Shown: positions 1 through 64,000 of the stretch, one piece after another
Numbering within the stretch: position 1 is the first letter of the stretch
Layout: the number at the start of each line of letters is the position of its first letter
Source of the DNA: Alphaproteobacteria bacterium
GTDB taxonomy: Bacteria > Pseudomonadota > Alphaproteobacteria > UBA2966
Length of the DNA stretch: 64,000 nucleotides
Assembly (NCBI GenBank): GCA_964291395.2
Contig: OZ219858.1
Location: 1,216,001-1,280,000, forward strand
Direction: 5' to 3'
Translations under genes and position numbers: made by a program
The notes under the pieces: generated by a model
Seen by the model: the letters and a program-made list of their open reading frames with translations, nothing else
Told to the model about the DNA's origin: nothing
Database searches by the model: none

Positions 1-300
1 GCTCTCGAAGCGACCGTCTGCCAGCATCAGGAGGAAGGCGCGGGTCAGGATATCGGAATTGTCCGGATCCCCCTGAAGAACGCGTTCGTAGTATGTCGAT
101 GCAGACGTAATGTCGCCGACGGAACGGGCGTATCTGCCGGCGAGGTATTGACCGAAGACGGACCCTTCCTCGGCCCACGTCTCGCCGCCGGCCGCCGCAT
201 GTGCCGGGGCCGTCGGGACCGCAAGGACCAACGCGGCAACGGCAGCCGCTCCGAGCCATCTACCGGCGGCCAACCGGGAACATACGAAATCCGGCTTCAT
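1..300 (-). CDS. Tetratricopeptide repeat protein, N-terminal part (runs off window edge)
   Basis: Manual translation from ATG 300: MKPDFVCSRLAAGRWLGAAAVAALVLAVPTAPAHA (signal peptide), then GQYLAGRYARSVGDITSASTYYERVLQGDPDNSDILTRAFLLMLADGR. This is the TPR protein usually found next to ETF-QO. Confidence 0.75.
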   Translation of the reverse strand, partial: MKPDFVCSRLAAGRWLGAAAVAALVLAVPTAPAHAAAGGETWAEEGSVFGQYLAGRYARSVGDITSASTYYERVLQGDPDNSDILTRAFLLMLADGRFES

Positions 301-399
301 TCGTCAGCCATGCCCCGGACGTCGGACCCATGTACCGTTATTGTATCGGCCTTGTCCCATGTTTGTTAGCCAGACGAAGGCTTCGGGATCTCGGCATCT

Positions 400-2055
400 T
401 CACATGTTGGGGTAGTTGGGCCCACCACCGCCTTCGGGCACCACCCAGTTGATGTTCTGGCCGGGATCCTTGATGTCGCATGTCTTGCAGTGCACGCAAT
501 TCTGCGCGTTTATCTGGAGGCGTGGCTTCTCGTCGTCCTGGCCGACGATCTCATAGACGCCCGCCGGGCAGTAGCGCTGTTCGGGCGCATCGTATTCGGC
601 CAAGTTGACCTCGATGGGGACGCTCTCGTCCTTCAGGGTCAGGTGAACCGGCTGGTCTTCCTCGTGGTTCGTGTTCGACAGGAATACGGACGAGAGGCGG
701 TCGAACGTGACCTTGCCGTCCGGCTTCGGGTAGTCGATCCCGGGGCAGTCGGCGGCCTTCTTGAGGCGTGTGTGGTCCGGGTGATGGCGAAACGTCCACG
801 GCGCAAGGCCTCGCAATACCTTGAGGTCGAGGCCCCCGTACAGCGTTCCGAACAGGAGCCCTCGGCGGAACGCGGGCCGGAAATTGCGGGCGCGATGCAG
901 CTCATCGTAAACCCAGGACTCCCGAAACCGTCGGGGGTAGGCCTCCAGCGTATCTCCGCCGCGTCCCTCCCGGATCGCTTCGAAGACGGACTCCGCCGCC
1001 ATCATCCCGCTTTTCATCGCGGTATGGCTACCCTTGATCTTGGGCACGTTCAAAAATCCGGCGGCACAGCCCAGCAGCACGCCGCCCGGGAACGCCAGCC
1101 TTGGTACGGACTGAAACCCGCCTTCGTTGATGGCGCGAGCGCCATAGGCGATCCGCCGCCCCCCTGCAAACACGGGACGGATGGAGGGATGGGTCTTGAA
1201 CCGCTGGAATTCCTCGAACGGGGAGAGATGCGGGTTCTCGTAGTCGAGGCCAACGACGAATCCCACCGACACCATGTTGTCTTCCAGATGATAGAGGAAG
1301 CTGCCACCGTAGGTCCGCGAGTCCATGGGCCAGCCCGCGGAATGCACGACGAGTCCCTGCTGGTGCTTGCCCGGTTCCACTTCCCACAGTTCCTTGATGC
1401 CGATGCCATAGGTCTGGGGATCCACGCCGTCGCGCAGCCGAAATCGCTCGAACAAGGTCTTGGTCAGGGAGCCGCGGCAGCCTTCGGCGAACAGCGTGTA
1501 CTTGGCGTGGAGCTCCATGCCAGGCTGGAACTCTGGTTTCCGGCTGCCGTCCCTGGCGACCCCCATGTCGCCGGTGGCGACGCCTTTGACATCGCCCCGA
1601 TCGTTGTAGACCACCTCGGCCGCCGCGAATCCGGGGAAGATCTCGACTCCCATCTCCTCCGCCTGGCTGGCCAGCCATCGGCACAGATTACCCAGGCTGA
1701 CGATGTAGTTGCCGTGGTTGTTGAGTTGTGGCGGTAAGAGGAAATTGGGGAGTCGAACGGCGCCTCCCTCGGTGAGGAACAGGAACTTCTCGTCCGTTAC
1801 GGGTGTGTTCAGCGGCGCGCCCCGATCCTTCCAATCGGGAAGCAACTCATCGATGGCACGGGGCTCGAGAACGGCGCCCGACAGGATATGGGCCCCGACT
1901 TCCGAACCTTTCTCCAGGATACAGATACCGAGATCGACATCATGCTCGACGCAGAGCTGCTTCAGCCGGATCGCGGCACTCAAACCCGAAGGTCCCGCGC
2001 CGACGATCACCACGTCGAATTCCATCGAGTCCCGTCCTTGCGCCTCTTCGGCCAT
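400..2055 (-). CDS. Electron transfer flavoprotein-ubiquinone oxidoreductase
   Basis: [15 protein letters not shown] motif, GAHILSGA, C-terminal 4Fe-4S motif YCPAGVYE...[13 protein letters not shown]. Confidence 0.97.
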
Positions 2056-2184
2056 TCCGGCCTCCCTCTCCGCCACAGGGCTCATCCAGACACCGAAGAG
2101 ACCGGTATACGCGCGCGCGGCAAGACAGGTCAATTGATCCGCGCACTGCCGGGCGGTCGATGAATCTGTGCCTGTCTGCTAACC

Positions 2185-3075
2185 TTGCGGAGAAGCGAGT
2201 TCTCCAAGCCGCGATCGCGGGAACACGGTACGTTGCCTACCCGAGCCGAGCTCCTTGATCTCCTGCGCTGGCACATCGATGCCGGCGCCGACGAGGCCAT
2301 CGGAGATTCCCCGACGGACCATTTCAAAGCGGCATCCGTCCCGGAGCGCATGCAACGACAGGCGGTTGCCACTGGCCGCGTGCAAGCGGCAGCCGCGCCG
2401 CCGTCCTCCGAGGCGCCTCGGCGCCAGGCGAGCGTCCCGTTGTCCTTGGAAAGCCCGGCGGCGGCGGAGGGAAACGCGGACCAGCTCGCGAACGCGGCAT
2501 CGACACTCGCCGAACTCAGGGGTGCCATGCAGCAATTCGAAGGTTGCTCACTCAAGCACACGGCCATGAACCTCGTATTCGGCGACGGCAATCCCGATGC
2601 GGACGTGATGTTCATCGGCGAGGCGCCGGGGGCTGACGAGGACCGCGAGGGCCTGCCCTTCGTCGGGGTCAGCGGGCGGCTCCTCGATCGGATGATCGCG
2701 GCGATCGGAATGGACCGAACATCGGCCTACATCACGAACATCCTGCCGTGGCGCCCGCCGGGAAATAGAAAGCCGACGACGAACGAAGTCACCATCTGCC
2801 TGCCCTTCATCCGGCGTCATATCGAGCTTATGGCGCCACGGGTTCTGGTCTTGGTCGGAGGCACGTCGGCCAGCGCCCTCCTGGGCCGGTCGGAAGGGAT
2901 CACCAAGCTAAGGGGCCGGTGGCTCGTCTACCGCAGCGGCGACTCGGGCGGCGGGTTCGAGATCCCGTGCATGCCCATCTATCATCCCGCCTACCTGTTG
3001 CGGCAGTCGGCGCTCAAACGGGACGCTTGGCGAGACATCCTGGCGATCCAGGAACGTCTCCAATCCATGGAGTGA
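2185..3075 (+). CDS. Uracil-DNA glycosylase, family 4
   Basis: [28 protein letters not shown] and YHPAYLLR motifs; start codon uncertain. Confidence 0.93.
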
Positions 3076-3165
3076 CGGCGCAAACGGAGGTGGCTGGAAC
3101 ACCCGTAAGCTTGCCGCGAATCGCTGCATCCGCTATGTAGCCGCCATGTTTCGGGGAACCGGAAG

Positions 3166-4998
3166 GTGTCTGCCGTGAAACGCGGGATCGGGTCCGACCA
3201 GCTCGTCGGCCCCGCGGTCCTTTGCGTATCCATTCTGATCGCGACCCAGGCCGTCGCACCGGCCGCCTCGGCGACCACCGAAGGCGGAGGCGTGTTTGCC
3301 GTGGAAGCCGTGGCGGACCCGATCGACACCGGAATCCTCAACCCGGAAGACGTCGCCCGCTATCAACGTATCTTCGAGCTTCAGGAAGACGGCGATTGGA
3401 AGGGGGCGGACAAGGAAATCGCCAAGCTTGGCGACCGTATCCTGATGGGCCACGTGCTCTATCAGCGGTACATGCATCCCACGAAATATCGCTCCAAGTT
3501 CAAGGAGCTCTCCATCTGGATGACTCGATACGCCGATCACCCGGGCGCCGACCGCGTCTATCGTTTGGCGCGTAAGCGGAAACCCGTGCGTGCACGGGCC
3601 CCGAAACGACCCGTACGGCCGAACGACCACAAAACCACGCAGATCACGGCTGTCGAGATCGGGAAATACGTCTCGTCTCGCAAGAGGAATCGCGCGACGC
3701 GCCGTGAGGTGCGGCGTCTGCATGCACATGTCCGGAGCCACATTCGCAGCCGCCGCCTGAATGGGGCGATCAAGCATCTCAAGAGTCGCAAGTACCGTGA
3801 GCTCCTGGACGACACGGAAACCGCCATTCTCTATGCCGGTATCGCCAAGGGGTACTTCCATCTTGGCCACGACGAGCGGGCATTCGCCCTGGCTTCGGAA
3901 AACGCCGCGCGAGCACGGACGTATGAACCGACGGTCGATATGTACGCGGGCCTGACGGCCTGGCGCCTGGGCCGGCCAACCGATGCCGCCATCCATTTCA
4001 GCGCCCTCGCTGAATCGCGAACCGCGTCCGAAAGGGAGGTCTCCTTCGGCGCGTTCTGGGCTGCCCGGGCACATCTCGTGGTCCGCAGTCCGGAACGCGT
4101 GACGCATTACCTGCGCATCGCCGCCGATCAGCCCCGCACCTTCTACGGACAGATCGCCCGCAGGCTCCTGGGCAACAGCGGGCCTCCGGCTTGGGAGGCC
4201 CCGGTCCTGTTTCCTTCGGACTACGCCAGGCTGAAGACCAGCCCCTACGTGCGGCGGGGTGTGGCCCTGTCGCAGATCGGGCGGCTCTATTGGGCCGAAC
4301 GCGAACTGCGGGCCGCGTTCATCGAAGCGCCGGGTGACGCCCGCAAAGCCGTGCTGGCGCTCGTGGTCAGGCTGGGGCTGCCGGGCGCGGAGCTGCGTCT
4401 GGCTCGGGCCATTCTCGCGTCCGACGGCGACGCCTATGACCGCGCGCTGTTTCCCGTACCGCCGTGGGAACCGGAAGGTGGCTTCAAGATCGATCGCGCC
4501 ATCCTATTTGCCCTGATGCGTCAGGAGTCCGGGTTCAACAGCCGGGCGAAAAGCGGCGCGGGAGCGCGAGGGCTGATGCAGTTGATGCCGCGGACGGCCA
4601 GTTTCATGGCCCGCGACCGGAGCCTCCACGGACGCAACAAGCGGAAGCTGTTCGCACCCGAGTACAACGTGCAACTCGGTCAGAAATATGTTGTGCACCT
4701 CATGACCGAGCACGAGTTCCTGGACAACCTGGTGATGGTGGTCGCGGCTTACAACGCCGGACCGGGCAACGTGAGGAAGTGGAAACGCCGGATCAAGGAG
4801 TCGAACGATCCGCTCTTGTTCGTCGAGAGCCTGCCTTCACGCGAGAACCGGGAATTCGTGCGGCGCGTGTTCGCGAACATGTGGATCTACCGGGCCCGAC
4901 TCGAACAGTCCGCCCCCTCGCTGGATGCGATCGCGGCGGGACGCTGGCCGGTCTACCATAGCCTCGACTTCCGGACGGAAACGGCGGCCAGCGAGTAG
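3166..4998 (+). CDS. Soluble lytic murein transglycosylase (SLT domain)
   Basis: RQESGF, GARGLMQLMPRTA, AYNAGPG and ENREFV motifs after a helical N-terminal region. Confidence 0.92.
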   Translation: MSAVKRGIGSDQLVGPAVLCVSILIATQAVAPAASATTEGGGVFAVEAVADPIDTGILNPEDVARYQRIFELQEDGDWKGADKEIAKLGDRILMGHVLYQRYMHPTKYRSKFKELSIWMTRYADHPGADRVYRLARKRKPVRARAPKRPVRPNDHKTTQITAVEIGKYVSSRKRNRATRREVRRLHAHVRSHIRSRRLNGAIKHLKSRKYRELLDDTETAILYAGIAKGYFHLGHDERAFALASENAARARTYEPTVDMYAGLTAWRLGRPTDAAIHFSALAESRTASEREVSFGAFWAARAHLVVRSPERVTHYLRIAADQPRTFYGQIARRLLGNSGPPAWEAPVLFPSDYARLKTSPYVRRGVALSQIGRLYWAERELRAAFIEAPGDARKAVLALVVRLGLPGAELRLARAILASDGDAYDRALFPVPPWEPEGGFKIDRAILFALMRQESGFNSRAKSGAGARGLMQLMPRTASFMARDRSLHGRNKRKLFAPEYNVQLGQKYVVHLMTEHEFLDNLVMVVAAYNAGPGNVRKWKRRIKESNDPLLFVESLPSRENREFVRRVFANMWIYRARLEQSAPSLDAIAAGRWPVYHSLDFRTETAASE

Positions 4999-5008
4999 GA
5001 TCCCGACG

Positions 5009-5557
5009 ATGTCTGCCAAGATTGACGAGACACGGCCGTTCGTTCCCGTGAGGATCGCCGTCCTGACCGTATCGGACACGCGGACTCTGGAGGACGACAA
5101 GTCGGGAAACGTCCTCGTCGAGCGTCTCCAGGCCGCCGGACATCGGTTGGCCGACCGGGATATCGTCAAGGACGATTTCGACATCATCGTCGCACGGCTT
5201 CGCGCCTGGATTGCCGACACGGACGTCGATGTCGTCATCGCGACCGGCGGCACGGGAGTCACAGGACGGGACGTCAGCCCCGAAGCCTTTCAATCGGTCT
5301 ACGAGAAGGAGATCGCCGGCTTCGGCGAGGTCTTCCGGATGCTGTCCTACGAGAAGATCGGCACGTCGACGATCCAGTCGCGGGCGACCGCGGGCGTGGC
5401 CGGCGGCACCTATCTGTTCGCGGTCCCGGGTTCGCCCGGCGCCTGCAGGGACGCCTGGGACGGAATCCTCGCCTCGCAGCTCGACTACCGGCACAGGCCG
5501 TGCAATTTCGTCGAGTTGATGGATCGCCTGCTGGAGCACGACTCGGGCGACGCCTGA
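5009..5557 (+). CDS. moaB: Molybdenum cofactor biosynthesis protein B
   Basis: IAVLTVSDTR, TGGTGVTGRD, PGSPGAC, RHRPCNFVE. Confidence 0.95.
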   Translation: MSAKIDETRPFVPVRIAVLTVSDTRTLEDDKSGNVLVERLQAAGHRLADRDIVKDDFDIIVARLRAWIADTDVDVVIATGGTGVTGRDVSPEAFQSVYEKEIAGFGEVFRMLSYEKIGTSTIQSRATAGVAGGTYLFAVPGSPGACRDAWDGILASQLDYRHRPCNFVELMDRLLEHDSGDA

Positions 5558-5688
5558 CGTCGCGTTCGCCGAAGCAGATCGCACCTCCTCCGGTATCCGA
5601 GGTTGCTGTCATCCAGAGGCTTGATGGGGCCGCGCCGGTCTCGGTCCCGGTGTTGGCTGCCCGCCTAGCACCTGCGCCCGGAGCGGCC

Positions 5689-6315
5689 CTACTTGCCGAG
5701 TATTGGGAGACCGCCCAGGGATCCCAGATCCTCGCCGGTGTCCACGTCGCGCAGCGTTTCGAGCGTCCGGACGTGCCAGGTGGCCGGAAACGTGGCAAGG
5801 GTGTCCTGCAGGGCGTGGGGACCGGACCAGCGAACGTCCCGGAACAGGTGCGGCCGCCAGCGTCCCGGAGGGGCCGGCCGCCGGGAGAACCCGATGAGCC
5901 AGTATCCGCCATCGTGGGCGGGGCCGACGACGGCATCATGGGTCTCCAATGCATCGAAGGCGGAACGGACGTGCCGTGCCGTGAGATCCGGAATGTCGCT
6001 GCCGACGATGACGACGGGTCCGGATGACATGGTGTGCAGGACCCGTGCCATGCGCGCGCCCAAATCCCCGGGACCCTGGGGAATTCGCGGGACTTCCTGC
6101 GGCCAGAACCGGCCGCGCCAGGCGAAGCCGTCGGGCGTGACGGCCAGGTGAAGCTCGATACCGCCAAGGGAGCGAAGCTCGGCGATCAGTCGAGCGGTCT
6201 CATTCCGGTAATAGCGCCACGCGGCATAATCCCCGATGTCGCCGGCGAGCCGTCGTTTGACGGTACCGATTCGGGGCGCCCTTGCGAATATCGCCACATG
6301 ACGGGTAGGCCGCAT
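5689..6315 (-). CDS. TIGR04282/DUF2064-family glycosyltransferase-like protein
   Basis: IFARAPRIGTVKRRL, QGPGDLGARM, IVGSDIP, GPAHDGGYWLIG, LRDVDT. Confidence 0.85.
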   Translation of the reverse strand: MRPTRHVAIFARAPRIGTVKRRLAGDIGDYAAWRYYRNETARLIAELRSLGGIELHLAVTPDGFAWRGRFWPQEVPRIPQGPGDLGARMARVLHTMSSGPVVIVGSDIPDLTARHVRSAFDALETHDAVVGPAHDGGYWLIGFSRRPAPPGRWRPHLFRDVRWSGPHALQDTLATFPATWHVRTLETLRDVDTGEDLGSLGGLPILGK

Positions 6316-6324
6316 GCCGGGGCT

Positions 6325-7020
6325 TCACCGATAGAATCGGGCGATCGTGCCCGGCGCTACGCCCAGGAAGTAGAGCGCGAGACAGAATAGATTGCGGACA
6401 CCTCGGCGAACGTAACCCTCCCGGCGATAGCGCCCCGGCGACGTCACCGCTTTCGCCGGAAGGATGACGAGCCGGCCCGAGCCGATGCGCCGCACCACGT
6501 CGACGTCCTCCATCAGCGGCATCGGGCGATAACCACCGATCTCGTCATAGAGCTTCCGCGATATCAGCAGGCCCTGATCCCCGTACGGCAGGGCGGCGAT
6601 GCGGCAGCGCCACCTCACGAGCCATTCCAGAACGCGCGCCGCAATCGACGGATCGTCGAGGGCGAACGAAAAGGCAGCGGCACGGCCTTGCGCCCCTTGG
6701 TCGGCCATCAACTCTCGGGCCGTCCGCTCCCAGCTAGCCGCCAGCCGCGTGTCCGCGTGGAGAAACAGGATCCACGGCGACCGGGCGGCCATGGCGCCGG
6801 CCGCGAGCTGCCGCCCCCGGCCCGGCGGTCCGCGTTCGACCCGCGCCCCGGCTGCGTCGGCGATCTCCGGGGTTCGGTCCGTCGAGCCGCCGTCGCTGAC
6901 GATGACGGCCCGGACCAAGCCTTCTTCGCGGGCGGCGGACAGGCTCCGCAGCGTCGCGTCCAGTGTCGCCGCGGCATTCAACGTCGGGATCACGACGTCG
7001 ATTTCGGGAACTTCTCGCAC
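6325..7020 (-). CDS. TIGR04283-family glycosyltransferase (GT2)
   Basis: VVIPTLNAA, SDGGSTD, GRGRQLAAGA, LFLHADT, PYGDQGL, PLMEDV; GTG start inferred. Confidence 0.87.
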   Translation of the reverse strand: MREVPEIDVVIPTLNAAATLDATLRSLSAAREEGLVRAVIVSDGGSTDRTPEIADAAGARVERGPPGRGRQLAAGAMAARSPWILFLHADTRLAASWERTARELMADQGAQGRAAAFSFALDDPSIAARVLEWLVRWRCRIAALPYGDQGLLISRKLYDEIGGYRPMPLMEDVDVVRRIGSGRLVILPAKAVTSPGRYRREGYVRRGVRNLFCLALYFLGVAPGTIARFYR

Positions 7021-7724
7021 AGACGGAGGAAGTTGCGATACAGCCGTTCCGCGTCGGCGTTGAATTCCGGGAGATATTCCGCGACCTCGTCCTCGAAGGC
7101 GCGCAGGGTTCCCGGTCCCAGGGTGTTCTCGAGCGCCTCGCGGTAAGCGGGAACCTCGCCCCACTCGGGAACGGTCTGCGGCGTCTGTTCGACGTGGTAT
7201 TGGATGCCGTAAGCGGTGTCGCTCACCGCGAAGGCCTGCACGCCGCAGAGCGTCGATTCGCAGAGCACTCTGGCGCCCGCGGGAGGCTCGCTGACCTCGT
7301 AGGAGTGCCACTGCAGGCAGCGGACGTTCGGTGTGAATCCGTCGAACAGGGGATCGTTCCGCCCGGCGGCGGTCAGACTGACCTCCATGACCCCGACCTC
7401 GGAGGCTGCCATGGGAGCGACGGTGCCGCCGAGCGCGTCAGCCAGCAATTGGGCGCCCAGACAGACGCCGAGGAAAGGCATTTCGAGCTCCAGCACGGCG
7501 TCCCGGATCGCCCGCTTCTCGTCGACGAGCCAGGGATAGTCATCCTCCTGCCAGGTGTCCATGGGGCCGCCCATGACCCACAGCATGTCGAAGTCGGCGA
7601 GATCCGGAATCGACTCGCCCGCATCGAGCTCGACGGCCTGCCAGTCGTGTCCGTCCTCCGCGAGGAAATCCCGGAATACGCCGGGATGCTCCACGGGGAT
7701 GTGCTGGAAGACGCAGACGCGCAT
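6990..7724 (-). CDS. Type 1 glutamine amidotransferase (GMP synthase GATase-like)
   Basis: QHIPVEHPG, MGGPM, GVCLGAQ (catalytic Cys), QYHVE (His-Glu). Confidence 0.9.
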   Translation of the reverse strand: MRVCVFQHIPVEHPGVFRDFLAEDGHDWQAVELDAGESIPDLADFDMLWVMGGPMDTWQEDDYPWLVDEKRAIRDAVLELEMPFLGVCLGAQLLADALGGTVAPMAASEVGVMEVSLTAAGRNDPLFDGFTPNVRCLQWHSYEVSEPPAGARVLCESTLCGVQAFAVSDTAYGIQYHVEQTPQTVPEWGEVPAYREALENTLGPGTLRAFEDEVAEYLPEFNADAERLYRNFLRLCEKFPKSTS

Positions 7725-7791
7725 GCGCCGAGCGTAGCATCGGGAGCGAGCGCATACGACCGCCGATTGAACATCCACCTCTTTTAAATTT

Positions 7792-7806
7792 GTTCTTTAT
7801 TTGTTC
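7792..7806 (+). promoter_or_regulatory. Alphaproteobacterial LexA (SOS) box
   Basis: GTTC-tttattt-GTTC is an exact GTTC-N7-GTTC, in an AT-rich promoter region about 25 nt upstream of a DNA-repair-type radical SAM gene. Confidence 0.75.
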
Positions 7807-7830
7807 TCATATTGCAGTATGCTTCCCGTG

Positions 7831-8958
7831 ATGAAACGGGACATCGCACCGACGCTCAGGGACGGCGTTGTGCACGAGGACGGACGGCGCGGCCGAGGGG
7901 CCGTCACGAACCCCACGGGACGGTTCGAGGCCGGACGCCGGGTTCTCCGCGACGCGCATTGGGAGTTCGACGACGGCTGGGACGGCGGGGACGAGCCGCC
8001 GCCGCCCTTGCGGACGACGGTCACCGAAGAGACCTGCCGCACCATCATCACCCGCAACGAGTCGCCCGACATTCCGTTCAGTACGTCCATCAACCCGTAT
8101 CGGGGCTGCGAGCACGGCTGCATCTACTGCTATGCCCGGCCGACCCACAGCTACTACGGGCTGTCGCCGGGGCTCGACTTCGAAAGCCGCTTGTTCGTCA
8201 AGCCGGACGCCGTCAGGGTTCTGCGGCGGGAACTGTCGCGTCCCGGCTATCGATGCGATGTCATCGCGCTCGGCACGAACACCGACTGTTATCAGCCCCT
8301 GGAGCGGGAACGGCGCGTCACCCGCGGCATTCTCGAACTGCTGTCGGCGTGCGACCACCCCGTGGGGATCGTCACCAAATCCCATCTGGTCACCCGCGAC
8401 ATCGATCTCCTGGCGCCAATGGCCGAGAAGGGCCTGGCGCAGGTGTTCGTCTCGATCACCACGCTCGACCGCAAGCTCGCTCGCCGCATGGAGCCGCGGG
8501 CCGCGACCCCGCCCCGGCGTCTCGCCGCCATCCGACGGATCTCGGCGGCCGGCATTCCCGTCGGCGTCCTCGCCTCCCCGATCATTCCTGGCCTGACCGA
8601 TCCGGAACTCGAGAGCATTCTCGGCGCGGCGCGAGACGCCGGCGCCATGAGCGCCAGCTATGTGCTCGTGCGCCTGCCGCACGAAGTGAAGAACCTGTTC
8701 CGTGAGTGGCTGAGCGAAATCGTCCCCGAGCGCGCCTCGCGCGTCATGTCGCTGATCCACGACATGCGCGACGGCCGCGACAACGATCCGCGTTTCGGAT
8801 CGCGCATGAAAGGCAGCGGGCCTTACGCGGAGATGATCGGGAAACGCTTCAAACTGGCGGTCGGTCGGCTCGGTCTCAACGAGCGCCGGATCAGCCTGGA
8901 TACCACACTGTTCCGGCCTCCGGATCGGGACGACGCTCAACTGTCGCTGCGACTATGA
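7831..8958 (+). CDS. PA0069-family radical SAM protein (spore photoproduct lyase-like)
   Basis: RGRGAVTNPTGRFE, SINPYRGCEHGCIYCYARPTH (CxxxCxxC), GTNTDCYQP, ends QLSL. Confidence 0.93.
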   Translation: MKRDIAPTLRDGVVHEDGRRGRGAVTNPTGRFEAGRRVLRDAHWEFDDGWDGGDEPPPPLRTTVTEETCRTIITRNESPDIPFSTSINPYRGCEHGCIYCYARPTHSYYGLSPGLDFESRLFVKPDAVRVLRRELSRPGYRCDVIALGTNTDCYQPLERERRVTRGILELLSACDHPVGIVTKSHLVTRDIDLLAPMAEKGLAQVFVSITTLDRKLARRMEPRAATPPRRLAAIRRISAAGIPVGVLASPIIPGLTDPELESILGAARDAGAMSASYVLVRLPHEVKNLFREWLSEIVPERASRVMSLIHDMRDGRDNDPRFGSRMKGSGPYAEMIGKRFKLAVGRLGLNERRISLDTTLFRPPDRDDAQLSLRL

Positions 8959-9038
8959 CGGCAGGGGCGATCGGATGACACCGGTCGCCCCCGCGCATCC
9001 CTCGTCCTCCGTGCGGACGGAGCGGGAGCGTTCTGCCG

Positions 9039-9425
9039 TTACGCGGGTTCGAGGATCCTCTCGAGCTCCGGCGTCCCTCCGTCGAGCGGCGGCAGCTGGC
9101 CGCCTCCCGAGATGCACATGTGCTGCTCGAACTCGTGCACCATGCAGATCATCTCGTCGGGCGAGGTGCCGATCTCCTTTTCCATGACCTTGTGGGCATG
9201 GTCGAAGAGCGCCTTGGTCCGTTCGGCCTCCTGGCCACGGCCCGGCCGCACGCCGCAGGACAGGAGCACGGTCTTGTCGCCGGGCTCGGCGTACATGTCG
9301 CGGATGGCGATCCAGATGTGCTCCTTGAACCAGCTCTTCGCGATGGCGTCATGGAGACCCTTGTGGATCCGGGACTTGGTCTCCCGACCCAAGCCTTCGG
9401 GAACGTCGACTCTGACGAACGGCAT
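9039..9425 (-). CDS. Tautomerase-superfamily protein (fused beta-alpha-beta units)
   Basis: Starts MP (Pro-1), 128 aa, two beta-alpha-beta-like halves with RPGR motif; AGGAG RBS upstream. Confidence 0.6.
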   Translation of the reverse strand: MPFVRVDVPEGLGRETKSRIHKGLHDAIAKSWFKEHIWIAIRDMYAEPGDKTVLLSCGVRPGRGQEAERTKALFDHAHKVMEKEIGTSPDEMICMVHEFEQHMCISGGGQLPPLDGGTPELERILEPA

Positions 9426-9533
9426 GCTCTACTCCTTGTGATTGCGTTTCCGCGAAGATAGCACGGAGTCGGGCCGCGGCAACACTCGGCCTCCTCGTGG
9501 CACGGGGCGCGATCAATTTGGAAAAACACCTCT

Positions 9534-10203
9534 ATGATATTCTCCATTGTCGAAAACAAGAGGCTCGACATACCCGATCTGTCATTGGAGTCTGTGCTCG
9601 CGCCGCCCGTCGCCGGTATCGACGAGGCCGGGCGGGGCCCATGGGCCGGGCCGGTCGTCGCAGCCGCCGTCATCCTTCCCGCCGACGGTGTCCCGGACGG
9701 GATCGACGATTCCAAACGCCTGCCGCGGGAGCGGCGGGTCGAACTGTACGAGCAAATCCGAGCGACGGCGACCGTCGGCATCGGCGAGGCCAGCGTCGAA
9801 GAGATCGACGTCCTGAACATACTCGAGGCCACCATGCTGGCCATGCGCCGGGCCGTCGAGGCGCTCGAGACCCGGCCCTCTCACGTCCTAGTGGACGGCA
9901 ACCGCCTGCCGGACCTCGCCTGTCCCGCCCAGGCTATCGTCAAGGGCGATTCGCGCTCGCTCTCCATCGCGGCGGCGTCGATCGTCGCATGCCGGCTATC
10001 CGCTGCCGTGGCGGCCAAGCTGACGCAAGGAGACCCGCGACCGGACCATGCGGCGGCTGGCGCGGACCTACCCCGGCTACGGCTGGGAGCACAATGCCGG
10101 CTATGGTACGCGGGAACATGCCCGGGCGCTCGAAACTCTCGGGCCGACCCCCCATCACCGGTGCTCGTTCCGGCCCGTGCGGGCGGCGCGGCGGTCTTTC
10201 TAG
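9534..10203 (+). pseudogene. rnhB: Ribonuclease HII, frameshifted by a 37-bp insertion at 9989-10025
   Basis: [42 protein letters not shown]. The conserved continuation KETRDRTM...[17 protein letters not shown]...[11 protein letters not shown] is in another frame from 10027 to TAG 10203. Confidence 0.85.
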
Positions 10204-10263
10204 GCCGGCCGCGCCGGAGGCGTCGCCGAAGCGCGTGACGCGAGGGAGGGTGACCCCGCCTAG

Positions 10264-11037
10264 TCAGATGACGACCATGCCGCCGTCGACGGAGAGGATG
10301 ACGCCGTTGACCAGACGCGACTCGTCGGAGGCCAGGTACAGCGCCGCGTTGGCGATGTCGATCGGCTGGCCGCTCCCCAGCGGGTGCTGGTGGAGAACGG
10401 TGGTGGTCATCTCGTTGGTCCAGCCCGCCTTCACGGCGACGTTGCGGTCGGTCTCGACGAAGCAGGGCGCGACGGCGTTGCAGCGAATGTTGTCCTTGGC
10501 GTACTCGGCCGCGATGCAGCGGGTGAGCGCCGAAACTCCGCCCTTGGCGGCGGAATAGGAGTGCCGCGGCGGGAAGCCGCGCATCTCGCCGAGGAAGTTC
10601 ATCACCGAGCTCATGTTGATGATCGATCCGCCGCCGGCCTTCTTCAATTCCGGGATACCGAAGCGGCTGCCGAGGAACGTGCCGTAGAGGTCGAGTTGGA
10701 TGCTGCGGTCCCAGGCCTCGATCGGCATTTCGGTCACGGAGTCGTCCGGGGGCGCGGAGCCGCCGGCGCAGTTGTAGAGGACGTTGAGCTGGCCGAAGGC
10801 CTCGACCGTCTCCTTGACGGCACGCTCGACGTCGTCGGGCCGGGTGACGTCGGCCTGGATGGCCACCGCCTTGCCGCCGTCCGCCTTGATCATGCCGGCG
10901 GTCTCGTTGCCCGTCTCCGGATTGATCTCGACGACGCCGACACTGGCGCCTTCTTTCGCAAAGAGGCGGCTCGCCTCGCGCGCGATGCCTGCGCCCGCGC
11001 CCGTGACCAGCGCGACCTTCCCGTCCAGTCTCGCCAT
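10264..11037 (-). CDS. SDR family NAD(P)-dependent oxidoreductase
   Basis: TGAGAGIA, NCAGG, YSAAKGG (YxxxK), IRCNAVAP. Confidence 0.93.
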   Translation of the reverse strand: MARLDGKVALVTGAGAGIAREASRLFAKEGASVGVVEINPETGNETAGMIKADGGKAVAIQADVTRPDDVERAVKETVEAFGQLNVLYNCAGGSAPPDDSVTEMPIEAWDRSIQLDLYGTFLGSRFGIPELKKAGGGSIINMSSVMNFLGEMRGFPPRHSYSAAKGGVSALTRCIAAEYAKDNIRCNAVAPCFVETDRNVAVKAGWTNEMTTTVLHQHPLGSGQPIDIANAALYLASDESRLVNGVILSVDGGMVVI

Positions 11038-11324
11038 GGTCTCCAATCCTCCCCGTATGATCCGTTCTCCGTCGATCATGCCGAATCGACCCGCGGGAGG
11101 TCCAGTAACGACCGACCGTCCCGACGGCCTGTCCGTCCAACGCGGAGTCGGCGAGGATATCCCCGGCCGGAAACAGGTTCCTGATGCTTTGCGGACATCT
11201 GCAATTCGGGGGCGGCGAGGGAGGGGGGCGTTGCCGCGCGTTTACCGGAGGCGGGGGATTCGCTAGGCTTCGCGCCGAAACCGCGACCGCGTTTCAGGCA
11301 ACGTGATATCGGGAGGCGAACGAG

Positions 11325-12710
11325 ATGGCCGTTCAAGAGCTCGACCCCGGCCAACGCGAGCTACGGAAGAAGCCGTTCAGCGGGTACCACTCGCGGGAGA
11401 TCACGGAGCCCGACGCCTTGCTGACGGAGACCGGGCCCCGGACGCCGATGGGCGAGTACTTCCGGCGCTTCTGGCTGCCCATCTGCCTGTCGGATCATCT
11501 CACCGACCTGCCCAAGGCGGTGAAGACGCTCGGTGAGGACCTCGTCGCCTTCCGGGACAAGTCGGGGCGGGCCGGCGTCATGCACCGGCACTGCAGCCAT
11601 CGGGGCACCTCCCTGGAGTACGGCATCGTCTCCGAGCGGGGCATCCGCTGCTGCTATCACGGCTGGCTGTTCGACGTCGACGGCACCATCCTGGAAACAC
11701 CGGGCGAACCGCCCGATTCGAGATTGAAGGACAGTTTCTTCCACGGTGCCTATCCGGCGACCGAGATCCACGGCATGGTCTGGGCCTACATGGGCCCTCC
11801 CGACCTGATCCCGGACAAGCCACACCTCGATTTCTTCGAGATGCCGGGCGTCAGGCTCATCCCCTTCGCCCTGCCGTACGAGAGCAACTGGCTGAACTCG
11901 CAGGAAAACTCCATGGACCCGTTCCACGCCGTGTTCCTGCACGGCACCGACGGCCAGCACTTTCAGAACCCGTCGATCGGCCTTCATCCCAACATCAAGT
12001 GGCGGATCACGGGCGCCGGCAACGGCATGGTCTACATGTCCGTACGCCGTCTCGACGACGACTGGATCTGGGCGCGCATGAACTACTGCTACATGCCCTT
12101 CGAGAGCTACGTGCCGACGACCATCGAACTGCCGAAGCCGACCTACTACAATGCGGCGATCTACTTGCGTCAGCACATCCCGGTCGACGACCTCCGGTCG
12201 ATCCTGTTCGGCTGGCGGGCCTACGGCACGGATCGCACCATCGGCCCCGATCACACCCGGAACGGCTGGAACCTGACGGACGTGGACGGCCAGACTCGGC
12301 GCCCCTCCTACGAAGCGGCGCAACGCAAGGCGGGCGACTTCGAGGCCCAGGGCAGCATCTGGTACGGCGTGCCGCGTCCCGCCATTGAGCACAAGGGAAC
12401 CACCGACACCGGTGTCGTCATGATGCGCCGGCAGCTCCGCGAGATACTCGAGGGCGACGTGCCCGCGGCCTGGCCGGAGCCGGCCAAGGGCCACGGGGAG
12501 ACGCCGAAGGCCAGGAAGATCCTGGCCCAGGACTCGGTGCTCAACGTCAGGCGGCGCGCCGGTCCGGACGAGGATTGGGACCTGCTGACCAGGGTGGGCG
12601 AGGAGATCACCGACGCCGTCGTCGAGGGCAGCGACCGATATGACGGCGAGGAGCGGGTCGGCTGGATCGTCGAGCGGGTCAAGGAAATCGAAGCCCGGCA
12701 CCGGGGCTGA
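11325..12710 (+). CDS. Rieske non-heme iron oxygenase alpha subunit (phthalate dioxygenase/LigX-like clade)
   Basis: HCSHRGTSL...RCCYHGW Rieske motif; ENSMDPFHAVFLH mononuclear Fe motif. Confidence 0.92.
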   Translation: MAVQELDPGQRELRKKPFSGYHSREITEPDALLTETGPRTPMGEYFRRFWLPICLSDHLTDLPKAVKTLGEDLVAFRDKSGRAGVMHRHCSHRGTSLEYGIVSERGIRCCYHGWLFDVDGTILETPGEPPDSRLKDSFFHGAYPATEIHGMVWAYMGPPDLIPDKPHLDFFEMPGVRLIPFALPYESNWLNSQENSMDPFHAVFLHGTDGQHFQNPSIGLHPNIKWRITGAGNGMVYMSVRRLDDDWIWARMNYCYMPFESYVPTTIELPKPTYYNAAIYLRQHIPVDDLRSILFGWRAYGTDRTIGPDHTRNGWNLTDVDGQTRRPSYEAAQRKAGDFEAQGSIWYGVPRPAIEHKGTTDTGVVMMRRQLREILEGDVPAAWPEPAKGHGETPKARKILAQDSVLNVRRRAGPDEDWDLLTRVGEEITDAVVEGSDRYDGEERVGWIVERVKEIEARHRG

Positions 12711-12734
12711 ACCGACGCTTGAGGAGGCGAGTCG

Positions 12735-12824
12735 GTGGACCCGGACGACATCGAGCGCGCGGCGCGCAACCTCCTGGACCACCGCGACTGCGGCCGGAGC
12801 GGGCGCACGTCTGTTCATGTTTAG
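12735..12824 (+). pseudogene. Truncated 5' gene stub, possibly hydratase/FAH-family N-terminus
   Basis: GAGGAGG RBS, GTG start, MDPDDIERAARNLLDHRDCGR, then an abrupt change to lower-GC sequence and a stop. Confidence 0.35.
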
Positions 12825-13038
12825 CAGTCGTTGCCGGCGAACACTTCCTGGTAGCTCATGCTTTGTGCTTCCGACACCGGATGGACTAATTTTACCGGCG
12901 GTCTCTAGAGGGGATACGTGGCGGGATAGCTACAGCCATATGGCATTTTCCATGCTACAAATCCTAATGAAATCAGTCTGTTACCTAGATTCCAATACCT
13001 CCGACATCGGAACAGAAAGCCCCAAAGGAGTCGGAGGC

Positions 13039-13260
13039 TTCGCATTCGAACTCCACGAGGACGGACAGATCGTCGTCAGCCGTGCCGACGCCGAGCATGA
13101 AGATCCGGCGATCGGTGCGTTCCTGGATCTGCTCGCCGGTGATATCCGGGCCGGTCGGCATGTTCGGGCAATTCCGGACGATCTGGCACAGGACATGCTC
13201 GAACATGCGCAGTGTGAAGCGGGACCGGACGAGGACATCGACGGCGACGTCGCCCTCTGA
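13039..13260 (+). pseudogene. PrlF-family antitoxin, 5'-truncated
   Basis: FAFELHEDGQIVVSRADAEHEDPAIGAFLDLLAGDI...DEDIDGDVAL; N-terminal AbrB-type region and natural start are missing; TGATG overlap with the toxin. Confidence 0.7.
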
Positions 13261-13844
13261 TGCGGCGCCACGGATGGACGCTGGTGTTCCACGATTGCCT
13301 CATCGACCAGCTGCGCAAGCTCCGCCACGCAGTCCAACGCGCGCAACGAAGTGGTCCGGCGGGGTTCGCATCCAATGTGAACGTCAAGCTGTTCCGCGCG
13401 CTGAGCCGGTTGATGCTGGAAGTCATCCCGCAGGATCCATCCCGGGGCGAGCACCGCCAGAGTGGCACGCTCGGCCCACGTTGCCGCCATTGGCGGCGCA
13501 CCAGGATCGGCAGACGGTTTCGATTGTTCTTCCGCTACGACGCGAGGGCGAAGGTGATCGTCTACGCGTGGGTCAATGACCAATCCACGCTGCGCTCCTC
13601 GGGGAGCAGAACCGATCCGTACTCGGTCTTCGCCAGGAAGCTCACGCGGGGAAATCCGCCCGACGACTGGGCCTCATTGATGAGGCTTCAAGGCAAGATT
13701 GGCAGGCGGGGAAGTAACCGCCATCAGACTGTGTCGGCCCGCGAAGGGGCGGAAATCCTCCAGAGAATACTCTCGGAATTCGCCACCGGGCGGCCGCGAC
13801 GATTTCCACCGGGCAAGCGGAGAATGCATGCGGCCTCGATTTGA
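13260..13844 (+). CDS. YhaV-family toxin (type II TA RNase) with frameshifted C-terminal run-on
   Basis: MRRHGWTLVFHDC, IPQDP, RFRLFFRYD, VIVYAWVND, DPYSVF, GNPPDDW. The likely original end ASRQDWQAGK* (TAA 13717) is in another frame. Confidence 0.85.
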   Translation: MRRHGWTLVFHDCLIDQLRKLRHAVQRAQRSGPAGFASNVNVKLFRALSRLMLEVIPQDPSRGEHRQSGTLGPRCRHWRRTRIGRRFRLFFRYDARAKVIVYAWVNDQSTLRSSGSRTDPYSVFARKLTRGNPPDDWASLMRLQGKIGRRGSNRHQTVSAREGAEILQRILSEFATGRPRRFPPGKRRMHAASI

Positions 13845-13990
13845 GCAGTTCCCGTTGTCGAACGATCCCGTCGCCGCGCCGAACGAATTCCGCCTCGAGC
13901 AGATGAGCGCCGGCATCGGAAAGTTCGAGTTCAGCAAAGACGTTGCCGCTGCCGCGTTCTATGCGGGCTGAATCCGCTTCCGTACCTGCA
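13720..13990 (-). pseudogene. XRE/HigA-like HTH antitoxin, degenerate
   Basis: Manual translation RIERGSGNVFAELELSDAGAHLLEAEFVRR..IVRQR and, out of frame, GEFREYSLE. These match the GSGNVFADL...GDFREYSLE HTH antitoxin family. Confidence 0.65.
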
Positions 13991-14231
13991 ACTCAGTCAG
14001 TTGCCGTTGGCACCTGAGACGCGATGGCGATACGATTCCTTGCTTCACATCAATGGGTTGGGACGGTTCACACCGGAATCTCAATCAAGTGTCGGTCTCG
14101 GTGGTTGCGGGCCCCGGCTCAAAACGTTCTGTGCAGCAACATTCGGCGGGTCAGGCGGCGTCCCGGATACAGCAATGGCGGGTTTCGCGCTCGCTCTGGT
14201 TGCAACCTCGCTCCCGACCCACTTGGCTATG

Positions 14232-15719
14232 TCAACCCGAATGCGCCTGCGGAACCGCCTTGGCGATTTTTTCGATCCCTTCCGAAATAAGGGATTCGCC
14301 GATCACCGAATATCCCAGGCGGATGTGGTTGCGGTTGTTTTTTTCGTCCGAGAAGGTGAAACCGCCGGTCTCGAAGAACACGCCGTCGGCCTCGACCAGA
14401 TCGCGCAGGATGTCCGCATCCGACTCCTCCGGCAGGCGAAGCCAGATGATCGCACCGCCGTATTCCGGTTTGGCCGAAGCCCCCGGAAAATGGAACTCGA
14501 GCGCATCGTGCATCACTTCGCAGCGCTGCTTGTAGATCTTGGTGAGCTTGGCGACGAAGCGATCGAAATACCCCCGCTGGAGGAACAGCGCCACGCTCCG
14601 CTGGTTGTTCACCGGTGGGTGGCGAATGAGATGGTGGCGGAGCGCCCGCGCTTCCCGGATGAACTCCCGATCCGCAACCAGGTAGCCAATGCGCAGCCCG
14701 GGCATCAGGGACTTGGAGAGGGTGCCGATATAGATGACGTTGCCCCAGCCATCGAGGCCCTTCAGCGCCTGCGGCGGGGTCAGGTCGAAGCTGATGTCGG
14801 ATTCGTAGTCGTCCTCAATCACGAACTGGCCGTTCCGCTTGGTGATTTCCAGCAGTTCGAGCTTTCGATCGAGCGGCATTGTGATGGTCGTCGGAAACTG
14901 GTGGGTCGGGGTGACGAACAGACACTTGCAGTCGTTCAGCGCGTCGGACAGCACCAGCCCGTCCCGGTCGACCGGGAGCCGTCGCACACGCACGCGTTCC
15001 ATGCTCGCCATGTTGATGGCATCCGGATAGCCCGGGTCCTCGACACCGATGATTTCCCCTGGCGAGAGCAGCAGCCGGATGGCCAAATAGAGGGCCTGTT
15101 GGCCTCCCACCGTGACCAGGACCTCGTCGGGGTGCGCGACGATGCCGCGTTTCGAGAGTACGCGCTGGATGAGCTGTTCGATCAGCATCTGATCGTCCGT
15201 TTCCGAATAGTCCGCGGCCCAGTTTCTTACCTCGACAACGTTGACGGAATCGCGAACGCACTCGCGCCAGCTTTGGATCGGAAACAGCGACGGGTCTATC
15301 AACCCGCATACGAAGGGATAGCGGTACCGGACCAGGCAATCCGCGGGCTTCGCCACGTGCTGGAGGTCGAAGCTGCGGTCCCTGAAGAACGCGCGGTAGT
15401 CGATCCTGTCGCGCGGAACCGCCAGCTCAGCTGGTGCGTCCGGCTTCAGCGCGTGACCCGGATCGGTGAGAACGTCCGGGTTTATGAAGAAGCCCGAGCG
15501 GTTCCTAGACTCCACGAAGCCGTCCTGCTTGAGCCCGTCATAGGCCAGCGCGACCGTGGTCACGCTCACCTTCAGCTCCGTCGATAGCTGGCGAATCGAC
15601 GGTAGCGGTCGATGCAGCGGGTATTGGCGATTGACGATGCCGATCGCGATCTGGCGCCGGATCTGCTTCTGAATGCTCTCCGGCGACTCACGGTCGATCA
15701 CGATCATGTTCTCGTACAT
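14232..15719 (-). CDS. MocR/GabR-family regulator (GntR HTH + PLP aminotransferase domain), TauR-like
   Basis: LPSIRQLSTELKVSVTTVALAY, VEDPGY, VTPTHQFPT, IEDDYE, YIGTLSKSLMPGLRIGY. Confidence 0.92.
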   Translation of the reverse strand: MYENMIVIDRESPESIQKQIRRQIAIGIVNRQYPLHRPLPSIRQLSTELKVSVTTVALAYDGLKQDGFVESRNRSGFFINPDVLTDPGHALKPDAPAELAVPRDRIDYRAFFRDRSFDLQHVAKPADCLVRYRYPFVCGLIDPSLFPIQSWRECVRDSVNVVEVRNWAADYSETDDQMLIEQLIQRVLSKRGIVAHPDEVLVTVGGQQALYLAIRLLLSPGEIIGVEDPGYPDAINMASMERVRVRRLPVDRDGLVLSDALNDCKCLFVTPTHQFPTTITMPLDRKLELLEITKRNGQFVIEDDYESDISFDLTPPQALKGLDGWGNVIYIGTLSKSLMPGLRIGYLVADREFIREARALRHHLIRHPPVNNQRSVALFLQRGYFDRFVAKLTKIYKQRCEVMHDALEFHFPGASAKPEYGGAIIWLRLPEESDADILRDLVEADGVFFETGGFTFSDEKNNRNHIRLGYSVIGESLISEGIEKIAKAVPQAHSG

Positions 15720-15893
15720 CGGGCAATTTCCCTCGACTGCGGCGATCCAGAGCGCCTCTGTATGTAATTCATTTTCTGACTGTATATAGGAGCCCGTTCG
15801 GACCCGCCATAGGCTCGCTCGCACCCACATCGTGCGAGGAGGCGGACCGTGCGGTCACCGCTTCCTCGGATCGGGAATTTCCGGGGAGCAGGT

Positions 15894-16523
15894 ATGCGGA
15901 GCGACGAACAATATCTCGGGATCGAGCGCTCTTTGCAGCGTGCCTGGGCCAAGGGCGCCGGGCTGATCGACGAGGAGTTCGAGCGGCCGATGATCGCGGT
16001 CGTGAACACCTGCCAGGAATTCTCGCCCGAGAACATCCATCTCCGGCAGGTGGGGGATGCGGTCAAGGCGGGCATCCGCATGGCCGGCGGCACGCCCTGC
16101 GAGTTCAACACCTTCCACGTCACCGACTCAGAGACCTTCGCCTCGGTCGGCATGCGCTACGTACTTCCGAGCCGCGACCTCGTGGCCGACATGATCGAGC
16201 TGATGGTCGAGGGCCACCGCTTCGACGCGATGGTGCTGATCGGCTCGGGAGACAAGGTTGTGCCCGGGATGGTGATGGCGGCCGCCCGCCTCGACCTCCC
16301 CTCCATCCTGCTCTATGGCGGGCCGATTGCGCTCGTGGAGGATGAGGATCCGATTCGGATCGACCTGTCGGAACGCAGACTGGACCTGGACGTGGCGCCA
16401 GCGGTGCTGGAGGAGCGCCGGAGCCGGTACGCGCCCATGCCGCCCCGGGTCGCGCGTAGCTATCTCAAGCACTACGCGGACACCGTGGCGCCCGCATCGG
16501 AAGGGGCGGTGATGCCCCGCTAG
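15894..16523 (+). pseudogene. IlvD/Edd-family dehydratase with large in-frame internal deletion
   Basis: N-terminal part (RPMIAVVN...GMRYVLPSRDLVAD...DKVVPGM...LYGGP) is joined directly to the C-terminal GGPIALVED..IRID...YA..VAPASEGAV; 209 aa versus about 550-600 aa for the family. Confidence 0.85.
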
Positions 16524-16526
16524 GCG

Positions 16527-17641
16527 ATGGACAGCCCAATACACATCGCCGTTGGCGACCGCGCTGAGAGCCCGGCCCCGCCATGCCCGGCCCGGGCGGC
16601 ACACAGCAAGGCCACGGGTAGCGTCGTCACAAACGCCGCGTCGACCGGTATCGGGATCGACCGCAAGCGGTTGAAGGCGCTGGCGCGCCGCAGCAATACG
16701 CCCGGGTTGATCTATCTGACTATCTGGGGTGCCGCGCTGGCGATCACCGGTATCGGGGTCTGGTGCACGCTGGGCACGGTCTGGGTCTGGCCGGCGATGT
16801 TCGTCTTTGGCGTGGCGATGTCGGTCCCGTCCTACGCGCTGAGCCACGAGACCGCACATGGGACGGCGTTCCGGACACGCTGGCTCAACGAGACCGTGTT
16901 CTGGTTCACCTCGCTGCTTTACGGCGAGGAGCCGCTGCACCGGCGCTACACCCACACAAACCACCACACCCACACCTGGTATGTCGGCCTCGACAGCCAG
17001 ATGCCGTTCGACACGCCGCTCGACTTCAGGGCTGGCTCTACGACATCAGCGGCCTCTCGGTGCACCGGTTCCAGGGCCGCGTGCTTTGGCAGCTCGCGAC
17101 CAGGCGCTACACGCGGCTGATGCGCGAGGTGTCGCCGGCCGCCGAGCTGTCCAAGATGACGCGCAACGCACGCCTGTTCGCGCTGGTCTATCTCGGCCTC
17201 GCCGGGGCGATCGCCGCCGGCGTCCCGTGGCCGCTCTGGTTCTACGTGCTGCCGCGGCTGCTCGGCGGCCCGATCATGCTGATGTTCAACATCGTCCAGC
17301 ACGCTGAGATGCAGGAGGACTCGCCCTCGATCGTCGAGAGCACGCGGAGCTTCCGTACGGATCGGGTGGGGCGGTTCCTCTACCTCAACATGAACAACCA
17401 CATCGAGCACCACCTCTACCCGCAGGTGCCGTTCTATTCGCTGCCGGCGCTGCACGGAGAGGTGGCAGACCAGACCCCGGAACCCGATCCCGGCTTCTGG
17501 CGCACCAATCTCGATCTCCTCTGGGTGGTGATCCGGCGGTCGCTCGGGCGCCGCACCAAGGCGGCCTGGATCCGCCAGGCGCCGCACATGATCACCGAGG
17601 GCGGCGGCTATTCGACGATCGCAAAGGCGACGATGCAGTGA
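16527..17641 (+). pseudogene. MocD-like membrane di-iron oxygenase (fatty acid desaturase family), frameshift in G-run at 17029-17031
   Basis: His boxes HETAH, HTNHH and NNHIEHHLYP are split over two frames; adding one G restores DFRGWLYD. Confidence 0.8.
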
Positions 17642-18480
17642 AGCGCAAGCGCATCTACAGCTATGGTGGCAAGTCGGCAACGCGAAATTTTACCGTCGCC
17701 GACATGATCGCGCTCAAGGGTAAGGCGAGGCTCTGCCAGACCTGCCCGGCCACCGAGGAAGAGGCGGCGGCCTGCGAAGCGGTCGGCATCGACGTGCTGA
17801 ACACCTCGGATGCCGACTACCCGGCGGTTCGCGCCGGCGCGCCCGAGACGTTCACCATCGCCGACCTGCCCATGACGGCGCACCAGACGCCGGACGACAT
17901 CCTGCGCGCGGCGGTCAGAGCGGCCGAGGCCGGGGCCGATGCGGTCTACACGCCGCGCAGCCTGCAAACCGTCGAGATGCTGGCGCGGGAGGGTCTGGCG
18001 GTGCAGGGCCATCTCGGTCTGGTACCCAGGCTTTCCACCTGGCGCGGCGGGCTCCGCATCGTCGGCAAGACGGCGGAAGAAGCCCTCGAGCTCTTGGAGG
18101 ATTTTCGCCGGCTCGAGGATGCCGGCGCCTACGCGGCCGAGGTCGAGTGCGTGGCCGCCGAGGCGCTGGCCGCGATCGCCCCGCGATCGAGGCTGGTAAC
18201 CCACTCGATCGGCGCCGGTCCGGCGGGCGACGTGATCTTCATGTTTCTGGTCGACATCTGCGGCGAGCTGGAACGGTCCCCAGGCCACGCCCGGGCATTT
18301 GCTGACCTGCGGTCGATCCGTCAGCAGATCGTTGCCGAGCGTCGGCGCGCGCTCGGCGAGTACCGGGCGGCGGTGACAGACGGCAGTTATCCGGACGCCG
18401 AGATCTCGGTGTCCATGCTGGTGGGCGAGCACGAAAAGCTGGTCGAGGCGCTGGATGCGCGCCCGGTCTTCGCGTCGTGA
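17638..18480 (+). CDS. PanB-like hydroxymethyltransferase/aldolase, divergent subfamily
   Basis: VRAGAP..FTIADLP, QGHLGLVP, GKTAEEA, EVECV, SIGAG, C-terminal V.DGSYP; GTGA overlap with the desaturase. Confidence 0.82.
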   Translation: MKRKRIYSYGGKSATRNFTVADMIALKGKARLCQTCPATEEEAAACEAVGIDVLNTSDADYPAVRAGAPETFTIADLPMTAHQTPDDILRAAVRAAEAGADAVYTPRSLQTVEMLAREGLAVQGHLGLVPRLSTWRGGLRIVGKTAEEALELLEDFRRLEDAGAYAAEVECVAAEALAAIAPRSRLVTHSIGAGPAGDVIFMFLVDICGELERSPGHARAFADLRSIRQQIVAERRRALGEYRAAVTDGSYPDAEISVSMLVGEHEKLVEALDARPVFAS

Positions 18481-18490
18481 GGGTGTGACG

Positions 18491-18835
18491 ATGGCCGATT
18501 GGATTCACGCCTGCGCCTGTGACGAGATCGACGAAGAGGACCTCATCCGCTGGGACCACGGGGGCCGAACCTACGCGATCTACAACGCCGAGGATGAGTT
18601 CTACTGCACCGACGGCATGTGCACCCACAAGGCGACGCATCTCGAGCAAGGGCTGCTCACGGGACACGTCATCGAGTGCCCGCTGCACCAGGGCCGGTTC
18701 GACATCCGCTCCGGCAAGGTGGTCTCGCCGCCGCCCTGCAGGGAACTCAACACCTACCCGGTCAAGACCGAGAACGGACAGGTCTATGTGCAGGTCGGTT
18801 ACCGCAAGGAAGAGGAGAACTGGGAATCGTCCTGA
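18491..18835 (+). CDS. MocE-like Rieske [2Fe-2S] ferredoxin
   Basis: DEIDEEDLIRWDH, CTHKATHL...IECPLHQGRFD. Confidence 0.9.
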   Translation: MADWIHACACDEIDEEDLIRWDHGGRTYAIYNAEDEFYCTDGMCTHKATHLEQGLLTGHVIECPLHQGRFDIRSGKVVSPPPCRELNTYPVKTENGQVYVQVGYRKEEENWESS

Positions 18836-18865
18836 ATTCGTGTGTCTTAAAACGAGGAAACAACT

Positions 18866-19879
18866 ATGCAAAACTCGCTGAGAAAATGGCTAATCCACGG
18901 TCTGGCTGCCACGGCAATTGCGGCTGCCGGAGCGGCGATGCCGGCACAGGCGAAGGAGAAGTTCATCTTCGCCCACGCCATGAACACCGATCACGTCTTC
19001 CACGCGCTGTCCGAACGCTTCATCTCGGAGCTGAAGGGCAACAAGGCGATCTCGATCGCCTATCACCCGGGCGGCGATCTGGGCGACTGGACGTCGCTGT
19101 TCGAGCAGTCGATGCAGGGCGTCGTTCCGATGACCCTGACCTGGGCGTCGTCCGATTTCGACAAGCGTCTGGACCTCATCTATCTCGGCTACATCGTGTC
19201 CAACTGGAAGGATGCGAAGAAGCTCTATGGACCGGGTGCCGACATGCTCGGGGTCTACAACGACATGCTCGGCGATCTCGGCCTGCACGCGGTCGGCATC
19301 ATCCCGACCGATTTCGGCTCTGTGGTGATCCGCAAGGGCGTCGGCAAGCTGCCGCTTAACTACCCGGGCGACCCGAAGGGTATGAAGATTCGGGTACCAG
19401 GGCTTTCGATCGCCGTCGACCGTTTCAACAGCCTGGGCTTCGCGGCCGTACCGATCCCGCTCTCCGAGGTCCATACCGCGCTGCAGCTCGGCACCGTGGA
19501 TGCGCGTTCGTTCTCGACCGCTGTCGAGACCTACACGCTGCGCGACGTGCTGGAGGCAAACATCCTCACCAACGACTATTTCGAGGTTGCCTTCTGGCTG
19601 GTCAACAAGAAGTGGTGGGACGGGCTCCCGGCCGACGTGCGCGGCGCGTTGCAGGGTGCGGCCGACAACACCATCGCCTGGTCCTGGGAGGAAGCGGAGC
19701 GCAAGAGCAACGAGTTTCTGCAAAAGGCGCGCGACGCCGGCATTAAGGTCGTCGAACTGAACGACGCGCAGATGAGTGCTGCCAAGCAGATCGTCTACGA
19801 CAAGGAGTGGCCAAAGATGGAGTCCGTCGTCGGTAAGGCGACAATGGACAAGATCAGGAAGATCGTCGGTGTCAAGTAG
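18866..19879 (+). CDS. dctP: TRAP transporter substrate-binding protein
   Basis: Signal peptide ending AQA, KGMKIRVP (conserved Arg), EVHTALQLGTVDA. Confidence 0.9.
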   Translation: MQNSLRKWLIHGLAATAIAAAGAAMPAQAKEKFIFAHAMNTDHVFHALSERFISELKGNKAISIAYHPGGDLGDWTSLFEQSMQGVVPMTLTWASSDFDKRLDLIYLGYIVSNWKDAKKLYGPGADMLGVYNDMLGDLGLHAVGIIPTDFGSVVIRKGVGKLPLNYPGDPKGMKIRVPGLSIAVDRFNSLGFAAVPIPLSEVHTALQLGTVDARSFSTAVETYTLRDVLEANILTNDYFEVAFWLVNKKWWDGLPADVRGALQGAADNTIAWSWEEAERKSNEFLQKARDAGIKVVELNDAQMSAAKQIVYDKEWPKMESVVGKATMDKIRKIVGVK

Positions 19880-19884
19880 TGTGA

Positions 19885-19930
19885 ACCGGGACGTGTCCCG
19901 GTAAACCACCCGGGCGCCTCGGCGCCCGGG
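19885..19930 (+). other. Two intergenic hairpins after dctP, probably mRNA-stabilising
   Basis: ACCGGGA-cgtg-TCCCGGT and CCCGGGCGCC-tc-GGCGCCCGGG; no U-tract. Confidence 0.55.
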
Positions 19931-19956
19931 CAGTCCATTGAGCACGAGGCGCGCAG

Positions 19957-20601
19957 ATGGACAGGAAATCGGAACAGCACCCGCGCCCGCCGGTCGGCGC
20001 GGACTCCTTTATCTACGATCCTGAGCTCGCATCCTCGGAGCCGCCGCCGCATCTGACAGCGATTCCGGAGGGCGCGCTGGCGGAGAGACTGCGGTTGCTT
20101 ATCGCCGTCGAGGCGGTTTTCGAGCGGATATTTTACGTCTTCATCATCGCGTTCGGGCTCTGTCTCGCTGCCCTGATGTTCACCCAGGTGGTGCTCCGAT
20201 ACGTCTTCGCATCGCCCTTCGTCGGCATCGAGGAGCTCTCGCTCCTGTTCGGCGCTTGGTTCTACTTCCTCGGCATCGCCTATGTAACGCGGAACGGCGA
20301 GCACATACATGGCGGCATCCTGACCATGGTGGTGGCGAACCGGAACGCGATACGCGCGGTCCGGCTCGCCATGACCGTGCTCGGCATCGCGGCCTGCGTG
20401 GTGTTCGGTTACTTCGCCATCAACTATGCCCTGTTTGAGATCCAGACCGGCCGGCTCAGCTCCTACATGCGCTGGCCCAAGGGCTGGTGGTCGGCGTCCC
20501 TCATCATCGGCTTCATCGGCACCGCGTTGTACATGGTGCTCCAGGCCGTGAACCAGGCGGTCGACCTCGTCGTCTACCTGCGCGAGGAGACGGAGGTATA
20601 G
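19957..20601 (+). CDS. dctQ: TRAP transporter small permease
   Basis: Four hydrophobic segments, QVVLRYVF, EELS, GEHI. Confidence 0.88.
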   Translation: MDRKSEQHPRPPVGADSFIYDPELASSEPPPHLTAIPEGALAERLRLLIAVEAVFERIFYVFIIAFGLCLAALMFTQVVLRYVFASPFVGIEELSLLFGAWFYFLGIAYVTRNGEHIHGGILTMVVANRNAIRAVRLAMTVLGIAACVVFGYFAINYALFEIQTGRLSSYMRWPKGWWSASLIIGFIGTALYMVLQAVNQAVDLVVYLREETEV

Positions 20602-20603
20602 CC

Positions 20604-21908
20604 ATGCTGGCCTTCGTGATCTCCCTTGCGCTCATCGTCTTGCTGTTGCTCGCGGAGATGCCGATCGCCTTCGCCTTCGGGATCGGCGCGCTGGTCTTCG
20701 GCGTCTGGTCGGGATCGGACGTGTCATTCCTCATCCCCTACGCTTACCAGACCACCTCAAGCTTCGCCCTGCTCGCCTTGCCCCTGTTCGTCATGGCCGG
20801 GACGCTGATGGCACAGGGCGGGATCTCGGACCGCCTTCTCGCCTTCGTCAACGCCTTCATCGGCCGGCTCAAGGGCGGGCTCGGGGCTGTGACGGTGGTG
20901 ACCTGTGCGCTGTTCGGGGCGATCTCCGGCTCGTCGTCGGCCGCCATCGCGGCGATCGGCCAGATCATGATCCCGCGTATGATCAAGGAGGGATATCCGG
21001 CCGGCCACGCCACCGCGCTGGTCGCCTGCTCGTCGGTCCTCGCGTTGATGATTCCGCCCTCGATCCCGATGATCGTCTTCGCGGTGACCGGGGGGATTTC
21101 CGTAGGTGCGGCCTTCCTCTCGACCGTGATCCCGGGCGCCATCCTGACCCTCGTCTATGTCGGTCTTAACTTTCTGTTCCTGAGAAAGGTCGACACGATC
21201 ACCGTCGAGGAGCGGATTTCTCTGCCACAGGCGGTGAGGCGGATCGGCCGGACCGGCAAGGAAGCCTTCTGGGCGCTGCTGATGCCGGTCATCATCCTCG
21301 GGACCATCTACTCCGGCATCGCCACGCCGACCGAGGCCGCCGCCATTGCGCTGGTCTTCGCGCTTGCCGTTGGGTTCCTGATCTATCGCGGGCTCACGTT
21401 CAGCAACTTCCCCTCGACCATGGCCCGCGCCGCGATCACCACCGGATCGATCGTCGCCGTGCTGTTCTTCCTGTTCGTGATGAGCCGCGCGATGATCCTC
21501 CAGCAGGTGCCGAAGGAGGTCGCCGACACGCTGGTCGCGTTGACCGAGAACCGGATCCTCGCGCTGCTGATCATCAACGTCATTCTGCTGCTGATCGGCA
21601 TGATCGTCGACGACGTGTCCGGCAGCGTCCTTGCCGCAATCGTCCTGTTGCCGGTGGCAACGGAGATCGGTGTGCATCCCATCCACTTCGCGGCCATCGT
21701 CGGCACCAATCTCGGCCTGGGCAACGTTTCGCCGCCCTGCGCGCCGATGCTCTACATGGCGGCCGGGGTGAGCAAGCTCACGCTGGACAAGTACTTCATG
21801 CCGACCATGAAACTCCTGACGTTCGGCCACCTTCCGATGGTACTCATCGTCACATTCATCCCCGAACTCTCGCTCACCCTGCCGAGGATGATCCTGGGGA
21901 TCGCGTAG
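20604..21908 (+). CDS. dctM: TRAP transporter large permease
   Basis: LALPLFVMAG, GAISGSS, IPPSIP, ATPTEAA, HPIHF, SPP. Confidence 0.93.
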   Translation: MLAFVISLALIVLLLLAEMPIAFAFGIGALVFGVWSGSDVSFLIPYAYQTTSSFALLALPLFVMAGTLMAQGGISDRLLAFVNAFIGRLKGGLGAVTVVTCALFGAISGSSSAAIAAIGQIMIPRMIKEGYPAGHATALVACSSVLALMIPPSIPMIVFAVTGGISVGAAFLSTVIPGAILTLVYVGLNFLFLRKVDTITVEERISLPQAVRRIGRTGKEAFWALLMPVIILGTIYSGIATPTEAAAIALVFALAVGFLIYRGLTFSNFPSTMARAAITTGSIVAVLFFLFVMSRAMILQQVPKEVADTLVALTENRILALLIINVILLLIGMIVDDVSGSVLAAIVLLPVATEIGVHPIHFAAIVGTNLGLGNVSPPCAPMLYMAAGVSKLTLDKYFMPTMKLLTFGHLPMVLIVTFIPELSLTLPRMILGIA

Positions 21909-21979
21909 TCGAACGAAGCGCGCCGCTTGAGACGGCGTACCACGTCGTCGTCGAGTTGCCGCACGTTGATGGTCGCCAT
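21909..21979 (-). pseudogene. FitA/StbC-like ribbon-helix-helix antitoxin, 3'-truncated
   Basis: MATINVRQLDDDVVRRLKRRAS, cut off where it meets the dctM stop. Confidence 0.7.
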
Positions 21980-21996
21980 CGCACTGTTTTCCAGCA

Positions 21997-22019
21997 CATG
22001 CTATCAAAATGACGGCATG
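21997..22019. promoter_or_regulatory. Putative FitA-type operator (imperfect inverted repeat)
   Basis: CATGCTATCA-aaa-TGACGGCATG (8/10 palindrome) containing the TGCTATCA half-site, just upstream of the fitA stub. Confidence 0.5.
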
Positions 22020-22126
22020 CCGTGCCGGAACGGCAAGCGCCACGTCGGCGAGCAATGGGACCTTTGTGTTCACCGCCCGACCGCTTCCCGTGCCGACGCC
22101 CGGAAGCCGCGTAAAGCGCGGGGCTC

Positions 22127-23404
22127 TCAGAAGAAGACGTAGGAGCGGACCACGACGTTCTTGCGGCAGGGCGCGTCGGCGGGCGCGGTCGGGTCGATGC
22201 AGGCCGTGTGGAAGGACCAGCGCGACACGGAGCCGTCGGTGACGGAGTCGTAGCACTTGAGCATCGAGACTTCGGTCGGTTTCTGCCGGGGAAACCAGTA
22301 CCACTCGTGGTCGGGGCGGTAGGTGAAGCGGGTGGTCTCACCGACGCGGTCGTCGTAGACGCGATAGTTCGTGATGTAGGGCTGGTCGGCGAAAGAGGGC
22401 CAGGCGCACAGCACGAAGGGGAACTGACCCACGGTCTCCATCGGCTTGGCAAGGTTGAGCGACATGAAGCGCCGCGACATCTTCGCTTCGGCCTCCGCCT
22501 CCGTGTAATGCTGCTCGCGCCCGAAGTTCCGCAGATTCATCGTCAGCAGCTCGCGGCAGCGCACGCGGCCGCTGTTGTCGTTCAGGTCGTTGTGCACGAG
22601 GTTGACGTAACTGGCGTTCACGCCCGGGTTCTTGGCGTCCTGGTCTTCCGTGCGGTCGCCCTGATAATCCTTGTCGAAGACGTCGTGGTTGTAGACGAGC
22701 GCATCGGTGGCATCCGGGAAAAACTCCAGAAGGAGCTTCTCGATCTCCGGGTAGAACACACGCTCCACCTCCGCCGAGTCGTAGAAGTTCCTGCAACTGG
22801 ACTTGAAGTGGGCCAGGGAGACGCCAAGCTTGTCCATACATTCGGGACTGTCGACCGATAGACCCGGATAGTACTCTCCGATGCGCCGCCCATCGCGCAC
22901 CACCTGCGGGAAGTAGAGACTGCGATCCCGGTTGTACTCTTCGGCCTCGCCCAACAGCTTCGCCTCGGCCTCACGCGCCGGATCCTGCCAGAGCGAGTTG
23001 GACGGCACGATGATGTAGGACGGTCGCTCGTAGACGGTGTAGCGCAGCGGAAGCGCCAAGCCGCCTTCAGGGGCTTCGATCTTGTTCGCCAGAATATAGT
23101 CGAGGCAGTCCTCATACTCACGGAATCCAAGGCCCCACTTGGTCTCGATGGGTCCCTGGGGCGTACTTTCGATCCAATCGATAAACGCTTTCGCATGCCC
23201 TTCGGCAATCTGGTCGAGCGCCGCCTCGATCGCCGCGCCTGTTCCCGCATCTCCGTCCCGATCGAATGACATGTAGGACAATCCGCCATTCGCTGCGATG
23301 GGCGGGGGCTGTCCTTCCGTGAGTTGGAGGGGCGGCACATAGACCGATGAACATGCCTCCTCATCCGTGGCAACGTGATCCTCGATGGTTTCGTGAGGTT
23401 TCAA
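22127..23404 (-). CDS. CmcJ/NvfI-family oxidoreductase with extra N-terminal domain
   Basis: VHND, HEWYWFP, MLKCYDS, FHTACIDPTAPADAPCRKNVVVR; TTG start after GGAGG inferred. Confidence 0.75.
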   Translation of the reverse strand: MKPHETIEDHVATDEEACSSVYVPPLQLTEGQPPPIAANGGLSYMSFDRDGDAGTGAAIEAALDQIAEGHAKAFIDWIESTPQGPIETKWGLGFREYEDCLDYILANKIEAPEGGLALPLRYTVYERPSYIIVPSNSLWQDPAREAEAKLLGEAEEYNRDRSLYFPQVVRDGRRIGEYYPGLSVDSPECMDKLGVSLAHFKSSCRNFYDSAEVERVFYPEIEKLLLEFFPDATDALVYNHDVFDKDYQGDRTEDQDAKNPGVNASYVNLVHNDLNDNSGRVRCRELLTMNLRNFGREQHYTEAEAEAKMSRRFMSLNLAKPMETVGQFPFVLCAWPSFADQPYITNYRVYDDRVGETTRFTYRPDHEWYWFPRQKPTEVSMLKCYDSVTDGSVSRWSFHTACIDPTAPADAPCRKNVVVRSYVFF

Positions 23405-23752
23405 AGCATGTCCTCCGGTCAAAGACCCGTCGTCACGATACATAGGATAGGCAAATTCCGAGACTCGAGCCCGATCGAGGTGATTGTATCGCAGTCCTTC
23501 AGTACGTGTAGCCGCGTAGCCGCGCTTTGGGCAAGATTGCGTCGGTCACCAATCTTCTGTTGCCGCATCTATCCGCTCCAAAAGGCCTACCCCAACCTCG
23601 TCGGGACCGGCCGCCTCGAGGCGAACGCCGGGCGGCTCTCGCGGGTCCGGACGTGAGCCGATCCGAGCGATCGTTGATCTCCCATAACCTGTTGATATAA
23701 AAGAGTTTTGAATCGAACTTTGCGATAGCTGAACGCGGGAGCGCAGATCATT

Positions 23753-24517
23753 ATGCGATTGGCGGGAAAGGTCGCCCTGCTCACCGGGGGCGGTGGCGGA
23801 ATCGGCGGGGCGACGGCCGTTCGCTTCGCGGAGGAAGGCGCGCGGGTCGTCGTCGGCGACATCAATCGGGAGCTCGGCGCCGAGGTGGCAGCAAAAGCCA
23901 AGGAAGCCGCAGGAAACAACGGCGGCGACGCGATCTTCGTCGGGCTCGACGTCACCGAGCACGACAGCGTCAGGAACGCAGTCGACACGGCCGTGGACCG
24001 CTATGGCGGGCTCCACGTGCTCTACAACCTGGCCGGCGGATCGACCCCGGAGGACGGTCCGGTGACGGAAGTGAGCGACGAGGAGTTCTGGCGCTGCATC
24101 AAGCTCGATCTGTTCGGCACCTTCCTCTGCTGCAAGTACGGCATCCCGGCGATCGAGAAGTCCGGCGGCGGCTCGGTCATCAACATGTCCTCGAACGTGG
24201 CGCTGATGGCCGTGCTGGGGCGGGATTCGTACACGGCCGCGAAGGGTGGCGTGGCCGCGCTGACCCGCTCGCTCGCGGTGCAGTACGCGCCAGGCAGGGT
24301 CCGCGTCAACGCCATCGCGCCCTCGATCACGCTCTCCGAGAGAGTGAAGAAGTTTCTTGAGATTTCCCCCGATCTGCAGAGCCTTGCGGACCAGCATCTG
24401 CTCGGACCCGGGCAGCCCATCCACGTCGCCAACATGGCGGTCTACCTGGCCTCGGACGAGTCCGAGATCACCACGGGACAGGTCATTTCGGTCGACAGCG
24501 GCGTGACCATCTACTGA
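23753..24517 (+). CDS. SDR family NAD(P)-dependent oxidoreductase
   Basis: TGGGGGIG, NLAGGS, YTAAKGG, VRVNAIAP. Confidence 0.93.
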   Translation: MRLAGKVALLTGGGGGIGGATAVRFAEEGARVVVGDINRELGAEVAAKAKEAAGNNGGDAIFVGLDVTEHDSVRNAVDTAVDRYGGLHVLYNLAGGSTPEDGPVTEVSDEEFWRCIKLDLFGTFLCCKYGIPAIEKSGGGSVINMSSNVALMAVLGRDSYTAAKGGVAALTRSLAVQYAPGRVRVNAIAPSITLSERVKKFLEISPDLQSLADQHLLGPGQPIHVANMAVYLASDESEITTGQVISVDSGVTIY

Positions 24518-24595
24518 GGTTTTCCCGGCCGCTCCGGCATTCTCCGCCGATCGCGGCGGCGGCCCAAACGTCAATCCGCCGAAACGCGATCCGTG

Positions 24596-25762
24596 CTAAA
24601 AGCTCGCGCCGGCGATGCCGATGGTGGATTGTCCGGTGCCGAAAAGTTCCGTGTAGGTGGCCTTGCCGTTGGCGACGGCGAGGATCTCCTCGTAGATGCG
24701 CCGGCCGCCTTCCTCGATCGAGATCTCTCCGGTCAGGATGCCGCTCACCGAGACGTCCAGGTCGTCCGGCGCGTTCCCGGCCGTCGCAGGGTTGCCGCTG
24801 ATCTTGACCGTGGGGACGAACGGATGCGCCGAGGGCTGTCCGAGGCCGGTGTTGAACCCGATGATCTGGGCCCCGCCGGCCGCCAGGCCCGTCATCGACT
24901 CGCAGGCCGGCGACGGCGTGCTCATGAAATAAAAGCCGGGCGGGTCGGGGATGACCGGGTCGCAGTACCCCACGACGCCCTGCAGGGGCTTGCTGCCGCC
25001 TTTCTTGACCGCGCCGAGGGACTTTTCCGCAAGCGTCGTCAGGCCGCCCTCGATGTTGTCGGCCGAAGGATTGCCGCGGCGGATGTCGGGGACACCCGCC
25101 CGGCGGGCCAGCTCCTCCATCTCGGCGATGGCGTCGATGATATCGGAGGCCGCCTTGTCGTCGACGGCACGCTCGGCCATGAGGTGTTCGGCCCCCATGA
25201 TCTCGGCGGTCTCCGACAGCACGACCGAGCCGCCGGCCTCCATGAGCAGGTCCGCGGCGTGGCCGAGGGCGGGATTCCCGGCGATGCCGCTCGAGAAGTC
25301 GGAGCCGCCGCACTCGACCCCCATGACGAGACTGGAGAGCGGCTGCTCGCTGCGCTGTACGCCGGATACCTTCTTGGCCATCTTCGCGGCGATCAGCGTG
25401 CCCTGTTCGATGGTGCGGAGCGTGCCGCCGATGTCCTGATAGACGACACACTCCACGTCCTTGCCCGCCGCGGCGATGGGTTCGGCGAACGTCTCGGCGG
25501 AGACACCGTGGAGCGTCACCAGGATCACGCCGCCGAGATTCGGGTTCGTGGCCATGCCATGGATCGCCTTGAGACGCATTTCGTGGTTGAGCCCGATCAG
25601 CTTGCGGCCGAAGAGGTCGGTGACGAGCTCGGTGCCGCGGACGTTCCCGGCGATCTTGCGGGAGATGCCGTTGACGTTGTCCATCAGCGCGATGACGCCG
25701 ACGGTGTTCCGGATGCCGGCGGACCCGTCGCTGCGCGGATAACCATGGAACATGGGGCTCAC
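24596..25762 (-). CDS. UxaA/GarD/SuyB-family dehydratase large subunit
   Basis: GYPRSDGSAGIRN, NPNLGG, ECGGSDFSSG, LSETAE, NIEGGLTTLAEKSLGAVKKGG. Confidence 0.9.
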   Translation of the reverse strand: MSPMFHGYPRSDGSAGIRNTVGVIALMDNVNGISRKIAGNVRGTELVTDLFGRKLIGLNHEMRLKAIHGMATNPNLGGVILVTLHGVSAETFAEPIAAAGKDVECVVYQDIGGTLRTIEQGTLIAAKMAKKVSGVQRSEQPLSSLVMGVECGGSDFSSGIAGNPALGHAADLLMEAGGSVVLSETAEIMGAEHLMAERAVDDKAASDIIDAIAEMEELARRAGVPDIRRGNPSADNIEGGLTTLAEKSLGAVKKGGSKPLQGVVGYCDPVIPDPPGFYFMSTPSPACESMTGLAAGGAQIIGFNTGLGQPSAHPFVPTVKISGNPATAGNAPDDLDVSVSGILTGEISIEEGGRRIYEEILAVANGKATYTELFGTGQSTIGIAGASF

Positions 25763-25813
25763 GCCTCCCGCGCCGTTCGTTCCGCAACGAATGGAACCAT
25801 CGCTCTCACCAGC

Positions 25814-26095
25814 CTAGTCTACGACGTTGTGGGTGTGGACGTGTTGGCCCGGCGCGACCGCGGTGGACGCCTTGCCGATGACCTCGCCGTACTTGCGGAC
25901 GGCATCGCCGCTGGCGATCTCCTCGAGCGCGATCTTGTGGCCGCGCGGGATGGCGTCGGCGGCCGTTACGGTGATGACGTCCGGCCCCGACTTCACCGAG
26001 ACATCCGCGCCGGCCTCGACGGCGTGAAGGCAGGTCGCGACGTTGTCGCTCGTGTCGACGGCGATGGCATCGATCGCGGCGCCGGCGGAGGTCAC
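25814..26095 (-). CDS. UxaA/SuyA-type SAF-domain small subunit
   Basis: DNVAT, IPRGHKIAL, VRKYGEVIG, GQHVHTHNV. Confidence 0.88.
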   Translation of the reverse strand: MTSAGAAIDAIAVDTSDNVATCLHAVEAGADVSVKSGPDVITVTAADAIPRGHKIALEEIASGDAVRKYGEVIGKASTAVAPGQHVHTHNVVD

Positions 26096-26217
26096 GCGAC
26101 CGACGCTCCGGATTCCGCGGCGAGGCTGTCCCGCGTCCAGGCCCGAGGCTCCCCCACCGACCGGCGCAGGATCCCGGTGGGCTGGTCCCGGGCCTCCAGT
26201 TCACGATCGACGGTCAT
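26092..26217 (-). pseudogene. Collapsed gene remnant; 5' part resembles a TauD/TfdA dioxygenase N-terminus
   Basis: GAGGAG RBS and a 41-aa ORF MTVDRELEARDQPTGILRRSVGEPRAWTRDSLAAESGASVA ending in a GTGA overlap with the SAF gene. Confidence 0.45.
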
Positions 26218-26259
26218 GGTCCGCTCCTCGCGATCGTCGTGAGCCGGCAGAACGGGTCC

Positions 26260-27603
26260 TCAATGCATCCTTGCGCCCGGAGGGCAAAGTCGCTCCGCGG
26301 GATGCGCGAACCCGGTTTGAGCCATCTCTTCCAGCAGCATAGCGATGACGTGCTTTCGCCCCAAGCGCTGCGCCGAATCGGCCAGGATCTGCGTAAACAG
26401 ATTGCGCTGGGCGTGGCTGCCGCCGATCTGCCACAGGCTGTGCCGCGCCGGCAGCAGGTTTCCAAGCACCGCTTCATGGTCGCCGCGCTGGTGCGCGATG
26501 GCACCCTCCGCCGCCGGCAGGACCGCCGAGCGAACGCGGGCCGCGTTGTTGGTCTCGTCCGTGGACGCGTAGCCCCGCAGGGCCGTCAGGTAAGCTTCCA
26601 GGGCCGCGTCGCGGCCGGCCGCCGCCAAGGCGGTCGCGACATGGGCGCTGGAGAGCGGCGCGGCATGGTTGCCGATACGATCTTCGGCGAGATCGGCTAC
26701 CGCCTCCCAACGGTCGCCGACGTCGTACCCGTACATGTCGAGATGCTTCAACAGGTCGACGGCATTCTGAAAATCGCCGTAATGACCGGGATTGGCCCTG
26801 ATCAGCGGTGCCTCGGGATTGTGGACGTCGCGGTCGTAGATCTCCAGGACCGTGCCGAACTCACCCCGCAGCAGGTGGAACAGGCTGCGGTGCCACCACA
26901 AATGATGCACGAAGTTGTTGAGTTCCGCCCAATGGTCCTTGAGGCCATCGAGCCAGGCGATGCCGTCCTCGTGGCGTCCCTGCATCTCCATGACATGGGC
27001 GACCGCGTGCGCGCCCCAGCCGTTCGTGGGGTCGCGCTCCACCGCGTCACGCCCGTACCGTTCGGCGTCGGCGTAGAGGCCGTTCTCCTCGCAGCCGAAG
27101 GCGCGCATCGCCTGGAACGCGCTGAAACCGGGCACGTCGGTGGACCAGGCCGGTGCGCCGCGCTCGACGATATTGCGCATCCACACGGACTCGCCGATCC
27201 AGAACAACTCGAACTGGGCCAGGCGATGGGCTAGCAGGTCGCGAGGATTAGCCGCCAGGATCATCTCGTAATGGCTGACCGCATCCAGGGTGCGGCCGCG
27301 GATCAAGGCCGAGAGCGCCGCCAGGTAGCCCTTTTCCCGCTCGGTGGCGCCGCCGCTCGCCGCTTCCGCGGCATCCAATTCGGCTTGCGCTTCCCGATAG
27401 CGATGCGGCAGTCGGACGCCGACGATGAGCAGGCCCTTCATGACGCGTGCCAGAACGCAGCCGGGGTCCGCCTCCAGCGCCGCGTTCACGTGAGCCATGG
27501 TGTCCAACCTGTGACTGACGAGACTCGCGGCCGCGCGGCTCAACGCCTCGGCGGCGCCGGCGCTCGACGTCGTCAGTTCCAGGCCGCGGTCGTCGCGTTG
27601 CAC
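26260..27603 (-). CDS. TTC38-like tetratricopeptide repeat protein
   Basis: PRDLLA, AFGCEENG, WGAHAVAHVMEMQGR, HLWWHRSLFHL, IGGSHAQR. Confidence 0.85.
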   Translation of the reverse strand: MQRDDRGLELTTSSAGAAEALSRAAASLVSHRLDTMAHVNAALEADPGCVLARVMKGLLIVGVRLPHRYREAQAELDAAEAASGGATEREKGYLAALSALIRGRTLDAVSHYEMILAANPRDLLAHRLAQFELFWIGESVWMRNIVERGAPAWSTDVPGFSAFQAMRAFGCEENGLYADAERYGRDAVERDPTNGWGAHAVAHVMEMQGRHEDGIAWLDGLKDHWAELNNFVHHLWWHRSLFHLLRGEFGTVLEIYDRDVHNPEAPLIRANPGHYGDFQNAVDLLKHLDMYGYDVGDRWEAVADLAEDRIGNHAAPLSSAHVATALAAAGRDAALEAYLTALRGYASTDETNNAARVRSAVLPAAEGAIAHQRGDHEAVLGNLLPARHSLWQIGGSHAQRNLFTQILADSAQRLGRKHVIAMLLEEMAQTGFAHPAERLCPPGARMH

Positions 27604-27617
27604 GATTCTGGCTCGGA

Positions 27618-27730
27618 CTAGACGGCGAGTCCCGCCTCGGCGTCCTTGAACCGCCGCGCAACGAATTCCTGCCGCTCCATGCCGCGGTAGGCGTCACCCT
27701 CCAACATGGCCTCGGTCAGGCGCGCGTCCC
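27618..27730 (-). pseudogene. Probable 3' remnant of a deleted gene
   Basis: Coding-like frame DARLTEAMLEGDAYRGMERQEFVARRFKDAEAGLAV* fills the gap between the Rieske stop and TTC38 start. Confidence 0.3.
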
Positions 27731-29146
27731 CTATTCCGCCGCCTCGAGATAGCCGCCGTCCAAGTCGTCGAAGCGAGCGCGGATGTGCTCCTCGCGGTTG
27801 GCGCTGGGGACGTCGTCGCCTTCCTGCATGATCGCGAAGACCTGCTGGCCCACGCGACGCATCAACTCCAGATCGTCCTTGCCCGGCTCCGGAGGCACGT
27901 TCATCACGGAATCCTGAGTGTAGGTATGGAGCCTGTTCCTCCCGCTCCCGTCGATCTCCAGCGATTCGTGCGGCGGCGTGTTCCCGCGGACGCATTCGCG
28001 CAGGAGCTTGCGGCACATGTAAACCCCGGCGTCAGCGGAACCCGGGTTCTCGTAATCGTGGATGGCGATGGCGCGCTGGCCGATCAGCGCCTCGTAGTCG
28101 CCGGGCGCGCGCTGGCCTTCCTCGTAAGTGCGATTGCCCACGACGCCGCCGAGAAAGTCGAGCTTTTCGTAACCGACCTCCTCTTCCTTTCCGAGGCGGA
28201 GCGGGTCGACCTCGTCGTTGAAGTGGCGCCAGCCGAGGACCAGCATGTTCTCGTCGTCGACGGGAACGTGCCAGCGCGTCCACACGGTTTGCGAACGCCG
28301 CGACGTCCGCGCCGAAGGAAACGTGCAGCCGATCTGCAGGTAATTCGGAAAGATGGTTTCGACGATGCGGACCCACACCGTCCGCTGGTCGGGATTGCGC
28401 CGGCTGGCGATGAAGCACATGCCGTTTCCGCCGCGGGTCTTCTCCCAATCGAGCGCCGGCTGCTCGGTGAAGCCCATGGGCGCCGCGTAGTCCATGCCTT
28501 CGATCTCGGAGGCGTTCACGCCCTCGACTGTCATCATCTGCGGGTTGTGCAGGGTGCCGACGTGGAGGTGGTCCATGATGTTCTCGTAGACCTGCAGCCA
28601 GTTGCAGGGGCTGAAGATCGACATGGGCAGAAGCTTGTTGCTGTCGGGCCGGTGATAGGTGTCGTACTCGGGGAATTCCGGCTTCTCCTCGGGTGGTCCC
28701 ATGTAGGCGAACACCAGCCCGTCGCGCTCGAACGCCGGATAGGACCCGTGATAGACGGTCTCGTAGATCCTGCTGTCCTCGGGCTCCGCCGGCATCTCAA
28801 GGATCGTGCCGTCGATGTCGTAGACCCAGCCGTGGTAGCAGCAGCGGATGCCCTTGGGCTGGATGATGCCGTACTCGAGCGACGTGCCCCGGTGGCTGCA
28901 ATGGCGCTGCAGGACGCCGACGCGGCCCGAGCGGTCGCGGAAGGCGACGAGGTCCTCGCTCATGATACGGATGGCGAGCGGAACGTCGGTGAGCTGTTCC
29001 GACATGCAGACCGGCTGCCAGTGCTTGCGCATGAGCTCACCCATCGGCGTACCCGGACCCGTGTGGGTAAGCTCCGGATCGTGCGCCGGTATCCCTGTTT
29101 TGTAGTAGGCGCCGTAAGGGATGTGGACGGGCCTGTCCTTACTCAT
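27731..29146 (-). CDS. Rieske non-heme iron oxygenase alpha subunit (paralog of 11325-12710)
   Basis: LTHTGPGTPMGELMRKHW, HCSHRGTSL...RCCYHGW, ENIMDHLHVGTLH. Confidence 0.92.
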   Translation of the reverse strand: MSKDRPVHIPYGAYYKTGIPAHDPELTHTGPGTPMGELMRKHWQPVCMSEQLTDVPLAIRIMSEDLVAFRDRSGRVGVLQRHCSHRGTSLEYGIIQPKGIRCCYHGWVYDIDGTILEMPAEPEDSRIYETVYHGSYPAFERDGLVFAYMGPPEEKPEFPEYDTYHRPDSNKLLPMSIFSPCNWLQVYENIMDHLHVGTLHNPQMMTVEGVNASEIEGMDYAAPMGFTEQPALDWEKTRGGNGMCFIASRRNPDQRTVWVRIVETIFPNYLQIGCTFPSARTSRRSQTVWTRWHVPVDDENMLVLGWRHFNDEVDPLRLGKEEEVGYEKLDFLGGVVGNRTYEEGQRAPGDYEALIGQRAIAIHDYENPGSADAGVYMCRKLLRECVRGNTPPHESLEIDGSGRNRLHTYTQDSVMNVPPEPGKDDLELMRRVGQQVFAIMQEGDDVPSANREEHIRARFDDLDGGYLEAAE

Positions 29147-29347
29147 GTCGATTCCTCTCGCAGAAGACCGATGGAGCGCGAGTGCAACGATTTCGCGAAG
29201 CCGGGTCGGACCTTCGGCCCCCGAGGGCCGCCGCAACCGTCTCGAGGAGGATGATATCCGCTCGGCAAGGGTCATGCCTAGCGTGTTTCCAGTTCGGTTG
29301 AAACCGCCGGAGGGCGACTCGGCGACGTCTCCGAATCCACCCCCTTA

Positions 29348-29385
29348 CTCCCTTCCCCTCGCGGGGGAGGGGCGGGCGGGAGTGT
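29348..29385. repeat. Alphaproteobacterial-type palindromic extragenic element
   Basis: CTCCCTTCCCCTCGCGGGGGAGGGGCGGGCGGGAGTGT resembles the CCCTCCCC-N-GGGGAGGG-N-GGGGTGGGG repeats; single copy in this window. Confidence 0.5.
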
Positions 29386-29411
29386 GTTCGGACTGGTTCC
29401 GAGGGCAGTGC

Positions 29412-30665
29412 TTATGTGCCGCCGTAGCGGCCGCGGTATGCGGCGAGGGCGGTTTCGAAGCATTCGATCGGCGCTCGGACGACGCCGGCGCCGATCTGGC
29501 CGCCATCGCGCCCCGCGATGCCGATGTCCATGGTCGGCAGGATTCTCGTCTCGACGACGCGTACGATATCGATTCCGGTGGGCGTGCCGCGATAGCCGAG
29601 ATAGGGGATGTGATAGTCCGGGTTCTCGCCGACGGTGATCTCGTACATCTTGAGGTTCCGTTCGACCATCGCCTCGGCCGAGCCTCCTTGGTACCGCTGC
29701 AAGGGAAAGGCCGCGGCCTGGGCGAAGCCGCCGAGCCCGACGGTCTCGGCGATCGGGCTCTCGCCCCCCATCCACGCGATCTCGTCCTCCGTGTGTCCAT
29801 CGAACAGCTTCGCCTGGACGGTGGCGTGGGGCCCGGCAAACCAGGCGTTGCCGAGCCCGCTCACGCGGATGGCGAAGTTCCGGCAGTTGAAGGCCATGGC
29901 GGTCACGACGCTGGCGCCGTCGACGCCGGCGGCGGCATCGGCGGTGCACTTGGCGGCGGCCATGGAGAGGCGGAGGAAGAAATAGTGATCCTCCGTGAGC
30001 GCCTGCACCGTCCGCTCCACGGCCTCCCTGTCCGCGGAGTCCATGCGCAGCAGGTAGGGAAAGAGCTCGCGGGTGAAGAGCAGCGAGGTGGCGGTGTTCC
30101 GGCTGTGCAGCTCATCGCCCATGTGAAGCCCGCGCCGCATCAGCGGCTTCAGCGGTATGCCGCCGCTCATGCGGACGGCCTCGGCGATCACCGGCGCGAC
30201 CACGTCCTGCACGAACAGCAGACGCTCGCGCACGCCCTCGTCGTAGACGCCGTAGTTGAGGCGTCGTGGGTTGGTGCCCTCGTACATGTTGCAGTAGCCG
30301 GCGTTGCCGTGGGTGCTGTTCTGCACCACGAACACGGGCATGGAGGCGGTATAGATCCCGGCCAGCGAACCGACGCAGCCATGGTCGTGGCAGCCGTCGA
30401 CCTGGATCTCGCCGCCGGCGAGTTTGGCGTCGGCCTCCTCGCGGCTCGCCGCGAGGCCTTCGAAGAGCGCGCCGCCGATCACGGCATCCCGCTGCCCGCC
30501 CACGTAGTCTCCCCAGGCCATCGGAGGCCCGGACGTGAGGATGGTGCCGGCGGTCATGCCTGGGAGAACCTCTCCCGCGGGCCGGATATCCACCAGCACC
30601 GGGTCGGCGGCACACAGACGGTCAAAGGCTTCCCGGTTGGCGGCGGTTCGATCGATGTCGGCCAT
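29412..30665 (-). CDS. DUF1116 (YahG/YlbE, AllG-like) protein
   Basis: ILTSGPP, GGALFEGLA, CHDHGCVGSLAG, LHMGDELHSRN, ETVGLGGFA, GTPTGID, GQIGAG. Confidence 0.85.
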   Translation of the reverse strand: MADIDRTAANREAFDRLCAADPVLVDIRPAGEVLPGMTAGTILTSGPPMAWGDYVGGQRDAVIGGALFEGLAASREEADAKLAGGEIQVDGCHDHGCVGSLAGIYTASMPVFVVQNSTHGNAGYCNMYEGTNPRRLNYGVYDEGVRERLLFVQDVVAPVIAEAVRMSGGIPLKPLMRRGLHMGDELHSRNTATSLLFTRELFPYLLRMDSADREAVERTVQALTEDHYFFLRLSMAAAKCTADAAAGVDGASVVTAMAFNCRNFAIRVSGLGNAWFAGPHATVQAKLFDGHTEDEIAWMGGESPIAETVGLGGFAQAAAFPLQRYQGGSAEAMVERNLKMYEITVGENPDYHIPYLGYRGTPTGIDIVRVVETRILPTMDIGIAGRDGGQIGAGVVRAPIECFETALAAYRGRYGGT

Positions 30666-30738
30666 GGGCCCTCGGCGTCGTGATCGGCAGGACGTTCGGA
30701 AGCACTCCCTTCGAAGTCTTGCTTGCGGAGACGACCGG

Positions 30739-31494
30739 TCAGGTGCGGGGTTCGTGCACCTCGGGATCGTAACCGGCGATTTCCACAAGGCGGTCCGCAT
30801 CCATGATCCGCAACACGCCGTCCCTGACCGTCAGGATGCCGTCCTCGCGCAACGCCCGAAGCGTGCGGTTGACGTGGACCGACGTCAGACCCAGCGCGTC
30901 TCCGATGTGCTCCTGCGTGAGGGGCAATCGGATCGCATGCCCGGCCCCGTCCGGCGACGTCAACCGGACCCGCAGGAACAGCTCGAGCAGGAGGTTGGCC
31001 ACGCGCTCCTGTGCGGTCCGGCGGCCGACGCTGGTGAGATGCTGGAAGGCGAAGTTCTGCTCGCGCGTCGCGATACAGGCCATGCGGAAGGACATGTCGG
31101 GTTTCTCGTGAAACAACTCTTCCAGCCCCTTGCGGGGAAAGGTGCAGACGCGAATGTCGGTGATCGCCCGCGCCGTGTAGGCGATTGGCCTATCGGGGTC
31201 GACCTGAAACCCCAGGAAGGCTCCGGGGAGGCAAAACTCCATGATCTGCCGGCGTCCATCCTCAAGCGTCTCGTAGAGCATCGCCCACCCCTCCAGGAGG
31301 GTGTAGACCCGGGGATTGACCTCTCCCTGGGCGAACAACTCGGCGCCGGCCGGGACAGCGCGCACACCGCTGCGGAACGACTCGACGACGGCCAGTTCAT
31401 CGATGTCGAGCGGGGCGCACACGGCCTGGTTGCGCACTCCGCATTGCGCACAGAAATCCCCGGGCTTCGTTCCCACCGTTCGCTGGCCAGCCAC
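30739..31494 (-). CDS. Crp/Fnr-family regulator with N-terminal Cys cluster (Fnr-like)
   Basis: CAQCGVRNQAVC, DGRRQI, RVCTF, GRRTAQERVA, LTQEHIGDALGLTSVHVNRTL. Confidence 0.9.
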   Translation of the reverse strand: MAGQRTVGTKPGDFCAQCGVRNQAVCAPLDIDELAVVESFRSGVRAVPAGAELFAQGEVNPRVYTLLEGWAMLYETLEDGRRQIMEFCLPGAFLGFQVDPDRPIAYTARAITDIRVCTFPRKGLEELFHEKPDMSFRMACIATREQNFAFQHLTSVGRRTAQERVANLLLELFLRVRLTSPDGAGHAIRLPLTQEHIGDALGLTSVHVNRTLRALREDGILTVRDGVLRIMDADRLVEIAGYDPEVHEPRT

Positions 31495-31898
31495 CTCGCC
31501 CTCCCGAGAGATTAGGCACGCCTAACCTACGGCAAGGTCGCGGGTCCCACAATCACCGGGAGCAGCGGAACCGAAGGCCTCATGCGGCCGCGCTCTTCCC
31601 GTCGAACCATCCCTTCCCGCATCCGGCTGCCGATGCCATCAGAACATGCCCGACGTCGATCTCTGGGCGAGGGTCAGCACGCCGGGCTGGGTCAACAACG
31701 CGCAGCATCAAGAGGTGATGAGCCGCGCATTGAAGGCGAGCGCCAATGAACGCTGAGCCGGCATCGAGAGGGGATCGGCCGACGTCGGAGGCGTCGAGCC
31801 GCGTCTGCGTCGCCGCAGCCGTCATGGTCTGTGCCGCGAGCCTGCCGGCCGCGGAGGGCCTGATGATCACGTTGAAGGCGGCGTTTGCCTGCAAGTGA

Positions 31899-33296
31899 TC
31901 AGGCGTCGTTGGCGCCTCTCCCGCAGCCGCGGCGACGGGCCCGGCGCTTGGCCGCTTTCAAGGCCTTCCTGAGCTCCGGGAAATACCGGACCGGCTCCTC
32001 CTCGATGGTGTGGCGGATCGTCCGCTTGAACTCCTCGGCGATGTAACTGTCCTTGGCGTCGTTGTCGCGGTTCATCTCCTCGACCGACGGCGTCACGGCG
32101 TTGCCGAGGATGAACTCGCGCAGCCAGCGGACTTGGTGCTCGTAGGCCCAGAGGTTCGAGTGGGACACCACGTTGAGCATGCCCACGAAGTACAGACCGG
32201 GCCATTCCGGCGGGATCACCCGCTTCCAGAGCCGGATGCGGTTGTTCGCGCGCGGCACGATGTCCTCGGACAGGAACGGCAGGTCGATCAGATAACCGGT
32301 GGCCGCGACGAGAACGTCGAACTCGTCCGACGTGCCGTCCGTGAATCGGATCTTCCGGCCCTCGATGCGGTCGACGCCGTGCTTCACCTCGATGCGCCGG
32401 TAGGCGATGTCGTTGACGACGGTGCCGCTGCTCGTGGCGTGGACCCGTTCGATCACCGGCGGCAGACCCAGCCGTTCCGGCTTGCCGTGGACGCACCAGA
32501 TGAGAAAGACGAGAAGCCTCTTGCGCAGCCAGGCGGGCATCCAGGGTTTCATGAACCAGTCCGTGAGGTCCGTGAACGCCACGCCGAAGACCATCTTGGG
32601 GGCGATCCAGACGCCGGAGCGGGCGACCAGAACGCAGCGCCTGGCGTTGACGCAGACGTCGCTGGCGACGTCCACCGCTGAATTGCCGATCCCGACGACG
32701 CAGACCCGCTTGCCGACCATCGGCTCGGGCTCCTTGTAGTCGTGGGAATGCATGTATGTGCCGGTGAAGCCGTTCCGGAACTCCGGCACGTGCACCGGCT
32801 TGGTCAGGTGGCCGGTGCAGACGCAAACGGCGTCGAAGACATGCTCGTCGCCGTCGACCGTGGTGATCCGCCACTTCGGATCCTGCTTGCCGGGTTCGAA
32901 AAGCGGGATCAGCTCGGTGACCTCGGAATTGAAGCGGATATGCTCCATCACGCCGAAGTGCTCCGCGTAGCTCTTCAGGTAGGCGTACATGTCCTCGTGG
33001 CTGGGAAAGCGCTGAACCTCCTCGGCAAAGAGAAAATCGCGGAAATTGGTCACGTTCTTGGCGGTATTGATGTGGAGCGTGCGGTAGGCGGAGGAGCGCC
33101 CGCTGTCGTTCATGTAGCACCACAGACCGCCGACCTGGGTGCCGATCTCGAAGACCGTGACGTCGAGGCCGACTTCAAGCAGGTGTTTTGCCGCGCACAG
33201 CCCCGACGCGCCCGCGCCGATGATGCCGATCCTCCGGGCGGGACTTGCGCCGGATTGCGCATCGTGGGCGGTCTCAGCGAGTGCTGCGGGATTCAT
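31899..33296 (-). CDS. Flavin-containing monooxygenase (FMO)
   Basis: IIGAGASGL, VGGLW, FTGTYMHSHDYK fingerprint, VVGIGNSA, ATGY. Confidence 0.93.
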   Translation of the reverse strand: MNPAALAETAHDAQSGASPARRIGIIGAGASGLCAAKHLLEVGLDVTVFEIGTQVGGLWCYMNDSGRSSAYRTLHINTAKNVTNFRDFLFAEEVQRFPSHEDMYAYLKSYAEHFGVMEHIRFNSEVTELIPLFEPGKQDPKWRITTVDGDEHVFDAVCVCTGHLTKPVHVPEFRNGFTGTYMHSHDYKEPEPMVGKRVCVVGIGNSAVDVASDVCVNARRCVLVARSGVWIAPKMVFGVAFTDLTDWFMKPWMPAWLRKRLLVFLIWCVHGKPERLGLPPVIERVHATSSGTVVNDIAYRRIEVKHGVDRIEGRKIRFTDGTSDEFDVLVAATGYLIDLPFLSEDIVPRANNRIRLWKRVIPPEWPGLYFVGMLNVVSHSNLWAYEHQVRWLREFILGNAVTPSVEEMNRDNDAKDSYIAEEFKRTIRHTIEEEPVRYFPELRKALKAAKRRARRRGCGRGANDA

Positions 33297-33418
33297 CGGA
33301 CTCTCGTCTGGTTGGCGGGTTCAAGTTTCGGGCAGAAAATTATGTCTTCAGCGGTATCTCCGCAACCGCCCGAACGTGACCTCCGATTCCTTGCGGCGAG
33401 GGTCTCCGGGCGTCGGCC

Positions 33419-34474
33419 CTATGCGCCGCGGCCGCATCCGAGCGCGTGCCGCACGAGCTTCCGCATGAGGGTCGGCAGGGCCTGTCGATCGAGCTCCGAC
33501 AACGGACACCAGAACGCCTCGGAGCCGAGGCTCTCGGGCGGACGCGCCACACGGGCGCGGAGCAGGTGAAACTCGATCCGGAAATGGGTAAAGCCGTGGG
33601 TCACGACGCCCGGTACGCGTTTCCAGGGCGCGCGCAGGGGCGCGTGCCCGCGTGCCGCGGCCACCGTCCAGGGCCGGTCCGTCCAGGGAGTCGAAGGAAC
33701 CTCCGTCATGCCCCCGAGCAATCCCGACGGCGGGCGCCGACGCAGCAGAACGCGCCCGTCCGCGTCGGCCGCCCAAAAAGCGGTCGCATGCCGCAGCGGA
33801 CGATCGGGCCGGGGGGCCTTGCGCGGCAGATCCTCGGCGATCCCTTTCCGTCTCGCGGCACAGTCGGTTCCCCAGGGGCAGCGGTCGCATGCGGGACGGC
33901 CGGGCGTACAGACAGTCGCGCCGAGGTCCATCAAGGCCTGCACGAAATCGCCGGGACGGTTTCCGGGCACGAGTTTCTGGTTCAGGTCCCGCACCCGCGC
34001 CTTGGCGTCCGGCAAGGGGTCCTCGATGCCATAGAAGCGGGTGATCACCCGCTCGGCGTTGCCGTCCACGGCGGCGACCGGGACGCCGAAGGCGATGGCC
34101 GCGATGGCCCCCGCCGTGTAAGGGCCGATACCCGGCAATGCCCTGAGCCCGGATTCCGTTTCGGGGAATCGGCCTCCGGCGGCCGCGACGTTTCGCGCGC
34201 ATTCGTGGAGGTTGCGAGCTCGCGCGTAGTAGCCGAGACCGGCCCAGGCGGCGAGCACGTCGTCGAGGTCCGCCGCGGCGAGGTCCGCGACCGTGGGCCA
34301 GCGCGCGAGAAAGGCCCGGAAGTAGGGCACGACCGTCGGCACGGTCGTCTGCTGGAGCATGATCTCGCTCAACCAGACGCGATAGGGGTCGGGACGGACG
34401 CCCGGCGGGGCGCGCCACGGCAGGTCGCGGCGGTGCCGGTCATACCACTTCAAGAGTTTCGTTGAGAGGCGCAC
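33419..34474 (-). CDS. mutY: A/G-specific adenine glycosylase
   Basis: RDLPWR, WLSEIMLQQT, GLGYYARARN, LPGIGPYTA, VDGN, C-x6-C-x2-C-x5-C. Confidence 0.96.
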   Translation of the reverse strand: MRLSTKLLKWYDRHRRDLPWRAPPGVRPDPYRVWLSEIMLQQTTVPTVVPYFRAFLARWPTVADLAAADLDDVLAAWAGLGYYARARNLHECARNVAAAGGRFPETESGLRALPGIGPYTAGAIAAIAFGVPVAAVDGNAERVITRFYGIEDPLPDAKARVRDLNQKLVPGNRPGDFVQALMDLGATVCTPGRPACDRCPWGTDCAARRKGIAEDLPRKAPRPDRPLRHATAFWAADADGRVLLRRRPPSGLLGGMTEVPSTPWTDRPWTVAAARGHAPLRAPWKRVPGVVTHGFTHFRIEFHLLRARVARPPESLGSEAFWCPLSELDRQALPTLMRKLVRHALGCGRGA

Positions 34475-34561
34475 GTCGATCCCGATGGATTCCGAATCCG
34501 TTCAGTTAACCACAGTTTGTTTTCGCATGACGGGAAAGCGGTTCTCGCTCAAGATGACCGC

Positions 34562-35077
34562 ATGACCGACAAACGTGAACGCCGGGGTCCGCGGCGCCTG
34601 GGGCGCGTCATCGGCAAGATCACCGACCCGGCGCTGCGCAAGCGCGGCTTCGTCCACACCGAGATCGTCAGGCGGTGGACCGCCATCGTCGGCGAGGAAC
34701 TGTCGCGTGCGAGCGTGCCGCAGCGTATCTCCTATCCGACCCGGCAGGCGGAACCCGGCGTGCTTCACGTGCGCGTCGAAAGCGCGCGGGCGACGGAGCT
34801 CCAGCACATGACCCCCCTGGTCATCGAACGGGTCAATACCTATTTCGGTTACCGCGCGATCGGTGCCGTCCGGCTGTCCCAGCACGAGATCGGAACGGCG
34901 CCGGGATCCTCCGCAGCGCAACCCGCGCCGGCGGAGGACGATCGTCCAGGCGAGGGGCAGCCGGACGGGATCGACCCCCGCCTCGCCCGGACCCGCGACC
35001 CCGCGTTGCGAGAGGCCCTGGCGGCGCTGGGCAAACGTCTCCGAGGCAGTTCGTCGGATCCGCCCTCGGGGACCTGA
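34562..35077 (+). CDS. DUF721 / DciA-family protein
   Basis: RKRGF, WTAIVG, ELQH, IERVNTYFGY; divergent from mutY as usual. Confidence 0.85.
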   Translation: MTDKRERRGPRRLGRVIGKITDPALRKRGFVHTEIVRRWTAIVGEELSRASVPQRISYPTRQAEPGVLHVRVESARATELQHMTPLVIERVNTYFGYRAIGAVRLSQHEIGTAPGSSAAQPAPAEDDRPGEGQPDGIDPRLARTRDPALREALAALGKRLRGSSSDPPSGT

Positions 35078-35243
35078 TCGCACGCGGGGAGAGTCAGTTT
35101 CGGACCCGGCGGCGTCGTTCATACGAGTCCGACACCGATCCCCCCGCCACGGGAGTCCGCATTGACTTTCGTGCTGGGGGCGATTATCTCCGCGGCGGGC
35201 CACAACCCCCCAACGGGTTGCAACTCTTCTGGAAGGAAGAGGA

Positions 35244-36407
35244 ATGAAACCGAACGCACGTCCGCGTCGGCCCCAATTCTCGTCGGGGCCGTGCGCAAAG
35301 CGGCCGGGTTGGACGCCGGCCGTTCTCAATGATGCCGCACTCGGACGTTCGCACCGGTCCGCGGACGGCAAGGCCAAGCTCAAACAGGTCATCGACGGGA
35401 CGCGGACGGTCCTGCGGGTACCGGACGCCTACCGCATCGGAATCGTGCCGGCATCGGACACCGGCGCCGTCGAGATGGCGCTGTGGTCGCTCCTGGGGAG
35501 CCGGGGCGTCGACGTTCTCGCCTGGGAGAACTTCGGACGCGAGTGGGTCAAGGACATCGTCGGTCAGCTGCCTCTGGAGGACGTCCGCGTGCTCGAGGCC
35601 GACTACGGCGAGTTGCCCGATCTCGGCGAAGTCGATTGCGACCGCGACGTCGTTTTCGTGTGGAACGGCACGACCTCGGGGGTCGTCGTCCCTCACGACC
35701 GCTGGATCGCTTCCGATCGAAAGGGCCTCACCGTCTGTGACGCGACATCCGCGGCGTTCGCGATGCCCTTGCCCTGGGAAAAGCTCGACGTCGTTACCTT
35801 TTCCTGGCAGAAGGCCCTGGGCGGCGAGGCCGGGCACGGCATGCTGGTTCTAGGTCCGCGCGCCGTGGAGCGGCTCGAGTCCCACGTTCCAGCCTGGCCG
35901 CTTCCCAAGATCTTCCGGTTGACTGTGGGAGGCAAACTCAACGAAGGGATTTTCGTTGGAGAAACGATCAACACGCCCTCGATGTTGTGTGTCGAGGACG
36001 TGCTCGATGCCCTGGCGTGGGCAGAATCCGTCGGCGGTTTCGACGGCCTCGTGGCACGGACCCGGGCCAACGGCGCGGCGATCGCCGATTGGGTCGATGC
36101 GACCCCCTGGGCGGACTACCTCGCCGCGACGCCCGAGACCCGTTCGTCGACATCCGTGTGCCTCGAGTTCGTAGAGCCCTGGTTTGCGGAGCTGTCGGCC
36201 GACGAGCAGGCCGCCGTGCCCAGACGGATCGCGGCGCTGCTTGCGGGCGAGAACGTCGCCTTCGACGTCGCGGGACATCGCGAAGCACCTCCCGGACTGA
36301 GAATCTGGGCTGGCGCCACGGTCGATCGGGAAGATCTCGAGGCTCTGATGCCCTGGCTCGACTGGGCCTATGCCGAGGTGAAAGCGGCGTTCTCCCGCGC
36401 GGCGTGA
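35244..36407 (+). CDS. serC: Phosphoserine aminotransferase (alphaproteobacterial type)
   Basis: [46 protein letters not shown]. Confidence 0.95.
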
Positions 36408-36429
36408 CGTTCCGAACGCGAGCCGTCCC

Positions 36430-38010
36430 ATGGTGAAAGTTCTGATTTCCGATCGCATGAGCCCACGCGCCGCCGCCATATTTCGCGACCGCGGCGTAGA
36501 GGTGAATGAGTGCTTCGACCTCGATGCCGAACGGTTGCGGGAGGTGATTTCCGGCTACGACGGCATTGCCGTCCGGTCGGCGACCAAACTTACGGCGGAT
36601 GTCATCGCCGCCGGCCGAAACCTGAGGGTCATCGGCCGGGCGGGCATCGGCGTCGACAACATCGATGTGCCTGCGGCGACTGCCAGGGGCGTGGTGGTCA
36701 TGAACGCGCCGTTCGGGAACTCGATCACTACCGCCGAGCACGCCATCGCCATGATGCTGGCGTTGGCACGTCACATTCCCCAGGCGGACCGGTCGACCCG
36801 GGCCGGCAGATGGGAAAAATCGAGGTTCCTCGGAGTCGAGGTCGCCGGCAAGACGCTAGGCATCGTCGGATGCGGCAACGTCGGGTCGATCGTCGCCGAC
36901 CGTGCGCAGGGCCTGAGGATGAAGGTACTCGCGTACGACCCTTATCTCTCCACGGAACGGGCGGCGGAGCTGGGCGTGGAGAAGACGGACCTCGACGAAC
37001 TTCTCCGACGGGCCGATTTCGTCTCGCTTCATGCTCCGCTGACCGACGCCACGCGCCGTGTGATCGATGCCGAGGCACTCGCCAAGATGAAGGCCGGCGC
37101 GCGATTGATCAACTGCGCCCGCGGCGGACTGATCGTCGAGGAAGCGTTGAAGGAGGCGTTGGCGAGCGGTCATCTGGCAGGTGCCGCGTTGGACGTGTTC
37201 GCGGAAGAACCGGCGCAGCAGAGTCCCCTGTTCGGGCTTGACGGCCTGGTCGCCACGCCGCATCTCGGCGCCTCGACGATGGAGGCGCAGGAAAACGTGG
37301 CGATTCAGATCGCCGAGCAGATGTCGGACTATTTGTTGCTCGGAGCGGTAAGCAACGCGTTGAACATGCCGGCGGTTTCCGCGGAAGACGCGCCCAAACT
37401 CAGGCCGTATATGGCGCTGGCCAGCCAGCTTGGGCGACTCGTCGGCCAGCTCGTGGAAACGGGGCTGCGATCCGTGACGATCGAGTATTCCGGCGCGGTG
37501 ACCGCTTTCAACACGAAGCCTCTCACGTCGATTGCTCTCGAGGGGCTGCTCGCCCAGCAACTCGAGACCGTGAACATGGTGAATGCTCCCGTGATCGCAC
37601 GCGAACGGAACATCGTCGTGCGCGAGGTAACCATCGAGGTGGCGAGCGACTACCAGACACTGATCAGGTTGATCGTCGAGACGGAAGACCTGGTCCACGA
37701 CGTCTCGGGAACGTTGTTCTCCGACCAGAACCCCCGCGTCGTGGACATCGACGGCATCAAGGTCGAGGCCGAACTCGGGCAACATGTGATATTTCTCAGC
37801 AACGAGGACAAACCCGGAATCATTGGAAGTCTCGGCATGACCTTGGGCGACGCCGGCGTGAACATCGCGACGTTCCATCTCGGTCGCGCCTGTCTCGGAG
37901 GAGACGCGTTGGCCCTTATTGCGATAGACGACGCCATCGAGGAAGGCGTCCTGGCTCGGCTTCGAGAGCTGTCGCACGTGAAGCAGGTCAGAGCCTTGCG
38001 TTTCGATTGA
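36430..38010 (+). CDS. serA: D-3-phosphoglycerate dehydrogenase
   Basis: RAGIGVDNID, GCGNVG, NCARGG, TPHLGAST, C-terminal ACT domain. Confidence 0.96.
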   Translation: MVKVLISDRMSPRAAAIFRDRGVEVNECFDLDAERLREVISGYDGIAVRSATKLTADVIAAGRNLRVIGRAGIGVDNIDVPAATARGVVVMNAPFGNSITTAEHAIAMMLALARHIPQADRSTRAGRWEKSRFLGVEVAGKTLGIVGCGNVGSIVADRAQGLRMKVLAYDPYLSTERAAELGVEKTDLDELLRRADFVSLHAPLTDATRRVIDAEALAKMKAGARLINCARGGLIVEEALKEALASGHLAGAALDVFAEEPAQQSPLFGLDGLVATPHLGASTMEAQENVAIQIAEQMSDYLLLGAVSNALNMPAVSAEDAPKLRPYMALASQLGRLVGQLVETGLRSVTIEYSGAVTAFNTKPLTSIALEGLLAQQLETVNMVNAPVIARERNIVVREVTIEVASDYQTLIRLIVETEDLVHDVSGTLFSDQNPRVVDIDGIKVEAELGQHVIFLSNEDKPGIIGSLGMTLGDAGVNIATFHLGRACLGGDALALIAIDDAIEEGVLARLRELSHVKQVRALRFD

Positions 38011-38076
38011 TTCCGACGTTCCCGCGTGTCGGAAACGGGGCGCGGTGACGGGGTTTTTCGACTGGAGTTCCAATCC

Positions 38077-39216
38077 ATGAACGAGTCGCCGCCACGATCG
38101 CTTTTGCCCAACGGATTGCGGGACGCCTTGCCTCCGGAGGCGGGCGCGGAAGCGCGCGCCGTCGACCGACTGCTCGGGGTCTTCCATGCCAACGCATACG
38201 AGCGGGTCGATCCCCCCTTGGTGGAATTCGAGCAAAGCCTGCTGGATGGTCCGGGAGAGGCGGTATCACCGCAAACCTTCCGCCTCATGGATCCCGTTTC
38301 ACAGCGGATGATGGGATTGCGAGCGGACATGACGCCGCAGATCGCGCGCATCGCCGCAACCAGGCTGGCTCAAATGCCCCGTCCCCTTCGCTTGTCCTAC
38401 GCGGGCCACGTCTTGCGCGTGCGGGGGACTCAGCTGCGGCCGGAGCGGCAGTTCGTCCAGGTGGGGGTAGAGCTCATCGGCGCACCGGCGCCCGGCGCCG
38501 ATGTGGAAGTGGTCGTTCTTGCCGCGGAGGCGCTCGAGGCCGTCGGCATATCCGACATCAGCATCGATCTGTCCCTGCCCACCCTCGTGCCCGCGATTTG
38601 CCGGGAGATCGGTCTCGCCGAGGAAGAAGCGCGACGGGCGAGGGTCGCACTCGATCGCAAGGACCCGGCTGCCCTGTCCGGCCTTGGCGAGGACGCGCAG
38701 GCACTGTTGACGGCGCTGCTGGCGGCCGCAGGTCCCGCAGGTGACGCCATCAGCGGCCTGAATGCGTTGCCGCTCTCCGGCCGAACGAAACGCATGTGCG
38801 GCGAACTGGAACAGACGGTCGATCGCGTGGCGGCAGCGGCGCCCGGTCTCGGCTTGACGGTCGATCCGGTGGAGTTCCGGGGTATGGAGTATCAGACCGG
38901 CGTCAGCTTCACCGTCTTCACGCCGCGGGTCCACAGCGAGATCGGGCGGGGCGGCCGCTACGAGCTCGACACCGGTGAATCGGCGACGGGATTCACCCTG
39001 TTCATGGACGCGCTCGTCCGGGCGCTGCCCGCGCCGCATCCCGATCGCCTTGTCTACGTTCCCCACGGAACGTCTCCGGAGACGTCCGCGCGCCTTCGCG
39101 CGGACGGGTGGCGAACCCTGCAGGCGCTGTCCGCCGACGATGACGACACCGGCGGAGCCCGCCGTCTTCGATGCAGTCACATCCTCCGGGATGACGACGT
39201 GGTCGAAGTGACATGA
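38077..39216 (+). CDS. hisZ: ATP phosphoribosyltransferase regulatory subunit
   Basis: LLPNGLRD, LRADMTPQIARIA, RLSYAG, QVGVELIG, EYQTG, GRGGRY. Confidence 0.92.
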   Translation: MNESPPRSLLPNGLRDALPPEAGAEARAVDRLLGVFHANAYERVDPPLVEFEQSLLDGPGEAVSPQTFRLMDPVSQRMMGLRADMTPQIARIAATRLAQMPRPLRLSYAGHVLRVRGTQLRPERQFVQVGVELIGAPAPGADVEVVVLAAEALEAVGISDISIDLSLPTLVPAICREIGLAEEEARRARVALDRKDPAALSGLGEDAQALLTALLAAAGPAGDAISGLNALPLSGRTKRMCGELEQTVDRVAAAAPGLGLTVDPVEFRGMEYQTGVSFTVFTPRVHSEIGRGGRYELDTGESATGFTLFMDALVRALPAPHPDRLVYVPHGTSPETSARLRADGWRTLQALSADDDDTGGARRLRCSHILRDDDVVEVT

Positions 39217-39252
39217 TACGCTCTCGATCTTCCGGTACAGGATGAATACGAG

Positions 39253-40542
39253 ATGGCGAACGTAGCGGTCGTTGGGTCCCAATGGGGCGACGAGGGCAAG
39301 GGAAAGATCGTGGACTGGCTGAGCCAACGCGCGGACATCGTCGTACGGTTTCAAGGCGGCCACAATGCCGGTCACACGTTGGTCATCGACGGCGTGACGT
39401 ACAAGTTGAGCCTACTCCCGTCGGGCGTGGTCCAGAACAAACTGTCCATCATCGGCAACGGGGTCGTCGTCGATCCCTGGGCGCTGCTCGAGGAAATCGA
39501 TAGGCTTGGCTCGCAGGGGGTCCACGTCACGCCCGACAACCTGAGGATCGCGGAGAACGCCAATCTGATCCTGCCGTTGCACCGGGACCTGGACGTGTTG
39601 CGGGAAGAGGCCCAAGGCGGCAGGGCGATCGGCACCACGCGCCGGGGCATCGGACCCTGCTATGAAGACAAGATCGGGCGTCGCGGCGTGCGAGTCTGCG
39701 ACCTGAGAGACCGCGATGCACTGGAATCACGGGTCGACGCCTTGCTTGCCCACCACGACGTCTTGCGCCGGGGATTCGGCACCGGTGCCGTTGATCGCCA
39801 GGCATTGTTGGACGACCTTGCCGGGGTCGCCGAACGCATCGGCCCGTTTGTCGACGTCGTGTGGCGCGTGCTCGACGAGGCCCGCCGCGCCGACAAGCGG
39901 ATCCTCTTCGAGGGCGCCCAGGGGATCATGCTGGACGTCGATCATGGCACCTATCCGTACGTGACCTCGTCCAACACGGTTGCCGGGCAAGCCGTGACGG
40001 GAACGGGGGCGGGGGCCGGCGCCGTCGACTACGTGCTGGGGATTGCCAAGGCTTACACGACCCGGGTGGGCTCCGGCCCCTTCCCGACTGAACTCGATGA
40101 CGAGATCGGCGAAGGCCTCGGCGAGCGGGGCAGGGAGTTTGGCACCGTTACCGGGCGCGCGCGGCGCTGCGGCTGGTTCGACGCCGTCATGGTCGGCCAG
40201 GCCGTGAAAGTCGGCGGCATCGACGGCATCGTGCTGACGAAACTGGATGTCCTCGACGGGCTCGACGAGATCAAGGTGTGCACCGGGTATCGTCTGGGCA
40301 ACCATTCCTTGTTCCACCTGCCGTCGGGCGCCGCCGAACAGGCCGCGGTCGAACCCGTCTATGAAACCATGGAGGGATGGAGCGAGAGCACCCGGGGCGC
40401 GCGGACCTGGGCCGATCTGCCCGCCACCGCCGTCAAGTACATCCGGCGCATCGAGGAATTGATCTCCATGCCCGTCGCTCTCGTGTCAACGAGTCCCGAG
40501 CGGGACGATACGATCGTCGTGCGGGACCCCTTCGACGGCTAA
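39253..40542 (+). CDS. purA: Adenylosuccinate synthetase
   Basis: [39 protein letters not shown]. Confidence 0.98.
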
Positions 40543-40859
40543 GGCCTCCGCGCCACGGAGGCACGGGTTTGCAAGAGGTTCTTGGTAGGCACCAAGCGAT
40601 GTCGGATATGGTCTCAGGACCGGTTCGCGAGATGCATGCCCGCCCTGGAGGTTAAACCGGCGTGAAACCTCCTCGTGTGCGCGTTGGCATGTTGGAAACG
40701 TGACGTTCGCAGGCGTGCCCGACGTTTCCACGACGGCAGCTATTGATCGCTATGCTCCGAACTCGCCGCACGTTTCACTACTGTGAGGAGTTTCGGCTTC
40801 GTGCGGGCGGGTCCCAGGTTGGACCGCAGTGAAGAGATTCCGGCTGACCGGGACCGCTC

Positions 40860-41741
40860 CTAACCCCCCATATTCGCATCGATCTGCGCATTGCGGATCG
40901 CTTTCTGGAGTTTTTCGAAAGCGCGCACTTCGATCTGGCGCACGCGTTCCCGGCTGACGCCGAATTCCTTGCTGAGATCCTCGAGCGTGCTGGGATCGTC
41001 CTTCAGGCGGCGTTCGGTGAGGATTCGACGTTCGCGGTCGTTGAGGGTCTGCATCGCGTCGGTCAACAGGTCACGCCGCTTACCCATCTCCTCGGCTTCG
41101 CCGAAGACCGTCTCCTGATCGGGGGTTTCGTCGACTAGCCAGTCCTGCCACTCCCCCTCTCCATCGACACGCATGGGAGCATTCAGAGAGTGATCGGCGC
41201 CAGCCAAGCGGCGGTTCATCTGCACGACATCGTCCTCGGAAACGTCCAGCTTGTCGGCGATGGTCTTGACGGTTTCCGGATGAAGATCGCCCTCTTCGAT
41301 CGCTTGCAACTGTCCCTTCAGCCTACGAAGATTGAAGAACAGCTTCTTCTGCGCCGTCGTCGTGCCCATCTTGACGAGCGACCAGGATCGCAGGATGTAT
41401 TCCTGGATCGATGCCCGGATCCACCACATGGCGTAGGTCGCGAGACGAAAGCCCTTGTCCGGCTCGAACCGCTTCACCGCCTGCATCAGGCCGATATTGC
41501 CCTCGGCGATCAATTCGCCGACGGGAAGTCCGTAGCCGCGGTATCCCATGGCGATCTTGGCCACGAGGCGAAGGTGGCTGGTCACGAGGGTGTGGGCTGA
41601 TTCGACGTCATCGTGCTCGCGCCAGCGCTTGGCAAGGACGTACTCCTCTTCCGCATCCAGCATGGGGAAGTCACGGATTTCCCGGAGATACCGTGAAAGG
41701 CCGACCTCCGGAGAGATGACGGGTATCAGGTTCTTCGCCAT
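40860..41741 (-). CDS. rpoH: RNA polymerase sigma-32 factor
   Basis: SHLRLVAKIA, RpoH box QKKLFFNLR, GVSRERVRQIE. Confidence 0.97.
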   Translation of the reverse strand: MAKNLIPVISPEVGLSRYLREIRDFPMLDAEEEYVLAKRWREHDDVESAHTLVTSHLRLVAKIAMGYRGYGLPVGELIAEGNIGLMQAVKRFEPDKGFRLATYAMWWIRASIQEYILRSWSLVKMGTTTAQKKLFFNLRRLKGQLQAIEEGDLHPETVKTIADKLDVSEDDVVQMNRRLAGADHSLNAPMRVDGEGEWQDWLVDETPDQETVFGEAEEMGKRRDLLTDAMQTLNDRERRILTERRLKDDPSTLEDLSKEFGVSRERVRQIEVRAFEKLQKAIRNAQIDANMGG

Positions 41742-41903
41742 GGTCGTACGCTTTTCGTAATCCGCCGATATTCCGCGTGCGTGAACGCCGTCCTCGGGTG
41801 TTCGTTCCGGTCGACGGATCGCCGTCCTAACCCGAAATCGTGACCAAAGTGTGTCCGGGGCCGGGCGCGCCGTCAGGCGCCATGGTGCGGCGATCCGGAG
41901 TCT

Positions 41904-42887
41904 TCACTTGGGCGCTTCCAATACACCAATCAATTCTTTCATCTCAACGGGCAATTCCGATTCGAACCTGACGGGTCGGCCGGTCTTCGGATGCGAGAAG
42001 CCCAGAAGCCCGGCGTGCAACGCTTGGCGGTCGAAGGCGCGGATAATGGCTTGGGCATTCGCCGCGGCCCCGGCAACGTGCCTGGCCCGGCCATACAATC
42101 GATCGCCGACCACGGGGTGTCCGATGTGTGCCAGGTGCACGCGGATTTGATGCGTACGGCCCGTCGCCAGCCTGCAATGCACGACGCTGGCCCCGGCGGC
42201 GAGCTGCCGCTGCACTCGGTATCGAGTCAGCGCCTGCTTGCCTGCCCGTTCAACCACGGCCATCCTGCGGCGGTTTCGGGGATGGCGTCCGATCGGGGCC
42301 TCTATCTCGCCCCGCAGCGGTCGGGGTACTCCCCAGACGACCGCCAGATAGGCGCGTTCGACGGTGCGCTCGGCGAACTGCCTGGCAAGCGCGGTGTGCG
42401 CGCGGTCGCTCTTGGCGGCGACCATCAAACCGCTCGTTTCCTTGTCCAGGCGGTGCACGATCCCGGGACGGCGCACGCCGCCGATTCCCGACAGGGAGTC
42501 GCCGCAGTGATGGACCAGCGCGTTGACCAGGGTCCGGTCCGGATTGCCGGGCGCCGGATGCACGACCAAACCAGCCGGCTTGTCGACGACGATGAGCTCG
42601 TCGTCTTCATGCAGGATGCGAAGCGGTATGTGCTGGCCTCGAGGGGACGGATCGGAGGCCGGCGGGACGGAAACGGTATAGGATTCTCCCGGTTTGACCC
42701 GGTATGAGGGCTCCGATATCGTCGCCTCCCCGCGACTGACGAGGCCCGCCTGGATGAGCGCCTTGACGCGCATGCGCGACAGGTCGGGCAGGGCGGACGT
42801 CAGCACGCGGTCGAGGCGCAGGCCGGCCGTTGCCGCATCGACGGCGACCACGTGTGTCTCGAATTCCGGCGCGGGGAGTGTTTCCAT
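41904..42887 (-). CDS. rluD: RluA-family 23S rRNA pseudouridine synthase
   Basis: S4 domain, VDKPAGLVVHP, VHRLDKETSG, TGRTHQIRVH, RQALHA. Confidence 0.92.
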   Translation of the reverse strand: METLPAPEFETHVVAVDAATAGLRLDRVLTSALPDLSRMRVKALIQAGLVSRGEATISEPSYRVKPGESYTVSVPPASDPSPRGQHIPLRILHEDDELIVVDKPAGLVVHPAPGNPDRTLVNALVHHCGDSLSGIGGVRRPGIVHRLDKETSGLMVAAKSDRAHTALARQFAERTVERAYLAVVWGVPRPLRGEIEAPIGRHPRNRRRMAVVERAGKQALTRYRVQRQLAAGASVVHCRLATGRTHQIRVHLAHIGHPVVGDRLYGRARHVAGAAANAQAIIRAFDRQALHAGLLGFSHPKTGRPVRFESELPVEMKELIGVLEAPK

Positions 42888-42923
42888 CGTAAAGGCGACA
42901 GGTCCGGCGGGCGGCGATCGACA

Positions 42924-43277
42924 ATGACCGACAGCTTACGCGCCCTCAAGTTTCTGGTCATCGCCATGGGCGTCGTGATCATCATCGGTACCGCCGTTGT
43001 CGTCGTCACGATTTTCCAACGCGCAAGTACCGGGTGGGGAGGCGACCAGCCAGTCGGGCCCGCCATCGAGGTCGCCGCGTCCGATGCCGCTCCGAGTTCC
43101 GGGTTCGGAAGACGGACGCTCGACGTGCCCCGCGGCAGCCGCATCGTGGACATGATCGCCGAAGGGGACCGCTTGTTCGTTCGTCTGGAAATGTCCAAGG
43201 GCGCGCATCGGATCATCGTGCTCGATACCGTGACCGGCGCCCGTCTCGGCGAGTTCGAGGTTCGCGGGTCCCCTTGA
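42924..43277 (+). CDS. Conserved membrane-anchored hypothetical protein
   Basis: LRALKFLVIAMGVVII TM segment, C-terminal LDTVTGARLG; typical divergent neighbour of rluD. Confidence 0.7.
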   Translation: MTDSLRALKFLVIAMGVVIIIGTAVVVVTIFQRASTGWGGDQPVGPAIEVAASDAAPSSGFGRRTLDVPRGSRIVDMIAEGDRLFVRLEMSKGAHRIIVLDTVTGARLGEFEVRGSP

Positions 43278-43768
43278 GTCACATCCCGACCACGGTTCGA
43301 CTGGCGCCCGAGGATCTGCAAGTCATCGTCGGCTTCGCCGAGGCCGCCTACCCGGAGGAGTGCTGCGGCCTTCTGTCGGGAGCCGAGGAGGCGGGTGTCG
43401 TGCAGGTCGACGGTGTCCACGAGAGCGAAAACCTCGCGGAGGCGCCCGCGCGCCGGTTCGAGGTCGATCCGGCTCTCCGCCTTCGTCTGCAGCGTGCCCT
43501 CAGGGGAAGCGGCCGGGGCGTGGTGGGGATCTACCATTCCCACCCGGACGGCCCGGCCCGGCCCTCGCCTCGCGACCTGGAAGCAGCTTGGGAGCCGGAT
43601 CTGGTCTGGCTCATCGTCGGAGTCCGGAAAGGGCAGGTCGTTCAAAGCACCGCGCACGTCCTCGTGGCGGAGGGAGACGAAACCCGGTTCGTCGAAGTTC
43701 CCTTGGTCACCTCCGCTTCGACAGCGATCTCCGGCCGAAAGCCCTTGGAAAGCAGCGGTCCGTGCTAG
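43274..43768 (+). CDS. M67 (JAMM/MPN+) family metallopeptidase
   Basis: YPEECCGLL and YHSHPDGPARPSPRD; TTG start overlapping the upstream stop. Confidence 0.88.
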   Translation: MSHIPTTVRLAPEDLQVIVGFAEAAYPEECCGLLSGAEEAGVVQVDGVHESENLAEAPARRFEVDPALRLRLQRALRGSGRGVVGIYHSHPDGPARPSPRDLEAAWEPDLVWLIVGVRKGQVVQSTAHVLVAEGDETRFVEVPLVTSASTAISGRKPLESSGPC

Positions 43769-43811
43769 AACCTCGTGGACATCGCCTGACCGAACGGGGA
43801 GGAAGGTTTCC

Positions 43812-44870
43812 GTGACGCATGCGCCGGCCGACTTCGCCAGCGACAACACCGCGCCGGTGGCGCCGGAGATCATGGAGGCGATCCTCGCGGCCAATGCGGG
43901 CCAGGCATCGCCGTACGGCGCGGACGACGTCAGCGCCGGGCTTTCGGCGAAATTCTCGGAGCTTTTCGAGACGAAGGTCCTGGTATTTCCCGTCGCCACC
44001 GGTACGGCGGCGAACGTGCTGTCGCTCTCCATGCTCACACCGCCTTGCGGCGCCATCTATTGCCACGAGAACGCCCACATCGAGGAAGACGAATGCGGCG
44101 CGCCGGAGTTTTACACGGGCGCCAAGCTGGTGACGCTAGCGGGGGATCACGGCAGGCTGTCGGCTGCGGATCTGTCGGAAAAGCTCGAAGGTCTGACCCT
44201 GGGGTTCGAGCATCACGTGCAACCCGCCGCGGTCAGTCTCTCGCAGGCGACCGAAAACGGGACGTCCTATCGGCCCGACGATGTCGCCGCCATCGCCGAA
44301 GTCGCGCAACGGTTCGATCTGGGGCTCCACATGGACGGCGCACGATTCGCCAATTCGGTCGCGTACCTGGGATGCACGCCGGCCGATATCACTTGGCGTG
44401 CGGGCGTCGACGCGCTGTCCTTCGGGGCGACCAAGAACGGCGGGATGGCGGCGGAAGCCGCGGTCTTCTTCCGCCCGGAGCTTGCCGAAGCCTTCAAGTA
44501 CCGGCGCAAGCGAGGGGGCCATCTGTTCTCGAAGATGCGCTACGTCTCGGCTCAGCTCGCCGCTTACGTGGCGGATGGTTTGTGGCTGCGCTATGCCGGC
44601 CGGGCCAACGCCATGGCGCAGCGGTTGTCGGGAGGTTTGTCGGCCATCCCCGGCATCGAGATCGTGCATCCAGTCGAGGCGAACGAGGTCTTTCCGCGGA
44701 TGCCGGAGTCCGTCGTCGCGGGGTTGTCCGACCTGGGATTCGGTTTTCATCGCTGGGGTGGGCGCGCTTCGCCGGTGCTGCGTCTCGTCACGGCGTTCAA
44801 CACGACCGGGAACGACGTCGACGGGTTCGTCGCTGCAGCCGAGCGACTCGCTGCGGAGGCTGCGGAGTAG
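43812..44870 (+). CDS. ltaE: Low-specificity L-threonine aldolase
   Basis: FASDN, TGTAAN, HMDGARFAN, SFGATKNG, SKMRY. Confidence 0.9.
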   Translation: MTHAPADFASDNTAPVAPEIMEAILAANAGQASPYGADDVSAGLSAKFSELFETKVLVFPVATGTAANVLSLSMLTPPCGAIYCHENAHIEEDECGAPEFYTGAKLVTLAGDHGRLSAADLSEKLEGLTLGFEHHVQPAAVSLSQATENGTSYRPDDVAAIAEVAQRFDLGLHMDGARFANSVAYLGCTPADITWRAGVDALSFGATKNGGMAAEAAVFFRPELAEAFKYRRKRGGHLFSKMRYVSAQLAAYVADGLWLRYAGRANAMAQRLSGGLSAIPGIEIVHPVEANEVFPRMPESVVAGLSDLGFGFHRWGGRASPVLRLVTAFNTTGNDVDGFVAAAERLAAEAAE

Positions 44871-45064
44871 CCTTACCGAAGACGCCGAATTCAAACCCTC
44901 GACGTGCCTGGGTCCCCCCGGTGCAGGGAATGGACAGGGTGAGGACGGATATGGCGGAGCAGAACCTGCCGGCCGTACCGGCTCTCCACGGGATTCGTTG
45001 ACATGAGCGCTGCACCCGTGGCTTGGTGACGTGCGCTCCCGATACCGTGAAGGGCAACGCGTCC

Positions 45065-46198
45065 ATGATCCCGTGCCAGCGTCACCTCTTCGACATTCCC
45101 CGCGAGGTGGCGTATCTCAATTGCGCTTACATCTCGCCGATCCCCTCTGCTACGCGTGCCGCGGGCGAAGCCGGCATGGCGCGGAAATCAAGGCCCTGGG
45201 AGCTCACGCCGCTGGATTTCTTCACGGAATCGGAAGCGACTCGAAGCCTGTTCGCCGGCCTGATCGGCGCGACGGCGGAGGACATCGCGGTCGTCCCGTC
45301 CGTCAGCTACGGCATCGGGATCGCCGCCGCCAACGTCGCCTTCCGAAAGGGACAAACCGTCATCACCCTGGCGGAACAGTTCCCGTCCAATGTTTACCCG
45401 TGGCGCCGACTGGCCGCCGACCGGGAGGGGTCCGTCGTCACGATCCCGCCACCCCATGACGGGGACTGGGCGGCGGCCGTCATGAACGCCATCGACGCTG
45501 GAACGGCGGTGGTCGCCGTCCCCAACTGCCTGTGGACCGACGGCGGTCTCGTCGACCTCGAACGGGTGTCGGATGCCTGCCGGGAGAGCGGGGCCGCGCT
45601 CGTCATCGATGCCACCCAATCGCTTGGCGCGTTGCCGCTCGACGTCGGACGCGTTCGGCCCGATTTCCTCGTATCCGCCTGCTACAAGTGGCTGCTCGGA
45701 CCCTACAGCCTCGGTTTCATCTACATTTCGCCGGAATACCACGACGGACGACCTCTCGAGCAAACGTGGATTGGCAGGGAGAACTCGGAGGATTTCGCCG
45801 GCCTGGTGAACTACCGGGACACGTTCCAGCCCGGCGCCCGACGCTTCGACGTCGGCGAGCGGTCCAATTTCGCGCTGATGCCGGCCGCCAAGGCATCCCT
45901 CGAACTGATCGCCGACTGGGGTATCGATCGGATCGCCGCGACGCTCGGCGGACTTACCGGGGAGATCGCGGCGCGCGCGCAATCGCTGGGGCTGACCAGC
46001 CGGCCAGACGACCGGCGGGCCGGCCATTTTCTCGGAATCCGGTTTCCGAACGGGATGCCGGAGGGTCTGGTGGGCAGGCTGTCCGCCGCGGGCGTCCACG
46101 TCAGCGTGCGGGGCACCTCGATGCGGGTCACGCCTCATCTGTACAACGATGCGGAAGATGTCGACAGGCTGTTCGAAGTCCTGGAGAGCACGTTGTGA
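45065..46198 (+). CDS. Class V PLP-dependent aminotransferase/lyase
   Basis: YLNCAY, QFPSN, DATQSLG, YKWLLGP, RVTPHLYN. Confidence 0.88.
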   Translation: MIPCQRHLFDIPREVAYLNCAYISPIPSATRAAGEAGMARKSRPWELTPLDFFTESEATRSLFAGLIGATAEDIAVVPSVSYGIGIAAANVAFRKGQTVITLAEQFPSNVYPWRRLAADREGSVVTIPPPHDGDWAAAVMNAIDAGTAVVAVPNCLWTDGGLVDLERVSDACRESGAALVIDATQSLGALPLDVGRVRPDFLVSACYKWLLGPYSLGFIYISPEYHDGRPLEQTWIGRENSEDFAGLVNYRDTFQPGARRFDVGERSNFALMPAAKASLELIADWGIDRIAATLGGLTGEIAARAQSLGLTSRPDDRRAGHFLGIRFPNGMPEGLVGRLSAAGVHVSVRGTSMRVTPHLYNDAEDVDRLFEVLESTL

Positions 46199-46347
46199 GC
46201 ATTGCGGGCGGTCGCGGACGCGACTTCGCGGGTTCGACCCTCTTCGACATGCGGTGGGGCCACGCCACCACGCGCCGCGCGGTCATTCCCGTAGTTCCCT
46301 GGTAACGACGAACCCGTCTCTACGGCCTTGCGGCCTTCGAGAAGCGC

Positions 46348-47403
46348 TTAAATCGCTTCCGCGATCGCCTTGCCCACCTCGGCCGTATTCGCCGTTCCGC
46401 CGAGGTCCGGCGTGATCGCCTTGCCTCTGGCCAATACCGTCTCGATTGCGGACTCGACGGCCTGGGCGGCGTCCGCATGCCCCAAGTGCCGCAGCATCAT
46501 GGCTCCGGACCAGATCTGCGCGATCGGATTCGCGATCCCCTGTCCGGCGATATCAGGTGCCGAGCCGTGCACCGGCTCAAACATCGAAGGTGCCTCACCC
46601 TCGGGATTGAGGTTGGCGCTGGGCGCGATGCCGATGCTCCCCACGACCGCGGGTCCGAGATCGGAAAGGATGTCGCCGAAGAGGTTGCTGCCGACGACGA
46701 CATCGAACCAGTCCGGATGCTGGACGAAATGCGCGGTGAGAATATCGATGTGGTATTGATCCGTCGTGACGTCGGGATAGTCGGCTCGGATGGCGTCGAA
46801 CCGCTCGTCCCAAAACGGCATCGTATGAATGATCCCATTCGACTTGGTCGCGGACGTGACGTGTTTGCGCGAACGCGTGCGGGCAAGGTCGAAGGCGTAG
46901 CGCATGATGCGGTCAACGCCGGTACGCGTGAATACGGTCTCCTGGGTCACGAGTTCATGGTCAGTGCCCGCGTACAGCCGGCCACCGATCTGGGAATATT
47001 CGCCTTCGACGTTTTCCCGCACGATGACCATGTCGATCTCACCGGGGGAACGGTCGCGAACGGGGGGTGTAATTCCCTCGAACAACTTGACGGGACGAAC
47101 GTTGGCATATTGGTTGAACGCCCGCCGGATCGGGATCAGGAGGCCCCACAGCGAAACATGGTCGGGAACCCCCGGGTACCCCACGGCGCCCAAGTAAATC
47201 GCATCGCAAGCCGCAAGGGTATCCCGCCAGTCTTCAGGCTTCATGGTACCGGTGGACGTGTACAGCTCACAGCTCCAGTCGAGTTCGGCCCAAGAGAACT
47301 CAACGCCGAACCGCTTGCCGGCCGCCTCCATCGCCCGGATGCCCTCCGGCATGACTTCCTTGCCGATGCCGTCTCCTGCGATCACCGCAACGCGATGTGC
47401 CAT
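46348..47403 (-). CDS. ttuC: Tartrate dehydrogenase/decarboxylase
   Basis: GDGIGKEV, VPDHVSLWGLL, SATKSNGI, NLFGDILSDL, FEPVHGSAPDIAG. Confidence 0.88.
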   Translation of the reverse strand: MAHRVAVIAGDGIGKEVMPEGIRAMEAAGKRFGVEFSWAELDWSCELYTSTGTMKPEDWRDTLAACDAIYLGAVGYPGVPDHVSLWGLLIPIRRAFNQYANVRPVKLFEGITPPVRDRSPGEIDMVIVRENVEGEYSQIGGRLYAGTDHELVTQETVFTRTGVDRIMRYAFDLARTRSRKHVTSATKSNGIIHTMPFWDERFDAIRADYPDVTTDQYHIDILTAHFVQHPDWFDVVVGSNLFGDILSDLGPAVVGSIGIAPSANLNPEGEAPSMFEPVHGSAPDIAGQGIANPIAQIWSGAMMLRHLGHADAAQAVESAIETVLARGKAITPDLGGTANTAEVGKAIAEAI

Positions 47404-47464
47404 TCTCTGCCTCTCGTTATTCTGACGCATACCTTTTGGATTATGCGGAGCGCGCAAGGGGCAT

Positions 47465-47953
47465 TCACGTCAGATCGAGCTCGAAATGCTCGATTCCGTC
47501 CAAAGGACTGTCATTGTAATTCTCGACGGGCACAAACCCGTACGCGCCGTAAATCTCGCGCGCAGACCTCATGCTTGGCAAGGTATCGAGGCGCATCGCG
47601 AGATAACCCATCTCCTTCGCCTCCGTGATGATGCGGCGTACCAGCTGTTGCCCGACTCCCCGCTTGCGGTAGTTCGGGCGAACGTAGAGGCGCTTCATTT
47701 CGCAAAGGCGTGTTGAACCCCGAGACTCTAGGGGTCGGAGACCTACCGCACCGGCGGCGCCCTGATCCGCGTAGGCGATCAACAGACAGCCGAGCGGTGG
47801 CGCATAGGCTCCCGGGAACTCCTCCATCTCCCGGTCGAACCCCTGAAAGCAGAGGCTGAAATCGAGAGAGTCGGCGTATTCGACGAACAGCGCCTTGGTC
47901 CGCGCGATGTCATCGTCACTTTCGGCGTGACGAAGGGAAATGCCGGTGTCCAT
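47465..47953 (-). CDS. GNAT family N-acetyltransferase
   Basis: LCFQGF, CEMKRLYVRP, RKRGVG, MRLDTL. Confidence 0.9.
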   Translation of the reverse strand: MDTGISLRHAESDDDIARTKALFVEYADSLDFSLCFQGFDREMEEFPGAYAPPLGCLLIAYADQGAAGAVGLRPLESRGSTRLCEMKRLYVRPNYRKRGVGQQLVRRIITEAKEMGYLAMRLDTLPSMRSAREIYGAYGFVPVENYNDSPLDGIEHFELDLT

Positions 47954-48009
47954 CGTCCAACCCGTTACAATCCGAAAGCGCGTCGGCGGTGGCTGTGGCC
48001 GCTATCGAC

Positions 48010-48852
48010 TCACTGGCGGCGCGCTCCATGCCCCCGCCGTTTGCTGGTTTCGCCGCTGCTGAGCTCCATCGTGTGCGCATGGTTGAGGGGGCCGTGTCCC
48101 TCACCGTAGCCGGGCGCCGTCTCGATCGCCGCGCGCAAGTACTTCCGCCCCCGCACGACCGCGTCACGTACCGTCAACCCCTGAGCGATGCCCACCGACA
48201 CGGCCGACGCGAGCGTGCATCCGGTGCCGTGGGTGTGGCGCGTCTTGATTCGAGGGGATTCGAGGACCTCCATGTCCCGTTCCGTGACATAGAGGTCTCG
48301 GACGACATCGCCCTCGAGGTGCCCGCCCTTCAGCAGTACCGCCTTGGGTCCGAGTGTCAGCAGCATGGCCGCCACATGCTCCATCTCGTCGGGAGACGAT
48401 ATGGGCGACCCCGTCAGCGTGACGGCCTCCGGGATGTTGGGCGTGATCAGAGCGGCCCTGGGGATCAGGCGTGCCTTCAGGGTCTCGCCGGTGTCCCGCC
48501 GGATCAATCGCGTACCGTCCTTGGCCACCATGACCGGATCGACCACCAGCGGAACGTGGGAGGCCAGGCTCTCGTAAAAGTCCACGACGGTGTCGATAAC
48601 CTCCCGCGTGTGGAGCATTCCCGTCTTGATGCAGTCGGCACCGATGTCATCGATGACGCTTTTCATCTGGCTCGCCACGAAAGATGCGGGAACGTCGTGG
48701 ATCTCCTGAACGCCCACGGTGTTCTGCGAGGTCAGGGCGGTTACCGCCGTGGCGGCGTAGCCTCCCAGAGCTGTGACGGTCTTGATGTCCGCCTGCAGGC
48801 CAGCGCCACCACCCGAGTCGGATCCCGCTACTATGAGCACTCGACCTTCCAT
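48010..48852 (-). CDS. thiD: Hydroxymethylpyrimidine/phosphomethylpyrimidine kinase
   Basis: AGSDSGGGAGLQADIKT, VVDPVM, KGGH, THGTGCTLAS, GHGPLNH. Confidence 0.95.
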   Translation of the reverse strand: MEGRVLIVAGSDSGGGAGLQADIKTVTALGGYAATAVTALTSQNTVGVQEIHDVPASFVASQMKSVIDDIGADCIKTGMLHTREVIDTVVDFYESLASHVPLVVDPVMVAKDGTRLIRRDTGETLKARLIPRAALITPNIPEAVTLTGSPISSPDEMEHVAAMLLTLGPKAVLLKGGHLEGDVVRDLYVTERDMEVLESPRIKTRHTHGTGCTLASAVSVGIAQGLTVRDAVVRGRKYLRAAIETAPGYGEGHGPLNHAHTMELSSGETSKRRGHGARRQ

Positions 48853-48868
48853 GGCACCTCCGCCGCTC

Positions 48869-50215
48869 TCAATTCGACGCGTGACTCGCCGCCGACACGA
48901 TCTCCTCGACGATCTCGTCAACCAGACGGCCGTCTTCGCCTTCAGCCATTATGCGAAGGACGGGTTCGGTTCCCGACTTGCGCACGACGATACGACCGGA
49001 TGAACCGAGTCGCGCCCGGCCGTCGTCGACGGCTTGCCGGACCTTTTCGTCCTCCATGGGACGATCACCGTTCACGGAAACGTTGCGCAACACCTGGGGA
49101 AACGGGACGAACAGGCGTCCGGCCTCGCTCACGGGTTTTCCAGTCTCGACAAAGACGGCGAGCGCCTGCAGCGCGGCGATCAATCCGTCGCCGGTGGTGT
49201 TGAAATCTCTCAGAATGATGTGGCCCGACTGCTCGCCGCCCACGTTGTGTCGGTGTTCTCGCATGTGCTCGACGACGTAGCGGTCGCCGACCGGCATGCG
49301 CTCCAGCTTCAGTCTTCGTTCCGACAGATACCGTTCCAGGCCAAGATTGGACATCACGGTGGCGACGATCGTGTCCGACGCCAGCCGATCCGCCGCTTGC
49401 CAGTGGGTGGCAACCAATGCCATCAGCTGATCACCGTCAAGCAATTCCCCCCGTTCGTCGGCAAGCACGACCCGGTCCGCATCCCCATCCAGGGCCATCC
49501 CGATATCGGCGCCGTGGGCAACAACCTGACTGCACATCGCCTCCGGCGAAGTGGAACCGCAGCCGTCGTTGATGTTGGTACCGTCCGGTGAGACGCCCAG
49601 GGGGATGATCGTGGCGCCGAGTTCCCAAAGGACGGTCGGCGCGACACTGTAGGCCGCGCCGTTGGCGCAGTCGACGACCACCTTCACGCCGTCGAGGGTC
49701 CGTTCCTTGGGAAACGTGTTCTTGGCGAATTCGATATAGCGTCCTTCGACGTCGTCGAGGCGGTTGGCGCGTCCGAGGCCCCCCGACGGCGCCATGCCGC
49801 CTTCTCCGCCCGCGCCCAACCGCGCTTCGATCTGCGCCTCGACCTCATCGGACAACTTGTATCCATCCGGACCGAACAACTTGATTCCATTGTCCTGGTA
49901 CGGGTTGTGGGAGGCGGAGATGACCACACCCAGATCCGCTCTGAGCGATCGGGTCAGCATGGCCACCGCAGGCGTGGGCATGGGTCCGACCAGGGTCACG
50001 TCCATGCCGACCGCAATGAAGCCCGCAGTGAGTGCCGACTCGATCATGTAGCCGGAAAGCCGGGTATCCTTGCCGATAACGACTCGATGCCGATGCTCGC
50101 CGCGGAGGAACTGGCTGCCCGCCGCCTTGCCAACGGCCAAGGCTACGTCAGCCGTCATCGGCCATTCGTTGGCCGCGCCGCGAATTCCGTCAGTCCCGAA
50201 GTACTTCGGTGCCAT
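48869..50215 (-). CDS. glmM: Phosphoglucosamine mutase
   Basis: [36 protein letters not shown]. Confidence 0.97.
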
Positions 50216-50300
50216 AGGCAATTTCTCCGGACCCTGCATCGGACTACGGAGTGTCGGCTTCGATCCGGTCGCGGATCGAATTGAAGGATCGGTTGGCTTT

Positions 50301-51479
50301 CTAGTCCGCAGGGGGTGTCCTTGTACAGTGAAATGGTCGTGTCTGCTCGGTCAGGTGGGCGTCGATCGCCGCCTGGAAGACAGTCGCCTGGCGGGTTTCG
50401 GCCACGTCGTGAACGCGCAACATCTGGACGCCCTGATTCTGCGCCCACAACGCGGCCGCCAAGGATCCCGGGAGTCGGTCGTCGGCGGCATCGCCCCCCG
50501 CCAAACGCCCGATGAAGCTCTTGCGCGAGGCACCCACCAGCACCGGACATCCAAGCGCATGGAACAGGGACACCCGCGCCAGAACGGCGGCGCTTTGCGG
50601 TGCCTGCTTCGCGAATCCGATCCCCGGATCGACGATCAGACGTTCACGCGGCAGGCTGGCCGACCCGCAGATCTCGATCCGCTCCGCCAGCCAGTCGAAG
50701 GCATCGAGCGCGACATGATCGTAGCTCGTCTGCCGGTGCATGGCCGAGAATTCGACGGGACAGTGCATGAGGACTACCGGAACATTCGCCGCGGCGGCGG
50801 CTCCTAAACTCCCCTCGCCGGTCAAGGCGCTGATGTCGTTGATCATGGAGGCTCCGGCGGCCACGCCTTCCGTCATGACCTGCGCGTGCCGCGTATCGAC
50901 GGAAATCGATACCGAAAGTCCGGCCAGCGCCTGGATCACCGGAATGACGCGCGAAATCTCCTCGTCCACGCCGACCGGCAGCGCACCCCCGGGGCGCGTC
51001 GACTCGCCACCGACATCAATGACGTCGGCACCGGCTTCTACCATCTCATGGGCCGCATCGACCGCGGCCGATACGGAGGCAACCCGGCTTCCGGCGTAAA
51101 AGCTGTCGGGGGTCACGTTGACGACGCCCATGATCCGCGGTCGGCCGCCGGGAACTCCAGTCAGAGTCGGTGGAGCACGTGTCAGCCGGTCCAGCTGCTC
51201 ATCGACCGCCCGGCCGTGAGCTTCACTCAGGGACCTCTTCCAGCGATCGATCTGCGAAAGATCGGCGAGGCCGGCACGGACATCGTTCCCTTCGCGGATC
51301 AGGACTTCGCAGCCGGAAAAGACATAGGCGCCACCGGCCAGCGGCAACGTGCGAGAACGATCCGGCGCTAGAGCGGCTTGGGCCCGCGGAAAAACCGGAT
51401 GAGGACGCAGGTAAACCGCGACGTCTGGCTCAAGTCTTGAGGGGAGTTCAGGGGAGTCGGGCACGGCCGCGTTCCCCAA
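50301..51479 (-). CDS. folP: Dihydropteroate synthase with N-terminal extension
   Basis: [40 protein letters not shown]; start uncertain. Confidence 0.94.
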
Positions 51480-51493
51480 GGTCGGTGCCGAAT

Positions 51494-53425
<1,932 letters not shown>

Positions 53426-53559
53426 CCGTCTTCCTCGCTCGAGGGCGGCGTCTCGCCCCACGTATGACAACATACATTGCTTCGGGAACGCTGTCCCGTG
53501 GCAGTGAGGATTGCGGACTATCGCTCTACGCGGTCCCGCCTTTCCATCTCCCTTCTATT

Positions 53560-53587
53560 AAATAGGGGGAGTCTCCGCTGAGACAAC
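53560..53587 (-). promoter_or_regulatory. Putative RpoH-type promoter of ftsH
   Basis: Minus strand reads GTTG-N17-CCTATTT, close to alphaproteobacterial CTTG-N17-CCTATAT-type promoters. Confidence 0.5.
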
Positions 53588-53844
53588 CGGAAACGACATC
53601 AATGTCGCTACAAGTCGCGAGTTGGGTACTGTCCCAAATAGCGACGCCGTGTGGAGTAGGTCCCTGGGGTCGGACAGCTTCACGCGGCGGCTTTGACCGG
53701 CTTGCGGGGCTGTAGGCAACACGGCCCCAGCAAGGAGGCAGCGGCCGCCATTGCCGGCCTAGTCTTCATTCATGTCAAAACGCGCGCAGCCAACATGGGT
53801 GCGCTAACATTCCGTTCATTGAATAAGCGGGAGGAACACGAGTC

Positions 53845-54246
53845 ATGGAGCCGTTGACACTGGACGAAGCCGTGCGCATGGCTTCGGCAGCCAGAGCCGA
53901 GGCCGACAAACTGAATATCAAAGTCGCAATATCGATCCTCGATCCGCGGGGCGATGTCATCGTCGTACACCGTATGGACGGAGCGCTCTGGCGTTCGGTT
54001 CCCATTTCGGAGGGCAAGGCGGCCGCATCCGCGGCCTGGAATACTCCCAGCGGAGAACTTGCAGAACGCTGGAGCCAGCCGACCTTTCAAGCCCTCTCGA
54101 TGAGGGAAAACGGGCGACTCATTCCCTGGCAGGGTGCGCTACCCATACGCCGAGGAGACGGCACGATGGTGGGTGCAATCGGTGTCAGCGGCGCAAAGTC
54201 CGAGTTGGACGAACAGGTCGCCTCTGCGGGCCTCGCCGCGCTCTAA
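53845..54246 (+). CDS. GlcG/HbpS-family heme-binding protein
   Basis: RMDGA, KAAASAAW, QGALPI, VGAIGVSGA..ELD; GGAGG RBS. Confidence 0.88.
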   Translation: MEPLTLDEAVRMASAARAEADKLNIKVAISILDPRGDVIVVHRMDGALWRSVPISEGKAAASAAWNTPSGELAERWSQPTFQALSMRENGRLIPWQGALPIRRGDGTMVGAIGVSGAKSELDEQVASAGLAAL

Positions 54247-54483
54247 CGGAGATACCCTATTCTTCAGTTCCGACCTTCTAAGCACCGTTAGTCGTGGTGG
54301 GAGAGGGTGGCTTCGCCGAAGGAAGATAGTCCGCTAAGGGTCAGAAGTCGAAGTTCAGCTCCCTCTTCCGGTACGACCGAAAACGGAGCTCGAGCGGACG
54401 GCAGAACACCCGTCAACTCACCGGTTCGATTGTCGTTTGGCGTCAACGGGTATAATTCATTGAAATATAATAAGAAAATGGTC

Positions 54484-54561
54484 TAGCGGCCCCAACGGGA
54501 CTTGAGCCAGTGTCTCGACCTTGAAGGGGTCGTGCCCTGGACCTGACTACACGACGGGGTC
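54484..54561 (-). tRNA. Degenerate (pseudo) tRNA-Glu(TTC)
   Basis: Reverse complement GACCCCGTCGTGTAGTCAGGTCCAGGGCACGACCCCTTCAAGGTCGAGACACTGGCTCAAGTCCCGTTGGGGCCGCTA. Anticodon stem CGACC/GGTCG is intact, but there is C33, T-loop CTCAAGT, stem mismatches and a CTA end. Confidence 0.7.
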
Positions 54562-54591
54562 GTGCCGGCCCCTCATCTAGACGCTCCGACC

Positions 54592-54786
54592 TGTTTACGG
54601 CGGCTCGATAGCGCTTCACAGGTAGCGGCCGGGCGGTCCGGTCTCGGCGGTGCAAAATTGATGTGCCATCCATGGCCTTTTGTCTGTTTCGGCGAGGGGC
54701 GGGGGATGTACGGGGTGGAGTTCCATGCGGCGGTTCGGCTCACGGTTGTCGATGAGGGTCTGAGCCACAGGGAAGTGTCGTCCCGA
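54592..54786 (+). mobile_element. IS21-family left end with IstA N-terminal stub
   Basis: TG-initiated end TGTTTACGGCGGC..., internal GGCGGTGCAAAATTG repeat, then MYGVEFHAAVRLTVVDEGLSHREV, truncated. Confidence 0.65.
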
Positions 54787-54876
54787 AGGACGCAATCGGG
54801 AAAGCGGCCTGCGGGCTTGCCATGCAGCCGTCGGGAGTGACAGGTTTCGGGTATACTAGCAGGAAGGAGCCCGGCG

Positions 54877-55716
54877 ATAATTTCGCGCCGTCACTTTCTC
54901 GCGACCTCGGCCGCCTCGGTGCTGCTGCCCTCGGCGGCCCGCGCTGTCGGCGCGCCGATGCCGATCTTCGACGCCCATATCCATTTCAGCCACGACGCCG
55001 CCGAGCGGTTTTCCGCCGGCGAAGCTGTTGCCATTTTGGAGGAGGCGGGGCTGAAGCGGGCGCTGGTGTCGAGCTCGGGCGACGCTGGCACCCGCGCGCT
55101 CCACGCCGCGGCGCCTGACCTTGTCCTGCCCAGCCTGCGCCCCTATCGCCGGCGCGGCGAAATCCACAGCTGGGTCGACGATTCATCGGTGATCGACTTC
55201 CTCGAGGATCGTCTGAAGCGCTTCAAGTGGGTCGCGGTCGGCGAATTCCACCTCTTCGCCTCGCAAACCGATAAGGCCGTGCCGCGGCGCATGATCGAAC
55301 TGGCGCAGCAGCACAATCTTCTCCTGCACGCCCATTCGGACGCCGGTGCCGTCGACAGGATCTTTGCCCAATGGCCGGAAGCGCGGGTGCTGTGGGCCCA
55401 TGCAGGCTTCGTCGATCCGGATATCGTCGGCCCGATGCTCGGAAAGCACGCGAACCTGTGGACCGACCTGGCCTTCCGCAGCGAACACGCCTATGGCGGC
55501 CGGGTCGACGACGACTGGCGCAGCCTGTTCGCCGACTTCCCGGACCGCGTCATGGTCGGCACCGACACCTTCACGCCGGAGCGCTGGCACTATGTCGTCG
55601 AGCACGCCGACTGGACCAGGCAATGGCTGACCGACCTGCCGCCCGACCTCGCCGAAAAAATCGCCTGGCGCAACGGCGAGGCGATGATCCGGCCGCACCT
55701 GGCGCAATTGCGCTAG
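54877..55716 (+). CDS. Tat-exported amidohydrolase-family metalloprotein (start codon ATA)
   Basis: (M)ISRRHFLATSAASVLLPSAARA Tat signal, DAHIH, VGEFH, HAHSD, LWAHAG, MVGTD. Confidence 0.8.
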   Translation: MISRRHFLATSAASVLLPSAARAVGAPMPIFDAHIHFSHDAAERFSAGEAVAILEEAGLKRALVSSSGDAGTRALHAAAPDLVLPSLRPYRRRGEIHSWVDDSSVIDFLEDRLKRFKWVAVGEFHLFASQTDKAVPRRMIELAQQHNLLLHAHSDAGAVDRIFAQWPEARVLWAHAGFVDPDIVGPMLGKHANLWTDLAFRSEHAYGGRVDDDWRSLFADFPDRVMVGTDTFTPERWHYVVEHADWTRQWLTDLPPDLAEKIAWRNGEAMIRPHLAQLR

Positions 55717-55723
55717 CGGCACG

Positions 55724-56134
55724 ATGGCCCGGTGGTGCCTCGGCGGACCAGCGCTGGCGGTCGTGCTTGCGCTCGTCCTCGCGACCGGCCAGGCGGCGGC
55801 CTGCGCCCGTCCGCAGGGCTGGACCGGCGGCGCGAGAATTGTCGGCGAGCTATGGACGGCATGGTGGCGATCGAAACCCGCTGCCATCCCGGTCGGCGCG
55901 CATTTTTCCATCCGTTTCCATCTGTGCGGGCCGCCGGTCGGTCGGGTCGGGGTGCGCGGCTGGATGCCTGACCACCGGCACGGCATGAACTACCGGCCCG
56001 CGGTGACTCTGAGCGGCTTTTCCGGAACGGCCGAAGGCCTGATGTTCCACATGCCGGGGCGCTGGCAGCTGATTCTGGATGTCCGCGGTGCGGCGGGCCG
56101 GGAGAAGCTGACCGCCGAAACGGTGCTGGAGTGA
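55724..56134 (+). CDS. YtkA/FixH-like exported protein with Met/His motif
   Basis: Signal peptide, WMPDHRHGMNYRP, GLMFHMPGRW. Confidence 0.7.
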   Translation: MARWCLGGPALAVVLALVLATGQAAACARPQGWTGGARIVGELWTAWWRSKPAAIPVGAHFSIRFHLCGPPVGRVGVRGWMPDHRHGMNYRPAVTLSGFSGTAEGLMFHMPGRWQLILDVRGAAGREKLTAETVLE

Positions 56135-57345
56135 CACCCCGGCGTTCCGGCGCGTCCGTCGCCGCCCGGCTGTCGCGATTTATAATTGTAATCTTTGTAC
56201 TTTCAGGCATCGCGGTGTCGGCGCCAGCGCTCGACTTCACTGCCGAGGAAGAACGTCGGATCCTGCGCCATGGGCCGTGGCCGCCGGCCTCGCGGCCCGA
56301 TCCGAGCAACCGGGTTTCCGGCAAACCGGCCGCCATCGCCTTCGGTCGGGCGCTGTTCTTCGATCCGCGCCTGTCGTTCTCCGGTGCGGTCTCCTGCGCA
56401 ACTTGCCACCCACCGGGCCGGGCTTGGACCGACGGCCTGCCGCGTAGTCGCGGGCACCGGACCGTCGACCGCAACGCGCCCAGCCTGTTCAACCTGCGCT
56501 TCAACCGCTGGTTCGGCTGGGACGGCGCGCAGGACACGCTGTGGGCGCAAAACCTGCGGCCCCTGCTCGATGGCCGTGAAATGGGCGTCGGCCCCAGCGG
56601 CGCGGCGCGGCTGGTCCGCTCCGACCGGCAGCTTTCCTGCAGCTACCGGCGCGCTTTCGGCGTAGCGCCTGGCGCAGATGACGCATGGATTTTCGTCGAT
56701 CTCGGCAAGGCGCTGGCGGCGTTCTTGGAAACCCAGGTCACCGGCCGCACGCCGTTCGACGATTTCCGCGACGCCCTGGCGCGCAACGATGCGGCCGGCC
56801 AGGCTCGCTATCCTGCCGCCGCCGTGCGCGGCCTACGCCTGTTCGTGGGCCGGGGCAACTGCGCCTTCTGCCATTTCGGCCCGACCTTTACCAACGGCGA
56901 GTTCGCCGATGCCGGCGTGCCGCATTTCGTCGAACCCGGCCGGGTCGATCCCGGCCGGCACGGCGGCATCCGTAAATTGCGCCGGAGCCCGTTCACCTTG
57001 CTGGGCCGCTTCAACGACGATGCTCAACGCTCCACCGCCGCCAAGACACGCTATGTCCGTCTGCGCCAAAGTAACTTCGGCGAGTTCCGGGTGCCGGGCC
57101 TGCGCAACGTAGCGCTCACCGCGCCCTACATGCATGCCGGCAGCCTCGAGACGCTCGCCGACGTCGCCCGCCACTATTCGACGATCGACGAGGAACGGCT
57201 GCACGCCGGAGGTGAACGGATTTTGCGCCGTCTGGACCTGAGCGCGCGCGAACAGGTCGACCTCGTAGCCTTTCTCGAAACGCTGACGGAAAAAACACCG
57301 CTTCACGAATTCGTAGAGAAAACCGGAAACGCCTTGTGTCGATAG
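56131..57345 (+). CDS. Di-heme cytochrome c peroxidase / MauG-superfamily protein
   Basis: GRALFFDPRLS, CATCH, RNAPSL, GWDG, CAFCH, FRVPGLRNVALTAPYMHAG, DLVAFLETL. Confidence 0.9.
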   Translation: MTPRRSGASVAARLSRFIIVIFVLSGIAVSAPALDFTAEEERRILRHGPWPPASRPDPSNRVSGKPAAIAFGRALFFDPRLSFSGAVSCATCHPPGRAWTDGLPRSRGHRTVDRNAPSLFNLRFNRWFGWDGAQDTLWAQNLRPLLDGREMGVGPSGAARLVRSDRQLSCSYRRAFGVAPGADDAWIFVDLGKALAAFLETQVTGRTPFDDFRDALARNDAAGQARYPAAAVRGLRLFVGRGNCAFCHFGPTFTNGEFADAGVPHFVEPGRVDPGRHGGIRKLRRSPFTLLGRFNDDAQRSTAAKTRYVRLRQSNFGEFRVPGLRNVALTAPYMHAGSLETLADVARHYSTIDEERLHAGGERILRRLDLSAREQVDLVAFLETLTEKTPLHEFVEKTGNALCR

Positions 57346-57519
57346 GTTCCAGTTGCCGCCTATGGCAGTCCAAATTCTTCAGGATCTACCACGCGGGGTG
57401 AACAATCCCTGGGTGTTTCCGGACCGTATCGTGAATACGCTGACCCGTTCTGAAAGTTGGTCGCCGTTTGCACGCTTGCGTGGAACAGGGACGTTCATGC
57501 CGGCCGAAAGATATTGACC

Positions 57520-57990
57520 TCAATCCCCCGCGAACGCGATCAATCGCCCACAGACGAGTGCTCCCAGCCAGCAAACCGTTGAGAGGATAGCATGACCGGC
57601 TAGGCGGGCGCGCGGGGCGTCCTTGAGCAGGAACCCGTAGACCCGGCACAGAGCGAGCGTAGACAGTACCCCGACAGCGATGAAGGTTAGCTTGAGCTGC
57701 AGAAATCCGACACCACTGTATTCCCGCGCCCGGATCGAGAACAGCAGCGGTCCCGTGAGCAGGGCAAGGGTCAGCCCGCTCGCTGCAACGGGCGTGAGCA
57801 CCCGCACCACCGCTTCGCGAGAGATACCATGCCACACGCCAAGAAGCCGCAGATTGAGCGGGACGACGGACCCGATCAGCAGGGCGATCGCGAAGATGTG
57901 CGCGGTGTTGACCGCGGCATAGACCCAGCGGGAACCCCGCAGAGCCTGCGCCAGGGCCGTCCCCTCGAGCGCCGCGAACAGGGCCTCCAA
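57520..57990 (-). CDS. Four-TM membrane protein (DUF2214/DUF6644-like)
   Basis: WVYAAVNTAHI, LNLRLLG, FLQLKL, SxxCW...CGRLIAF; TTG start just after the upstream stop. Confidence 0.7.
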   Translation of the reverse strand: MEALFAALEGTALAQALRGSRWVYAAVNTAHIFAIALLIGSVVPLNLRLLGVWHGISREAVVRVLTPVAASGLTLALLTGPLLFSIRAREYSGVGFLQLKLTFIAVGVLSTLALCRVYGFLLKDAPRARLAGHAILSTVCWLGALVCGRLIAFAGD

Positions 57991-57994
57991 GGTC

Positions 57995-58363
57995 TCAGTC
58001 GCGCCCGGGGTAAAGGACGTACTCGCGTTTGCCCAGGAATAGCCGTTCCACCTTGATCCGTTTTTCCGACACATCGTCGGCCGGTTCACCGATCAACCGG
58101 ATTTCGACCCCTTCGGCCAGATCGCCGTCCTTGAGGCCGGCGCGTTCGTTGCGCCAGGGTTGACCGACCTCGGCCGTCCATTCGTCGCCTTCCACGTCGA
58201 TCTTCAGAATGCCGTGGGGATTGCCCAGGCGGACGGTCATGATAATGCCGGTCAGATCGATATTGCCGCCGGTCGTCCACGACCAGCCGTGATGGGCCAG
58301 AGTCCCGACCGTCGGAGCCGTGAGTCCCAGGGCCAGGACCGTGATGAACAAGAGCCTCATCAT
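57995..58363 (-). CDS. DUF6152-family exported protein (N-terminal His-His)
   Basis: Signal peptide then AHHGWS, LTG, NPH, WTAE; GGAGGAG RBS. Confidence 0.75.
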   Translation of the reverse strand: MMRLLFITVLALGLTAPTVGTLAHHGWSWTTGGNIDLTGIIMTVRLGNPHGILKIDVEGDEWTAEVGQPWRNERAGLKDGDLAEGVEIRLIGEPADDVSEKRIKVERLFLGKREYVLYPGRD

Positions 58364-58489
58364 AGTGCTCCTCCGATGCCGCAAGCGTTGCTGGGAAGGT
58401 TGCGTCACGCGATCGGACATTCAAGCCGACACTTCCCAGACAACCGTCAAGTCCGTGGCGATTATACTCTTGGAGAATAGATGACCGAA

Positions 58490-58719
58490 CTGTTAAGCAA
58501 GGCACGTGCCTGGGTGAGTAGCTGAAGGGGTTTCCTGCAAGTAAGGATCGCCGGCAGCTCGATGCCGGTCGTGATCATGTCCTGCGCTGCCTGGAAGAAC
58601 ACGAGGCCAAGGTTAAGGCGTTGCAAAATGCGCTGATCGCCGGAGAGCGGTCGGGAGAGCCTCGCCGGTTCGACGACGAGGCTTTCGAGAAGGGCATGAG
58701 GGACAAGCATGTTCGGTGA
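58490..58719 (+). pseudogene. ParD-family (CC2985-type) antitoxin relic
   Basis: LRCLEEHEAKVKALQNALIAGERSGEPRRFDDEAFEKGMRDKHVR*; N-terminus degenerate with an in-frame TAG; no parE follows. Confidence 0.7.
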
Positions 58720-58745
58720 CCAGCGGGCGTGGCGGTGTGGGATAT

Positions 58746-58774
58746 GTGTTCCCGACCACGCGGGGATGAACCCG
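58746..58774 (+). CRISPR. Solitary, degenerate type I-E-like CRISPR repeat (no array)
   Basis: GTGTTCCCGACCACGCGGGGATGAACCCG versus the I-E-type GTGTTCCCCGCGCACGCGGGGATGAACCG; no neighbouring repeat at about 61-bp spacing and no cas genes. Confidence 0.6.
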
Positions 58775-58793
58775 TCAATTCCTTTCGGCAGAG

Positions 58794-60164
58794 TCAGCCG
58801 AAGAGAGGGACACTCCCTGAAAACGGCGGAAATACCAGTGGCCGGTCCGGAGCGAATCTGGCGTCAAGCGCCAGGCCGGAGCCTTTTCGACGATATTCGA
58901 GGTGCGGAACGTCGACGAGCCCGGCGTGATCCCAGAGTGCCGGCAACGCCGCGCGCGCCGCAGTGGGAATCTCCGAATCACGGGCTCGCAGGCGCGTTTC
59001 AGGATCCTCCATCACAATTCGCCATCCCTCGACACCCAATCGACGCACCTCACAGGTCCTTTCGGGGTCGGAAAGCGCGCGGCCATCTACCCGAACGTCA
59101 AAGCGCGCGTCCCAGCGACGGCTCTGGCCCGGGCGAAGGGTCACTGAGTGTCCCGCCCCACGGGCCTCGCGGCAGATCAACAGCCGCCCCGTGTGACCGA
59201 TGATCCGACAGCCCGCCAGGGTACGGCCTTTCGGTGCCTTGCCGCTCGCGACTTCCGTGTAAGCCCGCTCCAGGCGGTCATATCTGGGCGGCGCCGAACG
59301 GGCCCCCACGGCGGATACGACACGCGACAGCACGCGCAGCCCGACCTCATCCGGTGCCGCGAACAGAGCGTCCTGGTCAAGCCAGCAGAATCCCGCTTCG
59401 TGAGATTGCACGCAATTCCGAACCAGCTCCGATGCATAGTGCTCGAGAGCGGCGCGGGCACGTCCCAGGCGACGAGCCGACACGGCGATACCCTGTGCCG
59501 TAACGCCGGCCGCGTTCAACGCCGGAAGGAGGCCGCGAATCCGCGACCGAGCGAACTTAGAGTCCCTGTTGGAGGGGTCCTCGATCCAAGGATGTCCGAG
59601 GTCCTTCACGGTAGCGACCAGGCGCGCCTTTGGCATGTCGAGCAGAGGGCGAACCAGACGAATGCCGGTTCGACGCGACACCGCCGCCATGGCCGCGAGA
59701 CCGTCCAAGCCGCTCTTGCACCCAAGTCTCAGGAGGAACGTTTCCGCCTGGTCATCGCGATGGTGGGCGAGCAGAAGATCGCGCAGCCCATGGTCCCGGC
59801 ACCATGACGACAGGAGCTCATAGCGTGCCTCGCGGGCCGCTTCCTGAATTCCATGAATGGGCTTGCGCCCCGTCCATTCCAGGATGTGCGCTTCGATCCC
59901 ACCGCGCGCCAACCACGCGACGACGCGATGGCATTCCCCGGCCGACGCCGGACGAAGGCCGTGGTCGACAACCAGGGCGCGGCATGTACCGCCGCGGGCC
60001 GCGGCCCAACGATGAGTCAGGAGGCATAGCGCAATGCTGTCCACGCCGCCGGAGGTTGCCACCGCCACCCGGGGGGGCGAGGCGAACGGTCCCACCGAGT
60101 GCACCAGTCCCTCGAACTCGGGTGCACCGATGGGCTCGTCGTCAGCACACTTCATGGCGATCAA
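58794..60164 (-). CDS. tilS: tRNA(Ile)-lysidine synthase
   Basis: ATSGGVDS, VDHGLR, AHHRDDQAET, RPLL, EDPSN. Confidence 0.95.
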   Translation of the reverse strand: MIAMKCADDEPIGAPEFEGLVHSVGPFASPPRVAVATSGGVDSIALCLLTHRWAAARGGTCRALVVDHGLRPASAGECHRVVAWLARGGIEAHILEWTGRKPIHGIQEAAREARYELLSSWCRDHGLRDLLLAHHRDDQAETFLLRLGCKSGLDGLAAMAAVSRRTGIRLVRPLLDMPKARLVATVKDLGHPWIEDPSNRDSKFARSRIRGLLPALNAAGVTAQGIAVSARRLGRARAALEHYASELVRNCVQSHEAGFCWLDQDALFAAPDEVGLRVLSRVVSAVGARSAPPRYDRLERAYTEVASGKAPKGRTLAGCRIIGHTGRLLICREARGAGHSVTLRPGQSRRWDARFDVRVDGRALSDPERTCEVRRLGVEGWRIVMEDPETRLRARDSEIPTAARAALPALWDHAGLVDVPHLEYRRKGSGLALDARFAPDRPLVFPPFSGSVPLFG

Positions 60165-60170
60165 GGCGCC

Positions 60171-61211
60171 TTACTCGCACCCGGCCTTTTGCCATTCCTT
60201 TTGGTTGCGCACCTTGATCCTGTCAGCCGAATCCGGGAATTTCTCGTTGAGTTCCTGGAACGCCGCGCAAGCTTCATCACCCCGACCGAGGCGGGACAGA
60301 GACATGCCAAGCTTGAGCAGATTGTCCGGGGCCTTGATGCCCGTGGGAGAGGTCTGGTAGCCCTCCACGAAGACCGCGGCGGCTTGATTGTAGTCCTCGC
60401 GGACGTAATGGGATTCTGCAAGCCAGTATCTGGCGTTGTCGGCGAGCTCGTGATCGGCATGGGCTGTCAGGAATTCCTCGAATGCCCGTTCCGCCTTGAC
60501 GAGATCCTGGGAACGGAGCAGCCGCAGCAGGCTCAGCGCAAAGTCGTAACGCTCTTCCGGAGTCCCTTCCGGCAGCAGCGATTTGAGCCGTGCCGGGGTC
60601 GGGGATGCGGTTTCCACGGCGCTCCCTGGGGGAGGCAGCCGGTCAACGGGAATCGTTCCCAGCACGCCCGGCTGGCCTGACGGACCAGGAACCTGGGGCG
60701 CCATGCCTGAGCCGCCCGCCTCAGGTGCCGGCGTGTCGGTCCGGGATTGTGCCGGGGCTACGTCCTGGGTCACCATGGCCGTCACCTCGGCGAGGGTGCG
60801 CTCGATGGCGGACAGTCGGAAATCAACGTCCTCGACCAGCTTGTCGAGTCGCCGGCCGGCCGTATCGACCTTGTGCCTGATCTTTTCGATCTCGCCGGTG
60901 AGGCCGCGAAGCTCGCCCTCAAGGGCGGTCACGCGTACCAGCGCGCCGGCGGCTCGCCGTTCATCGATCCCCACCCCTGTTTGCGCCCGATCCTGCTGGG
61001 GTGAAATCGGACCAGGCGCTGCCGGAGCCTCACCCCGGTACACCTGACGTTGAAGATCCACGATATCCTGGCGCAGGCGTTCGACTGTCTCACGCAACGA
61101 TCTCGCTTCACTGCTTTGAGCCGATACCGGTTCAGACAGCACGAGGCCGGCCAGCACCAAGAGGATCAGGCGCACCGCCGCGAGAGTTGGTTTTGAACCG
61201 GGTTGCATCAT
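60171..61211 (-). CDS. cpoB: Tol-Pal system protein YbgF/CpoB
   Basis: Signal peptide, coiled coil, TPR NARYWLAES, KAPDNLLKLGMSL. Confidence 0.92.
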   Translation of the reverse strand: MMQPGSKPTLAAVRLILLVLAGLVLSEPVSAQSSEARSLRETVERLRQDIVDLQRQVYRGEAPAAPGPISPQQDRAQTGVGIDERRAAGALVRVTALEGELRGLTGEIEKIRHKVDTAGRRLDKLVEDVDFRLSAIERTLAEVTAMVTQDVAPAQSRTDTPAPEAGGSGMAPQVPGPSGQPGVLGTIPVDRLPPPGSAVETASPTPARLKSLLPEGTPEERYDFALSLLRLLRSQDLVKAERAFEEFLTAHADHELADNARYWLAESHYVREDYNQAAAVFVEGYQTSPTGIKAPDNLLKLGMSLSRLGRGDEACAAFQELNEKFPDSADRIKVRNQKEWQKAGCE

Positions 61212-61347
61212 AGGGGACTTGGGTTTTCGGAGGCGGCTTGCATCGATCTCGACCGCGCCATGCTGCGCTCAATTTCATGACAGCGCACGATTTTGTCCAA
61301 ATTAAGTCAATCGGGCTGCGCCGATCAAATCGATCACGTCAAACGAC

Positions 61348-61383
61348 GAAGCCGCCCGGCGGTCAGCGACCGCGGGCGGCTTC
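61348..61383 (-). terminator. Hairpin downstream of pal (terminator or stabiliser)
   Basis: GAAGCCGCCC-G-GCGGTC-agc-GACCGC-GGGCGGCTTC; weak U-tract. Confidence 0.5.
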
Positions 61384-61409
61384 GGACGCGCGATATCGCG
61401 AACTGGAAA

Positions 61410-61952
61410 CTAATTGATCGTGGTGACCCCGCGCCGGTTCTGCGCCCACGCAGCCTCGTTGGATCCTACGACCTCCGGTCGCTCCTTGCCGTAACTGATG
61501 ACATCGACTCTCGAGTCCGAAACTCCGAGCGCGACGAGATAATCGCGAACGGCCGCCGCGCGCCGTTGACCGAGCGCCAAATTGTATTCCCGCGTCCCGC
61601 GCTCATCACAATGCCCTTCGATCGTCACCGTCACGCTCGGATATTGCTTCAGCCAGGCGGCTTGGCGATCGAGGGTGTCTCGGGCCTCGAGTTTCAAGTC
61701 GAACTTGTCGAAATCGAAGAAAACGCGATCACCGACGTTAGCCACGAGATCGGCGTGAGAACCGGGCTCGGGTCCCACCTGTTCCTCGACTTGCTGAGGT
61801 TTGCTTTCGACCTTGGCGGTTTGAGTGGGCTGAGGGGTGGATGACGTTACCGCGCCACCCGTACCGGACGCCTCACCACTTTCTTCCGGCGCGGTCGCGC
61901 AAGCGGCAACGAACAAGAGCGCAGCAATTGCCGTAAATGCCTTAAGACGCAT
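61410..61952 (-). CDS. pal: Peptidoglycan-associated lipoprotein
   Basis: Lipobox VAAC, DRVFFDFD, EGHCDERGTREYNLALGQRRA, QNRR. Confidence 0.97.
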   Translation of the reverse strand: MRLKAFTAIAALLFVAACATAPEESGEASGTGGAVTSSTPQPTQTAKVESKPQQVEEQVGPEPGSHADLVANVGDRVFFDFDKFDLKLEARDTLDRQAAWLKQYPSVTVTIEGHCDERGTREYNLALGQRRAAAVRDYLVALGVSDSRVDVISYGKERPEVVGSNEAAWAQNRRGVTTIN

Positions 61953-62123
61953 CGAAAACTCCTTCACGATGACTCCGACGCGCGGAGACCGTAGTAGACA
62001 ACAGAAGAGCACGGCATCCACACAGCAAATACGGCAGCCGCGCTTGGCCCCTCTTGAAGGGCCCGGTATTCTGTAAATCCCTGGGATTCTTACGATTCCA
62101 GCGGCGAATATAATAGCGCCCTT

Positions 62124-63482
62124 TTACCGAATCAAGGGGGGCGGAGAACTCAGCGGTGACCAAGCCGGATCGGACGCCTGCGTCGGCGTCACGATACGCC
62201 GTTCGTTGTGGCCCGTGAGATCGACCGAATAGAGCGTCGTCTCTCCGCCTGAGCCGTCGTCCCGGGTGGGCCGCTGCCGAAAGAACATCAAGACCCGGCC
62301 GTTCGGAGCCCAAGTGGGCCCTTCGTCAAGGAAGCTCTCCGTCAGCAGACGCTCGCCGCTGCCATCAGGGCGCATCACGCCGATGAAGAAACGACCTTGG
62401 GTGAACTTGGTGAACGCAATGAGATCACCACGGGGCGACCACACCGGCGTCGCGTACCGGCCGCGAGCGAAACTGATGCGGTGAACATTGCTGCCATCCA
62501 CGTTCATCACGTAGAGCTGCTGGCTTCCACCGCGGTCAGAGTTGAACGTGATTCGCGAGCCGTCGGGAGAGTAGGACGGCGACGTGTCAATTGCCGGGTG
62601 CCGCGTCAGCCGCGCTATCCGCCGGGTTCGCAAATCCATCGTGTAGATGTCGGAGTTGTCGCCTCTGATGAAGCTCATGATGACCTTGTTGCCGTCGGGT
62701 GAGAACCGAGGCGCGAAGGTCATACCCGGAAAGTCACCGAGGACTTCCTGCTGTCCGGTATCGATGTTGTAGATGAATACCCGTGGGGTGCCCTGCCGAT
62801 AGGACAGGTACGTGATCTCCTGCGAAGTCGGCGAAAACCGGGGGGTAAGGACGAGGTGGCCGCCGTCCGTCAGAAAGCGGTTGTGGGCGCCGTCTTGATC
62901 CATGATCGCGAGCCGCTTGATCCGTGCGATCTGCGGGCCGGTTTCCGCGACATACACGATCCGCGTGTCGAAGTAACCGGCTTCCCCCGTCAGCCGCTGG
63001 TAAATCGCATCGCTGATCAGGTGCGCGATACGGCGCCAATTCGGAGGGGCGGTGAAGTACGCCAGTCCGGTCATCTGTTGACCGGCGAACACGTCCCACA
63101 GTCGGAATTCGACACGAAGCCTGCCGTCCTCCAGCTCGGTCGTCGTGCCAGTCACCAGCGCCTGCGCGTTGATCGCCCGCCAATCGGGGAAACGGGGCTG
63201 CACCTTCATCGCCGCCGGTGTCTGAATGAACGCCCTGCGGTCGATGGGCCGGAAAAGGCCCGACCGCTCGAGGTTGCGGGCGACGAGATCCGCGATGTCA
63301 CGCGCCGCCCTTTGGCCGCCTTCGTTCTCTGCGTGAAATACGCTTATCGCGATGGGGAGCGGATCGACCACGCCCTGGGTGATGTCGATCCTGAGAACGG
63401 CTGACGCCGGTGCGGCCACGAGCAGGATGGCCGCCGTCAAGAACGGGGCGACCGCGCCTTTGAGGGTTGCCAACACACGCAT
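62124..63482 (-). CDS. tolB: Tol-Pal beta-propeller protein TolB
   Basis: RIDITQG, LERSGLF, GYFDTRI, repeated [21 protein letters not shown]. Confidence 0.96.
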
Positions 63483-63487
63483 GGCGA

Positions 63488-64000
63488 CTAGCCGAGCATT
63501 TCCCTCGGGTCGAACGTGAGCTCGATCTCGCGCCAGCGATGGTACTTGGTGAACGGCATTTTGAACGGCTCGCATTTTAGAACCGCACGAATAGCACTTT
63601 CCGCCGCCGCCCGGAAAAACGGGTCGCCAGCCAGTCGCTCATCGTCGACGATCTGCGGCTCACGACGCAAGGACCCGTCCGGATTGAGGAATACACGAAT
63701 CGTCACGACAAGATCCTCTGCGTAGCGTGCCCCGGCTTGAACGATCCAGCAGCGCTCGATCTGCGTTTTGAGAGCATCTACTTCCGACAATGTCAACGGT
63801 TGCCCTGCCAACGGCTGGGCGGTCCGGGACGTGATCTTGGGCGGCGCCCTCGGGGTTTCGGGCGTTTCCGGTGCCGACCGCTTGCGAGGTGTCTTGTCGA
63901 TCAACGCCGCGATCCGGTCGGCATCGAACTTGTACTTCTTCGATTTTACATCCTTGGGCGCTTCGGGCTTCGCCTTGGCCACCTTTCCTGCCGGCGGCTT
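63488..64000 (-). CDS. tolA: TolA C-terminal part (runs off window edge)
   Basis: Pro/Lys-rich linker, [30 protein letters not shown]; upstream of tolB. Confidence 0.85.

Follow-up and report, generated by a model that had tools for sequence, protein, structure and literature searches.

The region at positions 14232–21908 of the window (the whole 64-kb stretch of DNA analysed) is best read as a copy, inactivated not long ago, of a catabolic operon that is conserved and has spread horizontally, and whose intact copies would import an organic acid, dehydrate it and excise one of its methyl groups as a C1 unit; we assign this reading a probability of about 0.45. Pfam and NCBIfam profiles place in this region a MocR-type regulator divergent from genes for an IlvD-like dehydratase, an oxygenase, a PanB-like protein (PanBL), a ferredoxin and the TRAP transporter components dctPQM. 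The eight genes are supported as one unit, since their order is kept in 33 loci and DNA homology to the closest intact locus (L002) ends sharply, on one side precisely with the MocR stop codon and on the other 14 bp past the DctM stop codon. Judged from sequence, an eight-gene operon with a predicted role in uptake and breakdown is conserved in many marine bacteria. The pathway is inoperable in the window because the core of the dehydratase has been deleted.

Gene content and decay of the window copy

The regulator gene (14232–15830, minus strand) has the MocR domain architecture (Pfam GntR and Aminotran_1_2) and looks intact; ortholog residues 5–496 of 499 align in a single frame, and the true start is probably near 15731. 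Its score marginally exceeds the PdxR equivalog cutoff (331 versus 320; NCBIfam) and lies below that of the rhizopine MocR equivalog NF052281 (239.7 versus 650). All other features are on the plus strand. The intergenic region between regulator and operon contains a candidate MocR operator, the direct repeat CTGTA-N17-CTGTA (15758–15784), which is the only match in the 64 kb, where 0.01 is expected. A relaxed form of the repeat is present in the same intergenic region of 25 of the 26 related loci that have both MocR and IlvD, and is missing from four of the seven without MocR; three loci carry extra matches elsewhere.

The first operon gene (15849–16523) encodes a 224-residue remnant of an IlvD/DHAD-type dehydratase, with parts of ILVD_EDD_N (positions 1–120 of 316) and ILV_EDD_C (129–191 of 191; Pfam) and a TIGR00110 score of 197.6 against a cutoff of 618.15. 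Ortholog residues 12–155 and 496–562 of 562 are kept and residues ~156–495 are lost. Relative to L002, which shares 88–90% DNA identity with the window copy, about 1026 bp are deleted in frame with a junction at 16317–16326, and the deletion end points in L002 are the 10-bp near-repeats GGCGGGCCGA and GGCGGACCGA. The gene for the MocD-like membrane di-iron oxygenase (16527–17641; FA_desaturase) is split into two frames, 16527–17120 and 16763–17641, matching ortholog residues 5–144 and 143–348. A single base pair is lost at about 17027 (TTCA-GGGC in the window, TTCAAGGGC in L002), which parts His boxes 1 and 2 from box 3 and leaves no single frame across the gene. This loss may be a sequencing error; the same one is seen in L004. 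The boxes themselves are conserved across 56 relatives.

The PanBL gene (17638–18480; Pfam Pantoate_transf) is intact and encodes 280 residues. It is followed by a gene for a MocE-family Rieske [2Fe-2S] ferredoxin (18455–18835, likely start 18491), which has both the C-x-H and C-x-x-H motifs and scores 137.1 against the TIGR02377 cutoff of 136.15. The TRAP transporter consists of three adjacent components, each matching its own family: the solute-binding protein DctP (18866–19879; Pfam DctP, 113 bits), the small permease DctQ (19957–20601; Pfam DctQ), which is full length compared with its orthologues, and the large permease DctM (20487–21908; Pfam DctM, 308 bits; TIGR00786, 329 versus a cutoff of 268). 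The true start of DctM is likely near 20595, and orthologues in many loci align only from about residue 29–40. The closest solved structure scores only 72 bits against DctP, and therefore no ligand can be transferred.

The preliminary description of this region had listed the same eight genes, called the copy eroded and seen no MocF-like reductase. All eight genes are recovered by the Pfam and NCBIfam searches at the coordinates given above, the erosion corresponds to the two losses relative to L002, and tblastn with a reductase cluster representative finds no such gene in the 64-kb window. The dN/dS values of 0.03–0.25 across all genes (0.08 for MocR relative to L002, 0.11 for PanBL) indicate purifying selection, which counts in favor of the operon having been functional as proposed. 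Repeated independent decay of the cluster is seen among related loci.

The PanB-like family and its oxygenase partners

Among 80 loci fetched around PanB-like homologues, 33 (type-A) have the gene order of the window, which is far beyond chance and bears out the co-occurrence that the preliminary description had proposed to look for in other genomes. PanBL, the ferredoxin, DctP, DctQ, DctM and the desaturase are each present in all 33 loci, IlvD in 30 (in two of the other three loci the contig ends) and MocR in 26. The type-A PanBL proteins form a single clade (34 rows, SH-aLRT 99) with members from Alpha- and Gammaproteobacteria as well as Binatota; sister clusters occur in cultured roseobacters. 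Across the whole sample, pairing of PanBL with a methyl-hydroxylase-type oxygenase is nearly universal: an oxygenase gene lies within 5 kb of PanBL in 73 of the 80 loci, and these oxygenases fall into five gene clusters (FA_desaturase, 54; FA_hydroxylase, 15 and 6; Rieske oxygenase, 8; PhyH, 5). Two loci (L033 and L034) hold a second hydroxylase–PanBL pair, and one isolate record accounts for another two (L019 and L055), such that one genome carries two cluster types. An Aliisedimentitalea plasmid has a parallel cluster, in which a related desaturase–ferredoxin pair lies beside a 2-hydroxyacid dehydrogenase and a ThDP 2-oxoacid decarboxylase. The PanBL–oxygenase module is also carried by S. 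meliloti and R. etli, both of which are genetically tractable.

Several observations agree with the earlier view, which set the PanB-like gene apart from an ordinary panB. The window PanBL, 91% identical to its L002 counterpart, scores 96.8 bits against the panB equivalog (TIGR00222) cutoff of 207.55 and aligns only to profile positions 70–261 (69–258 for Pfam Pantoate_transf). Only two of the 39 family members scanned pass this cutoff, the other 37 being far below it, and PanBL and canonical PanB are split in the tree with support of 100. Canonical panB loci fetched for comparison adjoin panC; no panC, panD or panE is found in the window or beside the cluster. In a published study, complementation of a panB mutant failed with the rhizobial relative RHE_PE00443 (data not shown), in which just 5 of 12 invariant active-site residues remain (PMC3082293).

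Among solved structures, PanB (1m3u) is the best match to PanBL both by sequence (E 3.9e-20) and by model fold (TM 0.62, with a model pLDDT of only 62.6), which is consistent with a fold family common to PanBL and PanB (TIGR00222, PF02548). In E. coli PanB, we take D45, S46, D84, K112, E114, H136 and E181 to belong to the active site, and D45, D84, H136 and E181 to be Mg ligands and catalytic residues. The window PanBL agrees with PanB at D45, D84, H136 and E181 and has A, Y and P in place of S46, K112 and E114 (KIEG becomes YTPR); a 21-residue segment is missing, and the N-terminal 60 residues have no profile match. With K112, E114 and the 21-residue segment absent, the chemistry of PanBL may differ from that of PanB. 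No variation occurs at the H136 and E181 positions across all 86 rows. Both the D45 and D84 positions are Asp in 34 of 34 type-A proteins, and the D84 position is Asp in 0 of the 49 other PanBL; type-A is thus the only PanBL clade with both Asp residues, and the one that adjoins a 2-oxo-acid-forming dehydratase. The rhizobial clade has lost both Asp positions and kept the oxygenase partnership, a pattern compatible with a common function that is not metal-dependent aldol cleavage. Canonical PanB can work in the absence of folate as a class II aldolase on formaldehyde and 2-oxo acids (PMC7610986), which is a precedent for the chemistry proposed below.

Proposed pathway and competing explanations

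In intact copies, the MocR-type regulator would bind the CTGTA direct repeat and control the divergent operon, and the TRAP system would import an organic acid. The DHAD-type dehydratase would convert a 2,3-dihydroxy acid into a 3-branched 2-oxo acid, and the MocD-like membrane di-iron monooxygenase, fed by the MocE-type Rieske ferredoxin, would hydroxylate a methyl group. PanBL would then excise the hydroxymethyl group by reversed PanB chemistry (a metal-assisted retro-aldol), yielding the C1 unit as formaldehyde or 5,10-methylene-tetrahydrofolate together with a shorter 2-oxo acid. The gene identities, their conserved order, the two lesions, the operator-like repeat, the departure of PanBL from PanB and its pairing with oxygenases are observed; we infer the substrate, the order of the steps, the position hydroxylated and the C–C cleavage. 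A methylated (amino)sugar acid, the substrate suggested previously, finds no support: an intact IlvD orthologue (L023) passes the ilvD equivalog (628.1 versus 618.15) and scores far below sugar-acid dehydratase models, which makes a branched 2,3-dihydroxy acid no less likely than a sugar acid. The literature search, like the preliminary description, found no described pathway with this gene combination. Some points count against the proposed pathway. Amines are the usual signals of MocR-type regulators, and a plain dihydroxy acid would leave this unexplained; the regulator marginally passes the PdxR model; and MocD has been proposed as an O-demethylase, whose product would shed formaldehyde unaided.

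It is possible, although we would not put it at even odds, that in marine bacteria and rhizobia PanBL and a membrane di-iron hydroxylase act together as a two-enzyme module of general use for methyl excision. Hydroxylation of an unactivated methyl group would precede its removal as a C1 unit, free or bound to folate, and the front-end enzymes (a DHAD-type dehydratase, a DddP-like M24 enzyme, a class II aldolase-like protein or an amino-acid oxidase) would vary with the substrate.

A different and rather doubtful account is that the oxygenase is an O-, N- or S-demethylase, that PanBL catches the hydroxymethyl group or formaldehyde on tetrahydrofolate, and that the dehydratase acts on the demethylated backbone. 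This oxygenase role matches that proposed for MocDEF on rhizopine, and on three rhizobial plasmids PanBL follows mocDEF-like genes beside a LacI regulator, in one case with a sugar-type ABC transporter. The loss of both Asp residues in rhizobial PanBL and the few active-site residues reported for RHE_PE00443 point the same way, as do the GbcA-like Rieske oxygenases, sarcosine/pipecolate-oxidase-like flavoenzymes and betaine-type regulators of some PanBL loci. However, neither a hemiacetal nor a carbinolamine needs help to collapse, which makes an obligate partner in so many of the sampled loci less expected, and type-A PanBL keeps both PanB Asp positions and adjoins an enzyme that forms 2-oxo acids. 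Well-studied oxidative demethylase clusters are not known to contain a PanBL-like gene, which also counts against this account.

Biosynthesis or salvage, in which the operon turns an imported precursor into pantoate or a similar building block, seems very improbable. IlvD and PanB catalyze consecutive steps in pantoate synthesis, and here the two families lie side by side, with an IlvD orthologue that passes the ilvD equivalog and a regulator that marginally passes a vitamin-B6 regulator model. Set against this are the lack of nearby panC, panD and panE, the low panB scores of nearly all scanned family members, and the failure of the rhizobial relative to support pantothenate synthesis. PanBL paralogues also occur in varied contexts with LysR, GntR, IclR and LacI regulators and uptake systems, one genome can carry two cluster types, and repeated independent decay is unlike an essential vitamin pathway. 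The simplest case, an ordinary panB and ilvD beside unrelated genes with no functional unit, agrees with the public annotation of the rhizobial relatives as '3-methyl-2-oxobutanoate hydroxymethyltransferase' but deserves almost no credence; it is contradicted by the gene order conserved across phyla, the sharp cluster boundaries, the fully supported split between PanBL and PanB, and the low panB score of the window protein.

A family annotated genome-wide as 'panB' seems to have another function. Both in marine Proteobacteria and on large plasmids of model rhizobia, its members are nearly always found with methyl-hydroxylating oxygenases, and PanBL genes are not to be counted in annotation as evidence for the ability to make pantothenate. 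Should the module indeed take off methyl groups as C1 units, branched or methylated organic acids would have a new degradation route, one that feeds the folate C1 pool. The activity would be one without a described example, either reverse-PanB C–C cleavage in catabolism or an enzymatic formaldehyde-to-tetrahydrofolate step; in the latter case the module could supply the missing enzymatic link between the two.

Relation to known systems

The rhizopine mocR/mocDEF system of Sinorhizobium meliloti L5-30 and Rhizobium leguminosarum shares with the window cluster a divergent MocR, a MocE ferredoxin and an FA_desaturase oxygenase, the window enzyme being MocD-like by family and not by comparison with a true rhizopine-strain MocD sequence. 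There, MocR controls the mocD promoter through direct repeats (PMC10107442), and the window has a direct repeat at the same place. The rhizopine system also includes mocA, mocB, mocC and mocF, none of which is found in or beside the window cluster, which has TRAP uptake instead of ABC uptake and the additional IlvD-like and PanB-like genes. The proposed chemistry may be compared with sterol C4-demethylation, in which an FA_hydroxylase-family methyl oxidase acts before C–C cleavage next to a ketone. In both, by analogy, a membrane di-iron enzyme would oxidize a C-methyl group for removal next to a carbonyl; the sterol methyl becomes a carboxylate and is lost as CO2, whereas here a single hydroxylation and removal of the hydroxymethyl group are proposed, and the sequence relationship is limited to the oxygenase superfamily.

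Rhizobial plasmids carry mocD-, mocE- and mocF-like genes followed by PanBL. In SM_b20817–SM_b20820 and the next gene (S. meliloti pSymB), and at RHE_PE00443 (R. etli p42e), which is equated with the rhizobial plasmid loci by product name and plasmid position and not by sequence, the oxygenase, MocE ferredoxin and PanBL genes are adjacent, as in the window. Unlike the window cluster, the rhizobial cluster has a LacI regulator, a MocF-like reductase and, in one case, a sugar ABC transporter, with no IlvD and no TRAP genes. The rhizobial and window PanB-like proteins are 41% identical over 266 residues and belong to one clade apart from PanB.

Gene content, borders and recurrence of the cluster

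Pfam and NCBIfam scans recover every gene named in the preliminary description at the position given there. A gene for a MocR-type regulator (14232–15830, minus strand) diverges from a plus-strand run comprising an IlvD-family remnant (15849–16523), an FA_desaturase-family gene for a MocD-like membrane di-iron oxygenase, read in two frames (16527–17120 and 16763–17641), a PanB-like gene whose product is called PanBL here (17638–18480), a MocE-family Rieske ferredoxin gene (18455–18835; 137.1 bits against a cutoff of 136.15), and dctP, dctQ and dctM (18866–21908). The window DNA is chromosomal, ~65% G+C, and carries ordinary housekeeping genes that mostly look full length; no ferredoxin reductase is encoded in its 64 kb, in line with the remark in the same description that no MocF-like reductase is visible. 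Cluster DNA is 88–90% identical throughout to the closest related locus, L002, and this homology stops exactly at the MocR stop codon on one side and 14 bp past the DctM stop codon on the other. Because the borders are this sharp, the cluster is a discrete unit lying in different surroundings.

Several neighboring genes fall outside this unit. A PrlF-like antitoxin and YhaV-family toxin pair (12640–13844; Pfam 29.7 and 170.7 bits) sits directly beyond the MocR-end boundary, where L002 homology stops. Upstream are a short-chain dehydrogenase gene (10264–11079, minus strand) and a gene for a Rieske-domain oxygenase (11325–12710) with weak similarity to 4beta-methylsterol monooxygenase (48.6 bits; cutoff 600). 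Just past dctM lies a CmcJ/NvfI-family oxidoreductase gene (22127–23443, minus strand; 134 bits, cutoff 80) that is found in none of the 80 related loci, and a run of catabolic-looking genes at 24596–33296 includes an altronate/galactarate dehydratase in two pieces (the SAF domain in one ORF, the catalytic part in another), along with a LigXa-like Rieske oxygenase, an AllG-family gene, a Crp-type regulator and an FMO-like monooxygenase. No ORF passes the GC3 filter in the ~1.4 kb (53474–54918) that separate ftsH from an amidohydrolase gene.

A search of a large protein collection returned 719 PanBL relatives; among the 120 relatives listed, ~100 are 75–91% identical to PanBL and 278–286 aa long. 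Scanning one genome per species gave 104 matching stretches; relatives are encoded in 90 of these, and 80 loci with 10-kb flanks were retained. This genome-neighborhood comparison confirms that the genes co-occur elsewhere: the window gene order recurs in 33 of the 80 loci (L002–L034, termed type A), all from records titled as metagenome-assembled. PanBL, ferredoxin, desaturase, DctP, DctQ and DctM are each present in 33/33, IlvD in 30 (L027 genuinely lacks it, and the other two absences fall at contig ends) and MocR in 26. A transaldolase/FSA-family gene adjoins MocR in eight related loci (among L003–L011 and L023) and is absent from the window, as are an unannotated 148-aa ORF and an SDR gene found upstream of MocR in four and five related loci, respectively. 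A 238-aa ORF downstream of dctM in L014 (14308–15024) and eight other Paracoccaceae loci is conserved, perhaps not a real gene, and not assignable as the missing reductase, with no Pfam match even at E = 1.

The intergenic region between regulator and operon contains a candidate operator, the direct repeat CTGTA-N17-CTGTA (15758–15784), which is the single match in the window against 0.01 expected. A relaxed form occurs in the same region in 25 of the 26 related loci having both MocR and IlvD; L019 carries a variant that the relaxed pattern misses, and L020 and L024 have one additional match each. The pattern is missing from five of the seven MocR-less loci (L007, L013, L031, L033 and L034), and in L006 and L027 its matches lie elsewhere. 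Direct repeats are the operator type described for MocR regulators, including at rhizopine moc promoters (PMC10107442). Scans for promoters and terminators gave results that never rose above shuffled controls.

A PanB-derived protein with varied oxygenase partners

Against the panB equivalog, PanBL reaches 96.8 bits where the cutoff is 207.55, matching only the last two thirds of the profile, and just 2 of 39 family members scanned pass that cutoff. A whole-library search with PanBL found 2572 relatives at E ≤ 0.001, only 61 of them at E ≤ 1e-30. The protein lacks a 21-residue segment of E. coli PanB and has YTPR in place of the PanB motif KIEG, a replacement seen in 80/80 marine PanBL, with F for Y in 11. 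Of four positions that correspond to metal ligands and the catalytic base in the E. coli PanB structure, those of H136 and E181 are invariant in 86/86 rows; at the D45 position every type A, B, C and D protein has Asp, and the D84 position is occupied by Asp in 34/34 type-A proteins and 0/49 other PanBL. A PanBL model derived from 16 sequences is of moderate quality (pLDDT 62.6) and is read here at the level of the fold only; it has PanB 1m3u as its best structural match (TM 0.62), followed by other members of the isocitrate-lyase/PEP-mutase superfamily. A maximum-likelihood tree of 86 of 87 rows (L075 being too short) splits all PanBL from three canonical PanB with support of 100. By its sequence, PanBL is a PanB-derived enzyme distinct from PanB.

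The 34 type-A sequences form one clade (SH-aLRT 99) that includes Paracoccaceae, Rhodospirillales, Arenicellales, Ectothiorhodospiraceae and one Binatota record, and this span implies horizontal transfer. The clusters L019 (type A) and L055 (type B) come from one isolate record. The context groups placed on the tree were assigned from neighboring genes and are coarse. Front-end genes vary by PanBL clade. The window type has IlvD, TRAP and MocR; others have LysR with a class II aldolase-like protein and a DddP-like M24 enzyme (305 bits; cutoff 600), a GbcA-like Rieske oxygenase, PhyH with DUF6166 and TRAP, or IclR with a pipecolate/sarcosine-oxidase-like flavoenzyme.

By tblastn count, 73/80 loci have an oxygenase gene no more than 5 kb from PanBL; the families near PanBL are FA_desaturase (54), two FA_hydroxylase groups (15 and 6), Rieske oxygenase (8) and PhyH (5). 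Among the exceptions, L065, L068 and L071 have PhyH and FA_hydroxylase just past the TRAP genes, L051 retains a desaturase remnant, and the absence from L069, L072 and L079 has no explanation. A ferredoxin reductase follows the cluster in 6/80 loci, two of them type A. L033 (14500–17000) and L034 contain a second FA_hydroxylase and PanBL pair directly past dctM; these are Arenicellales or gammaproteobacterial records in which one operon holds two hydroxylase–PanBL pairs. A search for fused proteins identified P0106, a truncated PanBL joined to a Rieske protein; the other long proteins look like chimeric gene calls and were not used as Rosetta stones.

Rhizobial relatives were also found. The desaturase orthologue matched 288 plasmid records at ~33% identity, including 146 Rhizobium and 85 Sinorhizobium, and three annotated loci were inspected (Rhizobium sp. 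Kim5, R. etli Mim1 and S. meliloti pSymB). In these, a PanBL gene comes after mocDEF-like genes near a LacI regulator gene, and one of the loci also has a sugar-type ABC transporter. Over 266 residues, the Kim5 protein and the window PanBL share 41% identity. The counterparts in S. meliloti 1021, SM_b20817–20820, appear as LacI, mocD, mocE and mocF in the annotation reproduced in PMC11387232. R. etli CFN42 has a second ‘panB’, RHE_PE00443, on p42e, here equated with the inspected loci through product name and plasmid position rather than sequence comparison. PMC3082293 reports that RHE_PE00443 keeps just 5 of 12 invariant active-site residues and does not sustain pantothenate synthesis: the R. 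etli panB mutant is still auxotrophic, and constitutive RHE_PE00443 did not complement it (‘data not shown’).

Lesions in the window copy and its relatives

Comparison with L002 bears out the earlier view that this copy is eroded. The ilvD-like gene lacks ~1026 bp present in L002, so that ortholog residues ~156–495 of 562 are gone with the frame kept; in L002 the deletion end points are 10-bp near-repeats, consistent with a slipped deletion. The oxygenase gene has lost one base at ~17027 (within 17020–17035). The identical loss occurs in L004 (9345–9430), whose PanBL is only 83% identical to that of the window, and relatives read AAGGG or AGGGG at the site. Given this recurrence and the sequence of the site, the loss could reflect a slippage hotspot, a sequencing or systematic assembly artefact, or something else, and the desaturase frameshift is treated as uncertain. 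The remaining six cluster genes are full length relative to their orthologues. As dN/dS against L002 is still 0.03–0.25 for all pieces (dS 0.26–0.46), the damage is recent. The window copy of the operon is non-functional.

Decay is common across the 33 type-A loci compared. L017 and L018 have internal IlvD deletions that differ between the two. The desaturase gene is broken in L004 and, through a ~3 kb insert, in L019; L002, L005 and L032 have a frameshifted or split MocR, and L032 has a frameshifted DctM as well. These independent lesions in several relatives suggest repeated relaxation of selection on the pathway.

Substrate and proposed chemistry

The intact IlvD orthologue passes the true ilvD equivalog (628.1 against 618.15 bits) and falls far below the arabinonate, xylonate and phosphogluconate (Edd) dehydratase cutoffs. 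A paralogue on an Ensifer adhaerens plasmid (L001, 8871–10637) shares 77% identity with it; part of this paralogue is 85.7% identical in DNA to the window, and the gene belongs to a quite different transport cluster, with a GntR regulator, an HAD hydrolase, a Liv-type ABC transporter and an ornithine-cyclodeaminase-family gene. The cluster dehydratase thus looks like a member of a specialized, tightly conserved IlvD subfamily serving uptake clusters, which counts against taking a classical sugar acid as the substrate of first choice. The general proposal of an oxidative demethylation and C1-transfer catabolic cluster survives, and its sugar-acid substrate gives way as first choice on these scores. 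The best solved TRAP binding protein matches DctP at only 72 bits, too distant for ligand transfer.

The operon unites uptake, regulation, a 2-oxo-acid-forming dehydratase, an oxygenase of methyl-hydroxylase type together with the ferredoxin for it, and an enzyme derived from PanB yet distinct from it. That such a set is a biosynthetic operon is unlikely, as is chance adjacency of genes that keep their order across the type-A loci. The preferred reading, to which we assign a probability of about 0.45, is that the dehydratase would yield a 3-branched 2-oxo acid, the oxygenase would hydroxylate a methyl group, and PanBL would remove the resulting hydroxymethyl group by retro-aldol chemistry, the reverse of the PanB reaction. 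It is plausible because PanB can work independently of folate, as a class II aldolase with formaldehyde and 2-oxo acids, according to the account in PMC7610986. It also gains from the pairing of PanBL with hydroxylases whose products would be stable alcohols, and from the retention of both Asp positions only in the IlvD-linked clade. A further reason is that a related desaturase–ferredoxin pair adjoins genes for a 2-hydroxyacid dehydrogenase and a ThDP 2-oxoacid decarboxylase. That pair lies on an Aliisedimentitalea plasmid (L083, 6356–11573) together with an M24 enzyme; a PanB-like gene is absent there, and the chromosome of this species has a type-C PanBL cluster (L047).

In the main alternative, which is less likely, the oxygenase would be a demethylase acting on O-, N- or S-methyl groups, the role proposed for MocDEF, and PanBL would hand the C1 unit on to tetrahydrofolate. 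The rhizobial PanBL clade, in which both Asp positions are lost, agrees with this alternative. C1 capture by PanBL, if true, would also be notable, because formaldehyde condenses spontaneously with tetrahydrofolate only slowly in vivo and no known enzyme catalyzes the step (PMC7073904). The statement in the preliminary description that no described pathway has this combination held in the full-text literature searched, which comprised few subscription journals and contained neither the combination nor any PanB-like enzyme acting in catabolism. Each part of the cluster is of a known kind; the way the parts are combined and what PanBL does have no description in that literature.
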